DNA from: an uncultured Gammaproteobacteria bacterium
GTDB lineage: Bacteria; Patescibacteriota; Microgenomatia; Levybacterales; UBA12049
Assembly (NCBI GenBank): GCA_964503265.1
Contig: CAZCYO010000002.1
Coordinates: 258,604 to 322,603 of the forward strand
Reading direction: 5' to 3'
Length of the DNA stretch: 64,000 nt
Position 1 is the first letter of the stretch; the number at the start of each line of letters is the position of its first letter. The notes beneath the pieces were generated by a model that had not been told where the DNA came from, did not search any database, and saw only the letters and a program-made list of their open reading frames with translations. A program made the translations under genes and the position numbers. Positions 1-64,000 of the stretch are shown here, piece by piece.

Positions 1-355
1 CTCCCTTGTGAAATTTTTCAAGTTGTTGTTTCATTTTCTTAGAATCACCTGAATAATCTAGATATGTCTTATCATGAAAATATATTCGATAATATGGATT
101 AAGTGATGTAAGGGTTACATAATCGCTCAATTTTTTCCCAGCATTTGTAAATAATTCTTCGATAATTTCAGGTGCTGTAATAATTGATGGACCCATATCA
201 AATGTATATCCATTTTTTTTAAGTTGCGATGCATGCCCTCCAACCATGTTATTTTTCTCGTAGATTGTCACCTGATATCCTTTTAGCTGTAGCCGACAAG
301 CCAAAGTTAGCCCCCCAAATCCACTTCCGATAATCGTTATTGTTTTTTTATTCAT
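1..355 (-). CDS. FAD-dependent oxidoreductase (phytoene desaturase/amine oxidase family), N-terminal part; C-terminus beyond window edge
   Basis: Reverse-strand translation from ATG at 353-355 gives MNKKTITIIGSGFGGLTLACRLQLKGYQVTIYEKNNMVGGHASQL... with a classic GxGxxG dinucleotide-binding motif. The ORF runs off the window start. Confidence 0.6.
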   Translation of the reverse strand, partial: MNKKTITIIGSGFGGLTLACRLQLKGYQVTIYEKNNMVGGHASQLKKNGYTFDMGPSIITAPEIIEELFTNAGKKLSDYVTLTSLNPYYRIYFHDKTYLDYSGDSKKMKQQLEKFHKG

Positions 356-438
356 TTGCGTTCGCTCTTATATTAAGTAATCCAATCAAAAAAGGAAAGT
401 GCTTCCACTTTCCTTTTTTTGTTGAGAAAAAGTAATAA

Positions 439-945
439 TTACTCTGTAACAGTAATTTTCCCAACTTGTCCCTGCTTTCGATGTTGTCCGACTGAACAAT
501 AATATTCAAATGTTCCTACTTTACCAGCAGTAAATTCTATACTATTTGTTTCACCTGATTTGGTAATCGGTAATTTAACTCCTAGTTCATCGATATTTAA
601 ATCGTGCATCATGTCACGACTTGTCATGATGATTTTCACTTTCTCACCTTTCTTAACAGTAATTGTTTTGACAGAATAGTAAAAACTTCCTGCATCCATC
701 GTAATTACTTTTGCTGTTGAAGATTCAGCTGCCATAGCATTGCTTGGTGCAGCAGACGGAGCTACAGATGTCTCAGCTGTCATTTTTTGGTTTTCCATCG
801 CTTCGTCAGATGTAGGCTGAGTATTGTTATTAAGGAGTTTCATGCCAGCAAAACCGACGACCGCAAGTATAATAACCACACCAATAATCATCATCGACAT
901 CTTACTTCCTCCAGTTGACTGCACTTCTTGTTGTGTTTCTTCCAT
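439..945 (-). CDS. Cupredoxin-like (type-1 copper) protein with N-terminal TM anchor
   Basis: N-terminal hydrophobic helix and a C-terminal beta-rich domain with a Cys..His..Met pattern (EYYCSVGQHRKQGQVG) typical of plastocyanin/azurin-like copper sites. Good GAGGTGA RBS. Confidence 0.55.
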   Translation of the reverse strand: MEETQQEVQSTGGSKMSMMIIGVVIILAVVGFAGMKLLNNNTQPTSDEAMENQKMTAETSVAPSAAPSNAMAAESSTAKVITMDAGSFYYSVKTITVKKGEKVKIIMTSRDMMHDLNIDELGVKLPITKSGETNSIEFTAGKVGTFEYYCSVGQHRKQGQVGKITVTE

Positions 946-1019
946 ATATATTCACCTCTCATTCCTAGATTAATAATCTATAAATAGTATGTGATGCCGC
1001 ATTTCTAAAAGAAATGTGG

Positions 1020-1135
1020 CGCCTCACTTCCTTCGTATGCCCTGGAATCTTTATGATTCCAGGATCTTCGACTTATCTAAGTCTTGAGATCTCCGTTCGC
1101 CACCTGGCAAACTACGACCTCCCATTATGTTACGT
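1020..1135 (-). promoter_or_regulatory. Conserved 5' leader motif (copy A) upstream of cupredoxin gene
   Basis: Minus-strand sequence GGGAGGTCGTAGTTTGCCAGGTGGCGAACGGAGATC...CGAAGGAAGTGAGGC is about 85% identical to the element at 10955-11012 upstream of another exported-protein gene. It is followed by a hairpin (989-1018) and the RBS. Confidence 0.4.
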
Positions 1136-1365
1136 TTTTATCTACCAATTCTACTAGTAACGAATATGTATATATTGAATTATTTGTAGTATTTGATATT
1201 GGTAGTATTCGAACTTATCCTCATTCTATACTTCATAAAGTAAAGTATCAAGAGTCAACTAATGCTAAGGAACTTTCCTGAAATAATGCTGAAAGCGGAT
1301 TGAATAAAGCTCTCTCTTTACAGCATGTAAACAAACCCCACTTACTCTAAACCTCAACAATTATC

Positions 1366-2421
1366 TCAAGTTCGTGAAGAACTATTCTTTGAAAGAGGTA
1401 GATGGATGATGAATGTCGTACCTTCATCAGTCTTACTTTTTACAGAAATTGTTCCTTTATGCAAATCTACAACTTTTTTCGCAATAGATAATCCAAGCCC
1501 AAATCCTTCTGTTGTTTTCGAACGAGATTGATCTGCCCGATAAAATCTATCAAAAATATGCGGTAAGTCTTCTTTATCAATTCCTATCCCTTCATCTTTT
1601 ACTTCAATCACTGCCATATTCCCGGTAGTTTTCCCAGTCACGAGTACAGTACTTTTCTCAGGACTATATTTAATCGCATTATCAAGTAAAATGGTAAATA
1701 ATTCTCGTAAATGTGTTCTACTTCCAAATAGTGATAATGCAACTACCTCTGATGAGATAGTTATTTTCTTCTGTTTAGCAATCGGTTGAACCATTTTAAC
1801 TGTTTCTTCAAGCACCTCAGTTAAAGAAAATGTCGTAAATTTCGATCTATTTTGAGACTTTTCATATTGTGTTAATTCAAGTAAATTATCTGAAAGAGAC
1901 TGTAACTTCACTACCTCTTCTAAATTACTTTCTATTACTTTTTTGGCATCCGTTAACTGAAGATTTTTATTCGCGAGACTCACTTCTATTTCTGATCGAA
2001 GTGCAGTAAGTGGTGTCCGCAATTCATGAGATGCATCGGATACGAAACGACTTAATTCATCTACCATTTCACTAATCGGACGCAGCGTTCTCCCTGCTAA
2101 AAAATATCCAGCGCCACCTGAGATAACAAGAATCATCATATTAAGCACGCCAAGAGTAGTAATAACTCTTGTCCTTGCTTCTGTTATCATCTCTGGTTCG
2201 ACATGAGAATTAAATAGTGAACGAGGAATGGGAAGACCTTGATCCATGCGAGATTGAATGAAGTCATCAATTTGCTCAAGTCGTTGAAACTCACTATTCA
2301 CACTTGTATAAATAAACCCACTAAAAAGAAGTGAGATCGCCATAATGATGAGCAGATACCAAGTAGTTAACGTAATTCGAGCGGATTGAAACATAGTTTT
2401 AAGACAAAGAGCCAAGTACAA
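1366..2421 (-). CDS. Two-component sensor histidine kinase
   Basis: H-box ASHELRTPLTAL, HATPase_c G-boxes (DEGIGI, GLGLSIAKK), two N-terminal TM segments. Confidence 0.85.
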   Translation of the reverse strand: MYLALCLKTMFQSARITLTTWYLLIIMAISLLFSGFIYTSVNSEFQRLEQIDDFIQSRMDQGLPIPRSLFNSHVEPEMITEARTRVITTLGVLNMMILVISGGAGYFLAGRTLRPISEMVDELSRFVSDASHELRTPLTALRSEIEVSLANKNLQLTDAKKVIESNLEEVVKLQSLSDNLLELTQYEKSQNRSKFTTFSLTEVLEETVKMVQPIAKQKKITISSEVVALSLFGSRTHLRELFTILLDNAIKYSPEKSTVLVTGKTTGNMAVIEVKDEGIGIDKEDLPHIFDRFYRADQSRSKTTEGFGLGLSIAKKVVDLHKGTISVKSKTDEGTTFIIHLPLSKNSSSRT

Positions 2422-2473
2422 AGAACATAGAATAATATTATATTATTATCATAGTATAAATCATTTCTTTGCC

Positions 2474-3157
2474 CTAGGCTCTATGCCCTTCGCTGATTTT
2501 ATATCCGAACCCTCTGACTGTGTGGATAAGCGGATGTTTCTTATCAAGAGAATCCACTTTATCCCGCAAATGTTTTATGTATACTTCGACAGAATTAGGG
2601 AGTACATTCGCATCATAGTTCCAGACATTATTAATAATTTGTTCTTTGGTGACAACCTGGTTTGAGTGACGCATGAGATATTCAAGTAATGTATATTCTT
2701 TACTCGAAAGTGGAATAACTGTTTTTCCACGTTTTACTTCAAATGTTTTTGTATCGAGTGTAACATCACTAACAGTTAACAGCGTTTGAATCGTAACTTT
2801 TGGTCGTCGACTAATAGCTCGAATGCGTGCTATCAACTCTGAAAAAGCAAACGGTTTAACCATATAATCATCAGCTCCAGAATCCAGACCTTCTACCCTA
2901 TCTTCAATTTGCCCTTTTGCAGTAAGCATAAGAATAGGTGTATGAATTTGTTTCTTTCGAAGATTTTGAGCAACAGTTACCCCGTCCATTCCAGGAAGTA
3001 GTCTATCTAAAATAATCAAATCATACTCTTCACTTGAAGCCATGTCATACCCACTCGTCCCGTCATACATAACATCAACAGTGAAATTCTCCTGCTCAAG
3101 CCCCTGTTTGAGTGCATTGGCAATCTTATGCTCATCCTCCACCACTAATACTTTCAT
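2474..3157 (-). CDS. Response regulator, OmpR/PhoB family (receiver + winged helix)
   Basis: MKVLVVEDE... receiver domain with phospho-acceptor Asp region (LIILDRLLPGMDG), C-terminal winged-helix (VRGFGYKI). Directly downstream partner of the kinase. Confidence 0.9.
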   Translation of the reverse strand: MKVLVVEDEHKIANALKQGLEQENFTVDVMYDGTSGYDMASSEEYDLIILDRLLPGMDGVTVAQNLRKKQIHTPILMLTAKGQIEDRVEGLDSGADDYMVKPFAFSELIARIRAISRRPKVTIQTLLTVSDVTLDTKTFEVKRGKTVIPLSSKEYTLLEYLMRHSNQVVTKEQIINNVWNYDANVLPNSVEVYIKHLRDKVDSLDKKHPLIHTVRGFGYKISEGHRA

Positions 3158-3442
3158 AAGGATGATTATACTCCTAGACCTTAATTCCAGCTGAAAATAC
3201 TTATTAAGTAACTTTTATATTCAAAATACGTAGCTAAATCGTTCGTTTGAGCATTGTGTTAAGAAAATCTTGTGGAATGAGCGTTAAAAAACTGTAAGGC
3301 GAAGCGTAGCGTAGTCCGGAGTTTTAGCCCCGATTTAATCGGGGTTAGCGAATGAAAGTAACTTTTTAGCAAAGTGGAACCTAGAACGAGACCCGCCTGC
3401 ATCGCTATGCGAAGCATTGCGGGCAGGGTTTTGGTTCTTTGT

Positions 3443-3467
3443 CGGCACAAAGAACAGAGTAAGAAAT
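3443..3467 (-). terminator. Perfect 9-bp stem hairpin (GTTCTTTGTCGGCACAAAGAAC) downstream of MFS transporter stop
   Basis: Stem ttctttgtc/gacaaagaa seen directly, immediately 3' of the minus-strand stop at 3477. Confidence 0.4.
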
Positions 3468-3476
3468 AATTAATTC

Positions 3477-4700
3477 TTAAAACTCAGAAGCTTTGTGTGC
3501 TGGAGAGGCAGTAATCTTAAATGATAAGAAGTAACAGAGAAACGCGATAATTCCCCCTGCTAGAAAAGGAAATGGAACACCTGCCATCGCGATAGCTCCC
3601 CCAGCAATTGGTCCTGCGATTTGACCGATACTTTGATAGGACGAATTGATTCCCATAATAGATCCCTGTGATTTCGCATCTGTTTCTTGGGAAAGAATGG
3701 TCTGAATAACAGGCGGAACAAATGCATTTGCAAAACTAAGAAGTACTGATACTACGATAAAAAAGAATAAAGACGTCGATAAGAACATAAGTACAAATGC
3801 AACCGCTGTACCTAGAAGCGCATAGGACAGTAACTGTTTTACTCCTAACCATTTCACAACTCGCTCAATAAGAAATGTTTGTGCCAGAAGTCCAACTAAT
3901 CCAAATAACACGAAGGTGAGTGCAATCTCTGCTGGTGTTAAGTGAAGTACTTTTACACAAAACGGTGAATATGCATAAACGAATAAGAAAAATGCGAAGA
4001 AATAAATAAGTGAAATAAGAAGCGATATATTTACTGCTTTATCAAAAAGCACATGATACAGTTTTCCAAAGTCAAATATTTTACCAGTTTGCACTTCTCC
4101 CATATGTTTATTCGTTTCAGGAAGAAACATCGCGGTGATAATAACTGAAATAACGGTAATAACTCCTGCGATAATAAAGGGATATTCAGGTCTAAGTCCG
4201 ACTGTGAGCCCTGCAATAGCTGGCCCGAAAACAAATCCGAAATTAAATGATGCCATGATGATGCCAAATCCACGAGCTCTTTCAGCCCCAGTTGTGGAAT
4301 CAGAAATTACTGCTGATGCGACAGAAAAATTCCCCGCGGTAATTCCATCAAGCGCACGTGCTGCAAAAAGCCAGTATGCATTCTGCGCAAAAGCCATCAT
4401 GAAAAATGATATTGCTGTGCCGATTAAAGAAATAATGAGAAGTGGCCGTCTTCCATATTTATCAGACATGCGACCAATAAGAGGTGTTGAGAAAAACTGA
4501 CAGAGTGAAAACATCGCAAAGAGTAATCCATTTTGAAAATCAGATAATCCAAAACGTTGAGAATACGTATATAGAATCGGAAAAACAATTCCATACCCGA
4601 TCGCACCTACAATCGCGACCAGTGCAATAATAAGAATATTTTTATTTTTAAGCATCCCACCATTTTCCCACACTGTAGCCACGAAAAGCAAGTCATTCAA
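3477..4700 (-). CDS. MFS transporter (drug/H+ antiporter-like)
   Basis: 12-TM architecture, MFS signature around GRMSDKYGRRPLLI. True start may be the internal Met (MLKNKN...). Confidence 0.8.
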   Translation of the reverse strand: MNDLLFVATVWENGGMLKNKNILIIALVAIVGAIGYGIVFPILYTYSQRFGLSDFQNGLLFAMFSLCQFFSTPLIGRMSDKYGRRPLLIISLIGTAISFFMMAFAQNAYWLFAARALDGITAGNFSVASAVISDSTTGAERARGFGIIMASFNFGFVFGPAIAGLTVGLRPEYPFIIAGVITVISVIITAMFLPETNKHMGEVQTGKIFDFGKLYHVLFDKAVNISLLISLIYFFAFFLFVYAYSPFCVKVLHLTPAEIALTFVLFGLVGLLAQTFLIERVVKWLGVKQLLSYALLGTAVAFVLMFLSTSLFFFIVVSVLLSFANAFVPPVIQTILSQETDAKSQGSIMGINSSYQSIGQIAGPIAGGAIAMAGVPFPFLAGGIIAFLCYFLSFKITASPAHKASEF

Positions 4701-4783
4701 GAATCAAGAAATTATGTTTGAAGCTTGAAGATTACATTTATTCAAAAAATCTCCTGTTGTTTTTTTAAAAACTTTGCGCTAGT

Positions 4784-5596
4784 ATGATTACTATGGCAGA
4801 AGTAATCGATCAATCTCCGAAACATTCAGATAACTATATCCGTATTCCGCTCCCTAGTAAAAATACCACAACCCCGGTTCTTATTATCTTACTTGCAATT
4901 GCTGCATTTTATAGTGGCTATGCAACATCAGAAATTAAAAATTTACGTGCAGGAACGACGACTAAACCGACCACTGCTGCTGCAAATATAAGCGGAGCTC
5001 CTGCAGCTGCTCCAACAGAAGACACTAGTCCGAAGAAAGTTGCTCTTAGTGATGCACCAATACTTGGAGATAAAAACGCGCCAGTTACAATTATTGAATT
5101 CTCAGATTACGAGTGTCCATTCTGTAAACAATACTTTACTCAGACATATTCTCAAATTCTTAAAGACTATGTCGATACAGGAAAAGTCAAAATTGCTTTT
5201 AGAAATCTTCCTCTCTCATTCCATCAGAATGCTCACAAAGAAGCCGAAGCTGCTCTTTGTGCAAGAGATCAAGGTGGAGATGAAGCATACTGGAAATTTC
5301 ATGATGAGATGTTCACAAAAACTACTTCTAATGGCCTTGGGTTAGCACTTACTGAACTTCCAAATATCGCAAATAATCTTGGATATAACGGAGATACATT
5401 ACAGAAATGCTTAGATGATGGTAAATACACGAAAACAGTTGACGATGATTTAGCATATTCATCGACAGTCGGTGCAAGTGCAACTCCTACCTTCTTCATT
5501 GGTAAATCAGACAGTAGTGGAACGATCACAGGCACACCACTCATCGGAGCACAGCCTTATTCCACCTTCAAATCCACCATCGACTCCTTGCTATAA
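4784..5596 (+). CDS. DsbA-family thiol:disulfide oxidoreductase, membrane-anchored
   Basis: CPFC thioredoxin active site (EFSDYECPFCKQYF), N-terminal TM, Thr/Ala-rich linker. Confidence 0.8.
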   Translation: MITMAEVIDQSPKHSDNYIRIPLPSKNTTTPVLIILLAIAAFYSGYATSEIKNLRAGTTTKPTTAAANISGAPAAAPTEDTSPKKVALSDAPILGDKNAPVTIIEFSDYECPFCKQYFTQTYSQILKDYVDTGKVKIAFRNLPLSFHQNAHKEAEAALCARDQGGDEAYWKFHDEMFTKTTSNGLGLALTELPNIANNLGYNGDTLQKCLDDGKYTKTVDDDLAYSSTVGASATPTFFIGKSDSSGTITGTPLIGAQPYSTFKSTIDSLL

Positions 5597-5621
5597 TCTA
5601 GCGGTTAGAAACATAAAATTA

Positions 5622-5653
5622 ATGTCATTCTGGAGCGTAGCGATAGAATCTCA
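5622..5653. repeat. MITE-like repeat fragment, family A (TGTCATTCTGGAGC...GATAGAATC)
   Basis: atgtcattctggagcgtagcgatagaatctc matches (inverted) the copy at 33805-33884 and the internal unit at about 22788-22830. Confidence 0.5.
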
Positions 5654-5713
5654 CACAAATACCTTTTTTACAGTTATTTCTAAACGCTAAACGCTTATTT
5701 CTAAACGCTCTCC

Positions 5714-7111
5714 CTACTTTCCTTTCAAAAACAGTAAAAATCCTTCCTGCATATTTTTTCTCTTCTCCTCATCCATACTCTTCAACTTACTCGTAGCATC
5801 AAAAGACTGCTGAATAAATTCTGAATCCATCTCTGATACCTCAGGATTTACCTGAAGTGCTATCTGATTCATCCCCATAAGTTTAAGCCCCGCAAGGCTT
5901 CGAACTCGTGATAACGCCACATACCCCTGTCCTGGAACAAAAGAACGAGAGAGATCTATCTCTGCAGCATCAAGCGTCATTCCCTGACTTTTATGAACCG
6001 TGATCGCCCATGCGAGTCGAAGTGGCAACTGACTGATCGCTGCCTTCACTTGTCCTTCCGAAGATTCATGCGAAGGAGAATCTTCCTTCACTTCCCAACT
6101 TGCTTGTTTAACCGTTATCTCAGCCCCATCAAACGTCCGGACTATTGGAGAGTCTTCCCCGATATCATTTTTAAAAAATCCGATAACTTCACCCAGCGTC
6201 CCGTTTACATACCCTTCATCGTAATTATTTTTGACGAACATCACTTGTGCACCAATCTTGAGATATAATTTTTCAGGAGCGAGACAACTCTTCTTAAGCG
6301 TTTCTGTAAGTGCGAGACTTCCTCGCCAATTCATGAAATATTCTTTCTGTTCACCAAGAAGTGCGTCTAAATGTGCTTTATTTATCGCATCGACATCTGC
6401 GTTATGAGTAAAGAGTCTTGTGGCTCTGGCATATCCTTTTATCTCTTTATTTAATCGTTCAGATAAATATTCGACAGTCATTTCTGTTACCTCATTATTT
6501 CGAATATCGTTAAGAACACGAAGAAACGACCTATCATCTTGTCTGAACTGTTCATCCAAATAACAAATTTGAATATTCATCTGCTCCCACGCATCTGATT
6601 TAACGACAAAATCCGATGACTCATCTTTCTTAGCTACTGGAGGAAGTTGAAAAAAATCCCCACAAAGAATAACTTGTAGTCCCCCAAACGGGAGATCGTT
6701 TCCTTTAAATGTTTTAAGAATCTTATTAACGATATCCAGTTGATGTGCATGTAACATTGATATCTCGTCGATGATCAGTACTTTTGTATGAAGAAATCGA
6801 TTGCGAAGATACTGCCTTTTAAAAAGCTCTCCCATATCGCGAGGAGTCATCTCATCACGAATCCCCATCCCACTCCAACTATGAATCGTCGTTCCACCCA
6901 TATGTGTGGCAGCAATTCCAGTTGATGCCGTAATACCGACCGGAATGTTATGTGATTTAAGATACGCGATGTACTGATTAAGCAGATATGTCTTTCCACT
7001 CCCAGCAGGCCCAGTTAAAAAAACATTATGTCCAAGTTTGAGAATTTCAAGCGCTTCTTTTTGTGTCATGTCGAGGTGATTTATCTTATGTGTTATATAA
7101 CACAAATGCAA
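5714..7111 (-). CDS. PIF1/RecD-like ATP-dependent DNA helicase (AAA_30 family)
   Basis: Walker A GPAGSGKT, Walker B LIIDEISM, helicase motifs; C-terminal RecD-like SH3/2B region (VHKSQGMTLD). Confidence 0.8.
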   Translation of the reverse strand: MHLCYITHKINHLDMTQKEALEILKLGHNVFLTGPAGSGKTYLLNQYIAYLKSHNIPVGITASTGIAATHMGGTTIHSWSGMGIRDEMTPRDMGELFKRQYLRNRFLHTKVLIIDEISMLHAHQLDIVNKILKTFKGNDLPFGGLQVILCGDFFQLPPVAKKDESSDFVVKSDAWEQMNIQICYLDEQFRQDDRSFLRVLNDIRNNEVTEMTVEYLSERLNKEIKGYARATRLFTHNADVDAINKAHLDALLGEQKEYFMNWRGSLALTETLKKSCLAPEKLYLKIGAQVMFVKNNYDEGYVNGTLGEVIGFFKNDIGEDSPIVRTFDGAEITVKQASWEVKEDSPSHESSEGQVKAAISQLPLRLAWAITVHKSQGMTLDAAEIDLSRSFVPGQGYVALSRVRSLAGLKLMGMNQIALQVNPEVSEMDSEFIQQSFDATSKLKSMDEEKRKNMQEGFLLFLKGK

Positions 7112-7144
7112 GATGACGTAAGAAAAATTATGTCATTGCGAAGC

Positions 7145-7756
7145 TTAAATATCTCTAACATAATATCTAATCTCTTCGTTCTCTGGGTCAAGGAGCTGAA
7201 AAAGCATCGTAATATCTGCATCTGTATGCCGAATACAGCCAGAACTCCCTGCATTATCCGTTCCTAATCTCGCTAAGTCTCCATTCACCCCGTGTAACCC
7301 AAAGCTACCTGGCAGAACCCAATTACATTGTCCGTTACATTCAGTATATGGACTCGGGCCATATGGCTCTTGCTCAATGCCTGGCACGTTTAACTCGAGA
7401 AAGTATGGAGCTGTCTCAGGATTATCGCTACTATATTTTTTCGTTAGTAACCAGTACTCTCGATGGACAAACTGCGGCAGTGGTGTGGGTCTCTCTTTAG
7501 GAATTCCTGATTTAACCAAAAACGTTTTAATTAATTTACTCATAGTTTTATCCCCAGGATTCCCAATATATAAATATTCAATATTGCTCGAGCGCTGTAA
7601 TAAAAACCAATACAACTGTTTTTCAGAACGATATGATACATGTTCTTTCCCGTAAAGCATGGCGGACATAACACCCCCGCCAGTAATACTGCCAAGAAAA
7701 AAAATAAGTAACAGTATACTTTTCTCTTGCCAGCTCGTGGTAAAATAAGAACCCAT
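7145..7756 (-). CDS. L,D-transpeptidase (YkuD domain) with N-terminal TM
   Basis: Catalytic His...Cys signature (FGLHG...SSGCIRH). Start set at the internal Met (MGSYF) because the longer ORF overlaps the divergent neighbour. Confidence 0.7.
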   Translation of the reverse strand: MGSYFTTSWQEKSILLLIFFLGSITGGGVMSAMLYGKEHVSYRSEKQLYWFLLQRSSNIEYLYIGNPGDKTMSKLIKTFLVKSGIPKERPTPLPQFVHREYWLLTKKYSSDNPETAPYFLELNVPGIEQEPYGPSPYTECNGQCNWVLPGSFGLHGVNGDLARLGTDNAGSSGCIRHTDADITMLFQLLDPENEEIRYYVRDI

Positions 7757-8873
7757 GAAATCTAAGAAACTACGAAAACGATATGGTCTTATTCGCATTG
7801 GAGTAGTTATGGTTATTTTTTCTCTTCTTTTCTTTTTCATACTAGTTCTCCGCGATAGGAGTAAGCTTACCGATAATAACACATCAATTCTAACTCAACC
7901 AAAAACCATACCTACTCCTCAATCAATTCTTCCTTCACTACCTACGAGCAAAATACTTCAGACGTCGTATCACATTTTTCAAACATTTAACAATTGTGGT
8001 CCTGCATCACTTTCTATGACACTCGCATTTTACGGCATTTCTGTTTCACAAGAAGAATTAGGAAAAGCTATCAGACCATACCAAGTAGTAAATGGCGACA
8101 ACGACGATAAATCAGTAACACTTGATGAATTAGCTGATAAAGCAAAAGAATATGGATTTATCCCATATCACAGACCTAATGGATCGGTAACACTCATGAA
8201 ACAATTTATTGCAAACGATATTCCAGTTATTACGAGAACATGGCTCCATAAAGATGATGATATCGGACATTTCAGGGTAGTAAAAGGATATGATGAAAAT
8301 ACTAAGCAACTTATCCAAGATGACTCATTTCAAAATAAAAACCTCTGGTATTCATATGACGACTTTACTGATATTTGGAAGAAATTTAACAACGAGTATC
8401 TCGTACTTATTCCAAAAAACAAAGAAGAAGTTGCCAAACAAATTTTAGGAGATAATTTTGATGAAAAAAGTTCTTGGGATCATGCTGTCACAACAATTAC
8501 ATCTGAAATAGAAAAAGATCCAAATGATATCTATAATCATTTCAACCTTTCGGTAGCCTACTATCACACAGAGAATTTTAGAGAAGCAATCGTAGAGTAT
8601 GAAAAAGTGGCTGATAAACTTCCCTTTCGAACACTCTGGTATCAAATAGAACCTATCCAAGCATATTACGAAGTCGGGAATTATAAAAAAGTATTTGAGA
8701 TTACGGATACTATTCTAAATAATCAAAACCGAGCATTTTCTGAGCTCTATATAATTCGAGGAGATATTTATAAGAAACAAGGAAATATGACGGCCTCAAA
8801 AGCAGAGTATGAAAAAGCAGTCTATTATAATCAAAACCTCAAAGAAGCTAAGAATGCACTTAACTCACTGTAA
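7755..8873 (+). CDS. Membrane-anchored C39-like cysteine peptidase domain fused to TPR repeats
   Basis: N-terminal TM; NNCGPASLSMTL catalytic-Cys motif typical of Peptidase_C39_2; C-terminal TPR-like repeats (AYYHTENFREAIVEYEKV..., YIIRGDIYKKQGNMTASKAEYEKAVYYNQ). Confidence 0.6.
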   Translation: MKSKKLRKRYGLIRIGVVMVIFSLLFFFILVLRDRSKLTDNNTSILTQPKTIPTPQSILPSLPTSKILQTSYHIFQTFNNCGPASLSMTLAFYGISVSQEELGKAIRPYQVVNGDNDDKSVTLDELADKAKEYGFIPYHRPNGSVTLMKQFIANDIPVITRTWLHKDDDIGHFRVVKGYDENTKQLIQDDSFQNKNLWYSYDDFTDIWKKFNNEYLVLIPKNKEEVAKQILGDNFDEKSSWDHAVTTITSEIEKDPNDIYNHFNLSVAYYHTENFREAIVEYEKVADKLPFRTLWYQIEPIQAYYEVGNYKKVFEITDTILNNQNRAFSELYIIRGDIYKKQGNMTASKAEYEKAVYYNQNLKEAKNALNSL

Positions 8874-8975
8874 ATTCCATTAATTCTCCTTCCGACTGGT
8901 TGCACCAACAACCCCATTTGGCAACACCACAAGAAGGAAAATATAATTAACTGGATTATATGTGCACCGAGTTAG

Positions 8976-10304
8976 TTAGTGCAAGGAGAATTTTTCGTAG
9001 TGAATGCTGGTTTGGTCGACTCCCACAGATAATAATACTTGTTTCAACCCTTCCATCATAGGAACCGGTCCACAAATATAGATTTCTCTTTTTTTAACAT
9101 CTGGAACCAACCGTTTGATTTTTGCTTCATCGATTCGTCCAATTTCACCTTTATATGTAGGTTCTTGTGTCACGATATAGGTCACAGGAAAAGCGAATTG
9201 TTTAGATAGCAGGTCAATTTCTTTTTGTAACGTAAACTCATTTGATAATTTACTACTATAAAGGAGTACGACGTTATTATGTGGTGCGAGTTGTTCGATC
9301 AGAGATCTGATGGGAGTAATCCCTATTCCTCCTGCGATAAAAAGATACATCTTTTTCTCTGTAGGTAAAACAGTAAATGTCCCATACGGTCCATCTATCA
9401 AAACTGGCGTTCCCTTTTTAATACTGCTAATATCACCGGTAAAATCTCCTGAGTTTTTAACAGTAATTCTGAGCATGTTATTTTTCGGAATATATGAAGC
9501 AGAAAATGGATGATGCTGCCACCAGTATGTTTTATTTAAAAATCTAAAGATAAGAAATTGTCCGGGCTTTACCTGAAAGTTCATGAGATTGCGTCCAGTA
9601 ATATATACAGAAATTGCATCGCCTGATTCCTTCTCCATGTGATCGATTCGAAATTGAAAACGCACAAAGTTGAATACAATTCTCCCAAATCGAAATATCA
9701 ATGTATGACCAAAAACAAATGTATAGATAAAGTACCAGTAATAGACAAAGAGTGTATTAACTGCGAAATCGCCGCCATACGTTAGTTGGTGCCCAAAAGC
9801 AAACAGTACAGCGATATATGTGAGCAGGTGAATCCCATACCACCATTCATATTTCAAATGTTTCCGCGCAACGTAAATAGATGAAAAAACGACAAACACA
9901 AAAAGCCCAACAGCAATTTGAGCTTTTAACATATCATCATAGGTAAATGCGAAATCTAGTTCTTGTTTAAGAAGTGAAACCTGAGCTGTCATCGCATATG
10001 AGATCAAAACAAGTGTCGGATGAATGAGAATACATGTTAAGACTGCATAGCCATTCCAATGATGAAATTGTGATAATTTATCGAGTCCAAATACTTTCTC
10101 AATCCATGGAGCTCTTCCCATGAGCATAAACTGTAACAGGACAAATACAACCGCTAAGATACCAAAAAGTCTTCCAAATGCAAGTAATGTTCCATCTACA
10201 CCGTTTCCAATTAATGCATGTGAGCCACTCCACCAAAAAAAGAGAACGACGCAAACATGTACACCAAAAAATCCATAGATTGTAGCCTTTTGCGTAGTCA
10301 TCAT
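8976..10304 (-). CDS. Ferric-reductase-like transmembrane flavocytochrome (FRE/NOX-type: heme TM domain + FAD + NAD(P)H domains)
   Basis: His-rich TM helices, HPFS FAD-binding motif (HPFSASYIP), NAD-binding GGIGITP motif, C-terminal CGP motif. Confidence 0.75.
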   Translation of the reverse strand: MMTTQKATIYGFFGVHVCVVLFFWWSGSHALIGNGVDGTLLAFGRLFGILAVVFVLLQFMLMGRAPWIEKVFGLDKLSQFHHWNGYAVLTCILIHPTLVLISYAMTAQVSLLKQELDFAFTYDDMLKAQIAVGLFVFVVFSSIYVARKHLKYEWWYGIHLLTYIAVLFAFGHQLTYGGDFAVNTLFVYYWYFIYTFVFGHTLIFRFGRIVFNFVRFQFRIDHMEKESGDAISVYITGRNLMNFQVKPGQFLIFRFLNKTYWWQHHPFSASYIPKNNMLRITVKNSGDFTGDISSIKKGTPVLIDGPYGTFTVLPTEKKMYLFIAGGIGITPIRSLIEQLAPHNNVVLLYSSKLSNEFTLQKEIDLLSKQFAFPVTYIVTQEPTYKGEIGRIDEAKIKRLVPDVKKREIYICGPVPMMEGLKQVLLSVGVDQTSIHYEKFSLH

Positions 10305-10348
10305 GATGTAGTTAGTATACCACTGTAGCAGTACAAAAAAGAGAAGAC

Positions 10349-10828
10349 TTATGTATTAAGTAGTACTATCGAAATATTTAAGACTGTCGCAAAACTTACC
10401 CATAATAGATATGGAATTTGTAGTAGTCCTGAAAATTTACGAATTGAATAAAATTTTATAATCATCGATAAAATACTTGCCCATAACAATAAAATGATGA
10501 CGAGTGCTAATAGTGGATATTTAAAACCAAAAAATACAATTGACCATACCGTATTCAGAAGTAGTTGCACTATAAAAAGTAAGACAGCATTCTTTTTCTT
10601 TTTTTTCTCTCCTTTACTAATCCAAATAGAATAAAACGAAATCGCCATTAGAAAATATAATGTCGTCCACACCGGACCAAAAATCCAATTAGGAGGATTA
10701 AAAAACGGTTTATTTAGTGCAGCATACCATGTCGGAATTGATGATGCAGTAAAAACCGATCCAATTCCTCCAGCGAGAAAACATACTACGATCGATATGA
10801 GTAACTTCTTCAAATCAATAGTTTTCAT
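10349..10828 (-). CDS. tspO: TspO/MBR (tryptophan-rich sensory protein) family
   Basis: Five TM helices, WYAALNKPFFNPPNWIFGPVWTTLY signature. Confidence 0.8.
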   Translation of the reverse strand: MKTIDLKKLLISIVVCFLAGGIGSVFTASSIPTWYAALNKPFFNPPNWIFGPVWTTLYFLMAISFYSIWISKGEKKKKKNAVLLFIVQLLLNTVWSIVFFGFKYPLLALVIILLLWASILSMIIKFYSIRKFSGLLQIPYLLWVSFATVLNISIVLLNT

Positions 10829-10954
10829 ATAAAAAGTATAGCAAGTTAGGCAGACTAATACTAATCATCATACAAATCTTACACTACTCATAAGTTGTTC
10901 TTGCTTTTAACTAGTATAGTTAGAAGCTCGTGGTAACCCTACCATGAATAGATT

Positions 10955-11018
10955 TTAAAATAACGGGAGGTCGTAGTCCGCCAGGTGGCGAACGAAGATC
11001 CCCGAACGAAGTGAGGGG
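10955..11018 (+). promoter_or_regulatory. Conserved 5' leader motif (copy B) with possible SD-sequestering hairpin
   Basis: GGGAGGTCGTAGTCCGCCAGGTGGCGAACGAAGATCCCCGAACGAAGTGAGGGGGTGAAatatATG. CCCC can pair with the GGGGG of the RBS. Homologous to 1020-1135. Confidence 0.4.
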
Positions 11019-11225
11019 GTGAAATATATGAATAAAGTAATAACAACAGGTATGGTTATTGGAGGATTAGTTTCTGCTATCGGATTTACGTCTGTGGCAT
11101 TTGGACAAACTGCTACCCCTTCTCCAACCCCAACAGTTACGACTACTGTTACGCCAACAGTAACACCGACTACGACAGTCACAGTTCCGACAGGAGCACC
11201 TAAAACGGGATACGGGAGTAACTAA
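11019..11225 (+). CDS. Small secreted Thr/Pro-rich protein (68 aa) ending ...GAPKTGYGSN
   Basis: Signal peptide/TM (VITTGMVIGGLVSAIGF), TPTVT repeats. Sits directly upstream of a sortase but lacks a canonical LPXTG-TM-tail sorting signal. Confidence 0.45.
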   Translation: MKYMNKVITTGMVIGGLVSAIGFTSVAFGQTATPSPTPTVTTTVTPTVTPTTTVTVPTGAPKTGYGSN

Positions 11226-11281
11226 CGAATGAATTTTCCATATCCTGGGGTACTGTTCGTACCCCAGGATATCGTTATCTT

Positions 11282-11890
11282 ATGAAAAAACTCTTTTTCT
11301 TATTTGTAATAATCCTTTTAGCAGTTGGAGTAGTAATGTATAGGAAACCTCTCGTTTCAACTGCAATCCCCACTGGTGTCGCTGTACAAAAATCACTTAT
11401 TTCACCAACTATTGGGGTCCAAGCAGTTACTATCCAAGAATCTAAGTCAGTCACCCCCAGACGACTTATTATTTCGAAACTACATGTTGACGCAGCAATC
11501 GAATCAGTAGGAATGGATTCCAAGGGTAATATGGATGTTCCGAAAGATTCAGATAACGCAGCCTGGTATAACCTTGGGTATAAACCAGGAGAAAACGGTA
11601 GTGCTGTCATTGACGGACATTTTGATAAACAGTCAGGCGCACCAGCAGTCTTTTATGAATTAGGATCGCTTAACAGTGGAGATACTATTCAGATCGAACA
11701 AAGTGATGGTAAACGGCTTACCTTTGAAGTAACCAAGTCTGACATGTATGCATATGATAAACTTCCACTTCAAGAAATATTTAATACGTCAGGTAAACCA
11801 GTTCTAAATCTTATAACTTGTAACGGTACATTTGATACATCAGCAAAAAATTATTCAAAACGATTAGTAGTTCAAGCTGTCTTGCAGTAA
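11282..11890 (+). CDS. Sortase family transpeptidase
   Basis: N-terminal TM, His (VIDGHFD), TLxTC catalytic Cys (LNLITCNG), conserved Arg (RLVVQA). Confidence 0.8.
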   Translation: MKKLFFLFVIILLAVGVVMYRKPLVSTAIPTGVAVQKSLISPTIGVQAVTIQESKSVTPRRLIISKLHVDAAIESVGMDSKGNMDVPKDSDNAAWYNLGYKPGENGSAVIDGHFDKQSGAPAVFYELGSLNSGDTIQIEQSDGKRLTFEVTKSDMYAYDKLPLQEIFNTSGKPVLNLITCNGTFDTSAKNYSKRLVVQAVLQ

Positions 11891-11900
11891 TGGTACATGA

Positions 11901-12183
11901 TTATAAAGCGAGGTTCTTATCTGACCAGTTCCACCATTTCAACTTTTCTGGATCTGGATTTTGTGTCGTGGCGAAGTAGACAGCACACCGGAATGTATAA
12001 AGAACACATCGATCAATATGCATCCCCCGAAGTTCACAGTGTTTATCATACAGTTGTTGCGGATCTTTCCCTACTAAATCACGAACTGACCGAATCCCTA
12101 ACTCATACAAATCCAAAGCAAGTGATTTCCCAATCCCAGGAATAACCTGTAATCCTTTTAGTATCTCCTTCTCTATTTTCATA
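11901..12183 (-). CDS. Helix-hairpin-helix domain protein (Cdd1/'pathogenicity locus' family)
   Basis: IPGIGKSLALDLYELGI HhH motif and ...CVLYTFRCAVYFA pattern. The longer 122-aa ORF uses a TTG start and is unlikely. Confidence 0.6.
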
Positions 12184-12533
12184 CTATTTATATAGCATAA
12201 CTCATAAAGATTGTAACTATTATGTCTTCTATAATATAAATAACTCCTTATATTTTGTAATTGAAACAAAGAACGTTAAGTTTTTGCGGAGTGAATGTTC
12301 AGGGGGAATCCGGCGTACTGCCGAAGGGGGCGGACAATCCCCCGATAAATGAACGAAGCAAAAATAGTCCGCAGGTGCCCTTTGGGTATCGACTTTCACT
12401 TACAAAAGAGTTTTGGTACTTTTTCGGCAAAAAGTACGATAATGAAAACTACTAATAGGATTTATCTAATAGATCCTCAATCTAGTTGAGGATGACAAGT
12501 AATAGATAGTCACAAATAACAGAGTGAAAGAGA

Positions 12534-13010
12534 TTATGCTATCGATACTACCTTATACTCCACATTCCCTTTAGGTGTCTCAATCACAATTGAATCTCCA
12601 ACACTTTTTTTAAGTAACGCTTTTCCGATTGGAGATTCAACAGATATTTTTGCATCTGCTGGATTTGCTTCAAATTTACTGACAATCATCACCGTACGTG
12701 TAACATCTGCATTCGCAAAAGTCACAGTATTTCCCACTTGAACGACATCACTTTGTACAGACTCAATTACTTTTCCATATTTGAGTAGTTCATTAATTCG
12801 ATAGAGTAAACTATCGATATGGTTGAGTCGAGCCTTTGACGCTTTGTATAATCCATTTTCAGATAAATCACCCATCTCGCGAGCTTTTTGGACTTGTGCA
12901 ATCGTCTCAACTCGTTCTGCGAGTAAGTCATCTTTCTCTTTTTGAAGAGAAATGAATTTTTCTTTGGTTAGTGGAACACTTGGAATAGTTGCCATCCGCC
13001 TATTATACAC
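12534..13010 (-). CDS. greA: Transcription elongation factor GreA
   Basis: Coiled-coil N-domain plus FKBP-like C-domain (GDLSENGLYKASKARL...). Confidence 0.85.
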   Translation of the reverse strand: MYNRRMATIPSVPLTKEKFISLQKEKDDLLAERVETIAQVQKAREMGDLSENGLYKASKARLNHIDSLLYRINELLKYGKVIESVQSDVVQVGNTVTFANADVTRTVMIVSKFEANPADAKISVESPIGKALLKKSVGDSIVIETPKGNVEYKVVSIA

Positions 13011-13381
13011 GATAATTGCGAACTCTTATCAAACTCTACAGTAATTCACACATATTTCTTATATAGCGGTGTAATAATAGTCGTAGAAAGGCGTCGCGAA
13101 TCTAACGACATCGCGATATCCCCTGATATGTTTAATTAAATAATAATCAGGGAAAGAGGAGGTGAAAACGTATGAACTTAAGCATTACAGCATTTAATCC
13201 ACTTGTTTCACTTATTTTTGGAGTACTTATACTAGTATTCCCAAAATTTCTCAATTACCTTATCGCATTTTATCTCATTCTGAACGGAATTCTTGGATTG
13301 GGATTAATTAAATAATTTGTAATGTATGGTGTACTTTAGTTACCACCTCAAGTACACCTAGATCGCATCTATTTTTCTTGC

Positions 13382-13409
13382 TTGACAGACTATTTTATTT
13401 TTATATATA
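13382..13409 (+). promoter_or_regulatory. Sigma70-like promoter (TTGACA-16-TATATA) for CAP-domain gene
   Basis: TTGACA at 13382-13387, TATATA at 13404-13409, ATG at 13420. Confidence 0.4.
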
Positions 13410-13419
13410 GTGTCTCTTA

Positions 13420-14025
13420 ATGCTCATATCCACTACATACCTTGTGTTTGTACTAGCGCTTATTTCTTGGTCAACTATTATTCCTTCGCAATTTCAAATC
13501 CCACAATTCATCTGGCCGACACCTATGCAAATACAGTCACCTATCCCTAGTACAACAATCCCTCCACAACAATCTCCCTCCCCAACTCCAACGATAAAAC
13601 CAACAAGTACGCCAACACCAACTCTACGCCCCACAAATACCCCCTCACCTACACCTAAAATTACAAGCCTTCTTAATGCAAAACAGCAATACATTCTTTC
13701 CCAAATAAATGACTATAGAATAAGTCTCGGTCTATCCCAAGTCACTGCAAATAAAGCTACCTGCAGTTTCGCACAAACACGAGCAACTGAGATTAGTACA
13801 AATTTTACACATGACGGATTCACATCACGAATAAACGCGCATACGCTCCCCTATGCTTCGTACCATAATGTAACAGAAAACATTGCAATGACCAGTGATT
13901 ATAAACAGGTCGTACAGATGTGGAAAAATTCTAGTGGACATGCCGCAAATATGAGATCAGATACTACATATGTCTGTGTCGCATATTCGGGAAGTTATTA
14001 TGCATATGAAGGTTGGAAACCATAG
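13420..14025 (+). CDS. CAP/SCP (PR-1-like, YkwD-type) domain secreted protein with Pro/Thr-rich linker
   Basis: Signal/TM, PTPT linker, CAP motifs (GHAANMRSD, YVCVAYSGSYYAYEGW). Confidence 0.7.
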   Translation: MLISTTYLVFVLALISWSTIIPSQFQIPQFIWPTPMQIQSPIPSTTIPPQQSPSPTPTIKPTSTPTPTLRPTNTPSPTPKITSLLNAKQQYILSQINDYRISLGLSQVTANKATCSFAQTRATEISTNFTHDGFTSRINAHTLPYASYHNVTENIAMTSDYKQVVQMWKNSSGHAANMRSDTTYVCVAYSGSYYAYEGWKP

Positions 14026-14243
14026 GTTTTTGAGTCCTATAGTTTGCGTTTTACTGTTATTTATTATATAATCCCCTCTAGCTATAGCCTCTAACCTTCT
14101 TCTTTTTTAGACATGCGTTAGCTCTATAGTTTTTTTGCACTTTTACAACACGACGAAATAATTTACGAATGTGTCCTATTAGGAAGCGATTGTTCGCTTT
14201 CTTATTGGGCACATTCAATGAATTGAAAGAACTGGAGGATAGG

Positions 14244-15410
14244 ATGATTCGCACAGTCGGGATTGCTCTACTCGTTGGTGGCTTGCTTAATAGCATTATC
14301 ACACACGGTGAAGGAGTTGCTGCATTTGGAGGACTCATCGTCTTCCTGCCAAAAATTCTTGAAGCGCTAGTTGCCCTTGGTATCGAAACCGAGGCACAAT
14401 TTAGTGGGTTTCACACGGCACGACATCACTGGCGACAGTACTGGAAGAGGCTTGTACTCTTTCTAACAGTCGCCCTCGCCATGAGGGGAGTTGCGATCTA
14501 CATCGCCACTCGTATCATGGACATCCCTAATGGACATTTAATCGCCACTGGCTTAACAGCCACGGACCCAGCTGCTATCGGCATCGCACTTGCGATGGTC
14601 CGAGCTCGGCGGTTAGAGGGACTTTTCTGGCTTCTGACAGTCGAATCGCTTCTCAACGATGCGATCGGCTTGGTTGCATTCTCAACAGCTCGCGGAGAAG
14701 ATATCTGGTCAATCGTTGCAACGATTTTCCTAACGATTCTCGCAGCTATCCTACTTGCGATCGCAGACGCAGGCGTCCGGTGGATGATCCGTCTTCGGTT
14801 CTTCCGCAATCACCGCTATGAAGCTCGGGCAGAAGTCCTAGCTGCCTTTTGTGTCTATGTAGCGTTCGTGTTACTAGGCGTTAAGGCAGGACTATCACTC
14901 ATTGGCTTAACAGCTGTGGGTGCAATTCTGGGAGATATCATTCTCCCCCAGATTCCTCACGAACGTGATCACCACGTCGAACTTGAGCGCACGCACTTAC
15001 ACGAACTGTGGAGTATGATTGGCTTAGGGACGGTACTCGGAGTTGTAACTCTGATTATGCCGTTTCGAGCTATCTTCGCATCAGTGTATGTACTGTATGC
15101 AGCGGCAGGTATTCTGGCAGCGATCATAATCGCTCGGACATTGCACGATATCGCCTTCGCGGTGATCGCAGAGTTCCGAGCGACAAGAGAAGTGTCAGAG
15201 TTAAAGCCGGCAACAGTCTCAATTTTGGCCGCAACGTGCTTACTGGGTGTGCCGTCGATCGTAGCTACCGAGATGTTTCACGAAGGACGTAGCGAGGCGA
15301 TCATCGTTTATGCGGCAGTACTTCTATCGTGGTCCACAGTCGTGCCGACAGTACTACTGATTCGGCGTGTGGAACGAAGCTTGAGCCGACCTAAGCGAAC
15401 CAATCCATAA
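14244..15410 (+). CDS. CPA1-type Na+(K+)/H+ antiporter (NhaP-like), located in a high-GC patch
   Basis: TDP motif (TATDPAAIG) and ND motif (ESLLNDAIGLVAF), multiple TM helices. GC about 52% versus about 35% in flanks. The ORF tracker start at 14169 is probably too early; MIRTVG... is chosen. Confidence 0.65.
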   Translation: MIRTVGIALLVGGLLNSIITHGEGVAAFGGLIVFLPKILEALVALGIETEAQFSGFHTARHHWRQYWKRLVLFLTVALAMRGVAIYIATRIMDIPNGHLIATGLTATDPAAIGIALAMVRARRLEGLFWLLTVESLLNDAIGLVAFSTARGEDIWSIVATIFLTILAAILLAIADAGVRWMIRLRFFRNHRYEARAEVLAAFCVYVAFVLLGVKAGLSLIGLTAVGAILGDIILPQIPHERDHHVELERTHLHELWSMIGLGTVLGVVTLIMPFRAIFASVYVLYAAAGILAAIIIARTLHDIAFAVIAEFRATREVSELKPATVSILAATCLLGVPSIVATEMFHEGRSEAIIVYAAVLLSWSTVVPTVLLIRRVERSLSRPKRTNP

Positions 15411-15417
15411 GTAAATT

Positions 15418-15457
15418 GAGGAGGGGGCACAGTGCCTCCTCCTCTTCTCTCTTTTTA
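15418..15457 (+). terminator. Rho-independent terminator (GC hairpin + T-tract), probably bidirectional
   Basis: GAGGAGGGGGCACAGTGCCTCCTCCTC followed by TTCTCTCTTTTT, between convergent genes. Confidence 0.6.
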
Positions 15458-15532
15458 CAAAAGTTAAACATATGCGTTTGAACTAACAAAAAAAGAAGAA
15501 ATCTTCGTCGTGTTGAATACTCAATATAGAAA

Positions 15533-16855
15533 TTACTTCAGTCCGTAGCGAAGATAGAGGATACCAAATGTGACAAGTCCATTAATAACGACGAGAGGTA
15601 CCCCAACCGCTAAATATTTCATGAAGTTCACATGGATATGTTCCTTTTCAGCTTGTCCCAGTGCCACTACATTACATGCCGCTCCAATTGGTGATCCAGC
15701 ACCACCAAGTGATGTTCCTAGATTTAACGCCCACCATAATGGATATACCACAATACCTGCTTTTTCCATCGCTTGAATAGCGCCCACCATAGTAATGTTA
15801 TACGGAACATTATCAATAAATACTGAAAGAAGCCCAGAACCAAGGGTGATCAAAAACTGTAATACAGTACCATTTCCACCAGAAAGAGATACTAACCCTT
15901 GTCCAAGAGCTTGTACCACATGAGTATGTTCAAGTGCCCCTACTACGACAAATAATCCCATAAAGAAAAAGATAATTTCCCAGTCAACTAATGTAATAAA
16001 AATATCTCTCGGATTTTTCTTAAATAAGAAAAGAGCTAGAAATGAGGCAGAAAGAGTAATTGTCGCGTTATCAAGGGTAATTCCAAGAAGCTGTGTCACA
16101 TATTCTTTTCCAACCATAAGAAGAATTGTAATAACAAGTAACGGCATACCGATATATAATATTCTTCGATTTTGAATCGCCGCTGCTGGTTTAAATGCTG
16201 CTACATCTTTTTCTTTCACGATAACTGTAGAAAGTTCTTTTCTAAACAATACATATATATAGATCATTGAAACAACTGAAAGTACAAGTACAATTAGGCC
16301 TGAATTGCTGATAACTTCTAAAAATGAAAGTCCGACTGTTTTTGCTTGATAGTATGTTGTTGGATCGGAAATTGGAGTTGTAGCTCCTCCGATATTTGCC
16401 ATAACAATGACAGAAAAAAGATAAGGAAAATAAGGAAGCTTTAATTCTTTAATAAGCACGAGCAGTACGGGTAGCATAATGAGCACTGTCGGAATATTTG
16501 AAAGAAACATCGTCATAATAAGCGTCATATAACTAATCGCTATTAAAAGTTTCACGGGGTTTCCTTTTACTTTTTTAACCAGCCAAATCGCTATTGCTTC
16601 AAAAAAACCAGATTCTTTAACGATACCTACCAGAATCATCATGCCAATAATAAAAAAAAGAACATCGAGATTGTGTCCAATAAAATGAAAGGCTTCTTCT
16701 TGTGATGAGGTATCTGCAGTACGAAATACTTGCACAATGATTAAAAACATCGCTCCAAGTATCGCTACGATGACTTTATTTACTTTTTCAGTAATTAGAA
16801 AGAAGTACACGACGGCCAAAACCGCGATAGAAATAAATGAATAGAGTGTTAACAT
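15533..16855 (-). CDS. Anion permease, ArsB/NhaD (CitMHS) superfamily
   Basis: 440 aa, about 12 TM, internal repeat architecture typical of the ArsB/NhaD permease family. Confidence 0.6.
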   Translation of the reverse strand: MLTLYSFISIAVLAVVYFFLITEKVNKVIVAILGAMFLIIVQVFRTADTSSQEEAFHFIGHNLDVLFFIIGMMILVGIVKESGFFEAIAIWLVKKVKGNPVKLLIAISYMTLIMTMFLSNIPTVLIMLPVLLVLIKELKLPYFPYLFSVIVMANIGGATTPISDPTTYYQAKTVGLSFLEVISNSGLIVLVLSVVSMIYIYVLFRKELSTVIVKEKDVAAFKPAAAIQNRRILYIGMPLLVITILLMVGKEYVTQLLGITLDNATITLSASFLALFLFKKNPRDIFITLVDWEIIFFFMGLFVVVGALEHTHVVQALGQGLVSLSGGNGTVLQFLITLGSGLLSVFIDNVPYNITMVGAIQAMEKAGIVVYPLWWALNLGTSLGGAGSPIGAACNVVALGQAEKEHIHVNFMKYLAVGVPLVVINGLVTFGILYLRYGLK

Positions 16856-16868
16856 AGAAAATGATAAT

Positions 16869-17327
16869 TTATTTAACGGAGATATCTAGGGCCAAGGCGA
16901 GAGCTTTTTTTATCTCAGATCGAGTAATAATTCCGACAATATCTCCTTTTTCAACCACTGGAACTATATATAAATCATTATGGAGAAAATCTGCAGCAAT
17001 TTCCATCAAGCTATCGTCAAGATCTGCTACGATAAACTCACGGCGCATAATTTGTTTCACGAGTTTATCACCAACTTCAACACATTGCTCTTTAAAAAAG
17101 CCAGGAATATACATTGAACTTGCTAGGTTCGAATGTTCCTGCATTTCTTTAGGGACAATGTGACCAACAATATCTTGCAGTGAAAGAACTCCAACAAGCT
17201 TCTCTTTTTCGTTTGTTACCAGTAACCCATTATAATCATTTGAAATAAGCCGCTCGATAACATCACGGATGGTAAGATTTTCCGCAATGACATTCGGATT
17301 ACTAGTGTAAATATCTCGTACTAACAC
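16869..17327 (-). CDS. CBS-domain pair protein
   Basis: Two CBS motifs (GLLVTNEKEKLVGVLSLQDIV; YIVPVVEKGDIVGIITRSEI). Confidence 0.75.
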   Translation of the reverse strand: MLVRDIYTSNPNVIAENLTIRDVIERLISNDYNGLLVTNEKEKLVGVLSLQDIVGHIVPKEMQEHSNLASSMYIPGFFKEQCVEVGDKLVKQIMRREFIVADLDDSLMEIAADFLHNDLYIVPVVEKGDIVGIITRSEIKKALALALDISVK

Positions 17328-17443
17328 AACTATAGTAAGTATAATATAACTTTTTGTAAAAAACCATCCTCAGCTTTACGTAGTAAACAGGTCGAACATA
17401 TAGAAAACTTGACAGATTTAATTATCATGTGTAGGCTAATTAT

Positions 17444-18193
17444 ATGATGCAAAAATTACCTGTCATTATTGTTTCATTGTCTCTTCTTGCAACATCACTC
17501 ACTCCAGCTTTCGCACAAGAAGCTACTCCAACCACATACGTTACACCTACAGCTACCGTAACCTCCCCTCCTTCTTTGAAAACGAATGCTAAAGCCACAG
17601 CAACTGCACTTCGTGAAACGATGCAAACAGCAAAAATGGAATTAAAAGATAAAATCCAAGCAGCACGCGACGCGATGAAAGATAAAATAGCAGCTGAAAA
17701 AGCAGCATTCCAGACGAAAGTAGCAACCATTAAAGATACACAAAAACAAACAGTCGTATCTGATATCGACACGAAGATCTCAACAATGAACCAAACACGA
17801 ACTGACGAAATGGTTGCAAATCTCACTCGTCTTTCACAAATTTTAGATTCTATCTCAACGAGGTCTGCTGCAGCTAAAGCAGCTGGTCAAAATACAGCCA
17901 CAGTAGATAGTGACGTCACCTCCGCACGTTCTGCAATTGCACTTGCACAAACTGCAGTTACAACTCAAGCAGCAAAATCATATACGATTACTATAACTAC
18001 AGACACAAAACTTCGAACAAATGTGATGACGACTCTCGCACAGTTTAGAAAAGATATTAATGCTACACATAAGACTGTTGTAACAGCAAGAGATGGTGTT
18101 CGAGTAGCGGCTATTGATCTGGAAAAATTAACAAGTGTAAATGTAACGACGACACCAGCTCCAACAGCATCAGGAGCAGCAGCTAACCAATAA
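17444..18193 (+). CDS. Hypothetical secreted alpha-helical/coiled-coil protein
   Basis: Signal peptide ending AFAQEA, Thr/Ala-rich, no recognisable domain. Confidence 0.45.
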   Translation: MMQKLPVIIVSLSLLATSLTPAFAQEATPTTYVTPTATVTSPPSLKTNAKATATALRETMQTAKMELKDKIQAARDAMKDKIAAEKAAFQTKVATIKDTQKQTVVSDIDTKISTMNQTRTDEMVANLTRLSQILDSISTRSAAAKAAGQNTATVDSDVTSARSAIALAQTAVTTQAAKSYTITITTDTKLRTNVMTTLAQFRKDINATHKTVVTARDGVRVAAIDLEKLTSVNVTTTPAPTASGAAANQ

Positions 18194-18197
18194 CTAT

Positions 18198-18887
18198 ATG
18201 GATCCAAATAAACCAATCTCACCACCTAGCCAACCACTAACACCACCAGATCCTATGGCTACAGTTCCTGTGCCTCAGGCACCAACAATGCCGGTTGCAC
18301 CAACTCCTCCTGCAGACATAGCACAACCATCTGTGTCTGAACCACAAATGACTCCTCCACCGATTAACATACCTCCTATAACACCAGAGGAAATTAAACC
18401 AGAAGAACCTACCATTGAAGAAACGAAGCCTGTTGAAGAAATAAAAGAAGAACAACCAGTAGAATCAGTATCACAACCAGTTGCTCCATCATCAGAACCT
18501 ACAGCACCAGAGGCTCCAGCTACTATGCCGACGATGGAAGCATCTATTCCCGGTGCACCTGTGACACCAAGCGTTGATGCGCCTGTGTACCCACCTCCTA
18601 CTGAACCAGCAGGTGGAAAAAAGATGTTGACAGTTGTCTTAAGTATTCTTCTTTTAGCGGTAATTGGTGGTGGTGGTGTTTATCTGTACGGAATGATGAT
18701 GAAATCAGTAACTCCTGTAGACACGACGACGACAGCAGACTCAAAACTCACACCTACTGCATATGAAACACCTGCCATTTCTGTCACTCCGACACCAATT
18801 AGTGCAGTAGATGAAGTCAATTCAGTGACCGTTACCGACCCTGCTTCAGAGCTTGATCAAATGGACCAAAGTGCTTCCTCACTATAA
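18198..18887 (+). CDS. Hypothetical Pro/Glu-rich protein with single TM
   Basis: Pro-rich N-terminal half, TM helix (LTVVLSILLLAVIGGGGVYLYGMMM). Confidence 0.45.
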   Translation: MDPNKPISPPSQPLTPPDPMATVPVPQAPTMPVAPTPPADIAQPSVSEPQMTPPPINIPPITPEEIKPEEPTIEETKPVEEIKEEQPVESVSQPVAPSSEPTAPEAPATMPTMEASIPGAPVTPSVDAPVYPPPTEPAGGKKMLTVVLSILLLAVIGGGGVYLYGMMMKSVTPVDTTTTADSKLTPTAYETPAISVTPTPISAVDEVNSVTVTDPASELDQMDQSASSL

Positions 18888-18902
18888 GAGAACAACACAA
18901 GA

Positions 18903-19154
18903 CTAATTTTTATCTATTTTCTTCTTTTCCTCTGTCGTAATTGCGAGTAAATTTGCGAGTTCTTCGACAAATTTCTTAGCATGTGTTCGACTCATTCCAA
19001 TTCGTGAGACAACTCTGAGCTGATCCCCGACTTTCTGTCCTACATCAAGCGTAACTCCATCATCATTTGCTACCATCATGATAGAATCCGTATAAAGTAT
19101 CGGAGTCGTATCGAGGTTTATTGTAACCGAAACATCCTTTTTCTTATCCATAAC
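18903..19154 (-). CDS. DUF3467-like small protein
   Basis: Pattern ...YTDSIMMVANDDGVTLDVGQ...RIGMSRTHAKKFVEEL resembles the DUF3467 family. Start set at the internal Met. Confidence 0.45.
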   Translation of the reverse strand, partial: VMDKKKDVSVTINLDTTPILYTDSIMMVANDDGVTLDVGQKVGDQLRVVSRIGMSRTHAKKFVEELANLLAITTEEKKKIDKN

Positions 19155-19286
19155 AATACTCCTTTCGCAGTATATACTACCAATTGCATATATTGAATGC
19201 AATAATGCTTAATCAAATCTGTCATCCTCGACCTGATCGAGGATATATACAATAGATTCCTACATTATAACTGCTATAATACTCAA

Positions 19287-19916
19287 ATGAAAAAAATAAA
19301 AAAGTTCCCCAACGATGATCTCATCAAAAACACCCGTATTTTCCATGAATACATAAACGACCTCGGCATGGATAATGGCTGGGATGATGGCAACCAAATT
19401 GAGAATTTCCAATATCTCAGTCGCATTGAAGAATTAACAGAAAAGCCATTTAATGGAGCATCGATCCTTGATGTGGGATGTGGTACAGGAGATCTCTCAG
19501 CATTTTTACGAGAAAAAGGGATTTCAGATTATGTCGGAATCGATATTTATGAGCCATCTCTTGAAAGAGCCAGGGAGAGATACCCTCAAGAAACATTTAT
19601 TAATGGAGATTTACTCACCATGAAATTTGAAAAAGAATTTGACTACGCTTTCTGTTCAGGAGGATTCACCCTTAACCTCACCATTGATAACTATGATTTC
19701 CTTTACTCGATGATTAGTGCTATGTGGGAATTAACGACAGTAGGCATAGCATTTAACTTCTTATCAGATGATGACCCAGACCCCGATCACGATTTATTTT
19801 TCTATGACCCAGAAAAGGTAATTGAAATATGCCAGAATATTGCACCTGAAGCTGTAATTAGCGCTGTAGTATCTCCCAATGAATATCAAGTACATGTCTA
19901 TATGTACCAGCCTTAA
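19287..19916 (+). CDS. Class I SAM-dependent methyltransferase
   Basis: Motif I ILDVGCGTGDLSAFL, motif post-I (VGIDI). Confidence 0.8.
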   Translation: MKKIKKFPNDDLIKNTRIFHEYINDLGMDNGWDDGNQIENFQYLSRIEELTEKPFNGASILDVGCGTGDLSAFLREKGISDYVGIDIYEPSLERARERYPQETFINGDLLTMKFEKEFDYAFCSGGFTLNLTIDNYDFLYSMISAMWELTTVGIAFNFLSDDDPDPDHDLFFYDPEKVIEICQNIAPEAVISAVVSPNEYQVHVYMYQP

Positions 19917-21604
19917 GCTGCATCTCTTTTGATAGGAGTAAATGTTAACTTTGGCCCTTTCGGCACTATCGGAATTACTTCTGGTTTTTTATCTGTGTTT
20001 ATATAATCTGAACCTTCTTTTACTGGTAACCGTTTTACTAGACTATCCCACTGGGACACCGGACAAAATGTTAAAAGTCCGAGGATTTCTTGTTTACTAT
20101 ACTTCTTCACTTGTAGATCCCAGATCGCTGTCGTCCAGTGGAGCAAATCTTGCTTATACCCTGTTTTAAACACATCAGACAACTTTCCATGTAACTCTTC
20201 TTGAGACATTGTATGTTGACCAATTCCTCGTGTTTTTAATTCATCGAATGCATCAGTAGTCATTAGCGCCATATATTCCTCAAAATCATCTAAAAACGCT
20301 TGTGGAACCTTATCAATTTCCTCAGCAAATATGGTAAAAAAATCATAAAGAGAACTTTGATCCATTTTCTGCCATATGGCAGAAGGAACACTTCCATCCA
20401 TATAACTCGCTAAGATTTCATCCCTAGCGTGAGCGTCAATTCCTATTTCTTTTCTTTGTAGCTTCATGTAGCGCCGATATAACGCATTCATAACCTGTTC
20501 TGTTGATCCTTGTTCATGAAGTGTTGCAAATACTCCTTCGTGTGTTAACTGATATTCGACAGGGGTGAATAGTTTATTAAATTGATGTCTTGCTTCATGC
20601 ATTTGCAGTGATTTCCTCCACTCTGCATTCTGAGACGTCACTAATCCTTTTTCAAGAACCACAGCTGCCTCAAGTGTTGGAATTTGCACTTTTCTTAGTG
20701 CAACACCTCCACTATCCATAGCTCGAATTTTCATATCGAGTGGGATGCCTTTTTCTGTTTTTAAGTACGTCCAGTTATGAGCGTTCATATAATCTGCAGT
20801 ATTCTCACATTCAAAATGGAGCGAAAATGGTGTTTTTTTGACAACTACCGTTCCCGTAGGTTCAACTCCGAAACAATCACGGAAAAAATCTGCTGGTCTT
20901 CCTTCATAGTGAACCACGTGTGCAGTTATCAAGTCTCTTTTTGTCTGGAATTTTAAAAGTGATTCGTCTATCGCAATCAATTGCTCCATCGTAAATCTTC
21001 CTTTTGGAGCTTTCGCCATGACTAACCGATTGAGTTCTTCTCGTCCTACTGCTGGGTGAGCCTCAATATGAGAACAAAGATCTTCTATGACATTACCGAG
21101 GACACGTTGTTGATTAAGAAGATTTTCTTTATACCACTTTGTTCGTGTGTCACGAACTACCCTATCTTCTGAAGTAGTCCCTTTTCGAAGAGCTTTGAGA
21201 GCTTCTGTAGGGTTAAAAGGCTCATATCCTAACTCTTTTGCTTCATCTATAGCATCGTTACGTAAATATGGTCTGCCAGGCTCAAGCACAGACAGGTCCC
21301 AATCATCCCAATTACTAACTATTTCCTCGTAAACATCTTTTTCATCTTCATAGTCTTCAAGCCCCATTCGAATTTCCTGTTTATAAAAATAGGTAGTATC
21401 TTTTTCTTCATCCGCTACTTCTTTGCTCTTGTCTCCTTTAGTATTATCTATTTGTCGTACTGCCGGATGACGTATTTCTTTTTTTTGTACGCGTGAGTTA
21501 CGTTCATCGACAGAAGGTTGAGTTGTCCTCTGAATATGTTCAATATCACTGATCGTTTTTTCTAAAGAGAATTCTGGATCCCCACCACTTCCCTCATTGT
21601 TCAT
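19913..21604 (-). CDS. Hypothetical protein (563 aa), acidic N-terminus, contains HEARH (HExxH) motif
   Basis: Long ORF with good codon structure and no recognisable domain. The HExxH at LQMHEARHQF may or may not indicate a zincin fold. Confidence 0.45.
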   Translation of the reverse strand: MNNEGSGGDPEFSLEKTISDIEHIQRTTQPSVDERNSRVQKKEIRHPAVRQIDNTKGDKSKEVADEEKDTTYFYKQEIRMGLEDYEDEKDVYEEIVSNWDDWDLSVLEPGRPYLRNDAIDEAKELGYEPFNPTEALKALRKGTTSEDRVVRDTRTKWYKENLLNQQRVLGNVIEDLCSHIEAHPAVGREELNRLVMAKAPKGRFTMEQLIAIDESLLKFQTKRDLITAHVVHYEGRPADFFRDCFGVEPTGTVVVKKTPFSLHFECENTADYMNAHNWTYLKTEKGIPLDMKIRAMDSGGVALRKVQIPTLEAAVVLEKGLVTSQNAEWRKSLQMHEARHQFNKLFTPVEYQLTHEGVFATLHEQGSTEQVMNALYRRYMKLQRKEIGIDAHARDEILASYMDGSVPSAIWQKMDQSSLYDFFTIFAEEIDKVPQAFLDDFEEYMALMTTDAFDELKTRGIGQHTMSQEELHGKLSDVFKTGYKQDLLHWTTAIWDLQVKKYSKQEILGLLTFCPVSQWDSLVKRLPVKEGSDYINTDKKPEVIPIVPKGPKLTFTPIKRDAA

Positions 21605-21745
21605 TTATCTATCGTAACATATAAAGATTTGCTATTTCGATATGTATATCAAAGACTATTTGCATGGAGAAAAAAATATAACACGCACTCTGCCTTGCGC
21701 TGTTACCGTGGATTCCAATTACGTTTTTAGTGGGTATATTGTTAC

Positions 21746-22663
21746 TTACGAAATAGAAGCAAATCGTTCTGGGTGTTCTGCCTTATAATCCCGACATCCC
21801 ATGGGGCATAACATCGTTTCTTCACCTTTTAGACAATCCTTACACGCGATAAAGTGGCGGTGACAGAAATTGAAGCTACAATTTATATAATTTTCACTTG
21901 GTTTATGACATACAACACATGTTCCAATTATTTTTCGATTCGGATCATCCATATTAAATGACATCACGAGACGACTATCAAACACATAGAGCGATCCCTG
22001 AAAATCTTCACCAGGATATTTTTCCATATATGTCACAATTCCGCCATAGAGTTGATACACATCGTTAAAACCATGTTTTACTAAAAATCCTGATGCTTTC
22101 TCACACCGCACGCCACCAGTACAGACAGTTACAATTGTTTTATCTTTTAAATTATCGAGAACTGATACTTTTTCTTTCAAATCGCGAAAATTATTAAAAT
22201 CAGGAAAAATCGAATTCTCAAATTTCCCGACATTAAATTCATAATCGTTTCGCATATCGACGATCACGAACTCCTTTTCTGAATGAATCCATTCGTGTAG
22301 TTCTTCTGCTTGAATATATTTCCCTGTCGTCTTCGTCGGATCGACATCATCTTCACCCAGATGTGTCGCAACGATTTCAGGGCGAACTTTAATCGAAAGT
22401 TTTGGAAACGCATTTCCCGTTCCTTCACTTCTTTTTATATGCACATCTGAAAACCTTGGATCTTTCAGTAGCTTCTCGACATACAGTTCGACTTGCTTCG
22501 CTGTTCCTTCAAATGTCCCATTAATTCCTTCATGTGCGATAATCATTCGCCCCTTGAGATTTAGTTTTTCCGCCAAGACACGCTGAGAAATCCGAAGCAA
22601 TTCTGGATTATCAATCTGGATATATTTATAAAATAAAATAATAGTATATTTCTCCTGTTTCAT
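21746..22663 (-). CDS. trhO: Rhodanese-domain tRNA U34 hydroxylase TrhO (UPF0176/YceA family)
   Basis: UPF0176 N-domain (MIIAHEGINGTFEG), rhodanese Cys loop CTGGVRCEKA, C-terminal Cys-rich tail. Confidence 0.8.
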   Translation of the reverse strand: MKQEKYTIILFYKYIQIDNPELLRISQRVLAEKLNLKGRMIIAHEGINGTFEGTAKQVELYVEKLLKDPRFSDVHIKRSEGTGNAFPKLSIKVRPEIVATHLGEDDVDPTKTTGKYIQAEELHEWIHSEKEFVIVDMRNDYEFNVGKFENSIFPDFNNFRDLKEKVSVLDNLKDKTIVTVCTGGVRCEKASGFLVKHGFNDVYQLYGGIVTYMEKYPGEDFQGSLYVFDSRLVMSFNMDDPNRKIIGTCVVCHKPSENYINCSFNFCHRHFIACKDCLKGEETMLCPMGCRDYKAEHPERFASIS

Positions 22664-22671
22664 ACAGTTTC

Positions 22672-22870
22672 GTCATTCTGGAAAGTAAGCAGAACCAGGT
22701 ATAGGCTTGTACTTGGCGAAGCGCTCTTTACCAGAATCATTGTATTTTACTATGGAATGCGATCCTGAGCAATGATCTAGACCTTGTCATTCTGGAGCAA
22801 GTATTAACGCAGCTATAGAATCCCAATTTAGTGTAAGATCCTATCGTGATAGTTTCCACTCCAGGATGAC
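22672..22870. repeat. Composite MITE-like element, family A (terminal GTCATTCTGG / CCAGGATGAC inverted repeats, internal second unit)
   Basis: Starts cgtcattctggaaagtaagc..., contains ttgtcattctggagcaagt...ctatagaatccc, ends ccaggatgac. Related copies at 25252-25338, 5622-5653, 33805-33884. Confidence 0.6.
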
Positions 22871-22877
22871 ATTAAAT

Positions 22878-23216
22878 CTACTTCTTTGCAGTCATACTAA
22901 CAGCTACTGCTTTTTCTACCCACTCACCTATTTCTTCTCTATTTTCTAGGATCTCTGATGGAAGAATATAGTAATTAAGGGAAACTTGTTTTTTATTTTT
23001 CCCTTCATACATAAATGGTGTACTTCCCCTATCAATATATTCTTTTCGTGTTGAATCATTCACTTTAAAATATAGTTGATCTTCAATAATCATCCCGAAA
23101 ATGATTCCATCTTTATATAACCCAAACCCGCCAAACATCCCCCGACTTGTTATTCCAGGTACATCTGTCAGCACTTCTTCAAGAATATATTGTAAAAATC
23201 CAGTATCTCGACTCAT
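22878..23216 (-). CDS. TfoX/Sxy N-terminal-domain protein
   Basis: MFGGFGLYKDGIIFGMIIEDQLYFKV pattern characteristic of the TfoX N-terminal domain. Confidence 0.7.
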   Translation of the reverse strand: MSRDTGFLQYILEEVLTDVPGITSRGMFGGFGLYKDGIIFGMIIEDQLYFKVNDSTRKEYIDRGSTPFMYEGKNKKQVSLNYYILPSEILENREEIGEWVEKAVAVSMTAKK

Positions 23217-23250
23217 CTATAGAGTATAGCAAAGTAGCTTTGTCTGTCTT

Positions 23251-24072
23251 CTATGCAGCAATCTGTCGGAAGGCAGCTGCATGATGACCGCGGAGTCTGA
23301 GATGTGGGGAGATCGTAGATATAAATCTCTGTGATTCTCGCCCGTAAACCCGCCACTGAAATGAATCATGCTGTGTACGACGCACCTGACCATCGATGAC
23401 AATTTCAGAACCACTTGGTTTTGTCATCTCGACAGTTCCACCAAACCGATTTGCCATAACACGAAGCAGGTCTTCTTTCGTCGATGAAATTCCATTCCCA
23501 AGTCCGGAAGGGTGATTTGGATTAGTTGGATTATGGATTGAACCACGAGCATCGTAAATACCTGCTACCCATGTATCGAGTAACACTAATCGCTCATAGT
23601 CGCTACTCCCTGAAACTTCTTCTTCATATTCTCCATTTTTATAGGCATGATATATCTCCATTTTTTCTTCATTTGAATTAGCATCACGTATATCTCTATA
23701 TGCTCTAAGTATTCCTTTTCTTCCAGGTGTGAAGTTATCAATACCTTCGACAAATACACCCGCACGTTTCCCTTGCACTTCAATTCGCACTGACTCTCCT
23801 CTTCTTCTCATGCTGATTTCGTTTCCACCTTGTTGAAACATGGGCATGAGGTTGGCAATAACGAGTGGGTCATCATCTGAATATCGCACCGCTAATGAAG
23901 GATATGTATAGATATTCCCGTAGTCGAGTTTGGATTTTTGCACTAAACTAAGTTCTCCAGCAATTGATAACATTCCCCCACGGTGTTCGGAGGGAGAAAG
24001 TCTTAGCGTTTCTTTCGTTTCAGGGATAATTACTTCATGTGGTATTGGAAGTGGTCCATGTTCACGAGGCAT
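23251..24072 (-). CDS. High-GC hypothetical protein with C-terminal LAGLIDADG-like homing-endonuclease fold (second acidic residue replaced: VAGIYDARGS)
   Basis: LLDTWVAGIYDARGSIH... plus downstream KEDLLRVMANRFGGTV...WRVYGRESQRFISTISPHLRL resemble single-motif LAGLIDADG domains. N-terminal 150 aa unknown. GC about 50% versus about 35% host. Confidence 0.5.
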   Translation of the reverse strand: MPREHGPLPIPHEVIIPETKETLRLSPSEHRGGMLSIAGELSLVQKSKLDYGNIYTYPSLAVRYSDDDPLVIANLMPMFQQGGNEISMRRRGESVRIEVQGKRAGVFVEGIDNFTPGRKGILRAYRDIRDANSNEEKMEIYHAYKNGEYEEEVSGSSDYERLVLLDTWVAGIYDARGSIHNPTNPNHPSGLGNGISSTKEDLLRVMANRFGGTVEMTKPSGSEIVIDGQVRRTQHDSFQWRVYGRESQRFISTISPHLRLRGHHAAAFRQIAA

Positions 24073-24192
24073 ACACTCACACTATAGTTCTGTTACAGAT
24101 AAATTTCAAGTCGATATTCCGGAGTCACAGTATAACGGTGATCTGAGCATGCTTTAATCTCGATTACTATCCTAATAACAACGAATTAAATG

Positions 24193-24277
24193 CGGAGAGG
24201 GCGAGATTCGGACTCGCGAAACCTTGCGGTTCGGCGGTTTAGTAAACCGCTGCACTCGACCACTATGCGACCTCTCC
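24193..24277 (-). tRNA. tRNA-Ser-like (type II, long variable arm, G73), anticodon loop UUACUAA (anticodon ACU), atypical C55 in T-loop
   Basis: Minus strand GGAGAGG-UC-GCA-UAGUGGUCGAG-UGC-A-GCGGU-UUACUAA-ACCGC-CGAACCGCAAGGUUUC-GCGAG-UCCGAAU-CUCGC-CCUCUCC-G folds as a cloverleaf closely parallel to E. coli tRNA-Ser. A34 and C55 are unusual, so it may be a pseudo-tRNA. Confidence 0.55.
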
Positions 24278-24369
24278 TTAATAAATTGTTCTAACGTTCT
24301 TATTATTCTGTTTTCCGTGATGTTGCCTCCGGCTCGACCAACCCTAAAGGGTCTCGCTTCGCTCGATAT

Positions 24370-24426
24370 GCGACCTCTCCATAATTTACTTAAGTTTTAG
24401 GTCGTCCTGTTGAGGGCGACCTCTCC
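24370..24426 (-). repeat. Two partial duplications of the tRNA 5' end (GGAGAGGTCGC)
   Basis: GCGACCTCTCC recurs at 24370-24380 and 24416-24426 (and at the tRNA itself, 24267-24277). The intervening sequence contains tRNA-like fragments (GGUCGAG). Confidence 0.55.
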
Positions 24427-24451
24427 GAGTCACGATATTGTAGCAGAAAAT

Positions 24452-25258
24452 CTATATTTGACCAAGAAGATATGCCTTTCGTTCTTCCTTTGTGAATCGT
24501 TCAATAGCATAACGAAGCATGGTTCTTGGCATAGTTTTATAATATTTATTTAGAAATTCTTTTTCTGCTTTTTCTGAAACTCTTTTTCCAACTTCTCGAA
24601 GCAACCATCCTACTGCTTTATGGATAAGGTCATGCGTATCATGAAGAAGGATCTCAGCGATTGTAAATGTAATATCTGATTCTCCATTCATAATAAAGGG
24701 AAAGGTAGCGATAATGGAAATTCTTCTCTCCCAAAGATTTTCTGAATAAGCAAGTTTCGTTAATACCTCTGTATGTTTGTCATTCCCGTGAAAATCACGA
24801 TCCTCCGAAGGGGGACGGGAATCTATTTGAAGAGATCCCGTGTCTCGTCGAGGATGACATTGAGTGTAGAGATATCCTCCCACAATATACCCAGCTGAGC
24901 TGTCGATTAAATCCCAGTTATTAATATAGACAGTATTTGCTAGATATAGATCGTATATCTCTTTTTTAACTGTCTCATCTCCTTTTTGGAATTGATGAAT
25001 AAGAATAAAAAGCGCGATAAGACGTTCTTCGTGATATTTCGACTGGAGCAATGATAGAACATCTGTGCGCGAAAGCTCGAAATAGCGTTTAGCAACCGCT
25101 CGAGATTGTGGAACAGTAAGTCCTACAAAAACATCTCCATATCCGTACTCTCCTTCTTTTGTTTTAAAAAACCTCTGTGAAGCTTTCGCTTTTTCAAGAC
25201 TTCCAAGTGTATGAATTTCTTCTTTAATATTTTCTAATGTGTTCATAGATGATGTCAT
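24452..25258 (-). CDS. DNA alkylation repair glycosylase, AlkD/HEAT-like repeat family, carrying an in-frame 85-bp repeat insertion
   Basis: AlkD-like helices (WDLIDSSAGYIVG, KAVGWLLREVGK). Residues about 131-160 (YTQCHPRRDTGSLQIDSRPPSEDRDFHGND) are encoded by a copy of the family-B palindromic repeat. Confidence 0.7.
   Translation of the reverse strand: MTSSMNTLENIKEEIHTLGSLEKAKASQRFFKTKEGEYGYGDVFVGLTVPQSRAVAKRYFELSRTDVLSLLQSKYHEERLIALFILIHQFQKGDETVKKEIYDLYLANTVYINNWDLIDSSAGYIVGGYLYTQCHPRRDTGSLQIDSRPPSEDRDFHGNDKHTEVLTKLAYSENLWERRISIIATFPFIMNGESDITFTIAEILLHDTHDLIHKAVGWLLREVGKRVSEKAEKEFLNKYYKTMPRTMLRYAIERFTKEERKAYLLGQI
24778..24862. repeat. MITE-like palindromic repeat, family B, inserted in-frame within the alkD-like CDS
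   Basis: tgtcattcccgtgaaaatcacgatcctccgaagggggacgggaatctatttgaagagatcccgtgtctcgtcgaggatgacattg is about 85% identical to the intergenic copy at 63783-63866. Confidence 0.75.
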
Positions 25259-25338
25259 TCTGGAAAGTAAGCGGAGCGCTCTTTACCAGAATCGATTCCG
25301 GACCACGATTTAATCGGTGCGGATGAGCCGGAATGACA
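25252..25338. repeat. MITE-like element family A with 12-bp TIRs (ATGTCATTCTGG / CCGGAATGACAT)
   Basis: Intergenic between the alkD-like gene and the FKBP gene. Internal CGATTTAATCGG motif shared with the element at about 3320-3345. Confidence 0.6.
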
Positions 25339-25454
25339 TTACACATTATAACCCATTTCTTACTCGACAAAGTCTGTTTTGTCTGATAAGGTATGTCTAT
25401 ATTCTTCGAGCAAAGAGAGAAGTAGTTCTCATTTCATTCGAACGATAATCATAC

Positions 25455-25781
25455 ATGGATAAATTAAAAATTGAAGAAATAAAAATAGGAAAAGGCGAAG
25501 TGGTCAAAGAAGGCGACCATGTCATCATGCACTATACAGGCTGGCTTGAGGATGGCACGAAATTTGATTCATCATATGATCGTGATCAAGCATTTGAAAC
25601 AGCTATCGGTGTCGGATACGTTATTAAAGGCTGGGATATGGGAGTACCTGGAATGAAAGTTGGAGGGAAAAGAAAACTTACTATTCCCCATCATTTAGGA
25701 TACGGTAAATATGGCGTTGAACCTTCCATTCCTCCCCTAGCAACGCTCATTTTTGAAGTAGAACTCCTCGGAAAGAAATAA
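25455..25781 (+). CDS. FKBP-type peptidyl-prolyl cis-trans isomerase
   Basis: FKBP signature ([21 protein letters not shown]...[27 protein letters not shown]...LIFEVELL). Confidence 0.9.
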
Positions 25782-25855
25782 GTATTCTCTGTAGGTTTCC
25801 GAGAGGCAGAAAAGCGTTCGCTTCTCCACCCCTCGGTATTGTCGTCTTCTGTAAG

Positions 25856-26674
25856 CTACGGCATCACCCTTCGTACATGGCTCAAAGATCCAAACATGCC
25901 AGTGCGAACAAGGTGTGCCGGAATAACGAAGTCACCGTTCATAAGTTTGCCTGTAACTTCCATGCCGAGCACTTGCGTAGGCAAGAAAGCCCGCAGTTGA
26001 GGACTCAGCGAGTCCTCATACCAGACTGGACAGCCAGCGTCTTCAGGAAGCTGGAACGAGCTGAAGAAGATCCAGTGATCCACGTCAACGAGTCCCCTCT
26101 GCGGGATGCCACCAGTATGAGCATCGATCCCCGGCAGCCGGAAGACGTTAGGTTCGGATGTGCGATACCACACCATGATCGGTGTAGCTTTCATCGCCTC
26201 GTAGTTGTCAAAGCAACACAGTGCGAACGAAAACCCCGGATAGCTCTCCGCGTAGAACGAGACGAGCTCTGGGCTAATCTTCGGCCGCTGGTTCTCAGGG
26301 ACCTGCAGAAGCGCTGCCGGGATGAGAGTCGGATCAGAGGTCAGAAGCACGGTATAGATACCATGCCTGAAGACCTCAACAGATTTCGCCCCACTCGAAC
26401 GAGTCGAGAACCCAAGTGACCTCAAAGGAGGAGAGATGGCATACCGCATATCACGCATGATACGTGGACAACTTTCCGTCGGGATGAAGTTCGCCTGCGT
26501 CACCGGCTCACCACCCGGGATATGCAGAAGCATACAGTTGGGACCGTAGGGAGAGAGATTCTTGGCAGAGTTCTCATACACCATAACACGGATCTCTCCG
26601 AGTGTGGGATGATTGACTTCACCGAGAAATACGGATGTTCCGCTCAATTGTGCTGGAGCACTCGTAACACACAT
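25856..26674 (-). CDS. High-GC hypothetical protein (272 aa)
   Basis: Longest ORF spanning an about 0.85 kb patch of about 55% GC. No recognisable domain. The overlapping plus-strand ORF 25877-26419 is Arg-rich and looks antisense. Confidence 0.35.
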   Translation of the reverse strand: MCVTSAPAQLSGTSVFLGEVNHPTLGEIRVMVYENSAKNLSPYGPNCMLLHIPGGEPVTQANFIPTESCPRIMRDMRYAISPPLRSLGFSTRSSGAKSVEVFRHGIYTVLLTSDPTLIPAALLQVPENQRPKISPELVSFYAESYPGFSFALCCFDNYEAMKATPIMVWYRTSEPNVFRLPGIDAHTGGIPQRGLVDVDHWIFFSSFQLPEDAGCPVWYEDSLSPQLRAFLPTQVLGMEVTGKLMNGDFVIPAHLVRTGMFGSLSHVRRVMP

Positions 26675-26918
26675 GGGATAGTTCTCCTTCTTGCGTTCGA
26701 GGCCATCTATCTCGAGTCATTCATCAGTCTCTCGGCGTTGCAGTAACTGGCATTCCTCCTTATGCCTGTACTACGTATAAGACTGATTGATGGCTTTCTA
26801 TTTCGATCATGTCGAAACAGAAAATCACCAACCAATCGTTGGTATACAGACAAAGGATAGCTATTAAAGAGCGACGCGAGAATTTTATCAAACCAAGAAG
26901 TAAATATCAACTATAGGG

Positions 26919-27485
26919 TTATTTTCCCGCGAATGGATTATGAATGATTTCGAAGTCCTTTGTCGGCCAGAAACGAACCATTGATCGTCCCACAATGTTT
27001 ATTTTTCTAAGCGGTCCCCATTCTCTTGAATCAGAACTATTTGGTCTATTATCTCCCATCACAAAAAACGTATCTTCTGGAACACTGACAGTATCTCCAT
27101 CACGCATAAACGATTCACCATATGTCATAACTTCAGGTTTTAAATAGGAACTTTCATCAAAGAGCACTCCATTTACAAACACATGACCATCTGCTATCTG
27201 CACTGTTTCTCCAGGAAGTGCAATAATTCGTTTAATATATAACTTATCTTGTTCAACTGGCGAATGGAATACGATGACATCTCCCCTCACTAATTTATTC
27301 TGTTTTACTGCAAATAAATTACTGAGCAGTAAATCCTGATCATGAAATGTTGGATACATCGATAACCCACTGACTTGATGCGGTTGTATAATAAAAACAT
27401 AGAGAAAAAGAAAAAAAGAAATAACAAGTAACACTGCTTGAAACGAATCGAGAAAAAATAAAAAAATTCTGCGTGCAACACTCAT
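26919..27485 (-). CDS. lepB: Signal peptidase I (S26)
   Basis: Catalytic Ser (GLSMYPT), Lys (YIKRIIALPGE), box E GDNRPNSSDSR. Confidence 0.9.
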   Translation of the reverse strand: MSVARRIFLFFLDSFQAVLLVISFFLFLYVFIIQPHQVSGLSMYPTFHDQDLLLSNLFAVKQNKLVRGDVIVFHSPVEQDKLYIKRIIALPGETVQIADGHVFVNGVLFDESSYLKPEVMTYGESFMRDGDTVSVPEDTFFVMGDNRPNSSDSREWGPLRKINIVGRSMVRFWPTKDFEIIHNPFAGK

Positions 27486-27563
27486 AGGTATAGTCTATTT
27501 TGAGCTAAATACAAACACCTTGTCAAATTAAAATAATCACTATTCCCAAGTAACACTTACGGA

Positions 27564-28844
27564 GTGGAGCAATTGAACAATGTATTAATAATTCCTGCTA
27601 CAATAATTTCCATGGCAGAAAAAACCTCTCGTTATCCCGCATTTAACTATCATGATTTTCGCTTGCTCTGGACTGGTCAACTAGTATCAAATATGGGTAC
27701 TCAGATGCAGTTCACGGCGTTAAATTGGCATATCTATTTACTCACACACTCCGCATTCGCACTCGGCTTAATCGGACTCGCAAGATTTGTTCCGATCCTT
27801 ATATTTTCACTTTTCGGCGGCGTAACTGCTGATGCATTTAATAGAAAGAAAACACTTTTGATAACACAAATTATTTTAACATTTCTCGCAAGTATTCTCG
27901 CGTTGACTACACTGAGTGGCCATATCACCCCAACACTTATTTATGTCATCACGCTACTTTCAACTGTTGTCTTTGCTTTTGATGGACCGACGAGACAAGC
28001 ATTTTTCCCTAGTCTTGTTGATCGAGAACATTTACCAAATGCTGTAAGTCTTAACTCTGTGATGTTTCAAACCTCTACAATTGTCGGACCAGGACTTGCT
28101 GGATTTATTATTGCGAGTATGGGTATTGGAAGTGTCTATGCGATTAACGCGATTTCTTATCTCGCAGTGATCACAGCACTTCTCATGATGTTTGCGACTG
28201 GTGAGATAGCTGGTGAAAAAACGAAAATTGCTTTTTCTTCAATTATTGAAGGATTTGTGTTCGTTAAATCCCAAACACTGATTTGGTCAACGATGCTCCT
28301 TGATTTCTTTAGTACATTTTTTGCATCTGCGACTGCGCTCCTTCCTGTTTTTGCGAAAGATGTGCTCAATGTCGGACCTGAAGGATTTGGTATTTTGTCA
28401 GCAGCTCCAGCCATTGGAGCAGTCTTAGCTGGATTTGCGATAGCACATATGAAACAAATGAAAAAACAGGGATATATATTACTAACTGCTGTTACTTGTT
28501 ATGCTTTAGGGACTATTTTATTTGGCGTATCACATATTTTTATTCTTTCTTTTATCGGACTTTTTATCGTCGGTGCTGGAGATAGTGTCAGTACAATTAT
28601 TCGTAACACAATTCGCCAGCTAGCAACTCCTGATTACATACGTGGTCGAATGACTGGGATTAACATGATTTTCTTTATGGGAGGACCGCAACTCGGCGAA
28701 TTTGAAGCTGGTGTACTTGCATCTGCTATCGGTGGACCACTTTCTGTCGTTATTGGTGGTATCGGAACACTATTCGCCATTGGGGCGATGGCGGTGCTAG
28801 TCCCAACACTGAGAAAATTTGATTTCCACGAAGAATTCAAATAG
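27564..28844 (+). CDS. MFS transporter
   Basis: 12 TM helices, MFS-type loops (FNRKKTLLITQ). Confidence 0.75.
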   Translation: MEQLNNVLIIPATIISMAEKTSRYPAFNYHDFRLLWTGQLVSNMGTQMQFTALNWHIYLLTHSAFALGLIGLARFVPILIFSLFGGVTADAFNRKKTLLITQIILTFLASILALTTLSGHITPTLIYVITLLSTVVFAFDGPTRQAFFPSLVDREHLPNAVSLNSVMFQTSTIVGPGLAGFIIASMGIGSVYAINAISYLAVITALLMMFATGEIAGEKTKIAFSSIIEGFVFVKSQTLIWSTMLLDFFSTFFASATALLPVFAKDVLNVGPEGFGILSAAPAIGAVLAGFAIAHMKQMKKQGYILLTAVTCYALGTILFGVSHIFILSFIGLFIVGAGDSVSTIIRNTIRQLATPDYIRGRMTGINMIFFMGGPQLGEFEAGVLASAIGGPLSVVIGGIGTLFAIGAMAVLVPTLRKFDFHEEFK

Positions 28845-28854
28845 TAACATTTTC

Positions 28855-28897
28855 TGTCATCCTGGAGACCCGATGAACATCGGGACGATAGGATCTC
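28855..28897. repeat. MITE-like repeat fragment (TGTCATCCTGGAGACCCGATGAACATCGGGACGATAGGATCTC)
   Basis: Shares TGTCATYCTGGAG start and GATAGRATC end with family A. Internal hairpin CCCGATG...CATCGGG. Confidence 0.5.
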
Positions 28898-28947
28898 ACA
28901 ACAAATGGGATGTTACCACTTCATGTTCATGTTAGAATGACAACATC

Positions 28948-29895
28948 TTAGAACGTCGAGAAATAATTATAAAAATTTTTTGAAAGTATCGCAGTATTCT
29001 CGGCAGCAGATTGAGGATTTGCTGAATCAGTCATCACGACAAAAATATAATCACCAGTCGGAGCATAGACTATCCCTGCATCATGCTTCACACGATCAAG
29101 CTCACCTGTTTTATGTGCTACAGGAATTCCAAGGGGAAGATATTTGGGAATTCTGTCATTTAGTTGTTGTTTTTTAAGAAGCGAAATCATTTCATCAGAA
29201 TAAAATTTATTTACAATTTCTCCCCGATATAATTTTTCATAAAAAACCATGACATCATGCGGAGTTGTTTGAGGGAGGCTCGTCCCGACTTTTGATTCTG
29301 TAAGACCATATTTGCGTAAAAACCGCTGAAGACCTGAGATTTTTATCTTTGAAGTAAGTAACAATGCAGAATAATTATCTGAAACAGTAATCATCCGTTC
29401 CAGGGCGCGCTGAACAGGAACATCAAGTGCACCGTCAGTCAGCTCTGCTTCTTCACTCGCTATATTAAATGAGTCATTTAAGCGAGCGATATTTCCGGTT
29501 AACTGATCGGTTAGATTCATCTTCCCATCATTTATGAGTTCATATACCTCTCCCATAACCCAGAGTTTATATAAACTCGCACTATTAAATACACGATGAC
29601 TATCGAGTTCGTATGCTTTTCCATCTTTAAAACGCTTAACAGCTATTCCATATAACCCACTTGTTCCCTGCAAATCATTTTCAACAATTCTATTAAGCTC
29701 TGAATATGATGTTGTCGAAACTCCCATGACAGAAGTTGAGGACATTTGAAGAGGAGAAAGTATTTTTTTAGGTGTCTGAGTGTTATGAATGTTATTAAAT
29801 ATATATAACAATAAAAAAAATACGACCACAAGAAATATAAATGGCCGAACAGGTGATTTTCTTTTGAGACGTGTTCTTTTGTAATAGATCGGCAT
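28948..29895 (-). CDS. Class A beta-lactamase-like serine hydrolase (penicillin-binding fold) with N-terminal TM
   Basis: SxxK (SLYK), SDN (VSDNYS), KTG (AHKTGEL) motifs in the correct order. Confidence 0.7.
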   Translation of the reverse strand: MPIYYKRTRLKRKSPVRPFIFLVVVFFLLLYIFNNIHNTQTPKKILSPLQMSSTSVMGVSTTSYSELNRIVENDLQGTSGLYGIAVKRFKDGKAYELDSHRVFNSASLYKLWVMGEVYELINDGKMNLTDQLTGNIARLNDSFNIASEEAELTDGALDVPVQRALERMITVSDNYSALLLTSKIKISGLQRFLRKYGLTESKVGTSLPQTTPHDVMVFYEKLYRGEIVNKFYSDEMISLLKKQQLNDRIPKYLPLGIPVAHKTGELDRVKHDAGIVYAPTGDYIFVVMTDSANPQSAAENTAILSKNFYNYFSTF

Positions 29896-30074
29896 ATACG
29901 TGAAATTAAACTAAGAATGCGAGCGTTAAGCAGGAGTTATGGCTCTAAGTATGAAATAGTGTTCTTGGTTTTCTCTTACACTAAAACCACGAATTTCATA
30001 CTGTATATCATATATAGTTAACAAGTGAAAAGTAAACAGTTATCTTCACCTAGTGCCGAAGAATTTCTTAAACT

Positions 30075-30482
30075 CTATCTATTCTCCACAAATACATGCG
30101 TATGCCAAATCTCAGGCATTGATTTAATTTCACTCTCTACAGCAATCCATCTTTGATGTGGGAATTTTTCTGAAACGATTTTTTTGATCTCTTCATCAGA
30201 AAGTACTGATGTTTTACTCCAGAGTGACCAATGTTTAACATAAGGCAAATTACTTAACAGTCGTGAATAAGGATATCGATTTACAAGTATTGCATGATCA
30301 AGCTCCCCTATTTGTTTGAGTATAAGTTCTATTTGAAGCTCTCGTGGAATTACCTGACGAAAAATAGTATAGTCATCAGCTTCTTCATTAAAACGGAGAA
30401 AATCACGATCTGCAGTTTTTAAATAATCTTTAATGGCTTCTAGTTCTTCCCAGGTTTGTGGTATGGTAATGGTATCACTCAT
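30075..30482 (-). CDS. Hypothetical protein, translationally coupled to cysS (8-nt overlap)
   Basis: 135-aa ORF with no recognisable domain. Confidence 0.4.
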   Translation of the reverse strand: MSDTITIPQTWEELEAIKDYLKTADRDFLRFNEEADDYTIFRQVIPRELQIELILKQIGELDHAILVNRYPYSRLLSNLPYVKHWSLWSKTSVLSDEEIKKIVSEKFPHQRWIAVESEIKSMPEIWHTHVFVENR

Positions 30483-31929
30483 CGCTTATGACATCTTCTG
30501 CTCTCATAATTTCAGTACCATGAATTGTATCTTTAATTTCATATCCAAATTTTCTGATCTTATTTCGATAGTGATCAGCTGCTGAGAAATGCTTTGCTTT
30601 GCGTAGTCGTTCTCGCTCTGCGACTAATTCATGAACTTCTGCTGGAATTTTTTCAGCCGGTCGATGTCGCTGTTCTTCATAATACGCTTTTAAATTAAGT
30701 CCAAGTACTTCGTCCATCATAAAAAGTGTTGCTAGTTTTCGTCCATTATCTTCATGTGAATTCATCATTTCCCACACTACAGCCAGTGCTTGTGCAGTAT
30801 TCAAGTCATCTGTTAAAGAATCGACAAATTTTTTATAAAAGAACTCACTTTTACCTTGTGCATCTTTTAATTTCAGCATTTCTTTGCGTAAATTAGTGAG
30901 AGCATTCTGTGCTGCATCTAGCCCACCAAATGTAAAGTTCATTTCTTGTCGGTAATGTGTTTGGAGATAGAGATATCGAAGCGCTAATGGGTCATACCCT
31001 TCTTTAATGAGATCATAAACCCGGTACACATTATCTTTTGATTTACTCATTTTCTCACCATTAACGAGTAAAAATGTCACGTGCATCCAGTAGTTAACAA
31101 ATTTCTTTCCCGTAACTGCTTCTGATTGCGCGATTTCATTTGGATGGTGTGTTTCTTTTAAGTCCATACCACCAGTATGAATATCAAATGTTTCACCTAA
31201 ATATTTCATACTCATCGCCGAACATTCGATATGCCATCCTGGAAATCCGACACCCCATGGACTCTTCCACTCCATTTGGCGACGTGTAACGGAGCCATCC
31301 TCAGCATTAGCGTAGGATGACGCATTTTTTTTCTCTGAAAATTTCCATAAGGCAAAATCTCGTGGATTTCTTTTTTCCGGATTAATTTCTACTCGTGCGC
31401 CCTCTTTAATTTGATCAAGCGATGATAATTCTCCATATGTCGCAAATCGAGATGTGTCAAAATAGATACCATCTGATGTTTCGTACGTAAATCCTTTTTG
31501 TTCAAGTTTTTTGACAAGTTCAATTTGTTCTGCGATATGATCTGTCGCTTTTGCGAATTTTTCAGGCTTAGTTAAATTAAGTTTTTCAAAATCTGATATA
31601 AATGCATCGGTATAAAACTCAGCCACTTCCCATGCGGTTCTTCCTTCTTTTGTAGCCGTTTTTTCCATGCGATCCTCGCCAGTATCAGCATCTCCGAGAT
31701 TGTCCCCTGTTAAATGTCCGACATCAGTAATATTCATGAGGTAGTCGACGTTATATCCCTGGATTTTTAGTGTTCGAAGTAAGAAATCTACAGCTGTATA
31801 TGTGCGAAAATTACCAATAGTAGCAAAACTATAAACGGTCGGTCCACACGTATACATGCGAACTGTATAAGGATCGATTGAATTAAAATCTTCAATTTTT
31901 TTAGTAAGAGAATTAAATAAACGTAACAT
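30475..31929 (-). CDS. cysS: Cysteine--tRNA ligase
   Basis: HIGH-region (CGPTVYSFATIGNFRT), KMSKS (GEKMSKSKDN), Zn-binding Cys residues. Confidence 0.95.
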   Translation of the reverse strand: MLRLFNSLTKKIEDFNSIDPYTVRMYTCGPTVYSFATIGNFRTYTAVDFLLRTLKIQGYNVDYLMNITDVGHLTGDNLGDADTGEDRMEKTATKEGRTAWEVAEFYTDAFISDFEKLNLTKPEKFAKATDHIAEQIELVKKLEQKGFTYETSDGIYFDTSRFATYGELSSLDQIKEGARVEINPEKRNPRDFALWKFSEKKNASSYANAEDGSVTRRQMEWKSPWGVGFPGWHIECSAMSMKYLGETFDIHTGGMDLKETHHPNEIAQSEAVTGKKFVNYWMHVTFLLVNGEKMSKSKDNVYRVYDLIKEGYDPLALRYLYLQTHYRQEMNFTFGGLDAAQNALTNLRKEMLKLKDAQGKSEFFYKKFVDSLTDDLNTAQALAVVWEMMNSHEDNGRKLATLFMMDEVLGLNLKAYYEEQRHRPAEKIPAEVHELVAERERLRKAKHFSAADHYRNKIRKFGYEIKDTIHGTEIMRAEDVISDE

Positions 31930-32119
31930 ATGAGTGGATTATAGCTTACTCTGCTGAAAATTCAAAATATTTGCAGGAAATACGAAATAAGAATATCGAA
32001 ATTCGAAACAATTCGAACTCCTTGGACTTCGTCAGGAAAAATTGGTGATCTTGTTATAACGAAGTAAAGAATGTCAAAGCATTTCGCATTTCGTGCTTCG
32101 ATATTCTTATTTTCACTAC

Positions 32120-32704
32120 TTAGCCAGATGCTCCTGGGCTTCCTTCTGTTTTAGTCTGTGCACGTTGCAGCGCAAAGTCTGGTTTTTTCTTTTGTTTTTC
32201 AAATTCCTCAAACTTTTTCTCCTGTTCTTCCCGTTCATTTTTATCTACTACAGATTCTTCTCCCTGGTGCTGACTACGATTAAATGTGGGGTTAAAATAA
32301 CTATCCATGTGTTGTTGTTTCATCAGTGCATCAAGTTGGTGACGAGTTGAAGCGAGTTTATGCTGATCTTCCTGCATAACTAGACTTGGTTGTGGAGACA
32401 TCTGTTGAGGAGGGGCACTAGCATGAGCGGCATTGGGCTGTGTTTGTTGGTTATGTTCCGCTCCATAGAGTTCACGAACAAACTCGTCATTGTCAGTTGG
32501 AGGTGGAGTAAATGCGGCACTGTCATGTGATACCATCGAGATTGCAGCGTCGGTAACTTTCCCAAAACTTGCCCCAGTCAACTGTGCCGCAGCAGTTTGA
32601 GCAGTAACCTTAACTCCTTGAGCAGCAGTGTCTCCTACTTTTTTAACGACACTAACTCCCTGCTCAAGTAACGATTCCCCAGTAAACGACCCAAGTGGAT
32701 TCAT
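32120..32704 (-). CDS. Hypothetical low-complexity (Gln/Ala/Pro-rich) protein
   Basis: ORF only; charged KE-rich C-terminus. Confidence 0.35.
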   Translation of the reverse strand: MNPLGSFTGESLLEQGVSVVKKVGDTAAQGVKVTAQTAAAQLTGASFGKVTDAAISMVSHDSAAFTPPPTDNDEFVRELYGAEHNQQTQPNAAHASAPPQQMSPQPSLVMQEDQHKLASTRHQLDALMKQQHMDSYFNPTFNRSQHQGEESVVDKNEREEQEKKFEEFEKQKKKPDFALQRAQTKTEGSPGASG

Positions 32705-32723
32705 AGATTAATAATACTACAAA

Positions 32724-33181
32724 GTATCACGGGTATCACGGGTATCACAAGTATCACTGGCTTAAAGGTGATATTGTAATACTATATGGATAAATCCACA
32801 AAGAGCTATCATAAATTGATTCTCTGGCATAAAATGAAAGACTTGATCACTCTTACATATACCTTAACAGATAAGCTGCCTAAATCAGAAATATTTGGAT
32901 TAACATCTCAAATGAGGAGAGCGATGGTTTCTGTCCTGTCAAACTTTGTGGAAGGGTATCTTAAAAAAAGTACTAAAGAAAAGCTGCATTTTATGGAAAT
33001 TGCTGAGACATCATTGCTAGAATTAGAGGCACAGAGCGAAATTTGCCAAATTCTAGAATACTGGGGAGAGGAAGAATATCAATTGTTCGATAAAAAACGA
33101 TCTGAAGTTGGATATTTTTTACACCAATATATTAGTAAAATCTCCTCGTGATACTTGTGGTACCCATGCTACCCGTGGTAC
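32724..33181. mobile_element. Inverted-repeat-flanked cassette carrying four-helix-bundle (IVS-protein) gene, copy 1
   Basis: Left arm gtatcacgggtatcacgggtatcacaagtatcactgg (contains a 9-bp tandem repeated 4 times). Right arm is its about 85% reverse complement (cgtgatacttgtggtacccatgctacccgtggtac). Confidence 0.55.
32786..33151 (+). CDS. Four-helix-bundle protein (23S rRNA intervening-sequence protein family, PF05635/TIGR02436)
   Basis: Characteristic pattern ...SQMRRAMVSVLSNFVEGY...EIAETSLLELEAQSEIC... Paralogs at 46039-46407 and 57283-57558. Confidence 0.75.
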   Translation: MDKSTKSYHKLILWHKMKDLITLTYTLTDKLPKSEIFGLTSQMRRAMVSVLSNFVEGYLKKSTKEKLHFMEIAETSLLELEAQSEICQILEYWGEEEYQLFDKKRSEVGYFLHQYISKISS

Positions 33182-33185
33182 TTTC

Positions 33186-33794
33186 CTAATAGTTGCTTCT
33201 TCCCTCCATCGCTCGATCAAGGGTCGTGCTGTCTGCATATTCCAGGTCTGCTCCTATTGGAAGTCCCCGTCCAATGCGAGTAATTTTGAGATCAGGATGT
33301 TGTAGTTTAAGCTGTTTCGCAATATACATCGCCGTTCCCTCCCCTTCCATCGTCGGATTTGTCGCTAAAATTACTTCCATAATTCTTGATTCATTATTCT
33401 TGATTCTATTAAAAAGTTGTGCGATATAAATTTCATCTGGTCCGATGTTATTAAGTGGGTCAATTTTTCCGTGAAGAACGTGATATACGCCGTGGTATTT
33501 TCCACTTTTTTCAAGTGCCAGCACGTCAAGTGCCTGCTCGACGACACAGACGACTTCTTGATCTCGTTTCGTGTCACTACAAATACTACACGGATCAATT
33601 TCATCAATTGAAAGACAGATCGAACAAAGTTTCGTGCCTTTTTTAAGTTGTTCAAAAGAAGCTGCCATACGATCGAGTTCGCTCTGTGGGACATGGAGTA
33701 AATAAAATGTTAACCGCTGAGCACTTTTCGGACCGATACCAGGAAGTTTTTCAAACGTTTCAATGACATCTTGGATAGCTTTAGGAATTCTCAT
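33186..33794 (-). CDS. recR: Recombination protein RecR
   Basis: HhH (LPGIGPKSAQRL), C4 zinc finger (CSICLSI...CSICSD), Toprim domain. Confidence 0.95.
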   Translation of the reverse strand: MRIPKAIQDVIETFEKLPGIGPKSAQRLTFYLLHVPQSELDRMAASFEQLKKGTKLCSICLSIDEIDPCSICSDTKRDQEVVCVVEQALDVLALEKSGKYHGVYHVLHGKIDPLNNIGPDEIYIAQLFNRIKNNESRIMEVILATNPTMEGEGTAMYIAKQLKLQHPDLKITRIGRGLPIGADLEYADSTTLDRAMEGRSNY

Positions 33795-33804
33795 AATAAA
33801 AATT

Positions 33805-33884
33805 AGTCATCCTGGAAGGAGGCGAAGACGACTGATAAGATCTCATAAAAGTGGGATTCTATCGCTCTGCTCCAGAATGACAAT
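33805..33884. repeat. MITE-like element family A (inverted orientation)
   Basis: gtcatcctggaaggaggcg...gggattctatcgctctgctccagaatgaca. The second half is the reverse complement of the 5622-5653 unit. Confidence 0.55.
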
Positions 33885-33939
33885 AATCAAGTTATTGTAA
33901 CTCTTTTATGCTAAGTGGTGCAAATATAATTATATGATT

Positions 33940-34060
33940 ACTTTCTTATTTGTAATATGTGATCTGTGTAAAATTGGTATGTATTTGTAGTATTTGAGGT
34001 TGGTAGTATTGGATATTTGTAATATTGGTACGTATTTAATATGGTATGTTTGTGAGAGAG
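33940..34060. repeat. Iteron-like array of degenerate direct repeats (core TTGGTAYGTATTTG, 4 copies) at the low-GC border of the high-GC island
   Basis: ttggtatgtatttgtagtatttgaggttggtagtattggatatttgtaatattggtacgtatttaatatggtatgtttgtg. A 28-nt stretch (atttgtagtatttga--ttggtagtatt) recurs at 1171-1200. Confidence 0.5.
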
Positions 34061-34178
34061 GGATACACTTTTTCGTTTACATTCTTTTTTATCCTTATCG
34101 CAATTGATAAGGTAAAGCAGAATCTACACGAGTAGTGTTTGAGCCGGAAGCGCACTGTGCGCTCCCGGCCCGGGTGGT

Positions 34179-34955
34179 CTAGCTTTCCAGGGACGATCCC
34201 CAGGAAGTGACCGTTTGCTCCATCTCGGCCGCGCGTGTCGCGAACTGCGTCACTGCAACGAGATTGAGAACCTGCTTGCCAGGCTTCTTGCCATGCAGCT
34301 CTTCGCCCGCAGATGCGAGCTTCAGCCGAGCGACGGCTTCCTTCAGCTGCTTGTAGAAGTGTGGCAAATCCTTGCCAAGGGTGGTTTGCACCGATCCCTG
34401 GCCGCCACGGGCAATTTTGACTTCCTGCCACCCATCCGGGTAGACAGCCGTCAACGCGTCAAGCAGGTTGGCCTCGGGCTGATGCCCATTGCCGAACTGC
34501 TTACTCAGGACGAGATTAGCCAGCCAGTAGACACCGTATGTGTCACGTGGTGGCTGCTTCGCCTTGCGCTTCGCTTTGCCTTTCCCGTTAGACGGGACGG
34601 CAACCGGAGCCGGTGGGGGGAGCACAGCGTTGGGCTGACTCGGTGTAGTCGGAACAGCGTCCTGCTGTGCCTGACGACGAGTAGTCCGAGGCTTGGTTGC
34701 CACAACCGCCGTCTCGACCTTGTTGCGAGCCTTCTTAGGCTCGGTAGAAGGCGCAAGCGGATGTAGTTCCGCGAGCTGCGCACGCAGGAAGCGGCGCAGT
34801 GGTTCGGGGACTTCCATGTTGTTCATCGTTTTCCGGACGAAGTCCGGATCATCGCGCACCAACTTGGAAAATCCGTGAACCAGACGAAGGAGCTTCGATG
34901 AGCTCCCCACCAGTTGGCCAAAAACCTTGTCGGTCTGCTCAGAGATTGTAGCCAT
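34179..34955 (-). CDS. Island gene 3: hypothetical basic protein (258 aa) with Pro-rich linker and KGKAKRKAK patch
   Basis: High-GC ORF. Start at ATG 34953-34955 preceded by GAGGGGAG RBS. No recognisable domain. GC hairpin (34147-34171) after the stop. Confidence 0.5.
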   Translation of the reverse strand: MATISEQTDKVFGQLVGSSSKLLRLVHGFSKLVRDDPDFVRKTMNNMEVPEPLRRFLRAQLAELHPLAPSTEPKKARNKVETAVVATKPRTTRRQAQQDAVPTTPSQPNAVLPPPAPVAVPSNGKGKAKRKAKQPPRDTYGVYWLANLVLSKQFGNGHQPEANLLDALTAVYPDGWQEVKIARGGQGSVQTTLGKDLPHFYKQLKEAVARLKLASAGEELHGKKPGKQVLNLVAVTQFATRAAEMEQTVTSWGSSLES

Positions 34956-35053
34956 TGCTTCTCCCCTCTGACAGTAGTCCACAATTCCCAAGTCCAACTT
35001 GAACTCAGGGTGGTTGTCGACATGCTCGTATACAGAGCATCTAGTCCTCCTTA

Positions 35054-37048
35054 CTATACTCGCTTCTTGGCGAGTGATGTTCGGCGCTTACGATTCTTCT
35101 TCTTCTGAAGGTAGTTCGCGTGCAGCCGATCAAAGAGTAGTTCTTCTTGTTCCTCACGGTAGTCTTCCGACGCATGTGAGAAACAGAAGCGAGTAACAGC
35201 CCGCGCAACGATATGCGCGATATTTGCTTCGAAACGTGCTTCGTCCCCTGCCGCATACGATTCTGCAATCGTTGGAAACAGCGTATTGACGACGAGACGT
35301 CCGATGTGAAGCCGCTCTTCATACGGCCGATCCGGCCGCCGATAAAGCGGCGATGGTGTGATGTCCAGGCGTGTTAGCCTGTGACTCTCGTGTGGTGGTC
35401 GGCCTGTCAAGATACGAAACTCGATCTGCTGAGTGGGTTGCCCCTCTCGCAGTTGGAATTCTTCCTCGAGAATCGTTTCTTTCTTGAACTGAACTTTCGG
35501 AGTTATCATCACCTTTAGCGACACGCCGTGAGGCGCTTGCTGCCGGGTGAAACTTACCCGTCCACTCAGACCAGTGTTTCGACTGACCAGCACTTGATGA
35601 ATATCCATGAGATCCACATTGACATCTACCATGCCTTGGCCGTATTCGTTAACGACCTTGACTGAGATTGCCTGTGGATCACGAGGCGAACGAGATTGAT
35701 CCGTCGATCGCTTGGTGGATGTTTGCCGAGACGGCCGCGCAGTCGTGAGATCATGCTCATTATAAGCAGGAATCTCACTAATCGCTTCCATTGCCGCACT
35801 CGACATGTCAGTCATCGTAGCACGAAGGCTCGCATTTTCCAGACGCTCTTCAGCATCTTGGATAGCCTGCACGACGAGAGGTGTGAGCTTATCGTTAATC
35901 ACCTTTACCCAGTCGAGCATGTACTTGGTTGGCCTCAGCGCAGTTTTCGGTGCATTCCAGATAGTATTATCCGAGACGCCGACGAACGATGGGAAGACTA
36001 TGTATCCGCGGATCTTTCCAAGATTCCACGGCTCCTTATTCAACCCAGTGATCGTTGTGATCTCGAACTTGTCGGAACCCTTGAAACGCAGTTGGGGAGC
36101 CAGATTGACTCCCTTTACGTCGTAGAAGAGTTCGACAGAAATACTATCTGGTTCTGTATCGTATTCACCCCAGATCAACTCACCCCGGTAAAGCGGGATC
36201 CCTAGGTTGGCCGGAGCCTGAACAGGGATCTCGATCTGCTTTGCAGTAGACCGTTTCGCTTCGGGGGAGATCCGATCGAAGATGCTTATCTTGAATCCGA
36301 TCCGAAGATCTTCAGCGAACATGCTAGTGAGCATAGACGCCAGAGCCTTCGGACGTAGCTGGTCTTTCTCGCCTGGATCCAGATCGGAGACAGTGACACA
36401 CGTGCCATGCTCCATAACCTTTCCCCAGGCATCGTGGAGCGATTCTCCACGACCCGCGATGTCGTACTCGTAAGTTAGATCACCACGCGAGATGCTAGTG
36501 CGCGTAGGTGGCAGTAGAACGATAGTCGGATTTTCCGACTCAGTCATCGTTTCATCTTGCCATGCTTGGCGCATGCGATCCAGGTGAGCTCGCGTCAAAA
36601 GCGTCAGGCGATCAGCGTACTGACAGTATGCCAGAAAACCGATACCTTTCACTCCACGCTGGCTAGAAGACTTGCCACTGATCCCAATTCGTCGCATAAC
36701 CCATTCGATGGAGTAGCGACTAATCGAGTCCAGAGGCACAGCCTTTTCCAGGCTTGTTTCGTAGTCAGCGTCCAGATTACCTTGCGCGATGCTCTCTGCG
36801 AACTGTGTCAACCGTTGCCGGTCGACCTCGAGCATCTCAGGTACCATACCGTGACCGTTGCCGATCACGATCAATTTATTCTCCTCGATAACGATATGAA
36901 GCCAGGTTGCCCCGGCATCACGCTCGTTTTCGATGAGTTGTGCGAACGCTTGGACAGTCGATGCATAGATAGTGGCCAAGTGCAGGATTGCCTGATTGGC
37001 AAAGACCCGCATTACGCCACTCTTTGAGTGCTGTGGCTGCGAAGTCAT
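35054..37048 (-). CDS. Island gene 2: MutL/MORC-like GHKL (Bergerat-fold) ATPase with about 470-aa C-terminal extension and basic tail
   Basis: N-box LIENERDAGAT (compare MutL ELVENSLDAGAT), G1 region IVIGNGHGM (D-to-G variant of DNGxG), G2 lid SQRGVKGIGF. C-terminal KKKNRKRRTSLAKKRV. AAGGAG RBS 10 nt upstream. Stop of the upstream gene abuts the start. Confidence 0.6.
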   Translation of the reverse strand: MTSQPQHSKSGVMRVFANQAILHLATIYASTVQAFAQLIENERDAGATWLHIVIEENKLIVIGNGHGMVPEMLEVDRQRLTQFAESIAQGNLDADYETSLEKAVPLDSISRYSIEWVMRRIGISGKSSSQRGVKGIGFLAYCQYADRLTLLTRAHLDRMRQAWQDETMTESENPTIVLLPPTRTSISRGDLTYEYDIAGRGESLHDAWGKVMEHGTCVTVSDLDPGEKDQLRPKALASMLTSMFAEDLRIGFKISIFDRISPEAKRSTAKQIEIPVQAPANLGIPLYRGELIWGEYDTEPDSISVELFYDVKGVNLAPQLRFKGSDKFEITTITGLNKEPWNLGKIRGYIVFPSFVGVSDNTIWNAPKTALRPTKYMLDWVKVINDKLTPLVVQAIQDAEERLENASLRATMTDMSSAAMEAISEIPAYNEHDLTTARPSRQTSTKRSTDQSRSPRDPQAISVKVVNEYGQGMVDVNVDLMDIHQVLVSRNTGLSGRVSFTRQQAPHGVSLKVMITPKVQFKKETILEEEFQLREGQPTQQIEFRILTGRPPHESHRLTRLDITPSPLYRRPDRPYEERLHIGRLVVNTLFPTIAESYAAGDEARFEANIAHIVARAVTRFCFSHASEDYREEQEELLFDRLHANYLQKKKNRKRRTSLAKKRV

Positions 37049-37049
37049 G

Positions 37050-38162
37050 CTAGATAGCTCCTTTCATCCTTATGATGTTCTCCCTGTCTCCCGGGCTTTT
37101 GGTCAACGTATCGACGAGATCGAACAGCTCGCTCAGAGCATGTCCATACTTGATGACCAACGTATTTCGTCCTTCCGCATTCCCATCGAAATAGGGTTGC
37201 AGCAGGATAGTCAGTTGGCCAATCAGAGTCCCGATGTCGATAGGCATCTCAGTAGTCACTGTTTCCTGTCGCTCAGGTGTAACCCTAAGCAGCAGGACGA
37301 ACAGCTGATGGAGTTGATCGAAGTTCGGGCTCAGCGATTGCTGATCCTCCATCTCGATCTTCTTTTTCAACTGATCGATGACGAAGCTGAGTGCTTCCTC
37401 GAGAGTCGGTTCAGCGGGTTGCAGCTTTGTAGCTGCATTCCTCTGTCCCTCATCTACTTTGAAAGAAAGCGCCCCAACCAGATCGGTGAGGTGTCGGACT
37501 TGATTCTGTGTCTCACTCAGTTGTGCGTTGAGTTCTGCCACAATGCCATTACTGGCTTGCGTCAGTGACGCTAACAGCGGAGCAGCAACGGTATTGGCAA
37601 CTTGCGAAGCCATCGATGCTGCCCAGTTATCCATCCATCCATTGATGTAATCTCCGGGTGTCGGGAATGGAGACGCGGGAATCCGTCCAGCAGTAGCCGG
37701 TGAAGGCTGTGACTGAATGGGCGGCGTTGGCTGTGTTGGAGCCGTAGAAAGACGATGGTCTGGCCGACTTGCCGGCTCTTGCGGAACCTGTTGCGGTTGT
37801 GCCGTAGCATGGCCATTTCGCGTAAAGATCTCCGGTAGTGGTTGCTGCCTTGTGAGCCACTGGGTGTACTTCTGCGGAGTCCATGCACGGATAATTTCCT
37901 TGCGAACTCCACGAGTCTCAGTGATCCGTGGCGGAATCTTGGTAGGATCTGCAGACACGATGCCGATACGAAAAAGTTTCGCATAGGCTTCGACATCAGA
38001 CGAGATCGCTTCGGCGATCGAGATCCCATTGAAAGATTTACCGATTCCTAGCAACTCGCCAATCTCAGACTTGAACTTCAAGCCGAGCTGCTGGCGTTTT
38101 GCTTGGATCTCATCCCGAATTGGGTGAGTCCACCACTCGTAGGGTGACTTGGCGCGCACCAT
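37050..38162 (-). CDS. Island gene 1: hypothetical protein (370 aa), ordered N-terminal domain, Pro/Gln-rich linker, alpha-helical C-terminal domain
   Basis: Start MVRAKSPYEWW preceded by a perfect AGGAGG RBS 7 nt upstream. No recognisable domain. Stop TAG overlaps the RBS region of the GHKL gene (operon). Confidence 0.5.
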   Translation of the reverse strand: MVRAKSPYEWWTHPIRDEIQAKRQQLGLKFKSEIGELLGIGKSFNGISIAEAISSDVEAYAKLFRIGIVSADPTKIPPRITETRGVRKEIIRAWTPQKYTQWLTRQQPLPEIFTRNGHATAQPQQVPQEPASRPDHRLSTAPTQPTPPIQSQPSPATAGRIPASPFPTPGDYINGWMDNWAASMASQVANTVAAPLLASLTQASNGIVAELNAQLSETQNQVRHLTDLVGALSFKVDEGQRNAATKLQPAEPTLEEALSFVIDQLKKKIEMEDQQSLSPNFDQLHQLFVLLLRVTPERQETVTTEMPIDIGTLIGQLTILLQPYFDGNAEGRNTLVIKYGHALSELFDLVDTLTKSPGDRENIIRMKGAI

Positions 38163-38399
38163 GATGTACCTCCTGATATATATGAAACGTTCAGTAACCG
38201 CGGTACCTAAGTACCTCCTTTTTCCCCTTACGGGGAACTTGTAGTAACTCCCAAAGAATGGGAGTTTTCCCTCTCTCACTTGTCAATGATCCTAACCCCC
38301 TGACAGTACTTTTCAGTACGCCAAACGTTATTTGTCTAGCTAAGAGGGAAAGTGCGGAAATTATAGCAGATTTTTAACTTATAGTAAACAAATGCGAGG

Positions 38400-39296
38400 C
38401 TATTTAAGTTCTTGAGCGATAAGTGAGGAAAGAGTGAGTATTTCTAATTTTTCAAATCGCTTTTCTTCAGGGACATAGACGCTGTCTGTAACATAGACTT
38501 TTTTAACTAGAGATTCTTGGAGAATTTTCGGTGCTTCGGCCGAAAATACTGGATGTGTAGCAAATACGTATATCTCCTCTGCCCCATTTTTATGCAGTAA
38601 TTCTGCAGCTTTTGCGATAGTTCCACCACTTGAAATCATATCATCGACGATAAGCGCACGTTTTTGTATCGTTCCTTCAAAACTTGCAGCCTCAACAAAT
38701 CCCGTCGCGAGATCACGTTTTTTTGTAATAGTTACATATGGCATGTCCCCAAGTAAATGTGAGAGTATTTCAATTCTTCGAATACCACCGACATCTGGGG
38801 TGATAAGTACTGTATCTTTCTGAGTCCAACCTTCTTTTCTAATCGTCTGGGCAAAAAGAGAAAGTGCAGATAAATGAAGTACCGGGATATGGAAAAGTTC
38901 GGGGATACGAATCGTATGTAAATCACATGCAATAATACACTCAATTCCAAGTGACTCGAGCGTGGTAATGATTACTTGCATCGAGACTGCTTCTCCATCT
39001 CGGAATACATGATCTTGTCGTTGGTAGCCGACATATGGCATCACGACTTTTACACTTCTGGCGCCACTTCGTTTTGCAGCATCAATAAGAAAAAATAATT
39101 CGAGATAATTCTGATCGACAGGCGTAGATGTCGATTGCACGATTATTACGTCTTCATCTAACACTGGTTCTTGGATTTGTATGCGTCGTTCCCCATCTGG
39201 GAAAATAAATATTTCACGAGAAGAAAGAGTCGTACTCAGTGCTGAAGCAATTTTTTTAGCAAGCGGTTGATTTGAAGAGCCACTAAAGATTTTCAC
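38400..39296 (-). CDS. prs: Ribose-phosphate pyrophosphokinase
   Basis: PRPP synthetase motifs (VVMPYVGYQRQD, DLHTIRIPELF, PRPP-binding ALIVDDMISSGGT). Confidence 0.95.
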   Translation of the reverse strand: MKIFSGSSNQPLAKKIASALSTTLSSREIFIFPDGERRIQIQEPVLDEDVIIVQSTSTPVDQNYLELFFLIDAAKRSGARSVKVVMPYVGYQRQDHVFRDGEAVSMQVIITTLESLGIECIIACDLHTIRIPELFHIPVLHLSALSLFAQTIRKEGWTQKDTVLITPDVGGIRRIEILSHLLGDMPYVTITKKRDLATGFVEAASFEGTIQKRALIVDDMISSGGTIAKAAELLHKNGAEEIYVFATHPVFSAEAPKILQESLVKKVYVTDSVYVPEEKRFEKLEILTLSSLIAQELK

Positions 39297-39390
39297 TACG
39301 ATAAATTTACACTATTCCCAGTGTTTTGTACATCATAATTGTTGAGTTTCTTCACTAGTGAAACTCTGAATCTTTGCATTTTGAAACTTT

Positions 39391-39681
39391 CTACTTTCCC
39401 CCAAGTAAGCCACCGAGGCCTCCCATTCCACCACTCATTGATTGCAACTTTTTCGCCGCAACTTCTTGTGATTTCTTGATCGCTTCATTGATAGCATCCT
39501 TGATATCATTATCTGATCGACCTTGTGCTGAAATAGATTTGATTTTCTGATCTCCAGTAATAACTACTTTAATACCATACTTATCAACTTCTATTTCTTC
39601 AGCTGCCAATTGTCGCTGAATCATCAGCGCCTGATCACGCATTTTTTTAAGCTCACCTAATTGTCCAAATGGATTATTCAT
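39391..39681 (-). CDS. ybaB: Nucleoid-associated protein YbaB/EbfC
   Basis: 96 aa, MNNPFGQLGELKKM...GGMGGLGGLLG signature. Confidence 0.85.
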   Translation of the reverse strand: MNNPFGQLGELKKMRDQALMIQRQLAAEEIEVDKYGIKVVITGDQKIKSISAQGRSDNDIKDAINEAIKKSQEVAAKKLQSMSGGMGGLGGLLGGK

Positions 39682-39704
39682 TTTATTTCACCACCTTTCA
39701 CATC

Positions 39705-39794
39705 TGTCATTGCGAGGAACGAAGTCGAAGATCCTCGAACGGGGCAATCTCTTATTATTTTCTATAAGATCGCCGCGCTTCGCTCGCGATGACA
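39705..39794. repeat. MITE-like element family C (TGTCATTGCGAGG...CTCGCGATGACA termini)
   Basis: tgtcattgcgaggaacgaagtcgaagatcctcgaacgg...cgcgcttcgctcgcgatgaca. Half-copies at about 7128-7145, 19214-19240, 12470-12500. Confidence 0.55.
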
Positions 39795-39801
39795 AAGATT
39801 T

Positions 39802-40245
39802 CTAATTTTCAAACCCATACTCCGAAAAGTATATGTTTTCTTGATAATTCTTGAGTGCTTGTCTTACAGACGGCGTCATATTATCAGGCAGTTCATTTAG
39901 AGAGAACCACTGCAAATCATCACATTTATCTGCTTCCATAACCCGTGGTATCCCAATCCACTTTGTCGCTTGGAAAAATATTTCCATACATTCAATATTT
40001 GATCGTGTATGCATGACATGGACCACTGTTAAATCTTTTTCAGCAATCGTAATATCTGCTTCTTCTTTTGCTTCACGAATGATTGAGTCGATTAAGCTCA
40101 CATCTCCATCGTGATGTCCAGCAATTAGGCCATAATTGCCATCTTCATACCCAGTGTTATATCTACGAGAAAGAAGCACTTCGTTATTTTTAACGAGAAT
40201 CAAATGAACACCAATTCTAAATGTAACACGTTCTTGAGTCGGCAT
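39802..40245 (-). CDS. NUDIX hydrolase
   Basis: Nudix box GHHDGDVSLIDSIIREAKEEADI. Confidence 0.85.
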   Translation of the reverse strand: MPTQERVTFRIGVHLILVKNNEVLLSRRYNTGYEDGNYGLIAGHHDGDVSLIDSIIREAKEEADITIAEKDLTVVHVMHTRSNIECMEIFFQATKWIGIPRVMEADKCDDLQWFSLNELPDNMTPSVRQALKNYQENIYFSEYGFEN

Positions 40246-40270
40246 ACTTCAGCTATAATACCAAATCTTA

Positions 40271-41875
40271 CTAACTTTTCAAAACGATTGAAATAGCCAC
40301 AGGACTTCCCGTTAATTCGCGACACACTTTTTCAAGTGATTCCATAGTCGCACCATGGTCTAATTTTTCTTTATGGAATTTATATGCAGTCTCAATGATA
40401 AGTGTTTTTCTATCAAAACTTTTAATAAAACAGCCACGGAGTACTCCTGCAATCGTATGATTATGTGCTTTCATTTCAGAGATAATACATTTCCAAAACG
40501 TATCCATCCATTCTTTTGTAATTTCCCCATCGTTACCTAAGTGTGCCAATTGCAAATCAGTCGTTCGAATCGGTTCGACCACTTCTTCGGGCTCTTTCGA
40601 TTCACCATACAGCGCTTTAATTTTCGCGATATTTCCCACCTGTTTTCGCATTGAGGAAATCGTCACCCCTTCATCTTTTATCATATTCCCATGTTCTACA
40701 ACTTTTTTTTCAACAACGTCAATCTCCTTATTTGAAGCTTGAGGCTTTGAGCTTGCAACTTCACCATGCCCACACCATTCAAATAACGCGAGCTCAAGCG
40801 GTAACTGTACTAATACCGTATTCTTCATTTCCCCATGTGCTTTTGAAAGTATCATTAAGATCTGAGATAACTCTTGTTTCGATAATAATGCGTCTTGAGT
40901 CTTGGGGCTTGAAACTTGTGAAAGCAGCAGGTCATGGAATGCTTCTGTGAGCTGCAGCATAAAAAATCGCATCTCAATCCCCTGACTAATAACTGTCTGA
41001 ATAGCTTGTAATCCTTTTTGAATATCCTTTGTTTCAAATGAAGCAATCAAATCCAGAATAAGTCGTCCAGTATGTTGTGTATGATATTTCTCCTCAACTA
41101 ACTCTTTCGTAATTTTTTTCCCTGCAGTCAGTGAAACGATCTCTTCAAGTAATTTTGCTCCATCTCGAAATCCTCCATCTGACATCTTCGCAATTTCAAA
41201 AAGTGCATCATCATCTGCCTCTAATTTCTCTCCAATTATAATGCGCTTAAATGAACGCACAAGCTCTTCTGGTGTCGCTTTGGTAAATGACACATGAAAG
41301 CATCGTGAAAAAATAGTTGCAGGGACTTTATGCGTTTCTGTCGTACAGAGAATAAACATCGCATGTGTTGGTGGCTCTTCAAGCGTTTTGAGAAGTGCGT
41401 TAAACGCTTCTGTCGTTAACATGTGGACTTCATCAATAATGTAAATTTTCTTTTTTGCGTTAACTGGGGAAAGTTTAATTTTTTCTTTTAGGTCACGAAT
41501 CTCATCAATACCTCGATTAGAAGCAGCATCGATTTCCATAACATCTAAATTATTTCCACTTGTAATCGAAATACACTGTTCACAGACATTACACGGCTCG
41601 ATTGAATTGCCTAGAGCATAGGGCATAGAGCTAAGAGTCTCCTCTTCATTTTTACCCTTTGCTCTTTGCGCTTCGCTTTTTTCCTTTCCCGTACAATTAA
41701 CCACCTTCGCAACAATTCTTGCACTAGATGTTTTACCAAGTCCCTTAGGTCCAGTAAATAAAAATGCATGAGGAATTGATTCGGGCGTAGCTAAAATAGC
41801 AGTAAGACTTTCACGAACCTGAGCGTTATCAAGTTCGCCGATTGTTTGATTACGATATTTTCGATAAAAAACCAT
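40271..41875 (-). CDS. dnaX: DNA polymerase III subunit gamma/tau
   Basis: Walker A GPKGLGKTS, Zn module CNVCEQC, DEVHML Walker B, sensor motifs. About 25-aa Lys/Glu-rich insertion before the zinc module. Confidence 0.9.
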   Translation of the reverse strand: MVFYRKYRNQTIGELDNAQVRESLTAILATPESIPHAFLFTGPKGLGKTSSARIVAKVVNCTGKEKSEAQRAKGKNEEETLSSMPYALGNSIEPCNVCEQCISITSGNNLDVMEIDAASNRGIDEIRDLKEKIKLSPVNAKKKIYIIDEVHMLTTEAFNALLKTLEEPPTHAMFILCTTETHKVPATIFSRCFHVSFTKATPEELVRSFKRIIIGEKLEADDDALFEIAKMSDGGFRDGAKLLEEIVSLTAGKKITKELVEEKYHTQHTGRLILDLIASFETKDIQKGLQAIQTVISQGIEMRFFMLQLTEAFHDLLLSQVSSPKTQDALLSKQELSQILMILSKAHGEMKNTVLVQLPLELALFEWCGHGEVASSKPQASNKEIDVVEKKVVEHGNMIKDEGVTISSMRKQVGNIAKIKALYGESKEPEEVVEPIRTTDLQLAHLGNDGEITKEWMDTFWKCIISEMKAHNHTIAGVLRGCFIKSFDRKTLIIETAYKFHKEKLDHGATMESLEKVCRELTGSPVAISIVLKS

Positions 41876-41879
41876 AATT

Positions 41880-42019
41880 GAAAGTTAAAAGTGAGAAGCA
41901 AAAAGGCAAAAGCACAATTAAAAATTACGAACTAGATCCTGAATCAAGTTCAAGATGACAAGTCAGTTTTTACTTTTGAACTGTATTTTTGAGTTTTGAC
42001 TTTTACTTTTTGCATTCCT
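41880..42019. repeat. Palindromic intergenic repeat (AAAGTTAAAAGTGAGAAGCAAAA...TTTTGACTTTTACTTTTTGC), family D
   Basis: Related palindromic copy at 44397-44490 (aaaagttagaagtcaaaa...ttttgacttttcagtttttacttct). Confidence 0.5.
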
Positions 42020-42406
42020 CTATCTGTGGTGAATCCCCATGAGGTGGAGTAATCCATGGCGAACTAATTCATCCACTTTGTCATCAACCAGCATTTCATC
42101 CCGAGCAGCATCACGAATAACCTGAGGATACGCTAATATAATATCTCCAAGGCGAATAATGTCTTGAGGTAAATGGGTATCTTCTCCTTCAGCGAGCGGA
42201 AATGACAGTACATTGGTCGTACCTTCTTTATTACGATATTTCTTATTTAGTACTGCCATTTTCCTATCTCCGACAATAGCGACAGAAACTTCTGTATCAC
42301 TTTGAACCTTATGTTCTCCAAGCACTTCGGCAATACTTTTTTTAATTCGCTTTCTGTCTACTTTATATCTACTTTCGACGAAAATAAGCACATCTAACTT
42401 TCCCAT
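42020..42406 (-). CDS. ybeY: rRNA maturation endoribonuclease YbeY
   Basis: HGLLHLMGIHH His-triad motif at the C-terminus. Confidence 0.8.
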   Translation of the reverse strand: MGKLDVLIFVESRYKVDRKRIKKSIAEVLGEHKVQSDTEVSVAIVGDRKMAVLNKKYRNKEGTTNVLSFPLAEGEDTHLPQDIIRLGDIILAYPQVIRDAARDEMLVDDKVDELVRHGLLHLMGIHHR

Positions 42407-42597
42407 TACATGGTTCGTCTCCTTGCTTTTCGTAATTCTTGTAGTTCTGCTTTTCGGCGTTGTGATGGTTTAAGATAGAATTGTCGCTGTTTTGCTTGCT
42501 GAATAATTCCAGCATCCATTACTTTACGAGAAAACTTTCGAATAATCGAATCATCACTATCTCCTGGCATCTTCTTAACATGTACCATAAAAAACAC
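42406..42597 (-). CDS. rpsU: 30S ribosomal protein bS21
   Basis: Basic 60-aa protein (IRKFSRKVMDAGIIQQAKQRQFYLKPSQRRK pattern). Confidence 0.75.
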   Translation of the reverse strand: MFFMVHVKKMPGDSDDSIIRKFSRKVMDAGIIQQAKQRQFYLKPSQRRKAELQELRKARRRTM

Positions 42598-42705
42598 CCC
42601 CCTTCAGGATAACTAAGTACTTATTTTACTCTAAATGAGCCCGTAAGTAAACAGCACCCGTGCCTGATCAGTTACAGAAGCCCAAACGTAGTAGCATCAC
42701 TATAA

Positions 42706-42734
42706 TTGACACAAAAATAACTAATTGATATACT
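42706..42734 (+). promoter_or_regulatory. Sigma70-like promoter TTGACA-17-TATACT
   Basis: TTGACA 42706-42711, TATACT 42729-42734, ATG 42748. Confidence 0.4.
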
Positions 42735-42747
42735 ACAGGCTATTATT

Positions 42748-44079
42748 ATGCCTGGGCAAGAAACTGATCACCGTAGAGAAAAATCGCCTATTCTTTTTCA
42801 TCCAGATACTGGATATGTTTTTGTCGACGATAGAATGGGACAACTTCCATCAGGACCTAAAAAAGATGTTACCCATACCTTCGCATTAACCGGAAGAGTT
42901 ACAGGAAAAGACATAAAACAAATTATTGCAGAAAGCGGTTCAACAAGGAGTACAGGCACTGTTATGCGCGAATTAAATATATGGTATGCTGGCAAAACTC
43001 CCGACGAATACGAACCTGCAGATGCTACCTTTGTTCACGATAGACATACTGCTTCAGATGGTATCGAATACCAAACCACAAGAGAAATACAAATTATTAC
43101 AGACGATCAATTAGACGGATTAGCAAACGTGAGAGGTGCTAACCGTATTAAAACACCCCGAGGTGGTGCACAAATACGAAATAGCGAACAGACAAATAAT
43201 AAAGAGACGTCGGCTGAGAAAAAAATTAAAATACTCAGTGAAAATTTTGGTATTTATGAATATAAGGGAAGAAAAATCAAAATTCCAAATGGAATACAGC
43301 TAGCTCAACTTATGCTGTTATCTACGAATCCGATGCTTTGGCTGCCAGAAGACGTACTCCTCTCAATTACTCCAGGTGAAACTGATGAACAAAAAGGGAA
43401 AACACTCGCATATGCACTAAATAATATTCGGGAACAATTTCGTGGAGGACCCGCGACCACTGATCCTGATAAGCAACTCATTCAAAGTAGACGTGCAGAT
43501 ATCCCTGGAGAGCGAAAGTATGAATATAGATTAGGCATACCAATCGAGAAAGAAAAACCAAAACACCCATCTATGATTTCAGCGTATCAAGCATCTGTAG
43601 TGAGTAACTTATTAGTGCTTCGCAACGGTATAGATATCAAGATCGGAAATGATCAGGGGACATTTTCTGTAAATGGTCTTGGAGAAATTAAGAAAAAACT
43701 AGATGATGATCTAGCAACCCCAGTTCAAACCATTTCAATTGAAAAACAACGGCAAGACGCATTTATGAACATTGAATTATTTTTAAAAGTTGGTTCAGTT
43801 GAACAAGAACAATTTATTAGACGACATGATAACCCTGAAGTAAGAGAACTACTACGATGGATTCGTGACGAAAACGAACGGGGAAGTTTACAGGGGACAG
43901 TTTACTACTTTCTAACAATCGAACCAAGTACGATTACCAGAACAGAACTCTATCAAAATCCTCAAACTAACAGAAAATGGGTTGCACCACCTGAAGCAAT
44001 CGCTGCACAATATATTAAAAGAAAACAAAGAGAACAAAAATCTGACGACAGTCAACAACTGTTAGTTGCATTTACCTAA
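42748..44079 (+). CDS. Hypothetical protein (443 aa)
   Basis: Long ORF with own promoter. No recognisable domain. Confidence 0.45.
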   Translation: MPGQETDHRREKSPILFHPDTGYVFVDDRMGQLPSGPKKDVTHTFALTGRVTGKDIKQIIAESGSTRSTGTVMRELNIWYAGKTPDEYEPADATFVHDRHTASDGIEYQTTREIQIITDDQLDGLANVRGANRIKTPRGGAQIRNSEQTNNKETSAEKKIKILSENFGIYEYKGRKIKIPNGIQLAQLMLLSTNPMLWLPEDVLLSITPGETDEQKGKTLAYALNNIREQFRGGPATTDPDKQLIQSRRADIPGERKYEYRLGIPIEKEKPKHPSMISAYQASVVSNLLVLRNGIDIKIGNDQGTFSVNGLGEIKKKLDDDLATPVQTISIEKQRQDAFMNIELFLKVGSVEQEQFIRRHDNPEVRELLRWIRDENERGSLQGTVYYFLTIEPSTITRTELYQNPQTNRKWVAPPEAIAAQYIKRKQREQKSDDSQQLLVAFT

Positions 44080-44081
44080 CG

Positions 44082-44396
44082 CTATTTCATAGGTCCTAAG
44101 AGGTGAATATGTAAATGGTCAACGTCTTGAAATCCCCCACCATTTATTTGAATTCGATAACCCTTATTTTCTAGTGCTTTTTCTGTAATCATTTTTTGAA
44201 TTACAATACTTATTTCTTTCATAAGATGCATATCTTCGATAGCGACAAATTCTGATACATGTTTTTTAGGAACGATGAGTAAGTGTACTGGTTTTTGTGG
44301 ATGAATATCAGGAAATACCATTACAGCTTCGTCCTGATAAACGAAATCTGCTGGAATTTTCCCGTCTCTGATTTTACAAAATAAACAATCTGACAT
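44082..44396 (-). CDS. HIT-family (histidine triad) nucleotide hydrolase
   Basis: C-terminal HLHIHLLG triad. Confidence 0.9.
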   Translation of the reverse strand: MSDCLFCKIRDGKIPADFVYQDEAVMVFPDIHPQKPVHLLIVPKKHVSEFVAIEDMHLMKEISIVIQKMITEKALENKGYRIQINGGGFQDVDHLHIHLLGPMK

Positions 44397-44490
44397 AAAT
44401 TAAAAGTTAGAAGTCAAAATCACAAGTAAAATGTGAAAACTTTTGCTTTTTTAGATGTGCTTTTGACTTTTCAGTTTTTACTTCTCAATC
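44397..44490. repeat. Palindromic intergenic repeat, family D
   Basis: See 41880-42019. Confidence 0.5.
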
Positions 44491-45408
44491 TTAGTATAAC
44501 TCTTTCAAAACCTCAATAATTCTCTGCAAACTAAGATTGGTTGGAACTTGATTGGGATTTTTCGATCCTCCATTTAGTAACATTTTCTTTGAAACATGAA
44601 GAAACCACGTCGCATCGGGATCCATTTTCGAAAATCGTTCATATGCGAGAGTCAGATCAATATCAGTAGTTTTGTTTTCTGGAGGACGGACTTTAATACG
44701 GACAAATCCACCTTTAGGATCTTTTCGAACAACCAAATGATACCCCATTTTTTGTGCAAGTTTTAATACTGAGTCATTTGCGGTATCGAACCCTACCCCT
44801 TTTCCCCTCTTCGTTTCAAAGACTATTCCTTTACCATCAATCTCTTCTTCAGCAGATATTCTATTTTCAAATGTATGAAAAAGCGAATCAAGCACCTCGC
44901 GTCCAAATTCCACATAATAATCATGCTCTTCAGGTTTAAGTAATTTTAGTCCTTCAAGAACTCCCAGTATGGTAAACTCATACCGATCGGCAGCGGCTTC
45001 GGGCCAAAATACTTCTTTAAAATGATCTGTTTCAACAATAAATTGTACAACACGTGATACCGCCTTTTTATGAACATCTGTCATAGAAGATCCATGTGCT
45101 TCAATGGTAGTTTTTACATAATCCCATGCACGACTAGTCCCCGATACACTCGAATCAGATGTTTCATGATGATCAAGTGGTCCAAGTCCTGTATCTACAT
45201 GAATTACTTCATCTTTTCCTTGTACTTCAATCGTTTCAGTATTCTCACCTAGTTTCGCCATTTGATATTTGCCAGGTCCTGTTCTTCTCCCACCTGCCGG
45301 AACAAATTCGACAGCAGCATCTCCCCACCCAGAAAGAAACTTTTTAATAACCCAAACTCCGCCAATTGCATCCCAATCGGGGGAAATATGTGTAACAATA
45401 ATTTTCAT
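44491..45408 (-). CDS. DHH-family phosphoesterase
   Basis: Motif I HISPDWDAIGG, DHH motif (GLGPLDHHE). Confidence 0.7.
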   Translation of the reverse strand: MKIIVTHISPDWDAIGGVWVIKKFLSGWGDAAVEFVPAGGRRTGPGKYQMAKLGENTETIEVQGKDEVIHVDTGLGPLDHHETSDSSVSGTSRAWDYVKTTIEAHGSSMTDVHKKAVSRVVQFIVETDHFKEVFWPEAAADRYEFTILGVLEGLKLLKPEEHDYYVEFGREVLDSLFHTFENRISAEEEIDGKGIVFETKRGKGVGFDTANDSVLKLAQKMGYHLVVRKDPKGGFVRIKVRPPENKTTDIDLTLAYERFSKMDPDATWFLHVSKKMLLNGGSKNPNQVPTNLSLQRIIEVLKELY

Positions 45409-45508
45409 TATGGCAAGTATAGCGAATTATGACTCAGTTGCAAAGCTGCAAGCCTCAAGTTGCAAGATCTTATGAAGCTTGAATCTTGCGACTTGAGGCT
45501 AGTATGGC

Positions 45509-46009
45509 TTGACAAACTTTTCTGAATCTACCATCATGGTAGTAGCTACTAAAGTATTTATGGATCCAAAAACCTTCGCTAAATTAGATCCGAAATTAAG
45601 AGAAACATATGAACGTGTGATGGGAACATCTGTGCCACAAAAACCAACTATTATTCCAGCTCCTCAAACAAATACGACACCTCCACCTGCTACCACCCAG
45701 GCTACACCAGTAGAAACTGCAACAAACGCTGTTGAACATACATCATCACCTCCACCAGTAACCGTTCCAGTAGTAACCAAAGAAACAACCGAAGGTCAAT
45801 CTACTACTCCCACTCGAACGCATAACACAATTGCAGTTCATACTGCTGTATCAACACCCTCACATCACGACGAAAAAACTGAAATATATGAACCAACAAC
45901 AGGAGTTCCTGCATGGAAAAAAATTCTCTTTATCGTTTTGGGGATTATCTTTTTCGGCACCTACGCGACTTTTTGGCTACTCTTCTTTAAAGTAAAACTC
46001 CCGTTCTAG
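45509..46009 (+). CDS. Hypothetical Thr/Pro-rich protein with C-terminal TM
   Basis: ORF preceded by a strong 17-bp hairpin (45446-45493). C-terminal hydrophobic helix. Confidence 0.45.
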   Translation: MTNFSESTIMVVATKVFMDPKTFAKLDPKLRETYERVMGTSVPQKPTIIPAPQTNTTPPPATTQATPVETATNAVEHTSSPPPVTVPVVTKETTEGQSTTPTRTHNTIAVHTAVSTPSHHDEKTEIYEPTTGVPAWKKILFIVLGIIFFGTYATFWLLFFKVKLPF

Positions 46010-46447
46010 AAGTTAGTAGATAATAGTTAGAAGATAGAATGAATAAGATTAATTCATTTAAAGATCTTTATGCTTGGCAAAAAGGACACGCTCTTGTACT
46101 CCTTGTCTATCAAATCACTAACCATTTACCTCAACGAGAACAATTTGCACTTATCAGCCAAATGCAACGCGGAGCAATTTCAATAATAAGTAATTTAGCT
46201 GAAGGATTCTCAAGAAGAGGAATCAAAGATAAAATGCATTTCTATTATATAGCTCTTGGATCTACTACAGAAATTGAAAACCAATTGTTAGTTTGTAAAG
46301 ATCTAGGTTATATTAATGAAATTATATTCAACGATGCAGATTTATTAATAACCGAGGTAAAAAAATTAATAAATGGACTAGTTAAAAGCACCAAAAATCG
46401 TAGTTAACCACTATCTCCTAACTCCTATCTTTTAACTACTCTTCCTA
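46008..46447. mobile_element. Inverted-repeat-flanked cassette carrying four-helix-bundle gene, copy 2
   Basis: Left arm gaagttagtagataatagttagaagatag versus right arm reverse complement gaagagtagttaaaagataggagttaggagatag. The right arm overlaps the proS stop region. Confidence 0.45.
46039..46407 (+). CDS. Four-helix-bundle protein (23S rRNA IVS protein family), paralog 2
   Basis: ...SQMQRGAISIISNLAEGFSR...LGSTTEIENQLLVCKDLGYI pattern. Confidence 0.75.
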   Translation: MNKINSFKDLYAWQKGHALVLLVYQITNHLPQREQFALISQMQRGAISIISNLAEGFSRRGIKDKMHFYYIALGSTTEIENQLLVCKDLGYINEIIFNDADLLITEVKKLINGLVKSTKNRS

Positions 46448-47630
46448 TCACTTCGTCTAAACTAACTAATTCTATCTTTTCTTCGACTCTTTTCTTCCAT
46501 TCTATCTGCTCGCCGGTTTTATTACTTACAACAAGGCGAACTGGTATTCCTAGTAAATCTGCGTCTGCAAATTTCTCACCAGCGCCTATATCTCGATCAT
46601 CAAAAAGCACTTCTATACCCGCTTTTTGTAACTGATCATATACTTCATTTGCCTTCTCATTAAGACCAACTAAATGAACTTGAAAAGGCGCGACACTTTC
46701 AGGCCAGATAATTCCTTTTTCGTCATGTGATGCCTCTACAATCGCTCCGACTAGTCTCGTCATGCCAATACCATAACTTCCAAACCACACAGGCTTTTTG
46801 CTTCCTCCGGAATCTGTGTAGTATGCTCCCATTTTCTCAGCGTACGTTGTACCAAGTGGGAAAATGTTTCCAACCTCAATTGATTTAACTGATTCAAGTG
46901 TTGGATTATTCATGTCTTCATCGGTCATAATTTCTTTATTTTTCCAGAACTTCCATCCATCAGCGTAATAAATCACGTCTTCTCCCGCATCAGTTTTGAG
47001 TTGATATTCATGAGTATGATTTTTAGTAAAGACACCACCATCTGCTTCTGCTATTACAACATCAAGTCCCATTCGTTTAAATGAAGCCATATATGCATCA
47101 GATACCTCCCAATAATATTTCATGAGATCTTCTTCAGTTGCGTGAGCACTATATAGATCTTTCATGAGAAATTCTCGACCACGTAAAATTCCAGATTTTG
47201 CTCGAAGTTCTTGACGAAATTTTGTTGAGAAATGATAGAGTTTTATTGGAAGATCTTTATAACTATTTAAATGTTTACGAATTAAATCCATGACGATTTC
47301 TTCATGAGTAAATGACAGGGCATATTCTCTCTCCTCTTTTTTAAATTGATACATTACTTCAGCAGCACTGTCCCATCGCCCTGTTTCATTCCAGATCTCT
47401 TTAGGATGCAGTAATGGCATGAGAACTTCCTGTGCTCCAGTCAGATCCATTTCTTCACGAACAATTTGTTCGATTTTTCGCTCCACACGGCGCCCAAGTG
47501 GAAGCAGGGTGAATGAACCCGCCATTAATTTATCAATATATCCCCCTCGCATGAGAAGTTGTGCATTAATCGCGACTTCTTCAGCAGGTGCACTTCTTAC
47601 TGTTTTTGCAAATGATTGTGAATATTTCAT
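46425..47630 (-). CDS. proS: Proline--tRNA ligase (bacterial type lacking editing insertion)
   Basis: Class II motifs (FRQELRAKSGILRGREFLMKD), strong similarity to the ProRS N-terminus (HEEIVMDLIR). Confidence 0.85.
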   Translation of the reverse strand: MKYSQSFAKTVRSAPAEEVAINAQLLMRGGYIDKLMAGSFTLLPLGRRVERKIEQIVREEMDLTGAQEVLMPLLHPKEIWNETGRWDSAAEVMYQFKKEEREYALSFTHEEIVMDLIRKHLNSYKDLPIKLYHFSTKFRQELRAKSGILRGREFLMKDLYSAHATEEDLMKYYWEVSDAYMASFKRMGLDVVIAEADGGVFTKNHTHEYQLKTDAGEDVIYYADGWKFWKNKEIMTDEDMNNPTLESVKSIEVGNIFPLGTTYAEKMGAYYTDSGGSKKPVWFGSYGIGMTRLVGAIVEASHDEKGIIWPESVAPFQVHLVGLNEKANEVYDQLQKAGIEVLFDDRDIGAGEKFADADLLGIPVRLVVSNKTGEQIEWKKRVEEKIELVSLDEVIGRVVKR

Positions 47631-47858
47631 AAAAAAACCTCGTCACTGCATTCCACAATTACTATGTGAAATACAAGGACGAGGCAATCTCGTGGTACCA
47701 CCTTGTTTTTCCGCCAGTTGGCGGACTCATTACTCTTTTACGGTTTTTGCTCCGTACTGCTTCTCGCAGTCAGCCCCGATGTAAATTCGGGATCCCGTAT
47801 GAAAACTATCATCGAGACTCATCTGGTAGGATGCCAGACTATAACGCTTTATAAATTT
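47631..47858 (-). promoter_or_regulatory. T-box riboswitch leader (tRNA-Pro responsive) with terminator
   Basis: Minus strand contains the T-box sequence AAGGUGGUACCACGAG (forward 47689-47704). Terminator CCTCGTC...GACGAGG + U7 (47631-47684). Candidate specifier AUCCUACC (CCU Pro codon). Confidence 0.7.
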
Positions 47859-47886
47859 ATTATACAGTCAATTCATTGTTTGTCAA
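47859..47886 (-). promoter_or_regulatory. Extended -10 promoter (TTGACA-16-TGnTATAAT) driving the T-box leader/proS
   Basis: Minus strand TTGACAaacaatgaattgacTGTATAAT. Confidence 0.55.
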
Positions 47887-47928
47887 TCTACGCTTTACAT
47901 TTATATTATTACCGCTATAATTCGTTCC

Positions 47929-48282
47929 ATGTCAGAGAAAGTAAAATTTAATTTTCTTGAATTTGAAAGTGCAGAAGATGGCGAAGGCAGAAATGGCTAT
48001 AGCCTGCAAGCCACTCCAGGTTTAATGAAAGATATTCCTCTCATGACAGAGTATTTAAAATATGGTGTTGGCAATGGAAGAGAAATAACAGTAAAGCAAG
48101 GTCCTGAATTAACGACTCTTCTTAAGGTCGAAGAACTAGATGTTTATGGTGATGCTCCATCTAATACGAAGATAGATATCGCAAGACAAATCGCAGAAGG
48201 ACTTATCAAATATCATAACCAAAATCCTTTTGACGAAATTCGAATTGAATATCCTCACCGTTCGATTACACCTCAGAAATAA
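47929..48282 (+). CDS. Hypothetical small protein (117 aa)
   Basis: ORF only. Confidence 0.4.
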   Translation: MSEKVKFNFLEFESAEDGEGRNGYSLQATPGLMKDIPLMTEYLKYGVGNGREITVKQGPELTTLLKVEELDVYGDAPSNTKIDIARQIAEGLIKYHNQNPFDEIRIEYPHRSITPQK

Positions 48283-48314
48283 CTAAAATGCGATGTGAAA
48301 GCATAGGAGAAACG

Positions 48315-49313
48315 CTACTCGTTTTTTTTCTTAACTGCATGCCCACCAAACTCTCTTCGTAGTGCAGCCACCATTTTCGCGGCAAATGAATCTCGAATGT
48401 TTGGGTCTATCTTTGATCTTCGTCTAAAATCAAGTGATTGCTCGATATTCTCAATCGGAACTCCTTCTTTTTTCGCTTCTTGAATCGTCCACTCACCTTC
48501 CCCTGTCGCATCAATCTCACCTATAATATCTGACAATGTATTATCTTTTTCAAGAGCATCTCGTGCACGATCAATGAGAAAGCTATCGACGATCGTTCCG
48601 TGCTGCCAGAGCTTTGATACTTCGAGTAAGTCTATATCATATGGAGCTTTCTCAAGTACACCAAACCCCTCTCCGATCGCTTGCATCATGCCATACTCAA
48701 TGCCATTATGCACCATCTTTACGAAATGTCCTGCTCCACCAGTTCCGAGATATGCATGCCCACCGTTTGGTTTCGCTAAACTATCAAGAAGAGAACTAAT
48801 CTCTTCATAAGCACTTTTATCCCCACCAACCATCATCGGATATCCTTCTTTCTCTGCAATTACTCCACCCGATACGCCAATTCCTAAAAATCGAACGTGT
48901 TTTTCTTTAAAAAGATTCGCGCGTCTTTCTGTATCATGAAAATTTGCATTCGCACCATCGATCACAATAGCTTCGTTATTTGTCATTCCGGTCCCGCCTG
49001 ACGGGATCAAGACTTCTCCGGAATCTTTTTCCGATGTAAGAATGCCAAGTGCTTCCTGAAGAATTTGCTCACTTGCATCACCTGATGGCAGCATGGACCA
49101 AATAACTTTTGGTGACTCAAGACATGAAACAGCATCTACAACTGTATCCTTCGCAGATAGCTTACCATCTAATTTCTTATCAGTCATACTCTTAAAAAAT
49201 TCTTCGACCACATCTTTTGAACGATTCCACACTACTACCTCATGTCCATCACGAAGTAACTTCTCAACCATCCGCGTTCCCATTTTTCCAAGCCCCAAAA
49301 ATCCTAGTTTCAT
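48315..49313 (-). CDS. gnd: 6-phosphogluconate dehydrogenase (decarboxylating), short YqeC-type
   Basis: N-terminal Rossmann GFLGLGKMG, 6PGDH C-domain (HFVKMVHNGIEYGMMQ). Confidence 0.85.
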   Translation of the reverse strand: MKLGFLGLGKMGTRMVEKLLRDGHEVVVWNRSKDVVEEFFKSMTDKKLDGKLSAKDTVVDAVSCLESPKVIWSMLPSGDASEQILQEALGILTSEKDSGEVLIPSGGTGMTNNEAIVIDGANANFHDTERRANLFKEKHVRFLGIGVSGGVIAEKEGYPMMVGGDKSAYEEISSLLDSLAKPNGGHAYLGTGGAGHFVKMVHNGIEYGMMQAIGEGFGVLEKAPYDIDLLEVSKLWQHGTIVDSFLIDRARDALEKDNTLSDIIGEIDATGEGEWTIQEAKKEGVPIENIEQSLDFRRRSKIDPNIRDSFAAKMVAALRREFGGHAVKKKNE

Positions 49314-49314
49314 A

Positions 49315-50253
49315 TTACTTATTCTGAACTTGTTTTACCGCATTTTCAAGTCCTACTAACGCGTTTGCAACTGTAGCTATTTCCTTATTTCGTTTAAATA
49401 GTTCTTGAACTACACCAATTCCTTGTCTAATATGTGCTGTTTGATACGAATTCTGAGGAGTATGAGTAGTTTGGCCATATGCAAAATATGTGATGGCCAT
49501 AATAACTTGTTGTATAGGAAGTGGAATATCGTTGGCAGATACAATATCAAAGCGACTGTTTCCAGCAATAATCTTGTTTGCTATTCCTAATGCATCTGCT
49601 CCCCATTCTTCTAAAAGTTGGACATCTTCAGTCTTTACTTTTGGAATTTTAAATTGATTGGGATCTTCTTTCAAACTAAGTGGAATTTCGTCAGGATTTT
49701 TGTCTTGATCCTCTAATACTGTTTCCTCATCAGTTTCTGTTTGTTCGGGCCAAACCTGTTGATACGATTCTTTCTTAATTTTTCTCAATGGTTTTACATC
49801 AATTTCTGTTGCGATACGAAGTGCTATTTCATGACCTGCTCCAAGCGCAAGAGAGGTAGTTCTTGCAATATCTCCCCATTCGTTTTTCTTACTTGGACTT
49901 TTATCTGCAATAGATGCTCCCCAAAATAACGCAGTAATTGCTTCAAGCTCGTCAGGGCCTACAACTCTAGTATTATTACTATTTTGTTCAAGTTCAACTA
50001 ACTTAAGTTTATATATATCTCCAACTAATCTTCTGCCATCAAATGGTGGCAACGATCCATATTCACCAATTAAATCACCAACTGCAATTCTGTCGGCTAT
50101 AGGAAATATAGTATTTCTTTCATTAACAAATTCACCAAGAGGAGATAAATATTGTTTTAATCTCGGATCTACAATTGAATCATATCGTTCAGAAGAAAAT
50201 GGTTTAGACTCTCGAGGTTGTGTTATTCCCAGTTCTGAATTTCTCGCACTCAT
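49315..50253 (-). CDS. Hypothetical protein between zwf and gnd (positional analogue of OpcA)
   Basis: 312-aa ORF tightly packed between zwf and gnd. No motif recognised. Confidence 0.4.
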   Translation of the reverse strand: MSARNSELGITQPRESKPFSSERYDSIVDPRLKQYLSPLGEFVNERNTIFPIADRIAVGDLIGEYGSLPPFDGRRLVGDIYKLKLVELEQNSNNTRVVGPDELEAITALFWGASIADKSPSKKNEWGDIARTTSLALGAGHEIALRIATEIDVKPLRKIKKESYQQVWPEQTETDEETVLEDQDKNPDEIPLSLKEDPNQFKIPKVKTEDVQLLEEWGADALGIANKIIAGNSRFDIVSANDIPLPIQQVIMAITYFAYGQTTHTPQNSYQTAHIRQGIGVVQELFKRNKEIATVANALVGLENAVKQVQNK

Positions 50254-50271
50254 TCGCGACCATTATACATT

Positions 50272-51741
50272 TTATAGCCATTTTTTGCCATCTTTTTTAA
50301 GTAACTCTTCGGCACTTTTGGGCCCCCATTCTGAATCTTTATAGATCTGCATCTTTGCACCATTTTTCTCCCATCCTTTGAGAATATTCGTGATAAATGT
50401 CCATGAGCTTTCTAATTCATCAGATCTATTAAATAACATTTGATCTTGAGCCAAAATATCGAGTAGTAATTTTTCGTATGCATCTGCCCCTTTTTCTCCA
50501 AATTCTTCTGCATATGAAAATTTCATGTCGACAGTTCCAAGTGCTAGTTTCGTCCCAGGTTTTTTCGCAATCACTTGCAGTCCAATACCTTCATCTGGTT
50601 GAATCCGAATCGTCAAAACATTTCCAATTTCTGGACAGCCATACTCTTTAAATAGTAAATGACATGTTTGAATAAATACTATTTTTATCTCAACGACGTC
50701 TGCTGGCATTTTCTTTCCTGCTCGCAGGTAAAATGGAACATGTTCAAAACGCTTCGTATCGACAAATAACTTCATAGCCATAAACGTCTCTGTATCAGAG
50801 TCTTTCGAAACATCCTCTTCCTCAGTATAGCCATCGTATTGTCCGCGAACGACAGATTCATCCACTTTTTCAGGATCGATACAGCGAATCGATTGAATCG
50901 CTTTGACCCGCGCATCACGGACACTTTCTTTCGAAAAGCCTTTGGGCTGCTCCATCGCAACTGCAGCAACAAGTTGAAGTAAATGATTCTGTGCAACATC
51001 ACGTAGTATTCCCACACCATCAAAAAACATTCCCCGTCCACTAACCCCTCGTTTCTCACCAAAGGTTATTTGTACTTGCTCAATATACGTATTATTCCAC
51101 ACTGGTTCAAAAATCCCATTTGCGAAACGGAATGCGATCATGTTCTGGACTGTTTCCTTCCCTAAATAGTGATCGACACGATAAATTTGTTTTTCTTCAA
51201 ATATTTCAGCGAGCATTCGGTCAAGTGATCTGGCAGTCTCTAAATCTTTTCCAAATGGTTTTTCAATTGCTACCCGTGTCCACTTAGAAATATCTTGTTT
51301 GCCCTGCGTGGCTTGGTCGAAGAGGGGTCCACATCCTTCTGAAAGTTTGGTCTTTTTTAAATGATCCAGAATGAAGGTATAGTTATCCGGAGGAGTAGCA
51401 AGATAAAAGAGTCGAGTGATACATGCGCCAATTTGCATATCAAATCCAGTTAATTTTTCAATAAGCTTTTCGTATCCTCCAACTTCATTGAACATTCCTT
51501 GTTGGTAATAAACATTTTGCATGAATTTTTCCCATAATTCTTTTTGAGTAGCAGATACAGGAATTTCTTTCGTTAAATATGCACGAAATGCTTCATAACT
51601 GAGATCACGACGAGAAAATCCAATAATAAAAAATGTTTCTGGAAGGAGTTTTTTAACGTAGAGTGAAAATAATGCAGGAAATAATTTGTGACGAGCCAGA
51701 TCGCCAGTCGCACCGAAGATGACCATAACAAATGGTGACAT
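50272..51741 (-). CDS. zwf: Glucose-6-phosphate 1-dehydrogenase
   Basis: GATGDLA NADP motif, RVDHYLGKE active-site motif. Confidence 0.95.
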   Translation of the reverse strand: MSPFVMVIFGATGDLARHKLFPALFSLYVKKLLPETFFIIGFSRRDLSYEAFRAYLTKEIPVSATQKELWEKFMQNVYYQQGMFNEVGGYEKLIEKLTGFDMQIGACITRLFYLATPPDNYTFILDHLKKTKLSEGCGPLFDQATQGKQDISKWTRVAIEKPFGKDLETARSLDRMLAEIFEEKQIYRVDHYLGKETVQNMIAFRFANGIFEPVWNNTYIEQVQITFGEKRGVSGRGMFFDGVGILRDVAQNHLLQLVAAVAMEQPKGFSKESVRDARVKAIQSIRCIDPEKVDESVVRGQYDGYTEEEDVSKDSDTETFMAMKLFVDTKRFEHVPFYLRAGKKMPADVVEIKIVFIQTCHLLFKEYGCPEIGNVLTIRIQPDEGIGLQVIAKKPGTKLALGTVDMKFSYAEEFGEKGADAYEKLLLDILAQDQMLFNRSDELESSWTFITNILKGWEKNGAKMQIYKDSEWGPKSAEELLKKDGKKWL

Positions 51742-51804
51742 AGAGATGATTATAGACTCCTTATACCCTAAACGCTAGACGCTAGTTTCTAATCAGTTGT
51801 TACG

Positions 51805-52146
51805 TTACTTTTTTGTACTTAAATATGCGGCAGGAAGAAGTCCGAGTAATGCACCACCACCGATGGCGAGTACTCCTGATAGAACGACAAGGAGAATAGG
51901 CCCGAAGTTATTCATAATGTTTTTTTTCTTAATTAACAGATATGAAACAGTAATACATGAAATAATTGAGACCAGCGAACCGACACGAACTCCCCCTTCA
52001 TATCCTTGGATTGAACTAATTATCGAACCTAAAATCCCAGCAGCTAACGCTCCAGCAAGTACTATCAGAATAAGATACGCAATGTAAAAGCCAAATGCTT
52101 CTTTAGAAGTACGTTTATATTTAAAATCAGTTAATTTCTTGAACAT
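51805..52146 (-). CDS. Small membrane protein (3 TM)
   Basis: Hydrophobic ORF. Confidence 0.4.
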   Translation of the reverse strand: MFKKLTDFKYKRTSKEAFGFYIAYLILIVLAGALAAGILGSIISSIQGYEGGVRVGSLVSIISCITVSYLLIKKKNIMNNFGPILLVVLSGVLAIGGGALLGLLPAAYLSTKK

Positions 52147-52206
52147 AGAATTATTGTAATTTTTTTTTGAAAAACAAACAAGAGAGAAAAATCATGTACA
52201 TACTAA

Positions 52207-52998
52207 CTATAGTATGTTCTGGTCAGTTATTAACACTGTTTTTTTTGCAATTTCTGGTCTTTTTAAAAAGCGTGAAGGGATATCTTCCTCAGGTCCATCA
52301 GAAAACATCATTCGTATCGCATCTTTTTTATCCTGACCAAAAACGAGTACAACGATAATATCCATCATTGATAGTCCAAGGAAAGTCATACTTATTCGCT
52401 CTCTAAATGTCCCAGATTCATCATTATATTCAGAAACTAATACATCCTTTTGTTCTGCATCGAACATCGGATTATGAAAAGCTTGTCCCGAACTTAATGA
52501 GGTATCACTTCTATTCCCAGCGATCCCAGCAGTGTGGCCATCAAGACCAATCCCAAGAGTCGCAATACTTTTTTGATATGTCGTATTTAAACTTCGCAAC
52601 TGTTCATCGTAGGAGTTAGCAGAATCACTACGACTCTTATTTTCCTGAAGTATCGGATAAAACGGTATCCCTCTCATTTCCGTATAGCGAAGAAGTCCTG
52701 TCTCTTTAAGCATTTTCTCATTACTTTTATCGTGAAACCTATCACCAAATCGTTCATCAACGAGTCCGATTGCTCCAGGCCTAAGTACTTCTTCGTGTGC
52801 AAGATCTTTATATAACTCTTTTGGTGTTCTTCCTCCAGATAAATATAAAACAGTTTTACTGTCAACGAGTGTATACAGAAGTTCTTTTGCGAGGGTAAAT
52901 CCTTTCGTCACAGTGGGGACAACTGAAATAATCATTCCAGATTGCTCATAAGTGTTTCGCTCTTTGTCTTTTACGATACTAAATAAAGATTTCTGCAT
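52207..52998 (-). CDS. pgl: 6-phosphogluconolactonase (NagB/RpiA/Pgl fold)
   Basis: LSGGRTP and GIGLDGHTAGI motifs. Confidence 0.8.
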   Translation of the reverse strand: MQKSLFSIVKDKERNTYEQSGMIISVVPTVTKGFTLAKELLYTLVDSKTVLYLSGGRTPKELYKDLAHEEVLRPGAIGLVDERFGDRFHDKSNEKMLKETGLLRYTEMRGIPFYPILQENKSRSDSANSYDEQLRSLNTTYQKSIATLGIGLDGHTAGIAGNRSDTSLSSGQAFHNPMFDAEQKDVLVSEYNDESGTFRERISMTFLGLSMMDIIVVLVFGQDKKDAIRMMFSDGPEEDIPSRFLKRPEIAKKTVLITDQNIL

Positions 52999-53043
52999 GG
53001 ATTAGCCATAAGTATACAGCATTTGAGGGATAATTTGTGAAGA

Positions 53044-55737
53044 TTAGTTAGGTGCGTGAACAGTATTCCCACCGTTATCGAAATCTCGCTGGAGAGCTCG
53101 ATCATTAAGGAAATTTGATGCACCATATAACTGTTGAATACGATATTGAACTGTTTGGATATCTGCTTCTACTGTAGATATTCGCTGTTTCAATCCTGAT
53201 GTAAATGGAGTTGTTACAGCATTACTTCCAAGTGGGTCTGTCCACCAAATCTCTGAGCCGCCATTATTAGAAACACGATTTCGGCCAAAATATGCTGTTC
53301 GATGAAGTCCTTTAAACGCTGCTTGAGGTGAATTCCATGCAGCGCCTTTCACTCCTTTGGCGCAGTTTCCTGAATATGGAAGACCTTGGTTGCATCGATC
53401 TTGATTATAGCCAATTCCGTTTGTTCCAGCTGGGTCTACGTATCGTACAGGATCGAGCACATCCCACTGTCTCCCGTGTTCTGCAATCATCTTTCCAGCC
53501 GGAGTCTGTATTCTTAGATCGCCTTCCCACAGTTCGTACGGATTAAAATAATTCACACCAGGATTTAAGGTAGCAAAATTATCTAAACAATACTTGTCGA
53601 CCATATTTCGTCCAAGTGAATCACTGTGAACTGCATTTGGTAATTTACTTATGAGAGGATCGGTAACGACACATGAGCCATTAGCATTTTTCCCATCAGG
53701 ACAAACGTTTGTCGATCGATCACTAAAGCAAAAGCGTTTAAATCCACCTGGTTCACCAAATGCCATCATTCCTGTCAGAAGTACTGTGTTCGTTGGATAA
53801 TACGCTGGAGCATTAATATTGTTTACGTTCACACTTTCACAAGTCGAGTGGAAAATAACTTCATGTAAATTATTTCTGACAGCATCAGCTGAATTGGTTC
53901 CTTGATGAAATTTATGAAGATGAGTACATACAACTCCCGTTGGTAAGTACGTATTAGAGTTAGCGGCACTATTATAGTAAGGAACGTTAACACCATTAGT
54001 TCCAGAAAGCTGCGCCATCGTATGAGTACTATTACCAGCCATTTCAGCTTCTGAATTTACAAACTCAATTTTATGTCCAACGTGATCTTCGTGTCTTACA
54101 AATAATGAGTCCCGGCCTTCTTGATTGTAGTATTGATCCATATGCTCATTCGCCATTCCAAATGGAATCCCAGCTCTGTCTCCCGGAGTGATTTTCCCAT
54201 CAGCAGCGATTGCTAATGGAGAGATAACACCATCACCATTGATATCTTTACCAAAGAATTTATAAATTTCATCCCAGTGCATATATGATTGTGGGTTCGA
54301 ACCATGTTCATGGCCAAAGTAACATTTACCAACACCAGTAACAGGGTTTGTTACAACTGCTGGATGCCATGTCGGATATTTTATGCCATCGTATGCGATT
54401 ACATAATATTGATTATGTGCAGTAACGACATCTGTACCATCATCACATTTGTCATAGAGAGGATTAGGTGCATTTTTACCTCCCACTTTCCATGCCATCA
54501 TAGACATACTTTCACCGTTCATAGTCATGCTTGGAACTGGAGTTGAATTACTAACTAGTGAAATCGTGCTAGAAAATACTTTTTCAGTTCCATTTGTTGA
54601 TCTAAATTTGACGTATAACGTTTTCATCCCAACAGTCGTATTACTAAATGTATATGATGCATAGGTAGGATTAGCTGTTATTGGAGCAATTGTGATAACG
54701 TTTTTTGTAAATCCAGCATCTTCAGCTAGAACTATATCTTTGGTGTATTCAGGCAGTGGAGTTGGTGTACTGGTTGCAGTTGGAATAAGTGTGGGTTTTA
54801 TCGTGGGGATAGCTGTGGGTGGAACTGAAGTTATCGCTGTTGTAGGTGTTGCTGCAACTGTTACAGTAGGAGTAGTCGATCCTGTTTCAAACGTTACCAG
54901 TAACTTTGGCGCGTTAGCAAGCCCGTTATCAATACTACTGACAAACTTACGGCCATATCCTGTCCCTTTACCTTTTAGAATAAGAGATAAATTATTTCCA
55001 GACTGCCAGGACGCCCCGTTAACAATCTCTTGAATGATTGGAGTAATAGAATCTAATTTATACGCAGTATTTGCTTTCCATTTCACATTTGAAGAATGAT
55101 TTACCCGAGCCGTTGTTAACACCCGACTTGAAGGAAGAGAGGTCGAGGTAAACGAAGCACTCGTCCCGCTTTTTTCTCCAGCATATTGAAATTGCATGGA
55201 TATCCATGCATCTTGAATAGAATAGACTTGCAGCGTTGCACTAATTATTTTCGCCCCTTTAGGAATTAATACTCCAGTAAAACGAAGCCCAGTATAACTT
55301 GCACCAGTCGGTCCTCCTGTTCCAAGCCAGACACTCTTACTTGAATCATCCAGTATTCCTTTTACTTCATTTACATCATCCGAAGAAGCATCACCTTGAA
55401 TACTAGCAGCTAATTGTCCAAGCACATTAGTAGTAGGGACTTTACTCATAGAAATATTTGGTTGGACAGCCCATGGAGATGTAAGAGCAACACGAACCAT
55501 TGATTGTGTGGTTTGTGTTATCAGATTATTTGCATCATCAATAAATGCTACTTCTTGACTAGCTGACGCATGTTGTCTGATATCCTGAGATGTTTTGGCT
55601 AAAATGAGAAAAAGAGGGAGAATTAGGATGAGAGAGAGTGTTATAAAAAGACTTACCGATTTTTTTCTTCGTAACAATTGATTAACAAAAGTTGCTGAAG
55701 AACGTATATATTCTTTCATATTATATGATATAAGCAT
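53044..55737 (-). CDS. Large exported hypothetical protein (897 aa) with N-terminal TM/signal and Thr/Pro linker
   Basis: Signal-anchor, TPT-rich linker (TVTVAATPTTAITSVPPTAIPTIKPTLIPTATSTPTP), Cys-containing C-terminal region. AT-rich promoter region upstream (55738-55943). Confidence 0.5.
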   Translation of the reverse strand: MLISYNMKEYIRSSATFVNQLLRRKKSVSLFITLSLILILPLFLILAKTSQDIRQHASASQEVAFIDDANNLITQTTQSMVRVALTSPWAVQPNISMSKVPTTNVLGQLAASIQGDASSDDVNEVKGILDDSSKSVWLGTGGPTGASYTGLRFTGVLIPKGAKIISATLQVYSIQDAWISMQFQYAGEKSGTSASFTSTSLPSSRVLTTARVNHSSNVKWKANTAYKLDSITPIIQEIVNGASWQSGNNLSLILKGKGTGYGRKFVSSIDNGLANAPKLLVTFETGSTTPTVTVAATPTTAITSVPPTAIPTIKPTLIPTATSTPTPLPEYTKDIVLAEDAGFTKNVITIAPITANPTYASYTFSNTTVGMKTLYVKFRSTNGTEKVFSSTISLVSNSTPVPSMTMNGESMSMMAWKVGGKNAPNPLYDKCDDGTDVVTAHNQYYVIAYDGIKYPTWHPAVVTNPVTGVGKCYFGHEHGSNPQSYMHWDEIYKFFGKDINGDGVISPLAIAADGKITPGDRAGIPFGMANEHMDQYYNQEGRDSLFVRHEDHVGHKIEFVNSEAEMAGNSTHTMAQLSGTNGVNVPYYNSAANSNTYLPTGVVCTHLHKFHQGTNSADAVRNNLHEVIFHSTCESVNVNNINAPAYYPTNTVLLTGMMAFGEPGGFKRFCFSDRSTNVCPDGKNANGSCVVTDPLISKLPNAVHSDSLGRNMVDKYCLDNFATLNPGVNYFNPYELWEGDLRIQTPAGKMIAEHGRQWDVLDPVRYVDPAGTNGIGYNQDRCNQGLPYSGNCAKGVKGAAWNSPQAAFKGLHRTAYFGRNRVSNNGGSEIWWTDPLGSNAVTTPFTSGLKQRISTVEADIQTVQYRIQQLYGASNFLNDRALQRDFDNGGNTVHAPN

Positions 55738-55943
55738 AACTCATCTGTACTATCTGTCAACAGATAATTTAAGTTTACTTAAATTTAAATTAATTATCCC
55801 TTAATGATAATTTAAATAAATATATACTCGTTTTTATCATATAGCAGATTAAAATTTAAAAAAAACTAATGTAGGCATCGACTCATATCATAACAGCTTA
55901 CAATAACAATGTAAAAAATAACACAAAGATAAACGAAAATAGT

Positions 55944-57125
55944 TTATTTGAAACTGTGGAAAACGTCTTTGAGGGTGATTAGTACAATAAGCGCAAGCAG
56001 GACAGTCATACCTATTTGATGGATATATCCTTCTATTCGAGGATTCATTTTCTTTCTGGTAATACCTTCAATCACGATAAAAAATAATCGTCCACCATCA
56101 AGAGCTGGAATAGGAAGAACATTAAAAATAGCCAGAGACATAGAAAGTAGCCCAGTTAAATTCAACAACTGGATTAATGCCTCTTTTGGAGGAAGGTGAA
56201 GAAGGCCACCAACAACCTGAAAAATCATCACTGGCCCACCTACTGCTTCACCTGCGATACTCGGATTTTTCTCTTTTACCGATACACTAATCAGGCTTTT
56301 TAACACATCGAAATTGTACGCAACTAAGTTCAATGGATGTGTTATACCTGAGAAAACTTTCTGTAATGGTGTTTCATACGTCAGTACCACGACAGGAATG
56401 CCGAAAGCAACTCCGAGCGCCCCCTGACCTACCGGTGGATTAGTACGAGGTGTAACATGAACAGTATACATAGTATTAGTCTGCATATTTTGTAACGTAA
56501 CATCTAGTTTTTTCCCTTTATTGAGTAAAATAATTTTTTGGAATGTTTCTACTGTTTTTATTTCTTTACCATCAACACTGATAACCTTTGAGAATTTTTT
56601 AATCCCTGACTGCTCTGCTGGAGATTTAGGTGCAACATCAGCAATTGTGGTATCTATTTTTTTAGTTTGATTAACACCAAAAAAATGGTAATTAGTTAAG
56701 AGTGGTAATTCTGTTTTAAATCCAGAAAGCCCCATAAAGAGATAGTAAACAAAAAATGCGAGAAATAAATTCATCACAACGCCAGCTACAACCACCAGTA
56801 ATCGCTGATAGACAGGACGTGTGAAAAATGCCCGTTCTAAATCTTTTTTATTGGTGGTTTGTGATTTGTTTTTTCCAGATGAAATACTTCCTCCACCGGC
56901 TTCGTCTTCTCCATATAATTTTACAAACCCACCAAATGGAAGCCAATTAATGGAATAAATTGTCTCACCAAACTTTTTCCCAAATGCTCGTGGTGGAATT
57001 CCCCATCCAAATTCTTCAACTTTAATCCCGTAAAATTTCGCAACAAAAAAATGTCCAGCTTCATGGATAAGCACGAGAATAGAAAGAATGAAAACAAAAA
57101 CAAGAATATTAATTATGATATCCAT
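55944..57125 (-). CDS. rseP: Site-2 (RIP) zinc metalloprotease RseP
   Basis: HEAGHFF HExxH in TM1, PDZ domain, LDGGRLFF motif. Confidence 0.9.
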   Translation of the reverse strand: MDIIINILVFVFILSILVLIHEAGHFFVAKFYGIKVEEFGWGIPPRAFGKKFGETIYSINWLPFGGFVKLYGEDEAGGGSISSGKNKSQTTNKKDLERAFFTRPVYQRLLVVVAGVVMNLFLAFFVYYLFMGLSGFKTELPLLTNYHFFGVNQTKKIDTTIADVAPKSPAEQSGIKKFSKVISVDGKEIKTVETFQKIILLNKGKKLDVTLQNMQTNTMYTVHVTPRTNPPVGQGALGVAFGIPVVVLTYETPLQKVFSGITHPLNLVAYNFDVLKSLISVSVKEKNPSIAGEAVGGPVMIFQVVGGLLHLPPKEALIQLLNLTGLLSMSLAIFNVLPIPALDGGRLFFIVIEGITRKKMNPRIEGYIHQIGMTVLLALIVLITLKDVFHSFK

Positions 57126-57145
57126 AGAGGAAGTTTATTATAACA

Positions 57146-57569
57146 AAGCAAAGGGCATAGAGCAAAGGGCTAAGAGTTTCTTACAAGAGAATTTCTAAAT
57201 GCTCTTATTTTGCGTGAAAGTATATCTGCTTTGTCGTATAACTCTTTAAGTTGCGTCGAAGAAATGTAATCTTGTTCTTTTGCTAATTGTAAGTGAGAAA
57301 CAGACCGTATAAGGATTTAATTGCTATTTCGAGGTAATGAGCAAAGTCTTTCTTTGAGCTACTCCCCGATCCTTCGGCTATGTTTGCAGCAATAGAGGCA
57401 GCACATCTTCTTAATTGATCTGTTAACGAAAAAAGCTCTCTAGAGGGAAATCGTTCTGTTAATTTATAAATAAGTTTTGCAAATAGGATTGCATCTCTCC
57501 AAATTTCTAGTTCTTCAAACCGAAAAGCCATATTGAATACTCTATGCTCTAAGCCCTTTGCTCTATGCA
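57146..57569. mobile_element. Inverted-repeat-flanked cassette carrying four-helix-bundle gene, copy 3
   Basis: Left arm aagcaaagggcatagagcaaagggctaagag (57146-57176). Right arm ctctatgctctaagccctttgctctatgc (57540-57569) is its reverse complement. Confidence 0.55.
57283..57558 (-). CDS. Four-helix-bundle protein (23S rRNA IVS protein family), paralog 3
   Basis: MAFRFEELEIWRDAILFAKLIYKLTERFPSRELFSLTDQLRRCAASIAANIAEG... The N-terminal extension of the longer ORF is encoded by the IR arm and overlaps frr. Confidence 0.7.
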   Translation of the reverse strand, partial: KGLEHRVFNMAFRFEELEIWRDAILFAKLIYKLTERFPSRELFSLTDQLRRCAASIAANIAEGSGSSSKKDFAHYLEIAIKSLYGLFLTYN

Positions 57570-57577
57570 ATGACTCG

Positions 57578-58132
57578 CTAGATCGCGAGTAATTCCTCTT
57601 CTTTTTGCTTTCCCATTCCGTCAATCGTACTCATCATCGCATCAACTGTTTTCTGTACTTCTTTTTCAATTCGTTCTACTTCATCTTCTGAAATACCTTC
57701 AAGTTTTTTAATATGATCCATCGCATCGTGTCGAGCTTGACGCGTCATGACTCTTCCATTTTCCAGTTTATGATGCATGAGTTTGATCAGTTCCTCGCGA
57801 CGTTCCTGAGAAAGAGGCTGGATACTGATTCGAACGACACCGCTATCTACCACTGGAGTAAGTCCAGTATTTGCATCTTGGATCCCTTTTTGAACTTCGT
57901 TAATAATTGATTGGTCAAAAGGTGTAATGACGATAGTCTGAGCATCGAGTGTGCCGATCGTCGCCAGTTCCATAATACGCATTTTCGCTGAACCACCATA
58001 CACAGAAATCGTGAGATTTTCGACAAGTGACGGAGCCGCACGACCAGTACGAATAGTGCCTAAATCTGTTTTAAGAACTTCCATTACTCTTTGGATTTGT
58101 TGGGTAAGGTTTTGTAAAATTTGATTATCCAT
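57578..58132 (-). CDS. frr: Ribosome recycling factor
   Basis: Typical 184-aa RRF (RTGRAAPSLVENLTISVYG...). Confidence 0.95.
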   Translation of the reverse strand: MDNQILQNLTQQIQRVMEVLKTDLGTIRTGRAAPSLVENLTISVYGGSAKMRIMELATIGTLDAQTIVITPFDQSIINEVQKGIQDANTGLTPVVDSGVVRISIQPLSQERREELIKLMHHKLENGRVMTRQARHDAMDHIKKLEGISEDEVERIEKEVQKTVDAMMSTIDGMGKQKEEELLAI

Positions 58133-58140
58133 AACAATGT

Positions 58141-58851
58141 TTATTTATTCGATTTTACCACAATTGGAAGACCTGTGTCAGGAACTTCTTGGACGATTCT
58201 GGTTTGCTTATCTGATCCTTCAGTAAGACCTGAAAGTGTACTTAGTGACTCTCCCACTCGATTATCATGATAAAATGAACTTACCCTCATCGCCTGAGTT
58301 AGTTGACCTTCAAGAGTAATTGAGCCTTCATTTGCTTTAGCCCACTCTTGATAAGCTTCATTATCACCCAAATATTTCCACCCACCTCGTTCACGTTGTC
58401 CATTATCGTCGTATGTTGGTTCTCCGGCTGCAGTATATTCAATATGCATCTTGTTCGCTTCATCTCGGATTACTCGTATTCCGTTTGATACCATTGGTCC
58501 CATCGATCCAAGCATGGTGTCATTCCATTCTCGTGACGGTCGAGCATGATATCTGATAGTTAGTGCACTTCCACCATTACTTAATAACGCTAGTTCCATT
58601 TGAGTAGTCGGGTCACTCGCATTTCTATTCCCTGCCCCAGTACGAAGTCGTCGTGCAATATCATTCATCGGTTGATAAATACCCGCTTCAACATATTCGT
58701 GAAGTTCAGCCCTGAGGTTACTTGTTACTTCTGTTTCTCTTCTGAGCGTATCTATTTGTTGCTGTTTGTGTGGGGATAATTTAGGAGTTTCAATAGGTTT
58801 CTTTACCAAAGCAAGAATGTCCTTAAAATAATCTGAAGAAGATTCAACCAT
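58141..58851 (-). CDS. Hypothetical protein in the position normally occupied by pyrH
   Basis: 236-aa ORF between tsf and frr. Lacks UMP-kinase motifs. GC slightly above local average. Confidence 0.45.
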   Translation of the reverse strand: MVESSSDYFKDILALVKKPIETPKLSPHKQQQIDTLRRETEVTSNLRAELHEYVEAGIYQPMNDIARRLRTGAGNRNASDPTTQMELALLSNGGSALTIRYHARPSREWNDTMLGSMGPMVSNGIRVIRDEANKMHIEYTAAGEPTYDDNGQRERGGWKYLGDNEAYQEWAKANEGSITLEGQLTQAMRVSSFYHDNRVGESLSTLSGLTEGSDKQTRIVQEVPDTGLPIVVKSNK

Positions 58852-58858
58852 TGTAATA

Positions 58859-59317
58859 CTACTCGCCTAGTTCAAATCGTGTAAATCGTTTGACAGTGAT
58901 GTTTTCACCGAGTGTTCCGATAACTCCTTTGATAAGTTGTTCGATCGTGTGTGATGCATCACGGATATATTCTTGTTTTAATAGGTCTTCCACATTTTCA
59001 GGATTCATTGCAGAAATTTGCATAGAGATCTCTCGTGCTAATTTCTTAAAGTCTTCAGTTCGTGCGACGAAATCTGTTTCACAAAGCATCTCAACGAGTA
59101 CTCCAATACGATTATTATGAACATAACTATCGATCATTCCCTGTGATGTTTCACGATCTGACTTTTTCTCAGCTTTCATGATCGCGTTTTTCTTGATCCA
59201 CTCTGCTGCTTTATCGTAGTTATTATCGTTCTCTTCAAGTGCACGTCGACAATCAGCTATCGATGCTGCTGTTTCGTTTCGGAGTTTTTTAAGTAATGTG
59301 ATGTCTACTTGTGCCAT
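58859..59317 (-). CDS. tsf: Elongation factor Ts (short form)
   Basis: N-terminal UBA-like LLKKLRNETAASIADCRRAL, dimerisation core. Confidence 0.85.
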   Translation of the reverse strand: MAQVDITLLKKLRNETAASIADCRRALEENDNNYDKAAEWIKKNAIMKAEKKSDRETSQGMIDSYVHNNRIGVLVEMLCETDFVARTEDFKKLAREISMQISAMNPENVEDLLKQEYIRDASHTIEQLIKGVIGTLGENITVKRFTRFELGE

Positions 59318-59387
59318 GGTTATTTATATTGTATCAAGTATTTAGTAGTAAGTATTATGAATTCAAATACATAATACTTGATACCTA

Positions 59388-60311
59388 CTACTTACTACTT
59401 GCCTTGGTTGCTTTTTCTTTCGCTGCTTTATTTTCTGCTTTAAGAGATGCGAGTTTATCCTGGGTATCTTTTTCTTTCTTTGCTACTGCTGCTTTTTCTG
59501 CTGCTACTTTTTCAGCTTCTGCTTTTGCGACTACTGCTGCTGCTGCTTTTGCGACTTTTTCTACTTCATCTTGAACTTTCTTCGCTTGATCAGCTACTTC
59601 TTTTCCTGCTTGTGTTCGTCCTTCGATCCATGCGTCTACGATATGACTTAAAATAAGTTTGATTGAACCAAGTGCGTCATCGTTTGCTGGAATAGCATAG
59701 TTAATAACTGTAGGATCAGCGTTTGTATCTGTAATTCCAACTGTTTTAATACCTGTCGTAAGTGATTCTCGAACAGCGATATCTTCCTGGTGTGTATCGA
59801 TAATAAATACTGCATCTGGAACCTTGGTCATATCAGCAACTCCACCATAGAAAATTTCTAGTTTTGAGATCTCACGCTCAAAAAGTGCAATTTCTTTTTT
59901 TGTATATTTTGCTTTTTCTTCTTTACTTTCAAGGGTTTTTTTCAGCGTATGGAGTTTTTTGAAATTCTTCATAACTTCTGGGAAATTAGTTAAAAGCCCA
60001 CCAATCCAACGATTCGTTACATGAAACATACCTGCAGCTCCAGCGTCTGTAGCTCTCTTCATTTCTTCTCGAACTGCTCCTTGAGCCTGTTTTTTTGATC
60101 CGAGAACGATCATTGTGCCGCCTTTTTTAGCGATATCACGCACGAAAACAGCAGCTTCTTCTAAGCCTTCTTTCGTTTTTGCTAAATCGATGATATGAAC
60201 GTTATCGCGAGCTTCGAAAATATAGTCGCGTGCTTTGGGGTTGGAACGAGTAACCTGATGCCCAAAATGGCATCCTGCTTCAAGTAATTCTTCAAGTGTA
60301 ATTGTTCGCAT
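59388..60311 (-). CDS. rpsB: 30S ribosomal protein uS2 with about 90-aa Lys/Ala/Glu-rich C-terminal extension
   Basis: TLEELLEAGCHFGHQ start region. Tail AKKVQDEVEKVAKAAAAVVAKAEAEKVAAEKAAVAKKEKD... Confidence 0.9.
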   Translation of the reverse strand: MRTITLEELLEAGCHFGHQVTRSNPKARDYIFEARDNVHIIDLAKTKEGLEEAAVFVRDIAKKGGTMIVLGSKKQAQGAVREEMKRATDAGAAGMFHVTNRWIGGLLTNFPEVMKNFKKLHTLKKTLESKEEKAKYTKKEIALFEREISKLEIFYGGVADMTKVPDAVFIIDTHQEDIAVRESLTTGIKTVGITDTNADPTVINYAIPANDDALGSIKLILSHIVDAWIEGRTQAGKEVADQAKKVQDEVEKVAKAAAAVVAKAEAEKVAAEKAAVAKKEKDTQDKLASLKAENKAAKEKATKASSK

Positions 60312-60422
60312 ATGGTTGTGTCCTTTATTCCTCCATCTAACAGTTCCCAATTATTGGGCAAGGACATCAATTAGATGTGTGAGATAGTGAGTATTATAGC
60401 TAATTTATTAACGAAACGCAAT

Positions 60423-61862
60423 CTATCGTTTTCTCTTAAATTGAGCACCTGAATCAGCATACATCGTATCGTATTCTTTATGATTATAAAATCCGCGATT
60501 ATCCAACACTACGAGATCTTTTCCTTTCTCTCTTACAAGAGAATAAACCATTCTCATATTTCCCACAATATTTGGATTGGCTAAATGCAGTCCGGGCCTA
60601 TTTGCAGGACGAACGCTTAGCAATGAGACCTTAACTGGTTTATTATCACTTCCTCTGAGTAATCGTTCACTATTCAGTTTTTTTATTCCAGGATTATCTG
60701 GGCCTGGATATGGATTATCCCGAACACTCTGAGCAATATTAGTAAAATCATCGAATAGTCTCCCACCTTTTCCTCCTAGCGCATCTGCTCTGTCTCTAAT
60801 GAACTTTTCTTTTTGTGCTTCAGTTAATTCTTTTACTTTAAAAATTCTTCCTTTAAGGGTAAGTTCGTCATATATAACACCAAAGCCAGAAGGGCCATTT
60901 GGATCTTTCTCTTTTGCTGAGTCTTCTTTACTCCCTGTTTCAACTGGAGAATAAGCAGGTACGAGTAAAGCACTCTCAGTAGTATTATCTTCAGCCGAAT
61001 CAATACCTATTTCTTCTTCTCTTCCTACGTAATTAAAATAATCAACAGCATCCGCAACTTCTTGACCAAATTCTTGTCTAAACTCATCTGTTACTGGAAT
61101 CGCATCTTCCTGCTGGTGAGCTATCCGTTGAGCAGCAAGTCTTTCAGCAGCTTTTTCACGGTCTGCTTCTTCATGTTTCTGCCGGGTTTCTCTAAATTGC
61201 CTTTCAAGTAATGCATCTCGTTCTACTTTAAGTTCTTCTAGTTCTTCTGCCGCATCAAGTGCTTTTGTTTGAGCAGCATCAACGCCATTCCACCATCTAA
61301 CAGCTTTATTACCAAGTGCAAAATCAAAGACAATACCTTTCATTCCCTTACCCCACTTAGCTCTCAGTTCTTCAAGTTTTCCCTCTTTAGAAAAGTATTC
61401 TGCATGAAGTTTGTTTGCTCTTTGTCGTTGTTCAGCTATCTGTCTTTTTAGCTCAGCAATTTTGTCTTCGACTGACTCTGTGGGTTGTGTTATTTCAAGG
61501 TTTTGAATAAGTTCAGATGAAGCTGCTTGGACAGGTATTGCTTCACGTGGGAGAGCGTTTTCTTCCTCTCCATGAGATAGAGATGGATTTAATAACTCTG
61601 AACGGACCGTACTAAGTGTTTGTTCGTCATGTAACGCTGCTGGTGTACTACCAATAAAACTATCTGCACCAGATAATGGTTCTGTGACAGGTGATGGTCT
61701 TGTCGCCGCATCTAATCGTCGAAGATATTGAGCATGTTTTTGCTCTTTAATTTTTTGGTCTACAATTTTGCGCTGCTCTGGAGAAAGTCGTTCTTTTAAT
61801 GCTCCAATCTCACCATGACCACGAGGGTGGCGGTGTGGTTGTTCATCGTGGTTGATGCTCAT
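60423..61862 (-). CDS. Hypothetical coiled-coil protein (479 aa)
   Basis: ORF with central coiled-coil (ELKRQIAEQRQRANKLHAEYF...). No recognisable domain. Confidence 0.45.
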   Translation of the reverse strand: MSINHDEQPHRHPRGHGEIGALKERLSPEQRKIVDQKIKEQKHAQYLRRLDAATRPSPVTEPLSGADSFIGSTPAALHDEQTLSTVRSELLNPSLSHGEEENALPREAIPVQAASSELIQNLEITQPTESVEDKIAELKRQIAEQRQRANKLHAEYFSKEGKLEELRAKWGKGMKGIVFDFALGNKAVRWWNGVDAAQTKALDAAEELEELKVERDALLERQFRETRQKHEEADREKAAERLAAQRIAHQQEDAIPVTDEFRQEFGQEVADAVDYFNYVGREEEIGIDSAEDNTTESALLVPAYSPVETGSKEDSAKEKDPNGPSGFGVIYDELTLKGRIFKVKELTEAQKEKFIRDRADALGGKGGRLFDDFTNIAQSVRDNPYPGPDNPGIKKLNSERLLRGSDNKPVKVSLLSVRPANRPGLHLANPNIVGNMRMVYSLVREKGKDLVVLDNRGFYNHKEYDTMYADSGAQFKRKR

Positions 61863-61908
61863 ACTAGTTGGTTAGTTGAGTATATCGTTAGAATTACTAT
61901 ACGTCAAT

Positions 61909-63231
61909 TTATGGGAGTGGATACTGTGACATGAATATTTTTACTTCTTTTCCAAGAATAGCGAGTTTTTTATTTTTTCTGATTTTCTCTCTATATTCTT
62001 TCATTAATACTGTTCGTTGTTCTTTATCATCTGCTGGAATCATGCATCCATTTACTTCTTCAATCGCTTTATTAATCCAGTCAGCTACTTTTTTCATATC
62101 TTTTTCCTTAAGTCCACGTGTGGTGATCGCGGGTGTTCCAAGTCTAATTCCTGAAGCAAATAATGGTGGCATATCATCATATGGCACACCGTTATAATTT
62201 AATACCACTCCAGCTTTCTCCAGCGCAATCGCAGCCACTCTTCCATTCACTTGTTTATTCTTCAGATCAATAAGAAGTAAATGATTCTCAGTTCCCCCAC
62301 TAATAAGATTAAACCCATATTCATTTAAATGCTTTGCTAGTGCCACAGCATTCTTGACTATCTGCTCACTATATTTTTTAAAACTCGCTGTATCTGCTTC
62401 TTTAAGAGCCACAGCGATCGCTGCTGTCTGATTATCATGAGGTCCACCCTGAAGCCCTGGGATGATCGCACTATCTACTTTCTTCCCTAAATCTGGATCT
62501 TTGGCGAGTCCCTTTTCAGTTACCATGATGAGTGCACCGCGAGGTCCACGAAGTGTTTTATGTGTCGTCGTCGTCACTATATGGGCATATGGTACTGGGC
62601 TTGGATGGACTCCAGTTGCGACGAGGCCTGCGATATGTGAAATATCTGCCATGAGGAACGCTCCGACTTTATCTGCAATGTTACCGAACTTTTCAAAGTC
62701 AACAATTCGAGGATATGCAGTAAATCCACAAATAATGAGCTGTGGCTTTTCGCGCATAGCTTGTTCTTCAATCGCTTTAAAATCGAGTTTTCCATCTTTT
62801 CCAAGCGTATACTGAACAGCTTTAAAAAAAGTACTGGAGAATGTCTTCGCTGCACCATGTGTTAAATGTCCTCCAAATGAGATAGCAAGTCCCATGAGTT
62901 TATCTCCAGGTTTTAACATAGCGAGCTGTGCAGCACTGTTAGCTGGAGCTCCTGACAATGCCTGAACATTTACATAGGGCACACCAAACAATTTCTTCGC
63001 GCGCTCTTGCGCAAGTATCTCTACCGCATCAGCAAATTCGTTTCCCTGGTAGTATCTTTTTTTCGGATATCCTTCTGAGTATTTATTATTGAGCACACTG
63101 CCAAGTGCCTCAAGCACTGAGGAAGAAGTGTAGTTCTCTGACGGAATCATCTCAAGCACTTCTTTTTGCCGCTTCGTCTCTCCCTTTATAATGTCAAAAA
63201 CTTCTTTATCTGTTTGTTTTAAATGTCGCAT
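61909..63231 (-). CDS. glyA: Serine hydroxymethyltransferase
   Basis: PLP-lysine motif TTTTHKTLRGPRG, SHMT signature. Confidence 0.95.
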   Translation of the reverse strand: MRHLKQTDKEVFDIIKGETKRQKEVLEMIPSENYTSSSVLEALGSVLNNKYSEGYPKKRYYQGNEFADAVEILAQERAKKLFGVPYVNVQALSGAPANSAAQLAMLKPGDKLMGLAISFGGHLTHGAAKTFSSTFFKAVQYTLGKDGKLDFKAIEEQAMREKPQLIICGFTAYPRIVDFEKFGNIADKVGAFLMADISHIAGLVATGVHPSPVPYAHIVTTTTHKTLRGPRGALIMVTEKGLAKDPDLGKKVDSAIIPGLQGGPHDNQTAAIAVALKEADTASFKKYSEQIVKNAVALAKHLNEYGFNLISGGTENHLLLIDLKNKQVNGRVAAIALEKAGVVLNYNGVPYDDMPPLFASGIRLGTPAITTRGLKEKDMKKVADWINKAIEEVNGCMIPADDKEQRTVLMKEYREKIRKNKKLAILGKEVKIFMSQYPLP

Positions 63232-63269
63232 GTTGGGATTACTATAATAGCTATTAATGCTATTTGCAA

Positions 63270-63758
63270 CTACTCTTTTTCAAGCGTTAGAAAGGTGTAC
63301 TGTTTCTCGCTAGACTGACCAGCTGTTTCAGCAATTTTTTTTGTGAATTTGTGATACTCCGGGAAAAATACGGAACTGTTGTGTGTTCCTTTCACCAGTG
63401 TCAGATATAAACGATCAACGATATCTACTGCTTCAGTAAAAATCTGTCCTCCTCCAATAATAAAAATTTCTTCTTGATCATGTTTGGACGCAAGAGCTAT
63501 AGCATCAGAAAGTGAATGTACTATTTCTGCTCCTTCAAGCACATATGATTCATCGCGCGTAATAATAATATTTACTCGCTTTGGAAGGAGTCGTCCGATT
63601 GATTCATATGTTTTTCTCCCCATAATAACTGGATGACCGGAGGTTATCTCTTTAAAATGTTTCAAATCTTCAGGGATATGCCAAGGAAGTGTATTTTCAC
63701 GCCCAATTCCCCGCTCATCATCTATCGCGACAATAATACTAATTCTTGGTTTGTTCAT
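63270..63758 (-). CDS. folA: Dihydrofolate reductase
   Basis: ISIIVAIDDERGIGRENTLPWHIPEDLKHFKEIT... DHFR signature. Confidence 0.9.
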   Translation of the reverse strand: MNKPRISIIVAIDDERGIGRENTLPWHIPEDLKHFKEITSGHPVIMGRKTYESIGRLLPKRVNIIITRDESYVLEGAEIVHSLSDAIALASKHDQEEIFIIGGGQIFTEAVDIVDRLYLTLVKGTHNSSVFFPEYHKFTKKIAETAGQSSEKQYTFLTLEKE

Positions 63759-63782
63759 ATATTTATATTATATTTTAAAATA

Positions 63783-63866
63783 TGTCATTCCCGCGAAGGT
63801 GACTATCCTCCGAAGGGGGACGGGAATCTATTGATAAGATCCCCGATCAAGCCGGGGATGACAATG
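63783..63866. repeat. MITE-like palindromic repeat, family B (intergenic copy)
   Basis: tgtcattcccgcgaaggtgactatcctccgaagggggacgggaatctattgataagatccccgatcaagccggggatgacaatg. Two internal hairpins (ATTCCCG/CGGGAAT, ATCCCCG/CGGGGAT). Confidence 0.7.
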
Positions 63867-63886
63867 AAAGCAAAATGCTTATACAG

Positions 63887-64000
63887 CAATCGGAGCTTTT
63901 ATTGATGGATGCGCTTCGTAGTTTTCAAGTGTAAAATCTTCAAACGTAAATTTGAAAATATCTTTCACCGTAGGATTTAATTTCATCGTTGGCATCGGTT
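63887..64000 (-). CDS. thyA: Thymidylate synthase, C-terminal end (partial, continues beyond window)
   Basis: Reverse translation ...[21 protein letters not shown] matches the canonical ThyA C-terminus (...YDPHPxIKAPVAV). Confidence 0.75.

Follow-up and report, generated by a model that had tools for sequence, protein, structure and literature searches.

Between prs and recR, the window (the whole stretch of 64,000 nt analyzed here) carries an island of 4.2 kb (34052–38290) with three genes on the minus strand, which is foreign by composition and was horizontally acquired. It is one copy of a cassette of two to three genes not described before. With a probability of about one half, the island is a cassette bounded by inverted repeats that is mobile or was so once; its function is unproven. 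The features referred to below are the following.

33947–34037: tandem repeat, AT-rich and weak (65% matches, TRF score 42–60), on the recR side, outside the border repeat
34052–34063, plus strand: downstream (gene 3 side) arm of the border repeat, GTGAGAGAGGGA as read on the plus strand
34064–34178, minus strand: 3′ untranslated region; a GC-rich hairpin of 14 bp immediately follows the stop codon of gene 3, then a second, extended hairpin
34179–34955, minus strand: gene 3 (family C, 258 aa), product basic with a pI of 10.0
35054–37048, minus strand: gene 2 (family B, 664 aa), product with a near-neutral pI
37050–38162, minus strand: gene 1 (family A, 370 aa from the ATG), product with a near-neutral pI
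38163–38267, minus strand: 5′ leader preceding gene 1; three short hairpins, AGGAGG as ribosome-binding site
38268–38279, minus strand: upstream (gene 1 side) arm, GTGAGAGAGGGA, perfect 12-nt inverted repeat partner of 34052–34063
38280–38290, minus strand: upstream-end motif, ATCATTGACAA, adjoining the upstream arm and containing a TTGACA hexamer

Composition and borders of the island

From ∼34050 to ∼38280, the GC content is raised from ∼0.35–0.40 to 0.50–0.62, and this is the only segment of the window where it exceeds 0.5 in a sustained manner. The GC3 of genes 1–3 is 0.55, 0.56, and 0.67, respectively, versus 0.27–0.33 for recR, prs, dnaX, and cysS. The GC-rich segment of ∼4.2 kb within a low-GC backbone, which a preceding sequence-only reading had described, is thus borne out by both measures. 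The immediate neighbors are recR (33186–33794) and prs (38400–39296). The sole tRNA call in the window is at position 24192, and neither here nor at the other loci described below does a tRNA adjoin the element. What had been taken for an iteron-like array at one edge of the island amounts to the weak AT-rich tandem repeat outside the border repeat. Nothing like it was present in the right flanks inspected at other loci, and it is probably intergenic sequence of the host. An exact look-up of RecR yielded no empty site; the only other contig retrieved ends within this array.

Both 12-nt arms coincide exactly with the GC boundaries, and their sequence has only these two matches in the window when up to one mismatch is allowed. 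The borders had been considered devoid of any mobile-element signature, which does not hold, as conserved inverted repeats frame the island. Arms with a GAGAGAG core also frame four other complete elements of the same family (L003, L005, L026, and L030), and the same arm is found at the single readable end of a further one (L006). Where present, the repeats are inverted, 11–14 nt long, built around this core, and occur once per end. The downstream arm is located 116 nt past the stop codon of gene 3 in the window, 88–130 nt past the last stop codon in L003, L005, L006, and L026, and ∼70 nt past it in L030. At five of nine loci, both 300-nt flanks are joined by an inverted repeat that is exact over 11 nt or more, compared with 2.2% of shuffled flanks, and the GAGAGAG core is common to all five of these repeats. 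Substitutions private to one element are identical in both of its arms (CGAGAGAGGGC in L003, GTGAGAGAGAAT in L005, and TTGAGAGAG in L030), and the repeats are kept down to 21% identity of the B protein (L030). No clear repeat is present at the other four of these nine loci, for which both flanks are available: it is missing altogether from L004, L008, and L029, and L010 retains decayed arms only.

The upstream arm is preceded by a second element, the upstream-end motif, for which the family consensus is GCAC(A/C)TTGA(C/A)AA (written GCACNTTGACAA). It stands directly before the arm in L003, L005, L026, and L030, is found in L027 and L031 with no arm next to it, and conservation stops upstream of it. 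The TTGACA hexamer and the arm might be read as a sigma-70 promoter, but no consistent −10 hexamer is present at 16–18 nt in the five elements. No target-site duplication was found, nor any direct repeat around any of the five elements.

The three proteins and their relatives

The ORF sizes given in the sequence-only reading (370, 664, and 258 aa) match the minus-strand ORFs found, and the genes have the ribosome-binding sites AGGAGG (gene 1), AAGGAG (gene 2), and GGGGAG (gene 3). Of the compact operon proposed there, the common strand, one ribosome-binding site per gene, and the abutment of genes 1 and 2 (1 nt between stop and start) stand, but 98 nt separate gene 2 from gene 3; the only abutting junction is, therefore, that between genes 1 and 2. 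The product of gene 2 is composed as follows.

Residues ∼15–370: GHKL domain and S5 transducer
Residues 375–425: long helix
Residues 430–458: disordered basic linker
Residues 460–530: CnaB/transthyretin-like β-sandwich
Residues 541–625: α/β C-terminal domain
C-terminal end: terminal helix with a polybasic tail

Protein B has a GHKL plus S5 fold of the MORC/MutL/Hsp90 type. Its likeness to MutL and MORC, noticed before, is upheld by 285 residues that align to the ATPase module of MORC3 and 268 that align to the N-terminal domain of MutL, and the polybasic, DNA-friendly tail is indeed present after the terminal helix. In profile searches, the NCBIfam model for MutL scores 11.3 bits (cut-off 840) and only with the N-terminal part, and the PDB and profile matches cover residues 20–68 only. 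When the S5 signature of MORC proteins (GhXhhpXXRhl) is compared by eye with the window sequence G-F-K-I-S-I-F-D-R-I-S, the G and the R fit, as do about half of the class positions; in most family members, the spacing from G to R is one residue longer than in the window. K368, in the basic finger of the S5-fold transducer, is conserved in 71 of 72 members.

The Bergerat motifs, which had been called clear, are intact only in part. The fold, the motif I Asn (Mg2+ ligand), the ATP lid (G2; G132, G135, and G137, shared by no fewer than 65 of the 72 members), and the GT motif (G3; G215-T216, in at least 71 of 72) are all present. However, Gln37 occupies the position of the catalytic Glu (the general base), which precedes the motif I Asn by four residues and aligns to Glu29 of MutL, and in motif II (DxGxG; G63-N-G-H-G-M in the window), the adenine-contacting Asp is replaced by Gly. 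Position 37 is Glu in 40 and Gln in 28 of the 72 members, position 63 is Asp in 60 and Gly in 11. The combination of Q37 and G63 characterizes a class of six members including the window copy, and about half of the family, again including the window copy, has lost one or both of these residues, the catalytic Glu and the Asp of motif II. In the C-terminal domains of B, there are no invariant acidic or His residues, and the family alignments of A, B, and C contain no conserved catalytic motif. Judging from its nucleotide-binding residues, the window copy of B is probably a nucleotide-independent or hydrolysis-dead scaffold.

The product of gene 1 comprises an N-terminal core of ∼105 aa, a Pro/Gln-rich linker, a helical insert of ∼110 aa confined to the window copy, and a C-terminal helical segment, which is conserved. 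It has no match in Pfam, PDB, or NCBIfam. Residues 27–59 of the homologous protein from L030, however, match Pfam HTH_3 with 25.5 bits (cut-off 23). This stretch lies in the first of three tandem copies (read by eye) of the core domain, and the core of the window protein aligns to the third copy with an hhalign probability of 96.8%. On the strength of these profile matches, protein A is probably related to helix-turn-helix proteins of the XRE type. An AF2 model of gene 1 (from a two-sequence alignment) reached a pLDDT of 43 and was set aside. A reading resembling Topo VI (GHKL-type B and Spo11-like A) was rejected: gene 1 encodes neither a Toprim nor a winged-helix catalytic region, and Top6B ranks under MORC and MutL when compared with gene 2.

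Gene 3 encodes an N-terminal region, a linker, and a small conserved C-terminal domain, and has no match in Pfam or PDB. It had been described as basic with a Pro-rich linker, which agrees with its pI and with a linker rich in both Pro and Lys/Arg. In most homologues of family C, the N-terminal region is helical or coiled-coil.

Family members were recovered by exhaustive HMMER search only; word-index searches with gene 2 and with the alignments of A and B returned essentially the query alone. Locus searches with large alignments failed for want of conserved stretches, whereas one with a seven-sequence alignment found three full-length genomic relatives; in metagenomes, the latter alignment retrieved only unrelated GHKL N-termini. 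The nearest relative of B, among representatives of about 15 billion proteins (HMMER), is 34% identical. Thirteen other loci with family members keep the same partners, in line with the earlier proposal that homologues of gene 2 travel with those of genes 1 and 3. A gene 1 homologue is located upstream at all 12 loci with a readable upstream flank (directly upstream of the GHKL gene in L003, L004, L005, L008, L010, L026, L027, L029, and L030), and wherever that side is readable, A and B are adjacent or overlap. A gene 3 homologue follows the GHKL gene at 10 of the 13 loci (L003, L006, L008, L009, L010, L025, L026, L027, L029, and L030) and is absent from L004, L005, and L031.

The cassettes measure ∼2.8–4.9 kb. 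Two of the loci come from named Patescibacteria MAGs, and all readable host flanks resemble a Patescibacteria (CPR) genome. GC3 at the other loci is mostly 0.45–0.67 for the element versus 0.27–0.39 for the host; L010 and L026 are nearly ameliorated in this respect, which fits acquisitions at different times. The insertion sites vary and are mostly amid housekeeping genes (between prs and recR; upstream of secE-nusG, rplU, rpoB, and purD). Neither an empty site nor a second or near-identical copy was encountered.

Competing explanations and a possible mode of action

Only A and B accompany the repeats without exception, which makes these two proteins the simplest candidates for binding them. 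If the island is a mobile or once-mobile cassette, A may dock on the two arms, and its conserved C-terminal helices would recruit B. MORC and MutL dimerize through their GHKL N-terminal domains; B could do likewise, bridge the two ends, and close the element into a DNA loop, with C assisting in DNA binding. Such a loop would either hold the two ends in a paired-end complex through which the cassette moves, or keep the operon looped, autoregulated, and insulated, in which case B, with or without C, would be the cargo that acts in some conflict. Several findings speak against this main reading: no enzyme for breaking or joining DNA is recognizable, target-site duplications and further copies are missing, four of nine loci have no clear repeat, gene 1 itself has no helix-turn-helix match in Pfam, and two key ATPase residues are missing from the B of the window.

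The immunity region of phage lambda offers an analogy, where cI-rexA-rexB lie between OL and OR, which are looped by the XRE-type CI repressor. There, too, the operon starts with an XRE-family helix-turn-helix protein, is flanked on both sides by sites of that protein (∼2.4 kb apart), and has exclusion genes for its cargo. In contrast, the lambda operators are triple pseudo-palindromes and those of the cassette would be single inverted 13-mers, no relationship in sequence or fold was found, and in the present proposal, it is a GHKL protein that would do the looping.

The sequence-only reading had favored a defence module. In its most specific form, the island would be a chromosomal anti-phage or anti-plasmid system of the MORC/paraMORC type, with B sensing or clamping the invading DNA, A and C as accessory proteins, and the repeats as autoregulatory operators only, which we consider unlikely. 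B does carry a MORC-like GHKL plus S5 fold, and the prokaryotic MORC/paraMORC ATPases have been assigned to conflict systems of the restriction–modification type by their gene neighborhood, that is, an SF2 helicase, a nuclease of the restriction or HNH fold, and a DNA methylase (Iyer, Abhiman and Aravind, 2008; PMC2292703). The patchy, rare distribution and the foreign composition would be in keeping with defence, and the upstream arm, following a TTGACA hexamer, occupies a possible operator spot. An operator role, however, fails to explain the matched inverted copy 70–130 nt past the last gene. Moreover, the neighborhood that defines MORC/paraMORC is absent: gene and Pfam tables and ORF lists revealed no SF2 helicase, endonuclease, or methylase inside any of the 14 cassettes (window plus 13 loci), and no partner of nuclease, helicase, methylase, or other effector type occurs. 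The partners here are instead a helix-turn-helix–related protein and a basic, mostly coiled-coil one. The cassette also differs from MORC/paraMORC by its own inverted repeats, by the C-terminal β-sandwich, α/β domain, and polybasic tail of B, which are not described there, by an S5 motif that fits only in part, and by the loss of catalytic Glu and/or motif II Asp, which affects about half of the family, the window copy included. From MutL, B differs in that the C-terminal dimerization/endonuclease domain is missing and gene 2 is part of a foreign cassette rather than a repair context.

In PADLOC-DB 2.0, genes 1 and 3 have no match, and gene 2 and 14 relatives have weak ones confined to the GHKL N-terminus (models REase_II, MzaB, and TmtA; the best E value, 9e-4, is that of one member to MzaB). 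The neighboring genes are mostly housekeeping genes, several carry no Pfam family, and no locus contains an evident cluster of recognizable defence genes; the only neighbor of conflict type is a Fic/MazE pair in L029. A gene for a DEAD-box helicase lies ∼2 kb beyond the upstream repeat arm of L030. A defence role of the cassette is, hence, unsupported: there is no positive evidence, no effector domain, and no significant PADLOC match to a defence system. In agreement with the statement that none of the three genes matches a family that can be named, nothing significant emerged from PADLOC, PHROGs, NCBIfam, or the phage, plasmid, and viral collections.

A transposon of a new, autonomous type, with A as the end-binding protein, B as the synapsing one, and catalysis by an unrecognized fold, is rather improbable. 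It resembles insertion sequences and transposons in its short terminal inverted repeats with arms co-varying within the element, a DNA-binding protein and an ATPase between them, its foreign GC content, and the variety of its insertion sites. No further conserved gene is situated between the repeats. Transposases accompanied by a helper ATPase are familiar from IS21 (IstA/IstB), Tn7 (TnsB/TnsC), and Mu (A/B). To our knowledge, however, the helpers in known transposons are AAA+ proteins and none is a GHKL protein. Pfam, NCBIfam, PHROGs, and PDB sequence searches with A, B, and C gave no match to a transposase, recombinase, nuclease, or HUH enzyme; unlike these elements, the cassette has no DDE, serine, tyrosine, or HUH enzyme, nor any conserved catalytic motif. 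It further differs by the extra asymmetric motif at its upstream end and by lacking target-site duplications and multiple copies; with a closest relative only 34% identical, recent spread is not indicated either. Intact genes remain in the half of the elements whose repeats are lost, which suggests usefulness without mobility. The related proposition of an autonomous mobile DNA element, a new class in CPR, with an XRE-like protein on the ends, a MORC-like GHKL clamp that synapses them, and cutting and joining by an unrecognized fold in one of the three proteins or by a hijacked host enzyme, is marginally more doubtful still.

Considerably less probable is that the island is what is left of a small plasmid or virus after integration, the repeats being the former genome termini. 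Small size, terminal inverted repeats, foreign GC content, and basic tails and linkers would suit such an origin. Against it, there is no gene for replication, capsid, or integrase, and no free form, host genes being present on every contig long enough for a flank. No annotated PHROGs family was matched significantly (the hits at E < 0.001 are short, reach 1.5e-4 at best, and involve just two families of unknown function), tblastn found nothing in 50,697 phage records or in the plasmid collection, and three scans of 2.9 million viral contigs uncovered no relative, by protein or by end motif. Structural matches in BFVD were generic GHKL proteins only, with a TM score of at most 0.38.

An assembly chimera or contamination, with a GC-rich fragment joined into a low-GC contig, would produce the abrupt GC step at both borders, but is hardly credible, as a matched inverted repeat lies exactly at the step, the GC-rich module and the same border repeats recur in low-GC flanks in many independent samples, a recurrence that no chimera explains, and the Logan contig L001 (SRR12487046, 8618 bp; a separate assembly that may share reads with that of the window) reproduces window positions 31180–39797, including both junctions, at 100% identity. 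The island is, thus, not an artifact of one assembler; within it, the ENA contig L002 is 99.8% identical to the window.

MORC-type GHKL ATPases serve as DNA clamps in eukaryotic silencing, and in prokaryotes we know of them only from predicted restriction-linked operons. The cassette family would give them a new context, that is, a helix-turn-helix–related partner, a basic partner, and dedicated repeats in cis. It is also of a size amenable to reconstitution: with no more than three proteins and a 13-bp site, one could study how loading of a GHKL clamp at specific DNA sites takes place. The natural series of members with lost catalytic residues may show which functions need ATP. Reduced Patescibacteria genomes are thought to hold few mobile elements, and the cassette would mark a type of mobile or once-mobile element among them. 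Should it move by itself, it would represent a new kind of transposition machinery, and if the reading as a CPR mobile element is true, that machine, for transposition or rearrangement, would be built on a GHKL protein and not on a known transposase with an AAA+ helper.

Untranslated regions

The repeats could, alternatively, act in RNA, through 5′–3′ pairing, as a processing stem, or as intron-like ends. We rank such roles below one at the DNA level, which seems the better candidate because a TTGACA-containing motif is conserved directly upstream of the arm and no ribozyme-sized non-coding RNA is present. The centroid fold of the gene 1 leader contains the three hairpins at a modest z-score of −2.1. 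No Rfam match was obtained in this leader, the island, or the whole window, which speaks against the untranslated regions containing a known riboswitch or a group I/II intron. The 3′ untranslated region folds with −53.6 kcal/mol (z-score −8.5), a stability reached by none of 200 shuffles, and comparably strong hairpins are located 3′ of the last gene in L003, L005, L006, L029, and L031.

The GC-rich island and its three proteins

Between about 34050 and 38280, the GC content of the window is 0.50-0.62, up from 0.35-0.40, and nowhere else in the 64 kb is a value above 0.5 sustained beyond about 1 kb. The island is flanked by recR and prs (past prs lie ybaB, a NUDIX gene and dnaX) and carries three genes, each preceded by a Shine-Dalgarno sequence:

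37050-38162, minus strand: gene 1 (family A), ORF of 370 aa from ATG
35054-37048, minus strand: gene 2 (family B), ORF of 664 aa
34179-34955, minus strand: gene 3 (family C), ORF of 258 aa

GC3 of the three genes was 0.55, 0.56 and 0.67, compared with 0.27-0.33 for recR, prs, dnaX and cysS; the GC difference is thus mainly mutational or historical and not a matter of amino-acid composition. A Logan contig (SRR12487046), which may share the reads of the window assembly, matched window 31180-39797 at 100% identity across both junctions, and an ENA contig from a different assembly was 99.8% identical within the island. A single-assembler chimera is very unlikely to be its source. The GC profile, the ORFs, the Shine-Dalgarno sites and the second assembly therefore bear out the three-gene island of the sequence-only reading; its near-abutting stop/start holds for genes 1 and 2 (1 nt apart) but not for genes 2 and 3, which are separated by 98 nt.

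In L002 (ENA ERZ4216102), the 99.8% identical contig from a second sample, codon 340 of gene 1 is changed from GGA to TGA (equivalent to window 37145), which cuts short the conserved segment at the C terminus. The remaining five differences cluster between genes 2 and 3 and at codon 16 of gene 3 (equivalent to window 34909-35008), and gene 2 shows none; as coverage of L002 is only 2.4x, its differences could be sequencing errors. The NCBI gene call gives gene 2 652 aa, starting at Met13 (window 37013-37048), whereas the Logan and ENA contigs give 664 aa; the latter start is favored because an AAGGAG site precedes the upstream ATG and relatives have N-terminal extensions.

The gene 2 product matched Pfam HATPase_c_3 (28.9 bits; cut-off 25), but nothing significant in PADLOC, PHROGs, NCBIfam or PDB sequences, and a word-index search found only the protein itself. 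An exhaustive HMMER search of 1.84 billion representatives yielded 116 clusters, 66 of them below 1e-30, with relatives mostly of 620-700 aa, 21-34% identical in alignments that span almost the whole length. Judged from these alignments, family B is real, rare and highly divergent. A 72-member profile matched MutL N-terminal domains (2e-8), Grp94/Hsp90 and MORC3/4 at residues 1-68, and an SdrD B-type beta-sandwich at profile positions 451-513. Comparison at the level of the fold agreed with the earlier description of gene 2 as a MutL/MORC-like GHKL protein:

Comparison scores for the gene 2 product
MORC3 (285 residues aligned): 18.4
GRP94: 16.4
MORC2: 16.3
TRAP1: 16.1
MutL: 15.9
SMCHD1: 15.8
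Type II topoisomerase ATPase modules: 12-13.4
CnaB/transthyretin-like domains: 8-9

The GHKL and S5 transducer domains (about 15-370) are followed by a 50-residue helix, a disordered basic linker, the beta-sandwich, an alpha/beta domain and a terminal helix whose polybasic tail is kept across the family. Also conserved are Asn41 and Asp44 of motif I, the lid glycines, G215-T216 and the transducer Lys368. The claim that gene 2 encodes an ATPase survives only in part: fold, Asn41 and lid glycines speak for it, but the window copy has Gln37 at the position of the catalytic Glu and Gly63 at that of the adenine-contacting Asp of motif II. Both canonical residues are present in 35 of the 72 members, Gln with Asp in 21, and Gln with Gly in 6, including the window copy. 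By analogy with Hsp90, MutL and GyrB mutants, the window protein is unlikely to hydrolyze ATP and may bind it poorly.

Family A shares a core of ~105 residues (W..L..AL..W...NGY....LA.EL.I....W..IS.G..IV.D.E.YA.LF..TGL.EADPRTIPPR...RAWTEEE). Behind the core come a Pro-rich linker, a helical middle part that varies and is longer by about 110 residues in the window copy, and a conserved C-terminal helical segment. By eye, the core signature occurs in tandem at two other family loci, twice in L029 (4028-5353) and three times in L030 (6097-8004), and the first L030 copy exceeds the Pfam HTH_3 cut-off (25.5 versus 23 bits); the core thus resembles a divergent helix-turn-helix of the XRE type that carries an extension. 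Window gene 1 itself had no Pfam or PDB match, and its AF2 model was unusable. In family C, the N-terminal part, helical or coiled-coil in most homologues, leads through a linker rich in Lys, Arg and Pro to a small C-terminal domain that is conserved; the family has no detectable relatives. That none of the three could be assigned to a named family still stands, as A and C match no curated family and B only the generic HATPase_c_3 model.

The cassette and its border repeats across loci

Eleven family contigs obtained by exact look-up and three loci from a genome scan were compared. Two of the latter are MAGs named Candidatus Wildermuthbacteria and Patescibacteria group, and the third is a 2.5 kb contig binned as Pseudomonadota; the host genomes look like Patescibacteria at every readable flank. 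At every locus with a readable upstream (gene 1) side, a homologue of A abuts or overlaps the B gene. BLAST E-values among these homologues ranged from 1e-8 to 1e-47, and the distant A proteins of L029 and L030 were joined by hhalign (99.4% and 96.8% probability). A homologue of C follows B at ten loci (L003, L006, L008, L009, L010, L025, L026, L027, L029 and L030), whereas host genes come straight after B in L004, L005 and L031. Thus, A and B form the core and C is a frequent third member, and the co-occurrence of partners that had been put forward as a check on the module was found.

The host neighbors vary between loci and are mostly housekeeping genes (secE-nusG-rplK, rplU, rpoB, purD, GAPDH); no helicase, nuclease, methylase, integrase or tRNA was associated with the cassette at the loci examined. 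The module is a GC-rich island at most loci (GC3 of 0.45-0.67 versus 0.27-0.39 for the host), but in L010 and L026 its GC3 is nearly equal to that of the host, a pattern as expected for repeated acquisition, at different times, from a GC-richer pool. The host gene downstream is co-oriented with the module at every locus where that flank is readable, L031 excepted. In L029, an extra gene for a 255-aa coiled-coil protein (8155-8922) directly follows the module, and a segment of 66-67% GC (9001-10000) encodes a 318-aa protein without Pfam family on the opposite strand; together they may form a larger composite island. In L008, a Wildermuthbacteria MAG, positions 1-300 upstream of the module resemble, by eye, the C-terminal end of an IS30-family transposase. 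Here, recR follows 2.3 kb after the module; that the window module is also near recR is probably a coincidence.

In the window, a scan for repeats turned up a 12-nt inverted repeat without mismatches, its arms exactly on the two GC boundaries; with up to one mismatch allowed, these are the only two matches within the window. A 12-mer pair inside 6.5 kb is about the chance expectation (the scan listed four perfect 12-nt pairs). Its position alone is suggestive; comparison with the other loci makes the repeat convincing.

Elements framed by inverted repeats (arm; positions of the two arms; length)
Window: GTGAGAGAGGGA; 34052-34063 and 38268-38279; 4228 bp
L003: AACGAGAGAGGGC; 227-239 and 3833-3845; about 3.6 kb
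L005 (A and B only): AAGTGAGAGAGAAT; 6449-6462 and 9264-9277; about 2.8 kb
L026: AAGTGAGAGAGGG; 4811-4823 and 8754-8766; about 3.95 kb
L030 (21% B identity): AATTGAGAGAG; 6006-6016 and 10926-10936; about 4.9 kb

Five of the nine loci with both flanks had an exact inverted repeat 11 nt or longer, its core always identical; in shuffled 300-nt flanks, such a repeat occurred in 2.2%. L006 carries GTGAGAGAGGAA 108 nt past gene C (its upstream end is beyond the contig edge), L010 has decayed arms at the equivalent places, and arms are absent in L004, L008 and L029. Private variants are common to both arms of an element (CG...GGGC in L003, ...GAAT in L005, TT... in L030), which indicates that the arms of an element evolve together. 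Between the last stop codon and the downstream arm lie 88-130 nt (in L030 about 70 nt) with one or two strong hairpins; the 3' region of the window element had an RNA fold z-score of -8.5.

The motif GCAC(A/C)TTGA(C/A)AA always directly precedes the upstream arm, and in L027 and L031 it is present without an arm; where motif and arm would be, L008 and L029 have ordinary sigma-70-like promoters. The upstream end comprises 25 nt (GCACNTTGACAA plus NTGAGAGAG). In L030, another GAGAG-like motif, a partial one (AACGAGAGG), lies upstream of the arm at a distance of about 24 nt; the count of DNA-binding modules in A may track the architecture of the element ends. Between the prs stop and the upstream arm of the window, a good sigma-70-like promoter (TTTACT, 17 nt, TGnTATAAT; 38360-38388, minus strand) lies in low-GC DNA and could once have served recR and now drive the island. 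The supposed iteron-like array at the island edge is a weak AT-rich tandem repeat (33947-34037, 65% matches) outside the arm on the recR side, where predicted promoter-like sites for recR fall; having no counterpart in the right flanks inspected at other loci, it is treated as host intergenic sequence.

Mobility, looping or defense

The island is real, and more structured than was first seen: a conserved A-B(-C) cassette of compositionally foreign DNA is inserted at unrelated sites, mostly among housekeeping genes, and about half of its copies are framed by co-evolving inverted repeats and an asymmetric upstream motif. Since no proteins other than A and B are found with the arms in every case, A is proposed to bind them. 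Its C-terminal helices would recruit B, which could dimerize like other GHL/MORC modules and bridge both ends into a loop, with C contributing DNA affinity. Such a loop might be a complex of paired ends that serves mobility, or it might make a looped and insulated operon with a conflict function.

Several findings speak against autonomous transposition by the cassette: there is no recognizable catalytic protein, no visible target-site duplication and no second copy, the closest relatives reach 34% identity at best, and elements that lost their arms keep intact genes. The label of a defense system is unsupported, as no effector, no PADLOC match, no MORC/paraMORC-type partners and no evident defense-gene cluster beside any copy were found, and the ATPase residues are degenerate in half of family B.

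We regard the cassette as a GHKL-based conflict or mobile module, with a small chance of its being a new class of mobile element. Full-text literature searches on Patescibacteria with GHKL, and on CPR with terminal inverted repeats or mobile elements, returned nothing relevant. Among described systems, the prokaryotic MORC/paraMORC operons (PMC2292703) come closest. The cassette differs from them in its partners, its C-terminal architecture and its own cis repeats.

Other features of the window

Further features were noted outside the island:

14169-15410, plus strand: single-gene GC-rich island, 413-aa, apparently multi-pass membrane protein
24192-24277, minus strand: tRNA-Ser called by ARAGORN, unusual anticodon 'act'
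25856-26674, minus strand: single-gene GC-rich island, 272-aa orphan
32120-32704, minus strand: 194-aa Pro/Gln-rich orphan
32786-33151, plus strand: 121-aa protein beside recR

Both single-gene islands (GC of 0.50-0.57 versus about 0.37 around them) have no Pfam family, no likeness to A, B or C, and no GAGAGAG repeat; they suggest that the host repeatedly takes genes from GC-richer donors. As to the tRNA-Ser, Rfam returned no tRNA or other family at gathering score in the whole 64 kb window, and this may be a false call or an atypical gene. For the 121-aa protein, the matches are 23S_rRNA_IVP at E 2.6e-27 and bAvd-like at a score below the cut-off; both denote four-helix-bundle proteins such as accompany diversity-generating retroelements. 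The 194-aa orphan, which has no Pfam family, coincides with a local GC bump (0.45) and is conserved with the same neighbors in a second sample (L028).
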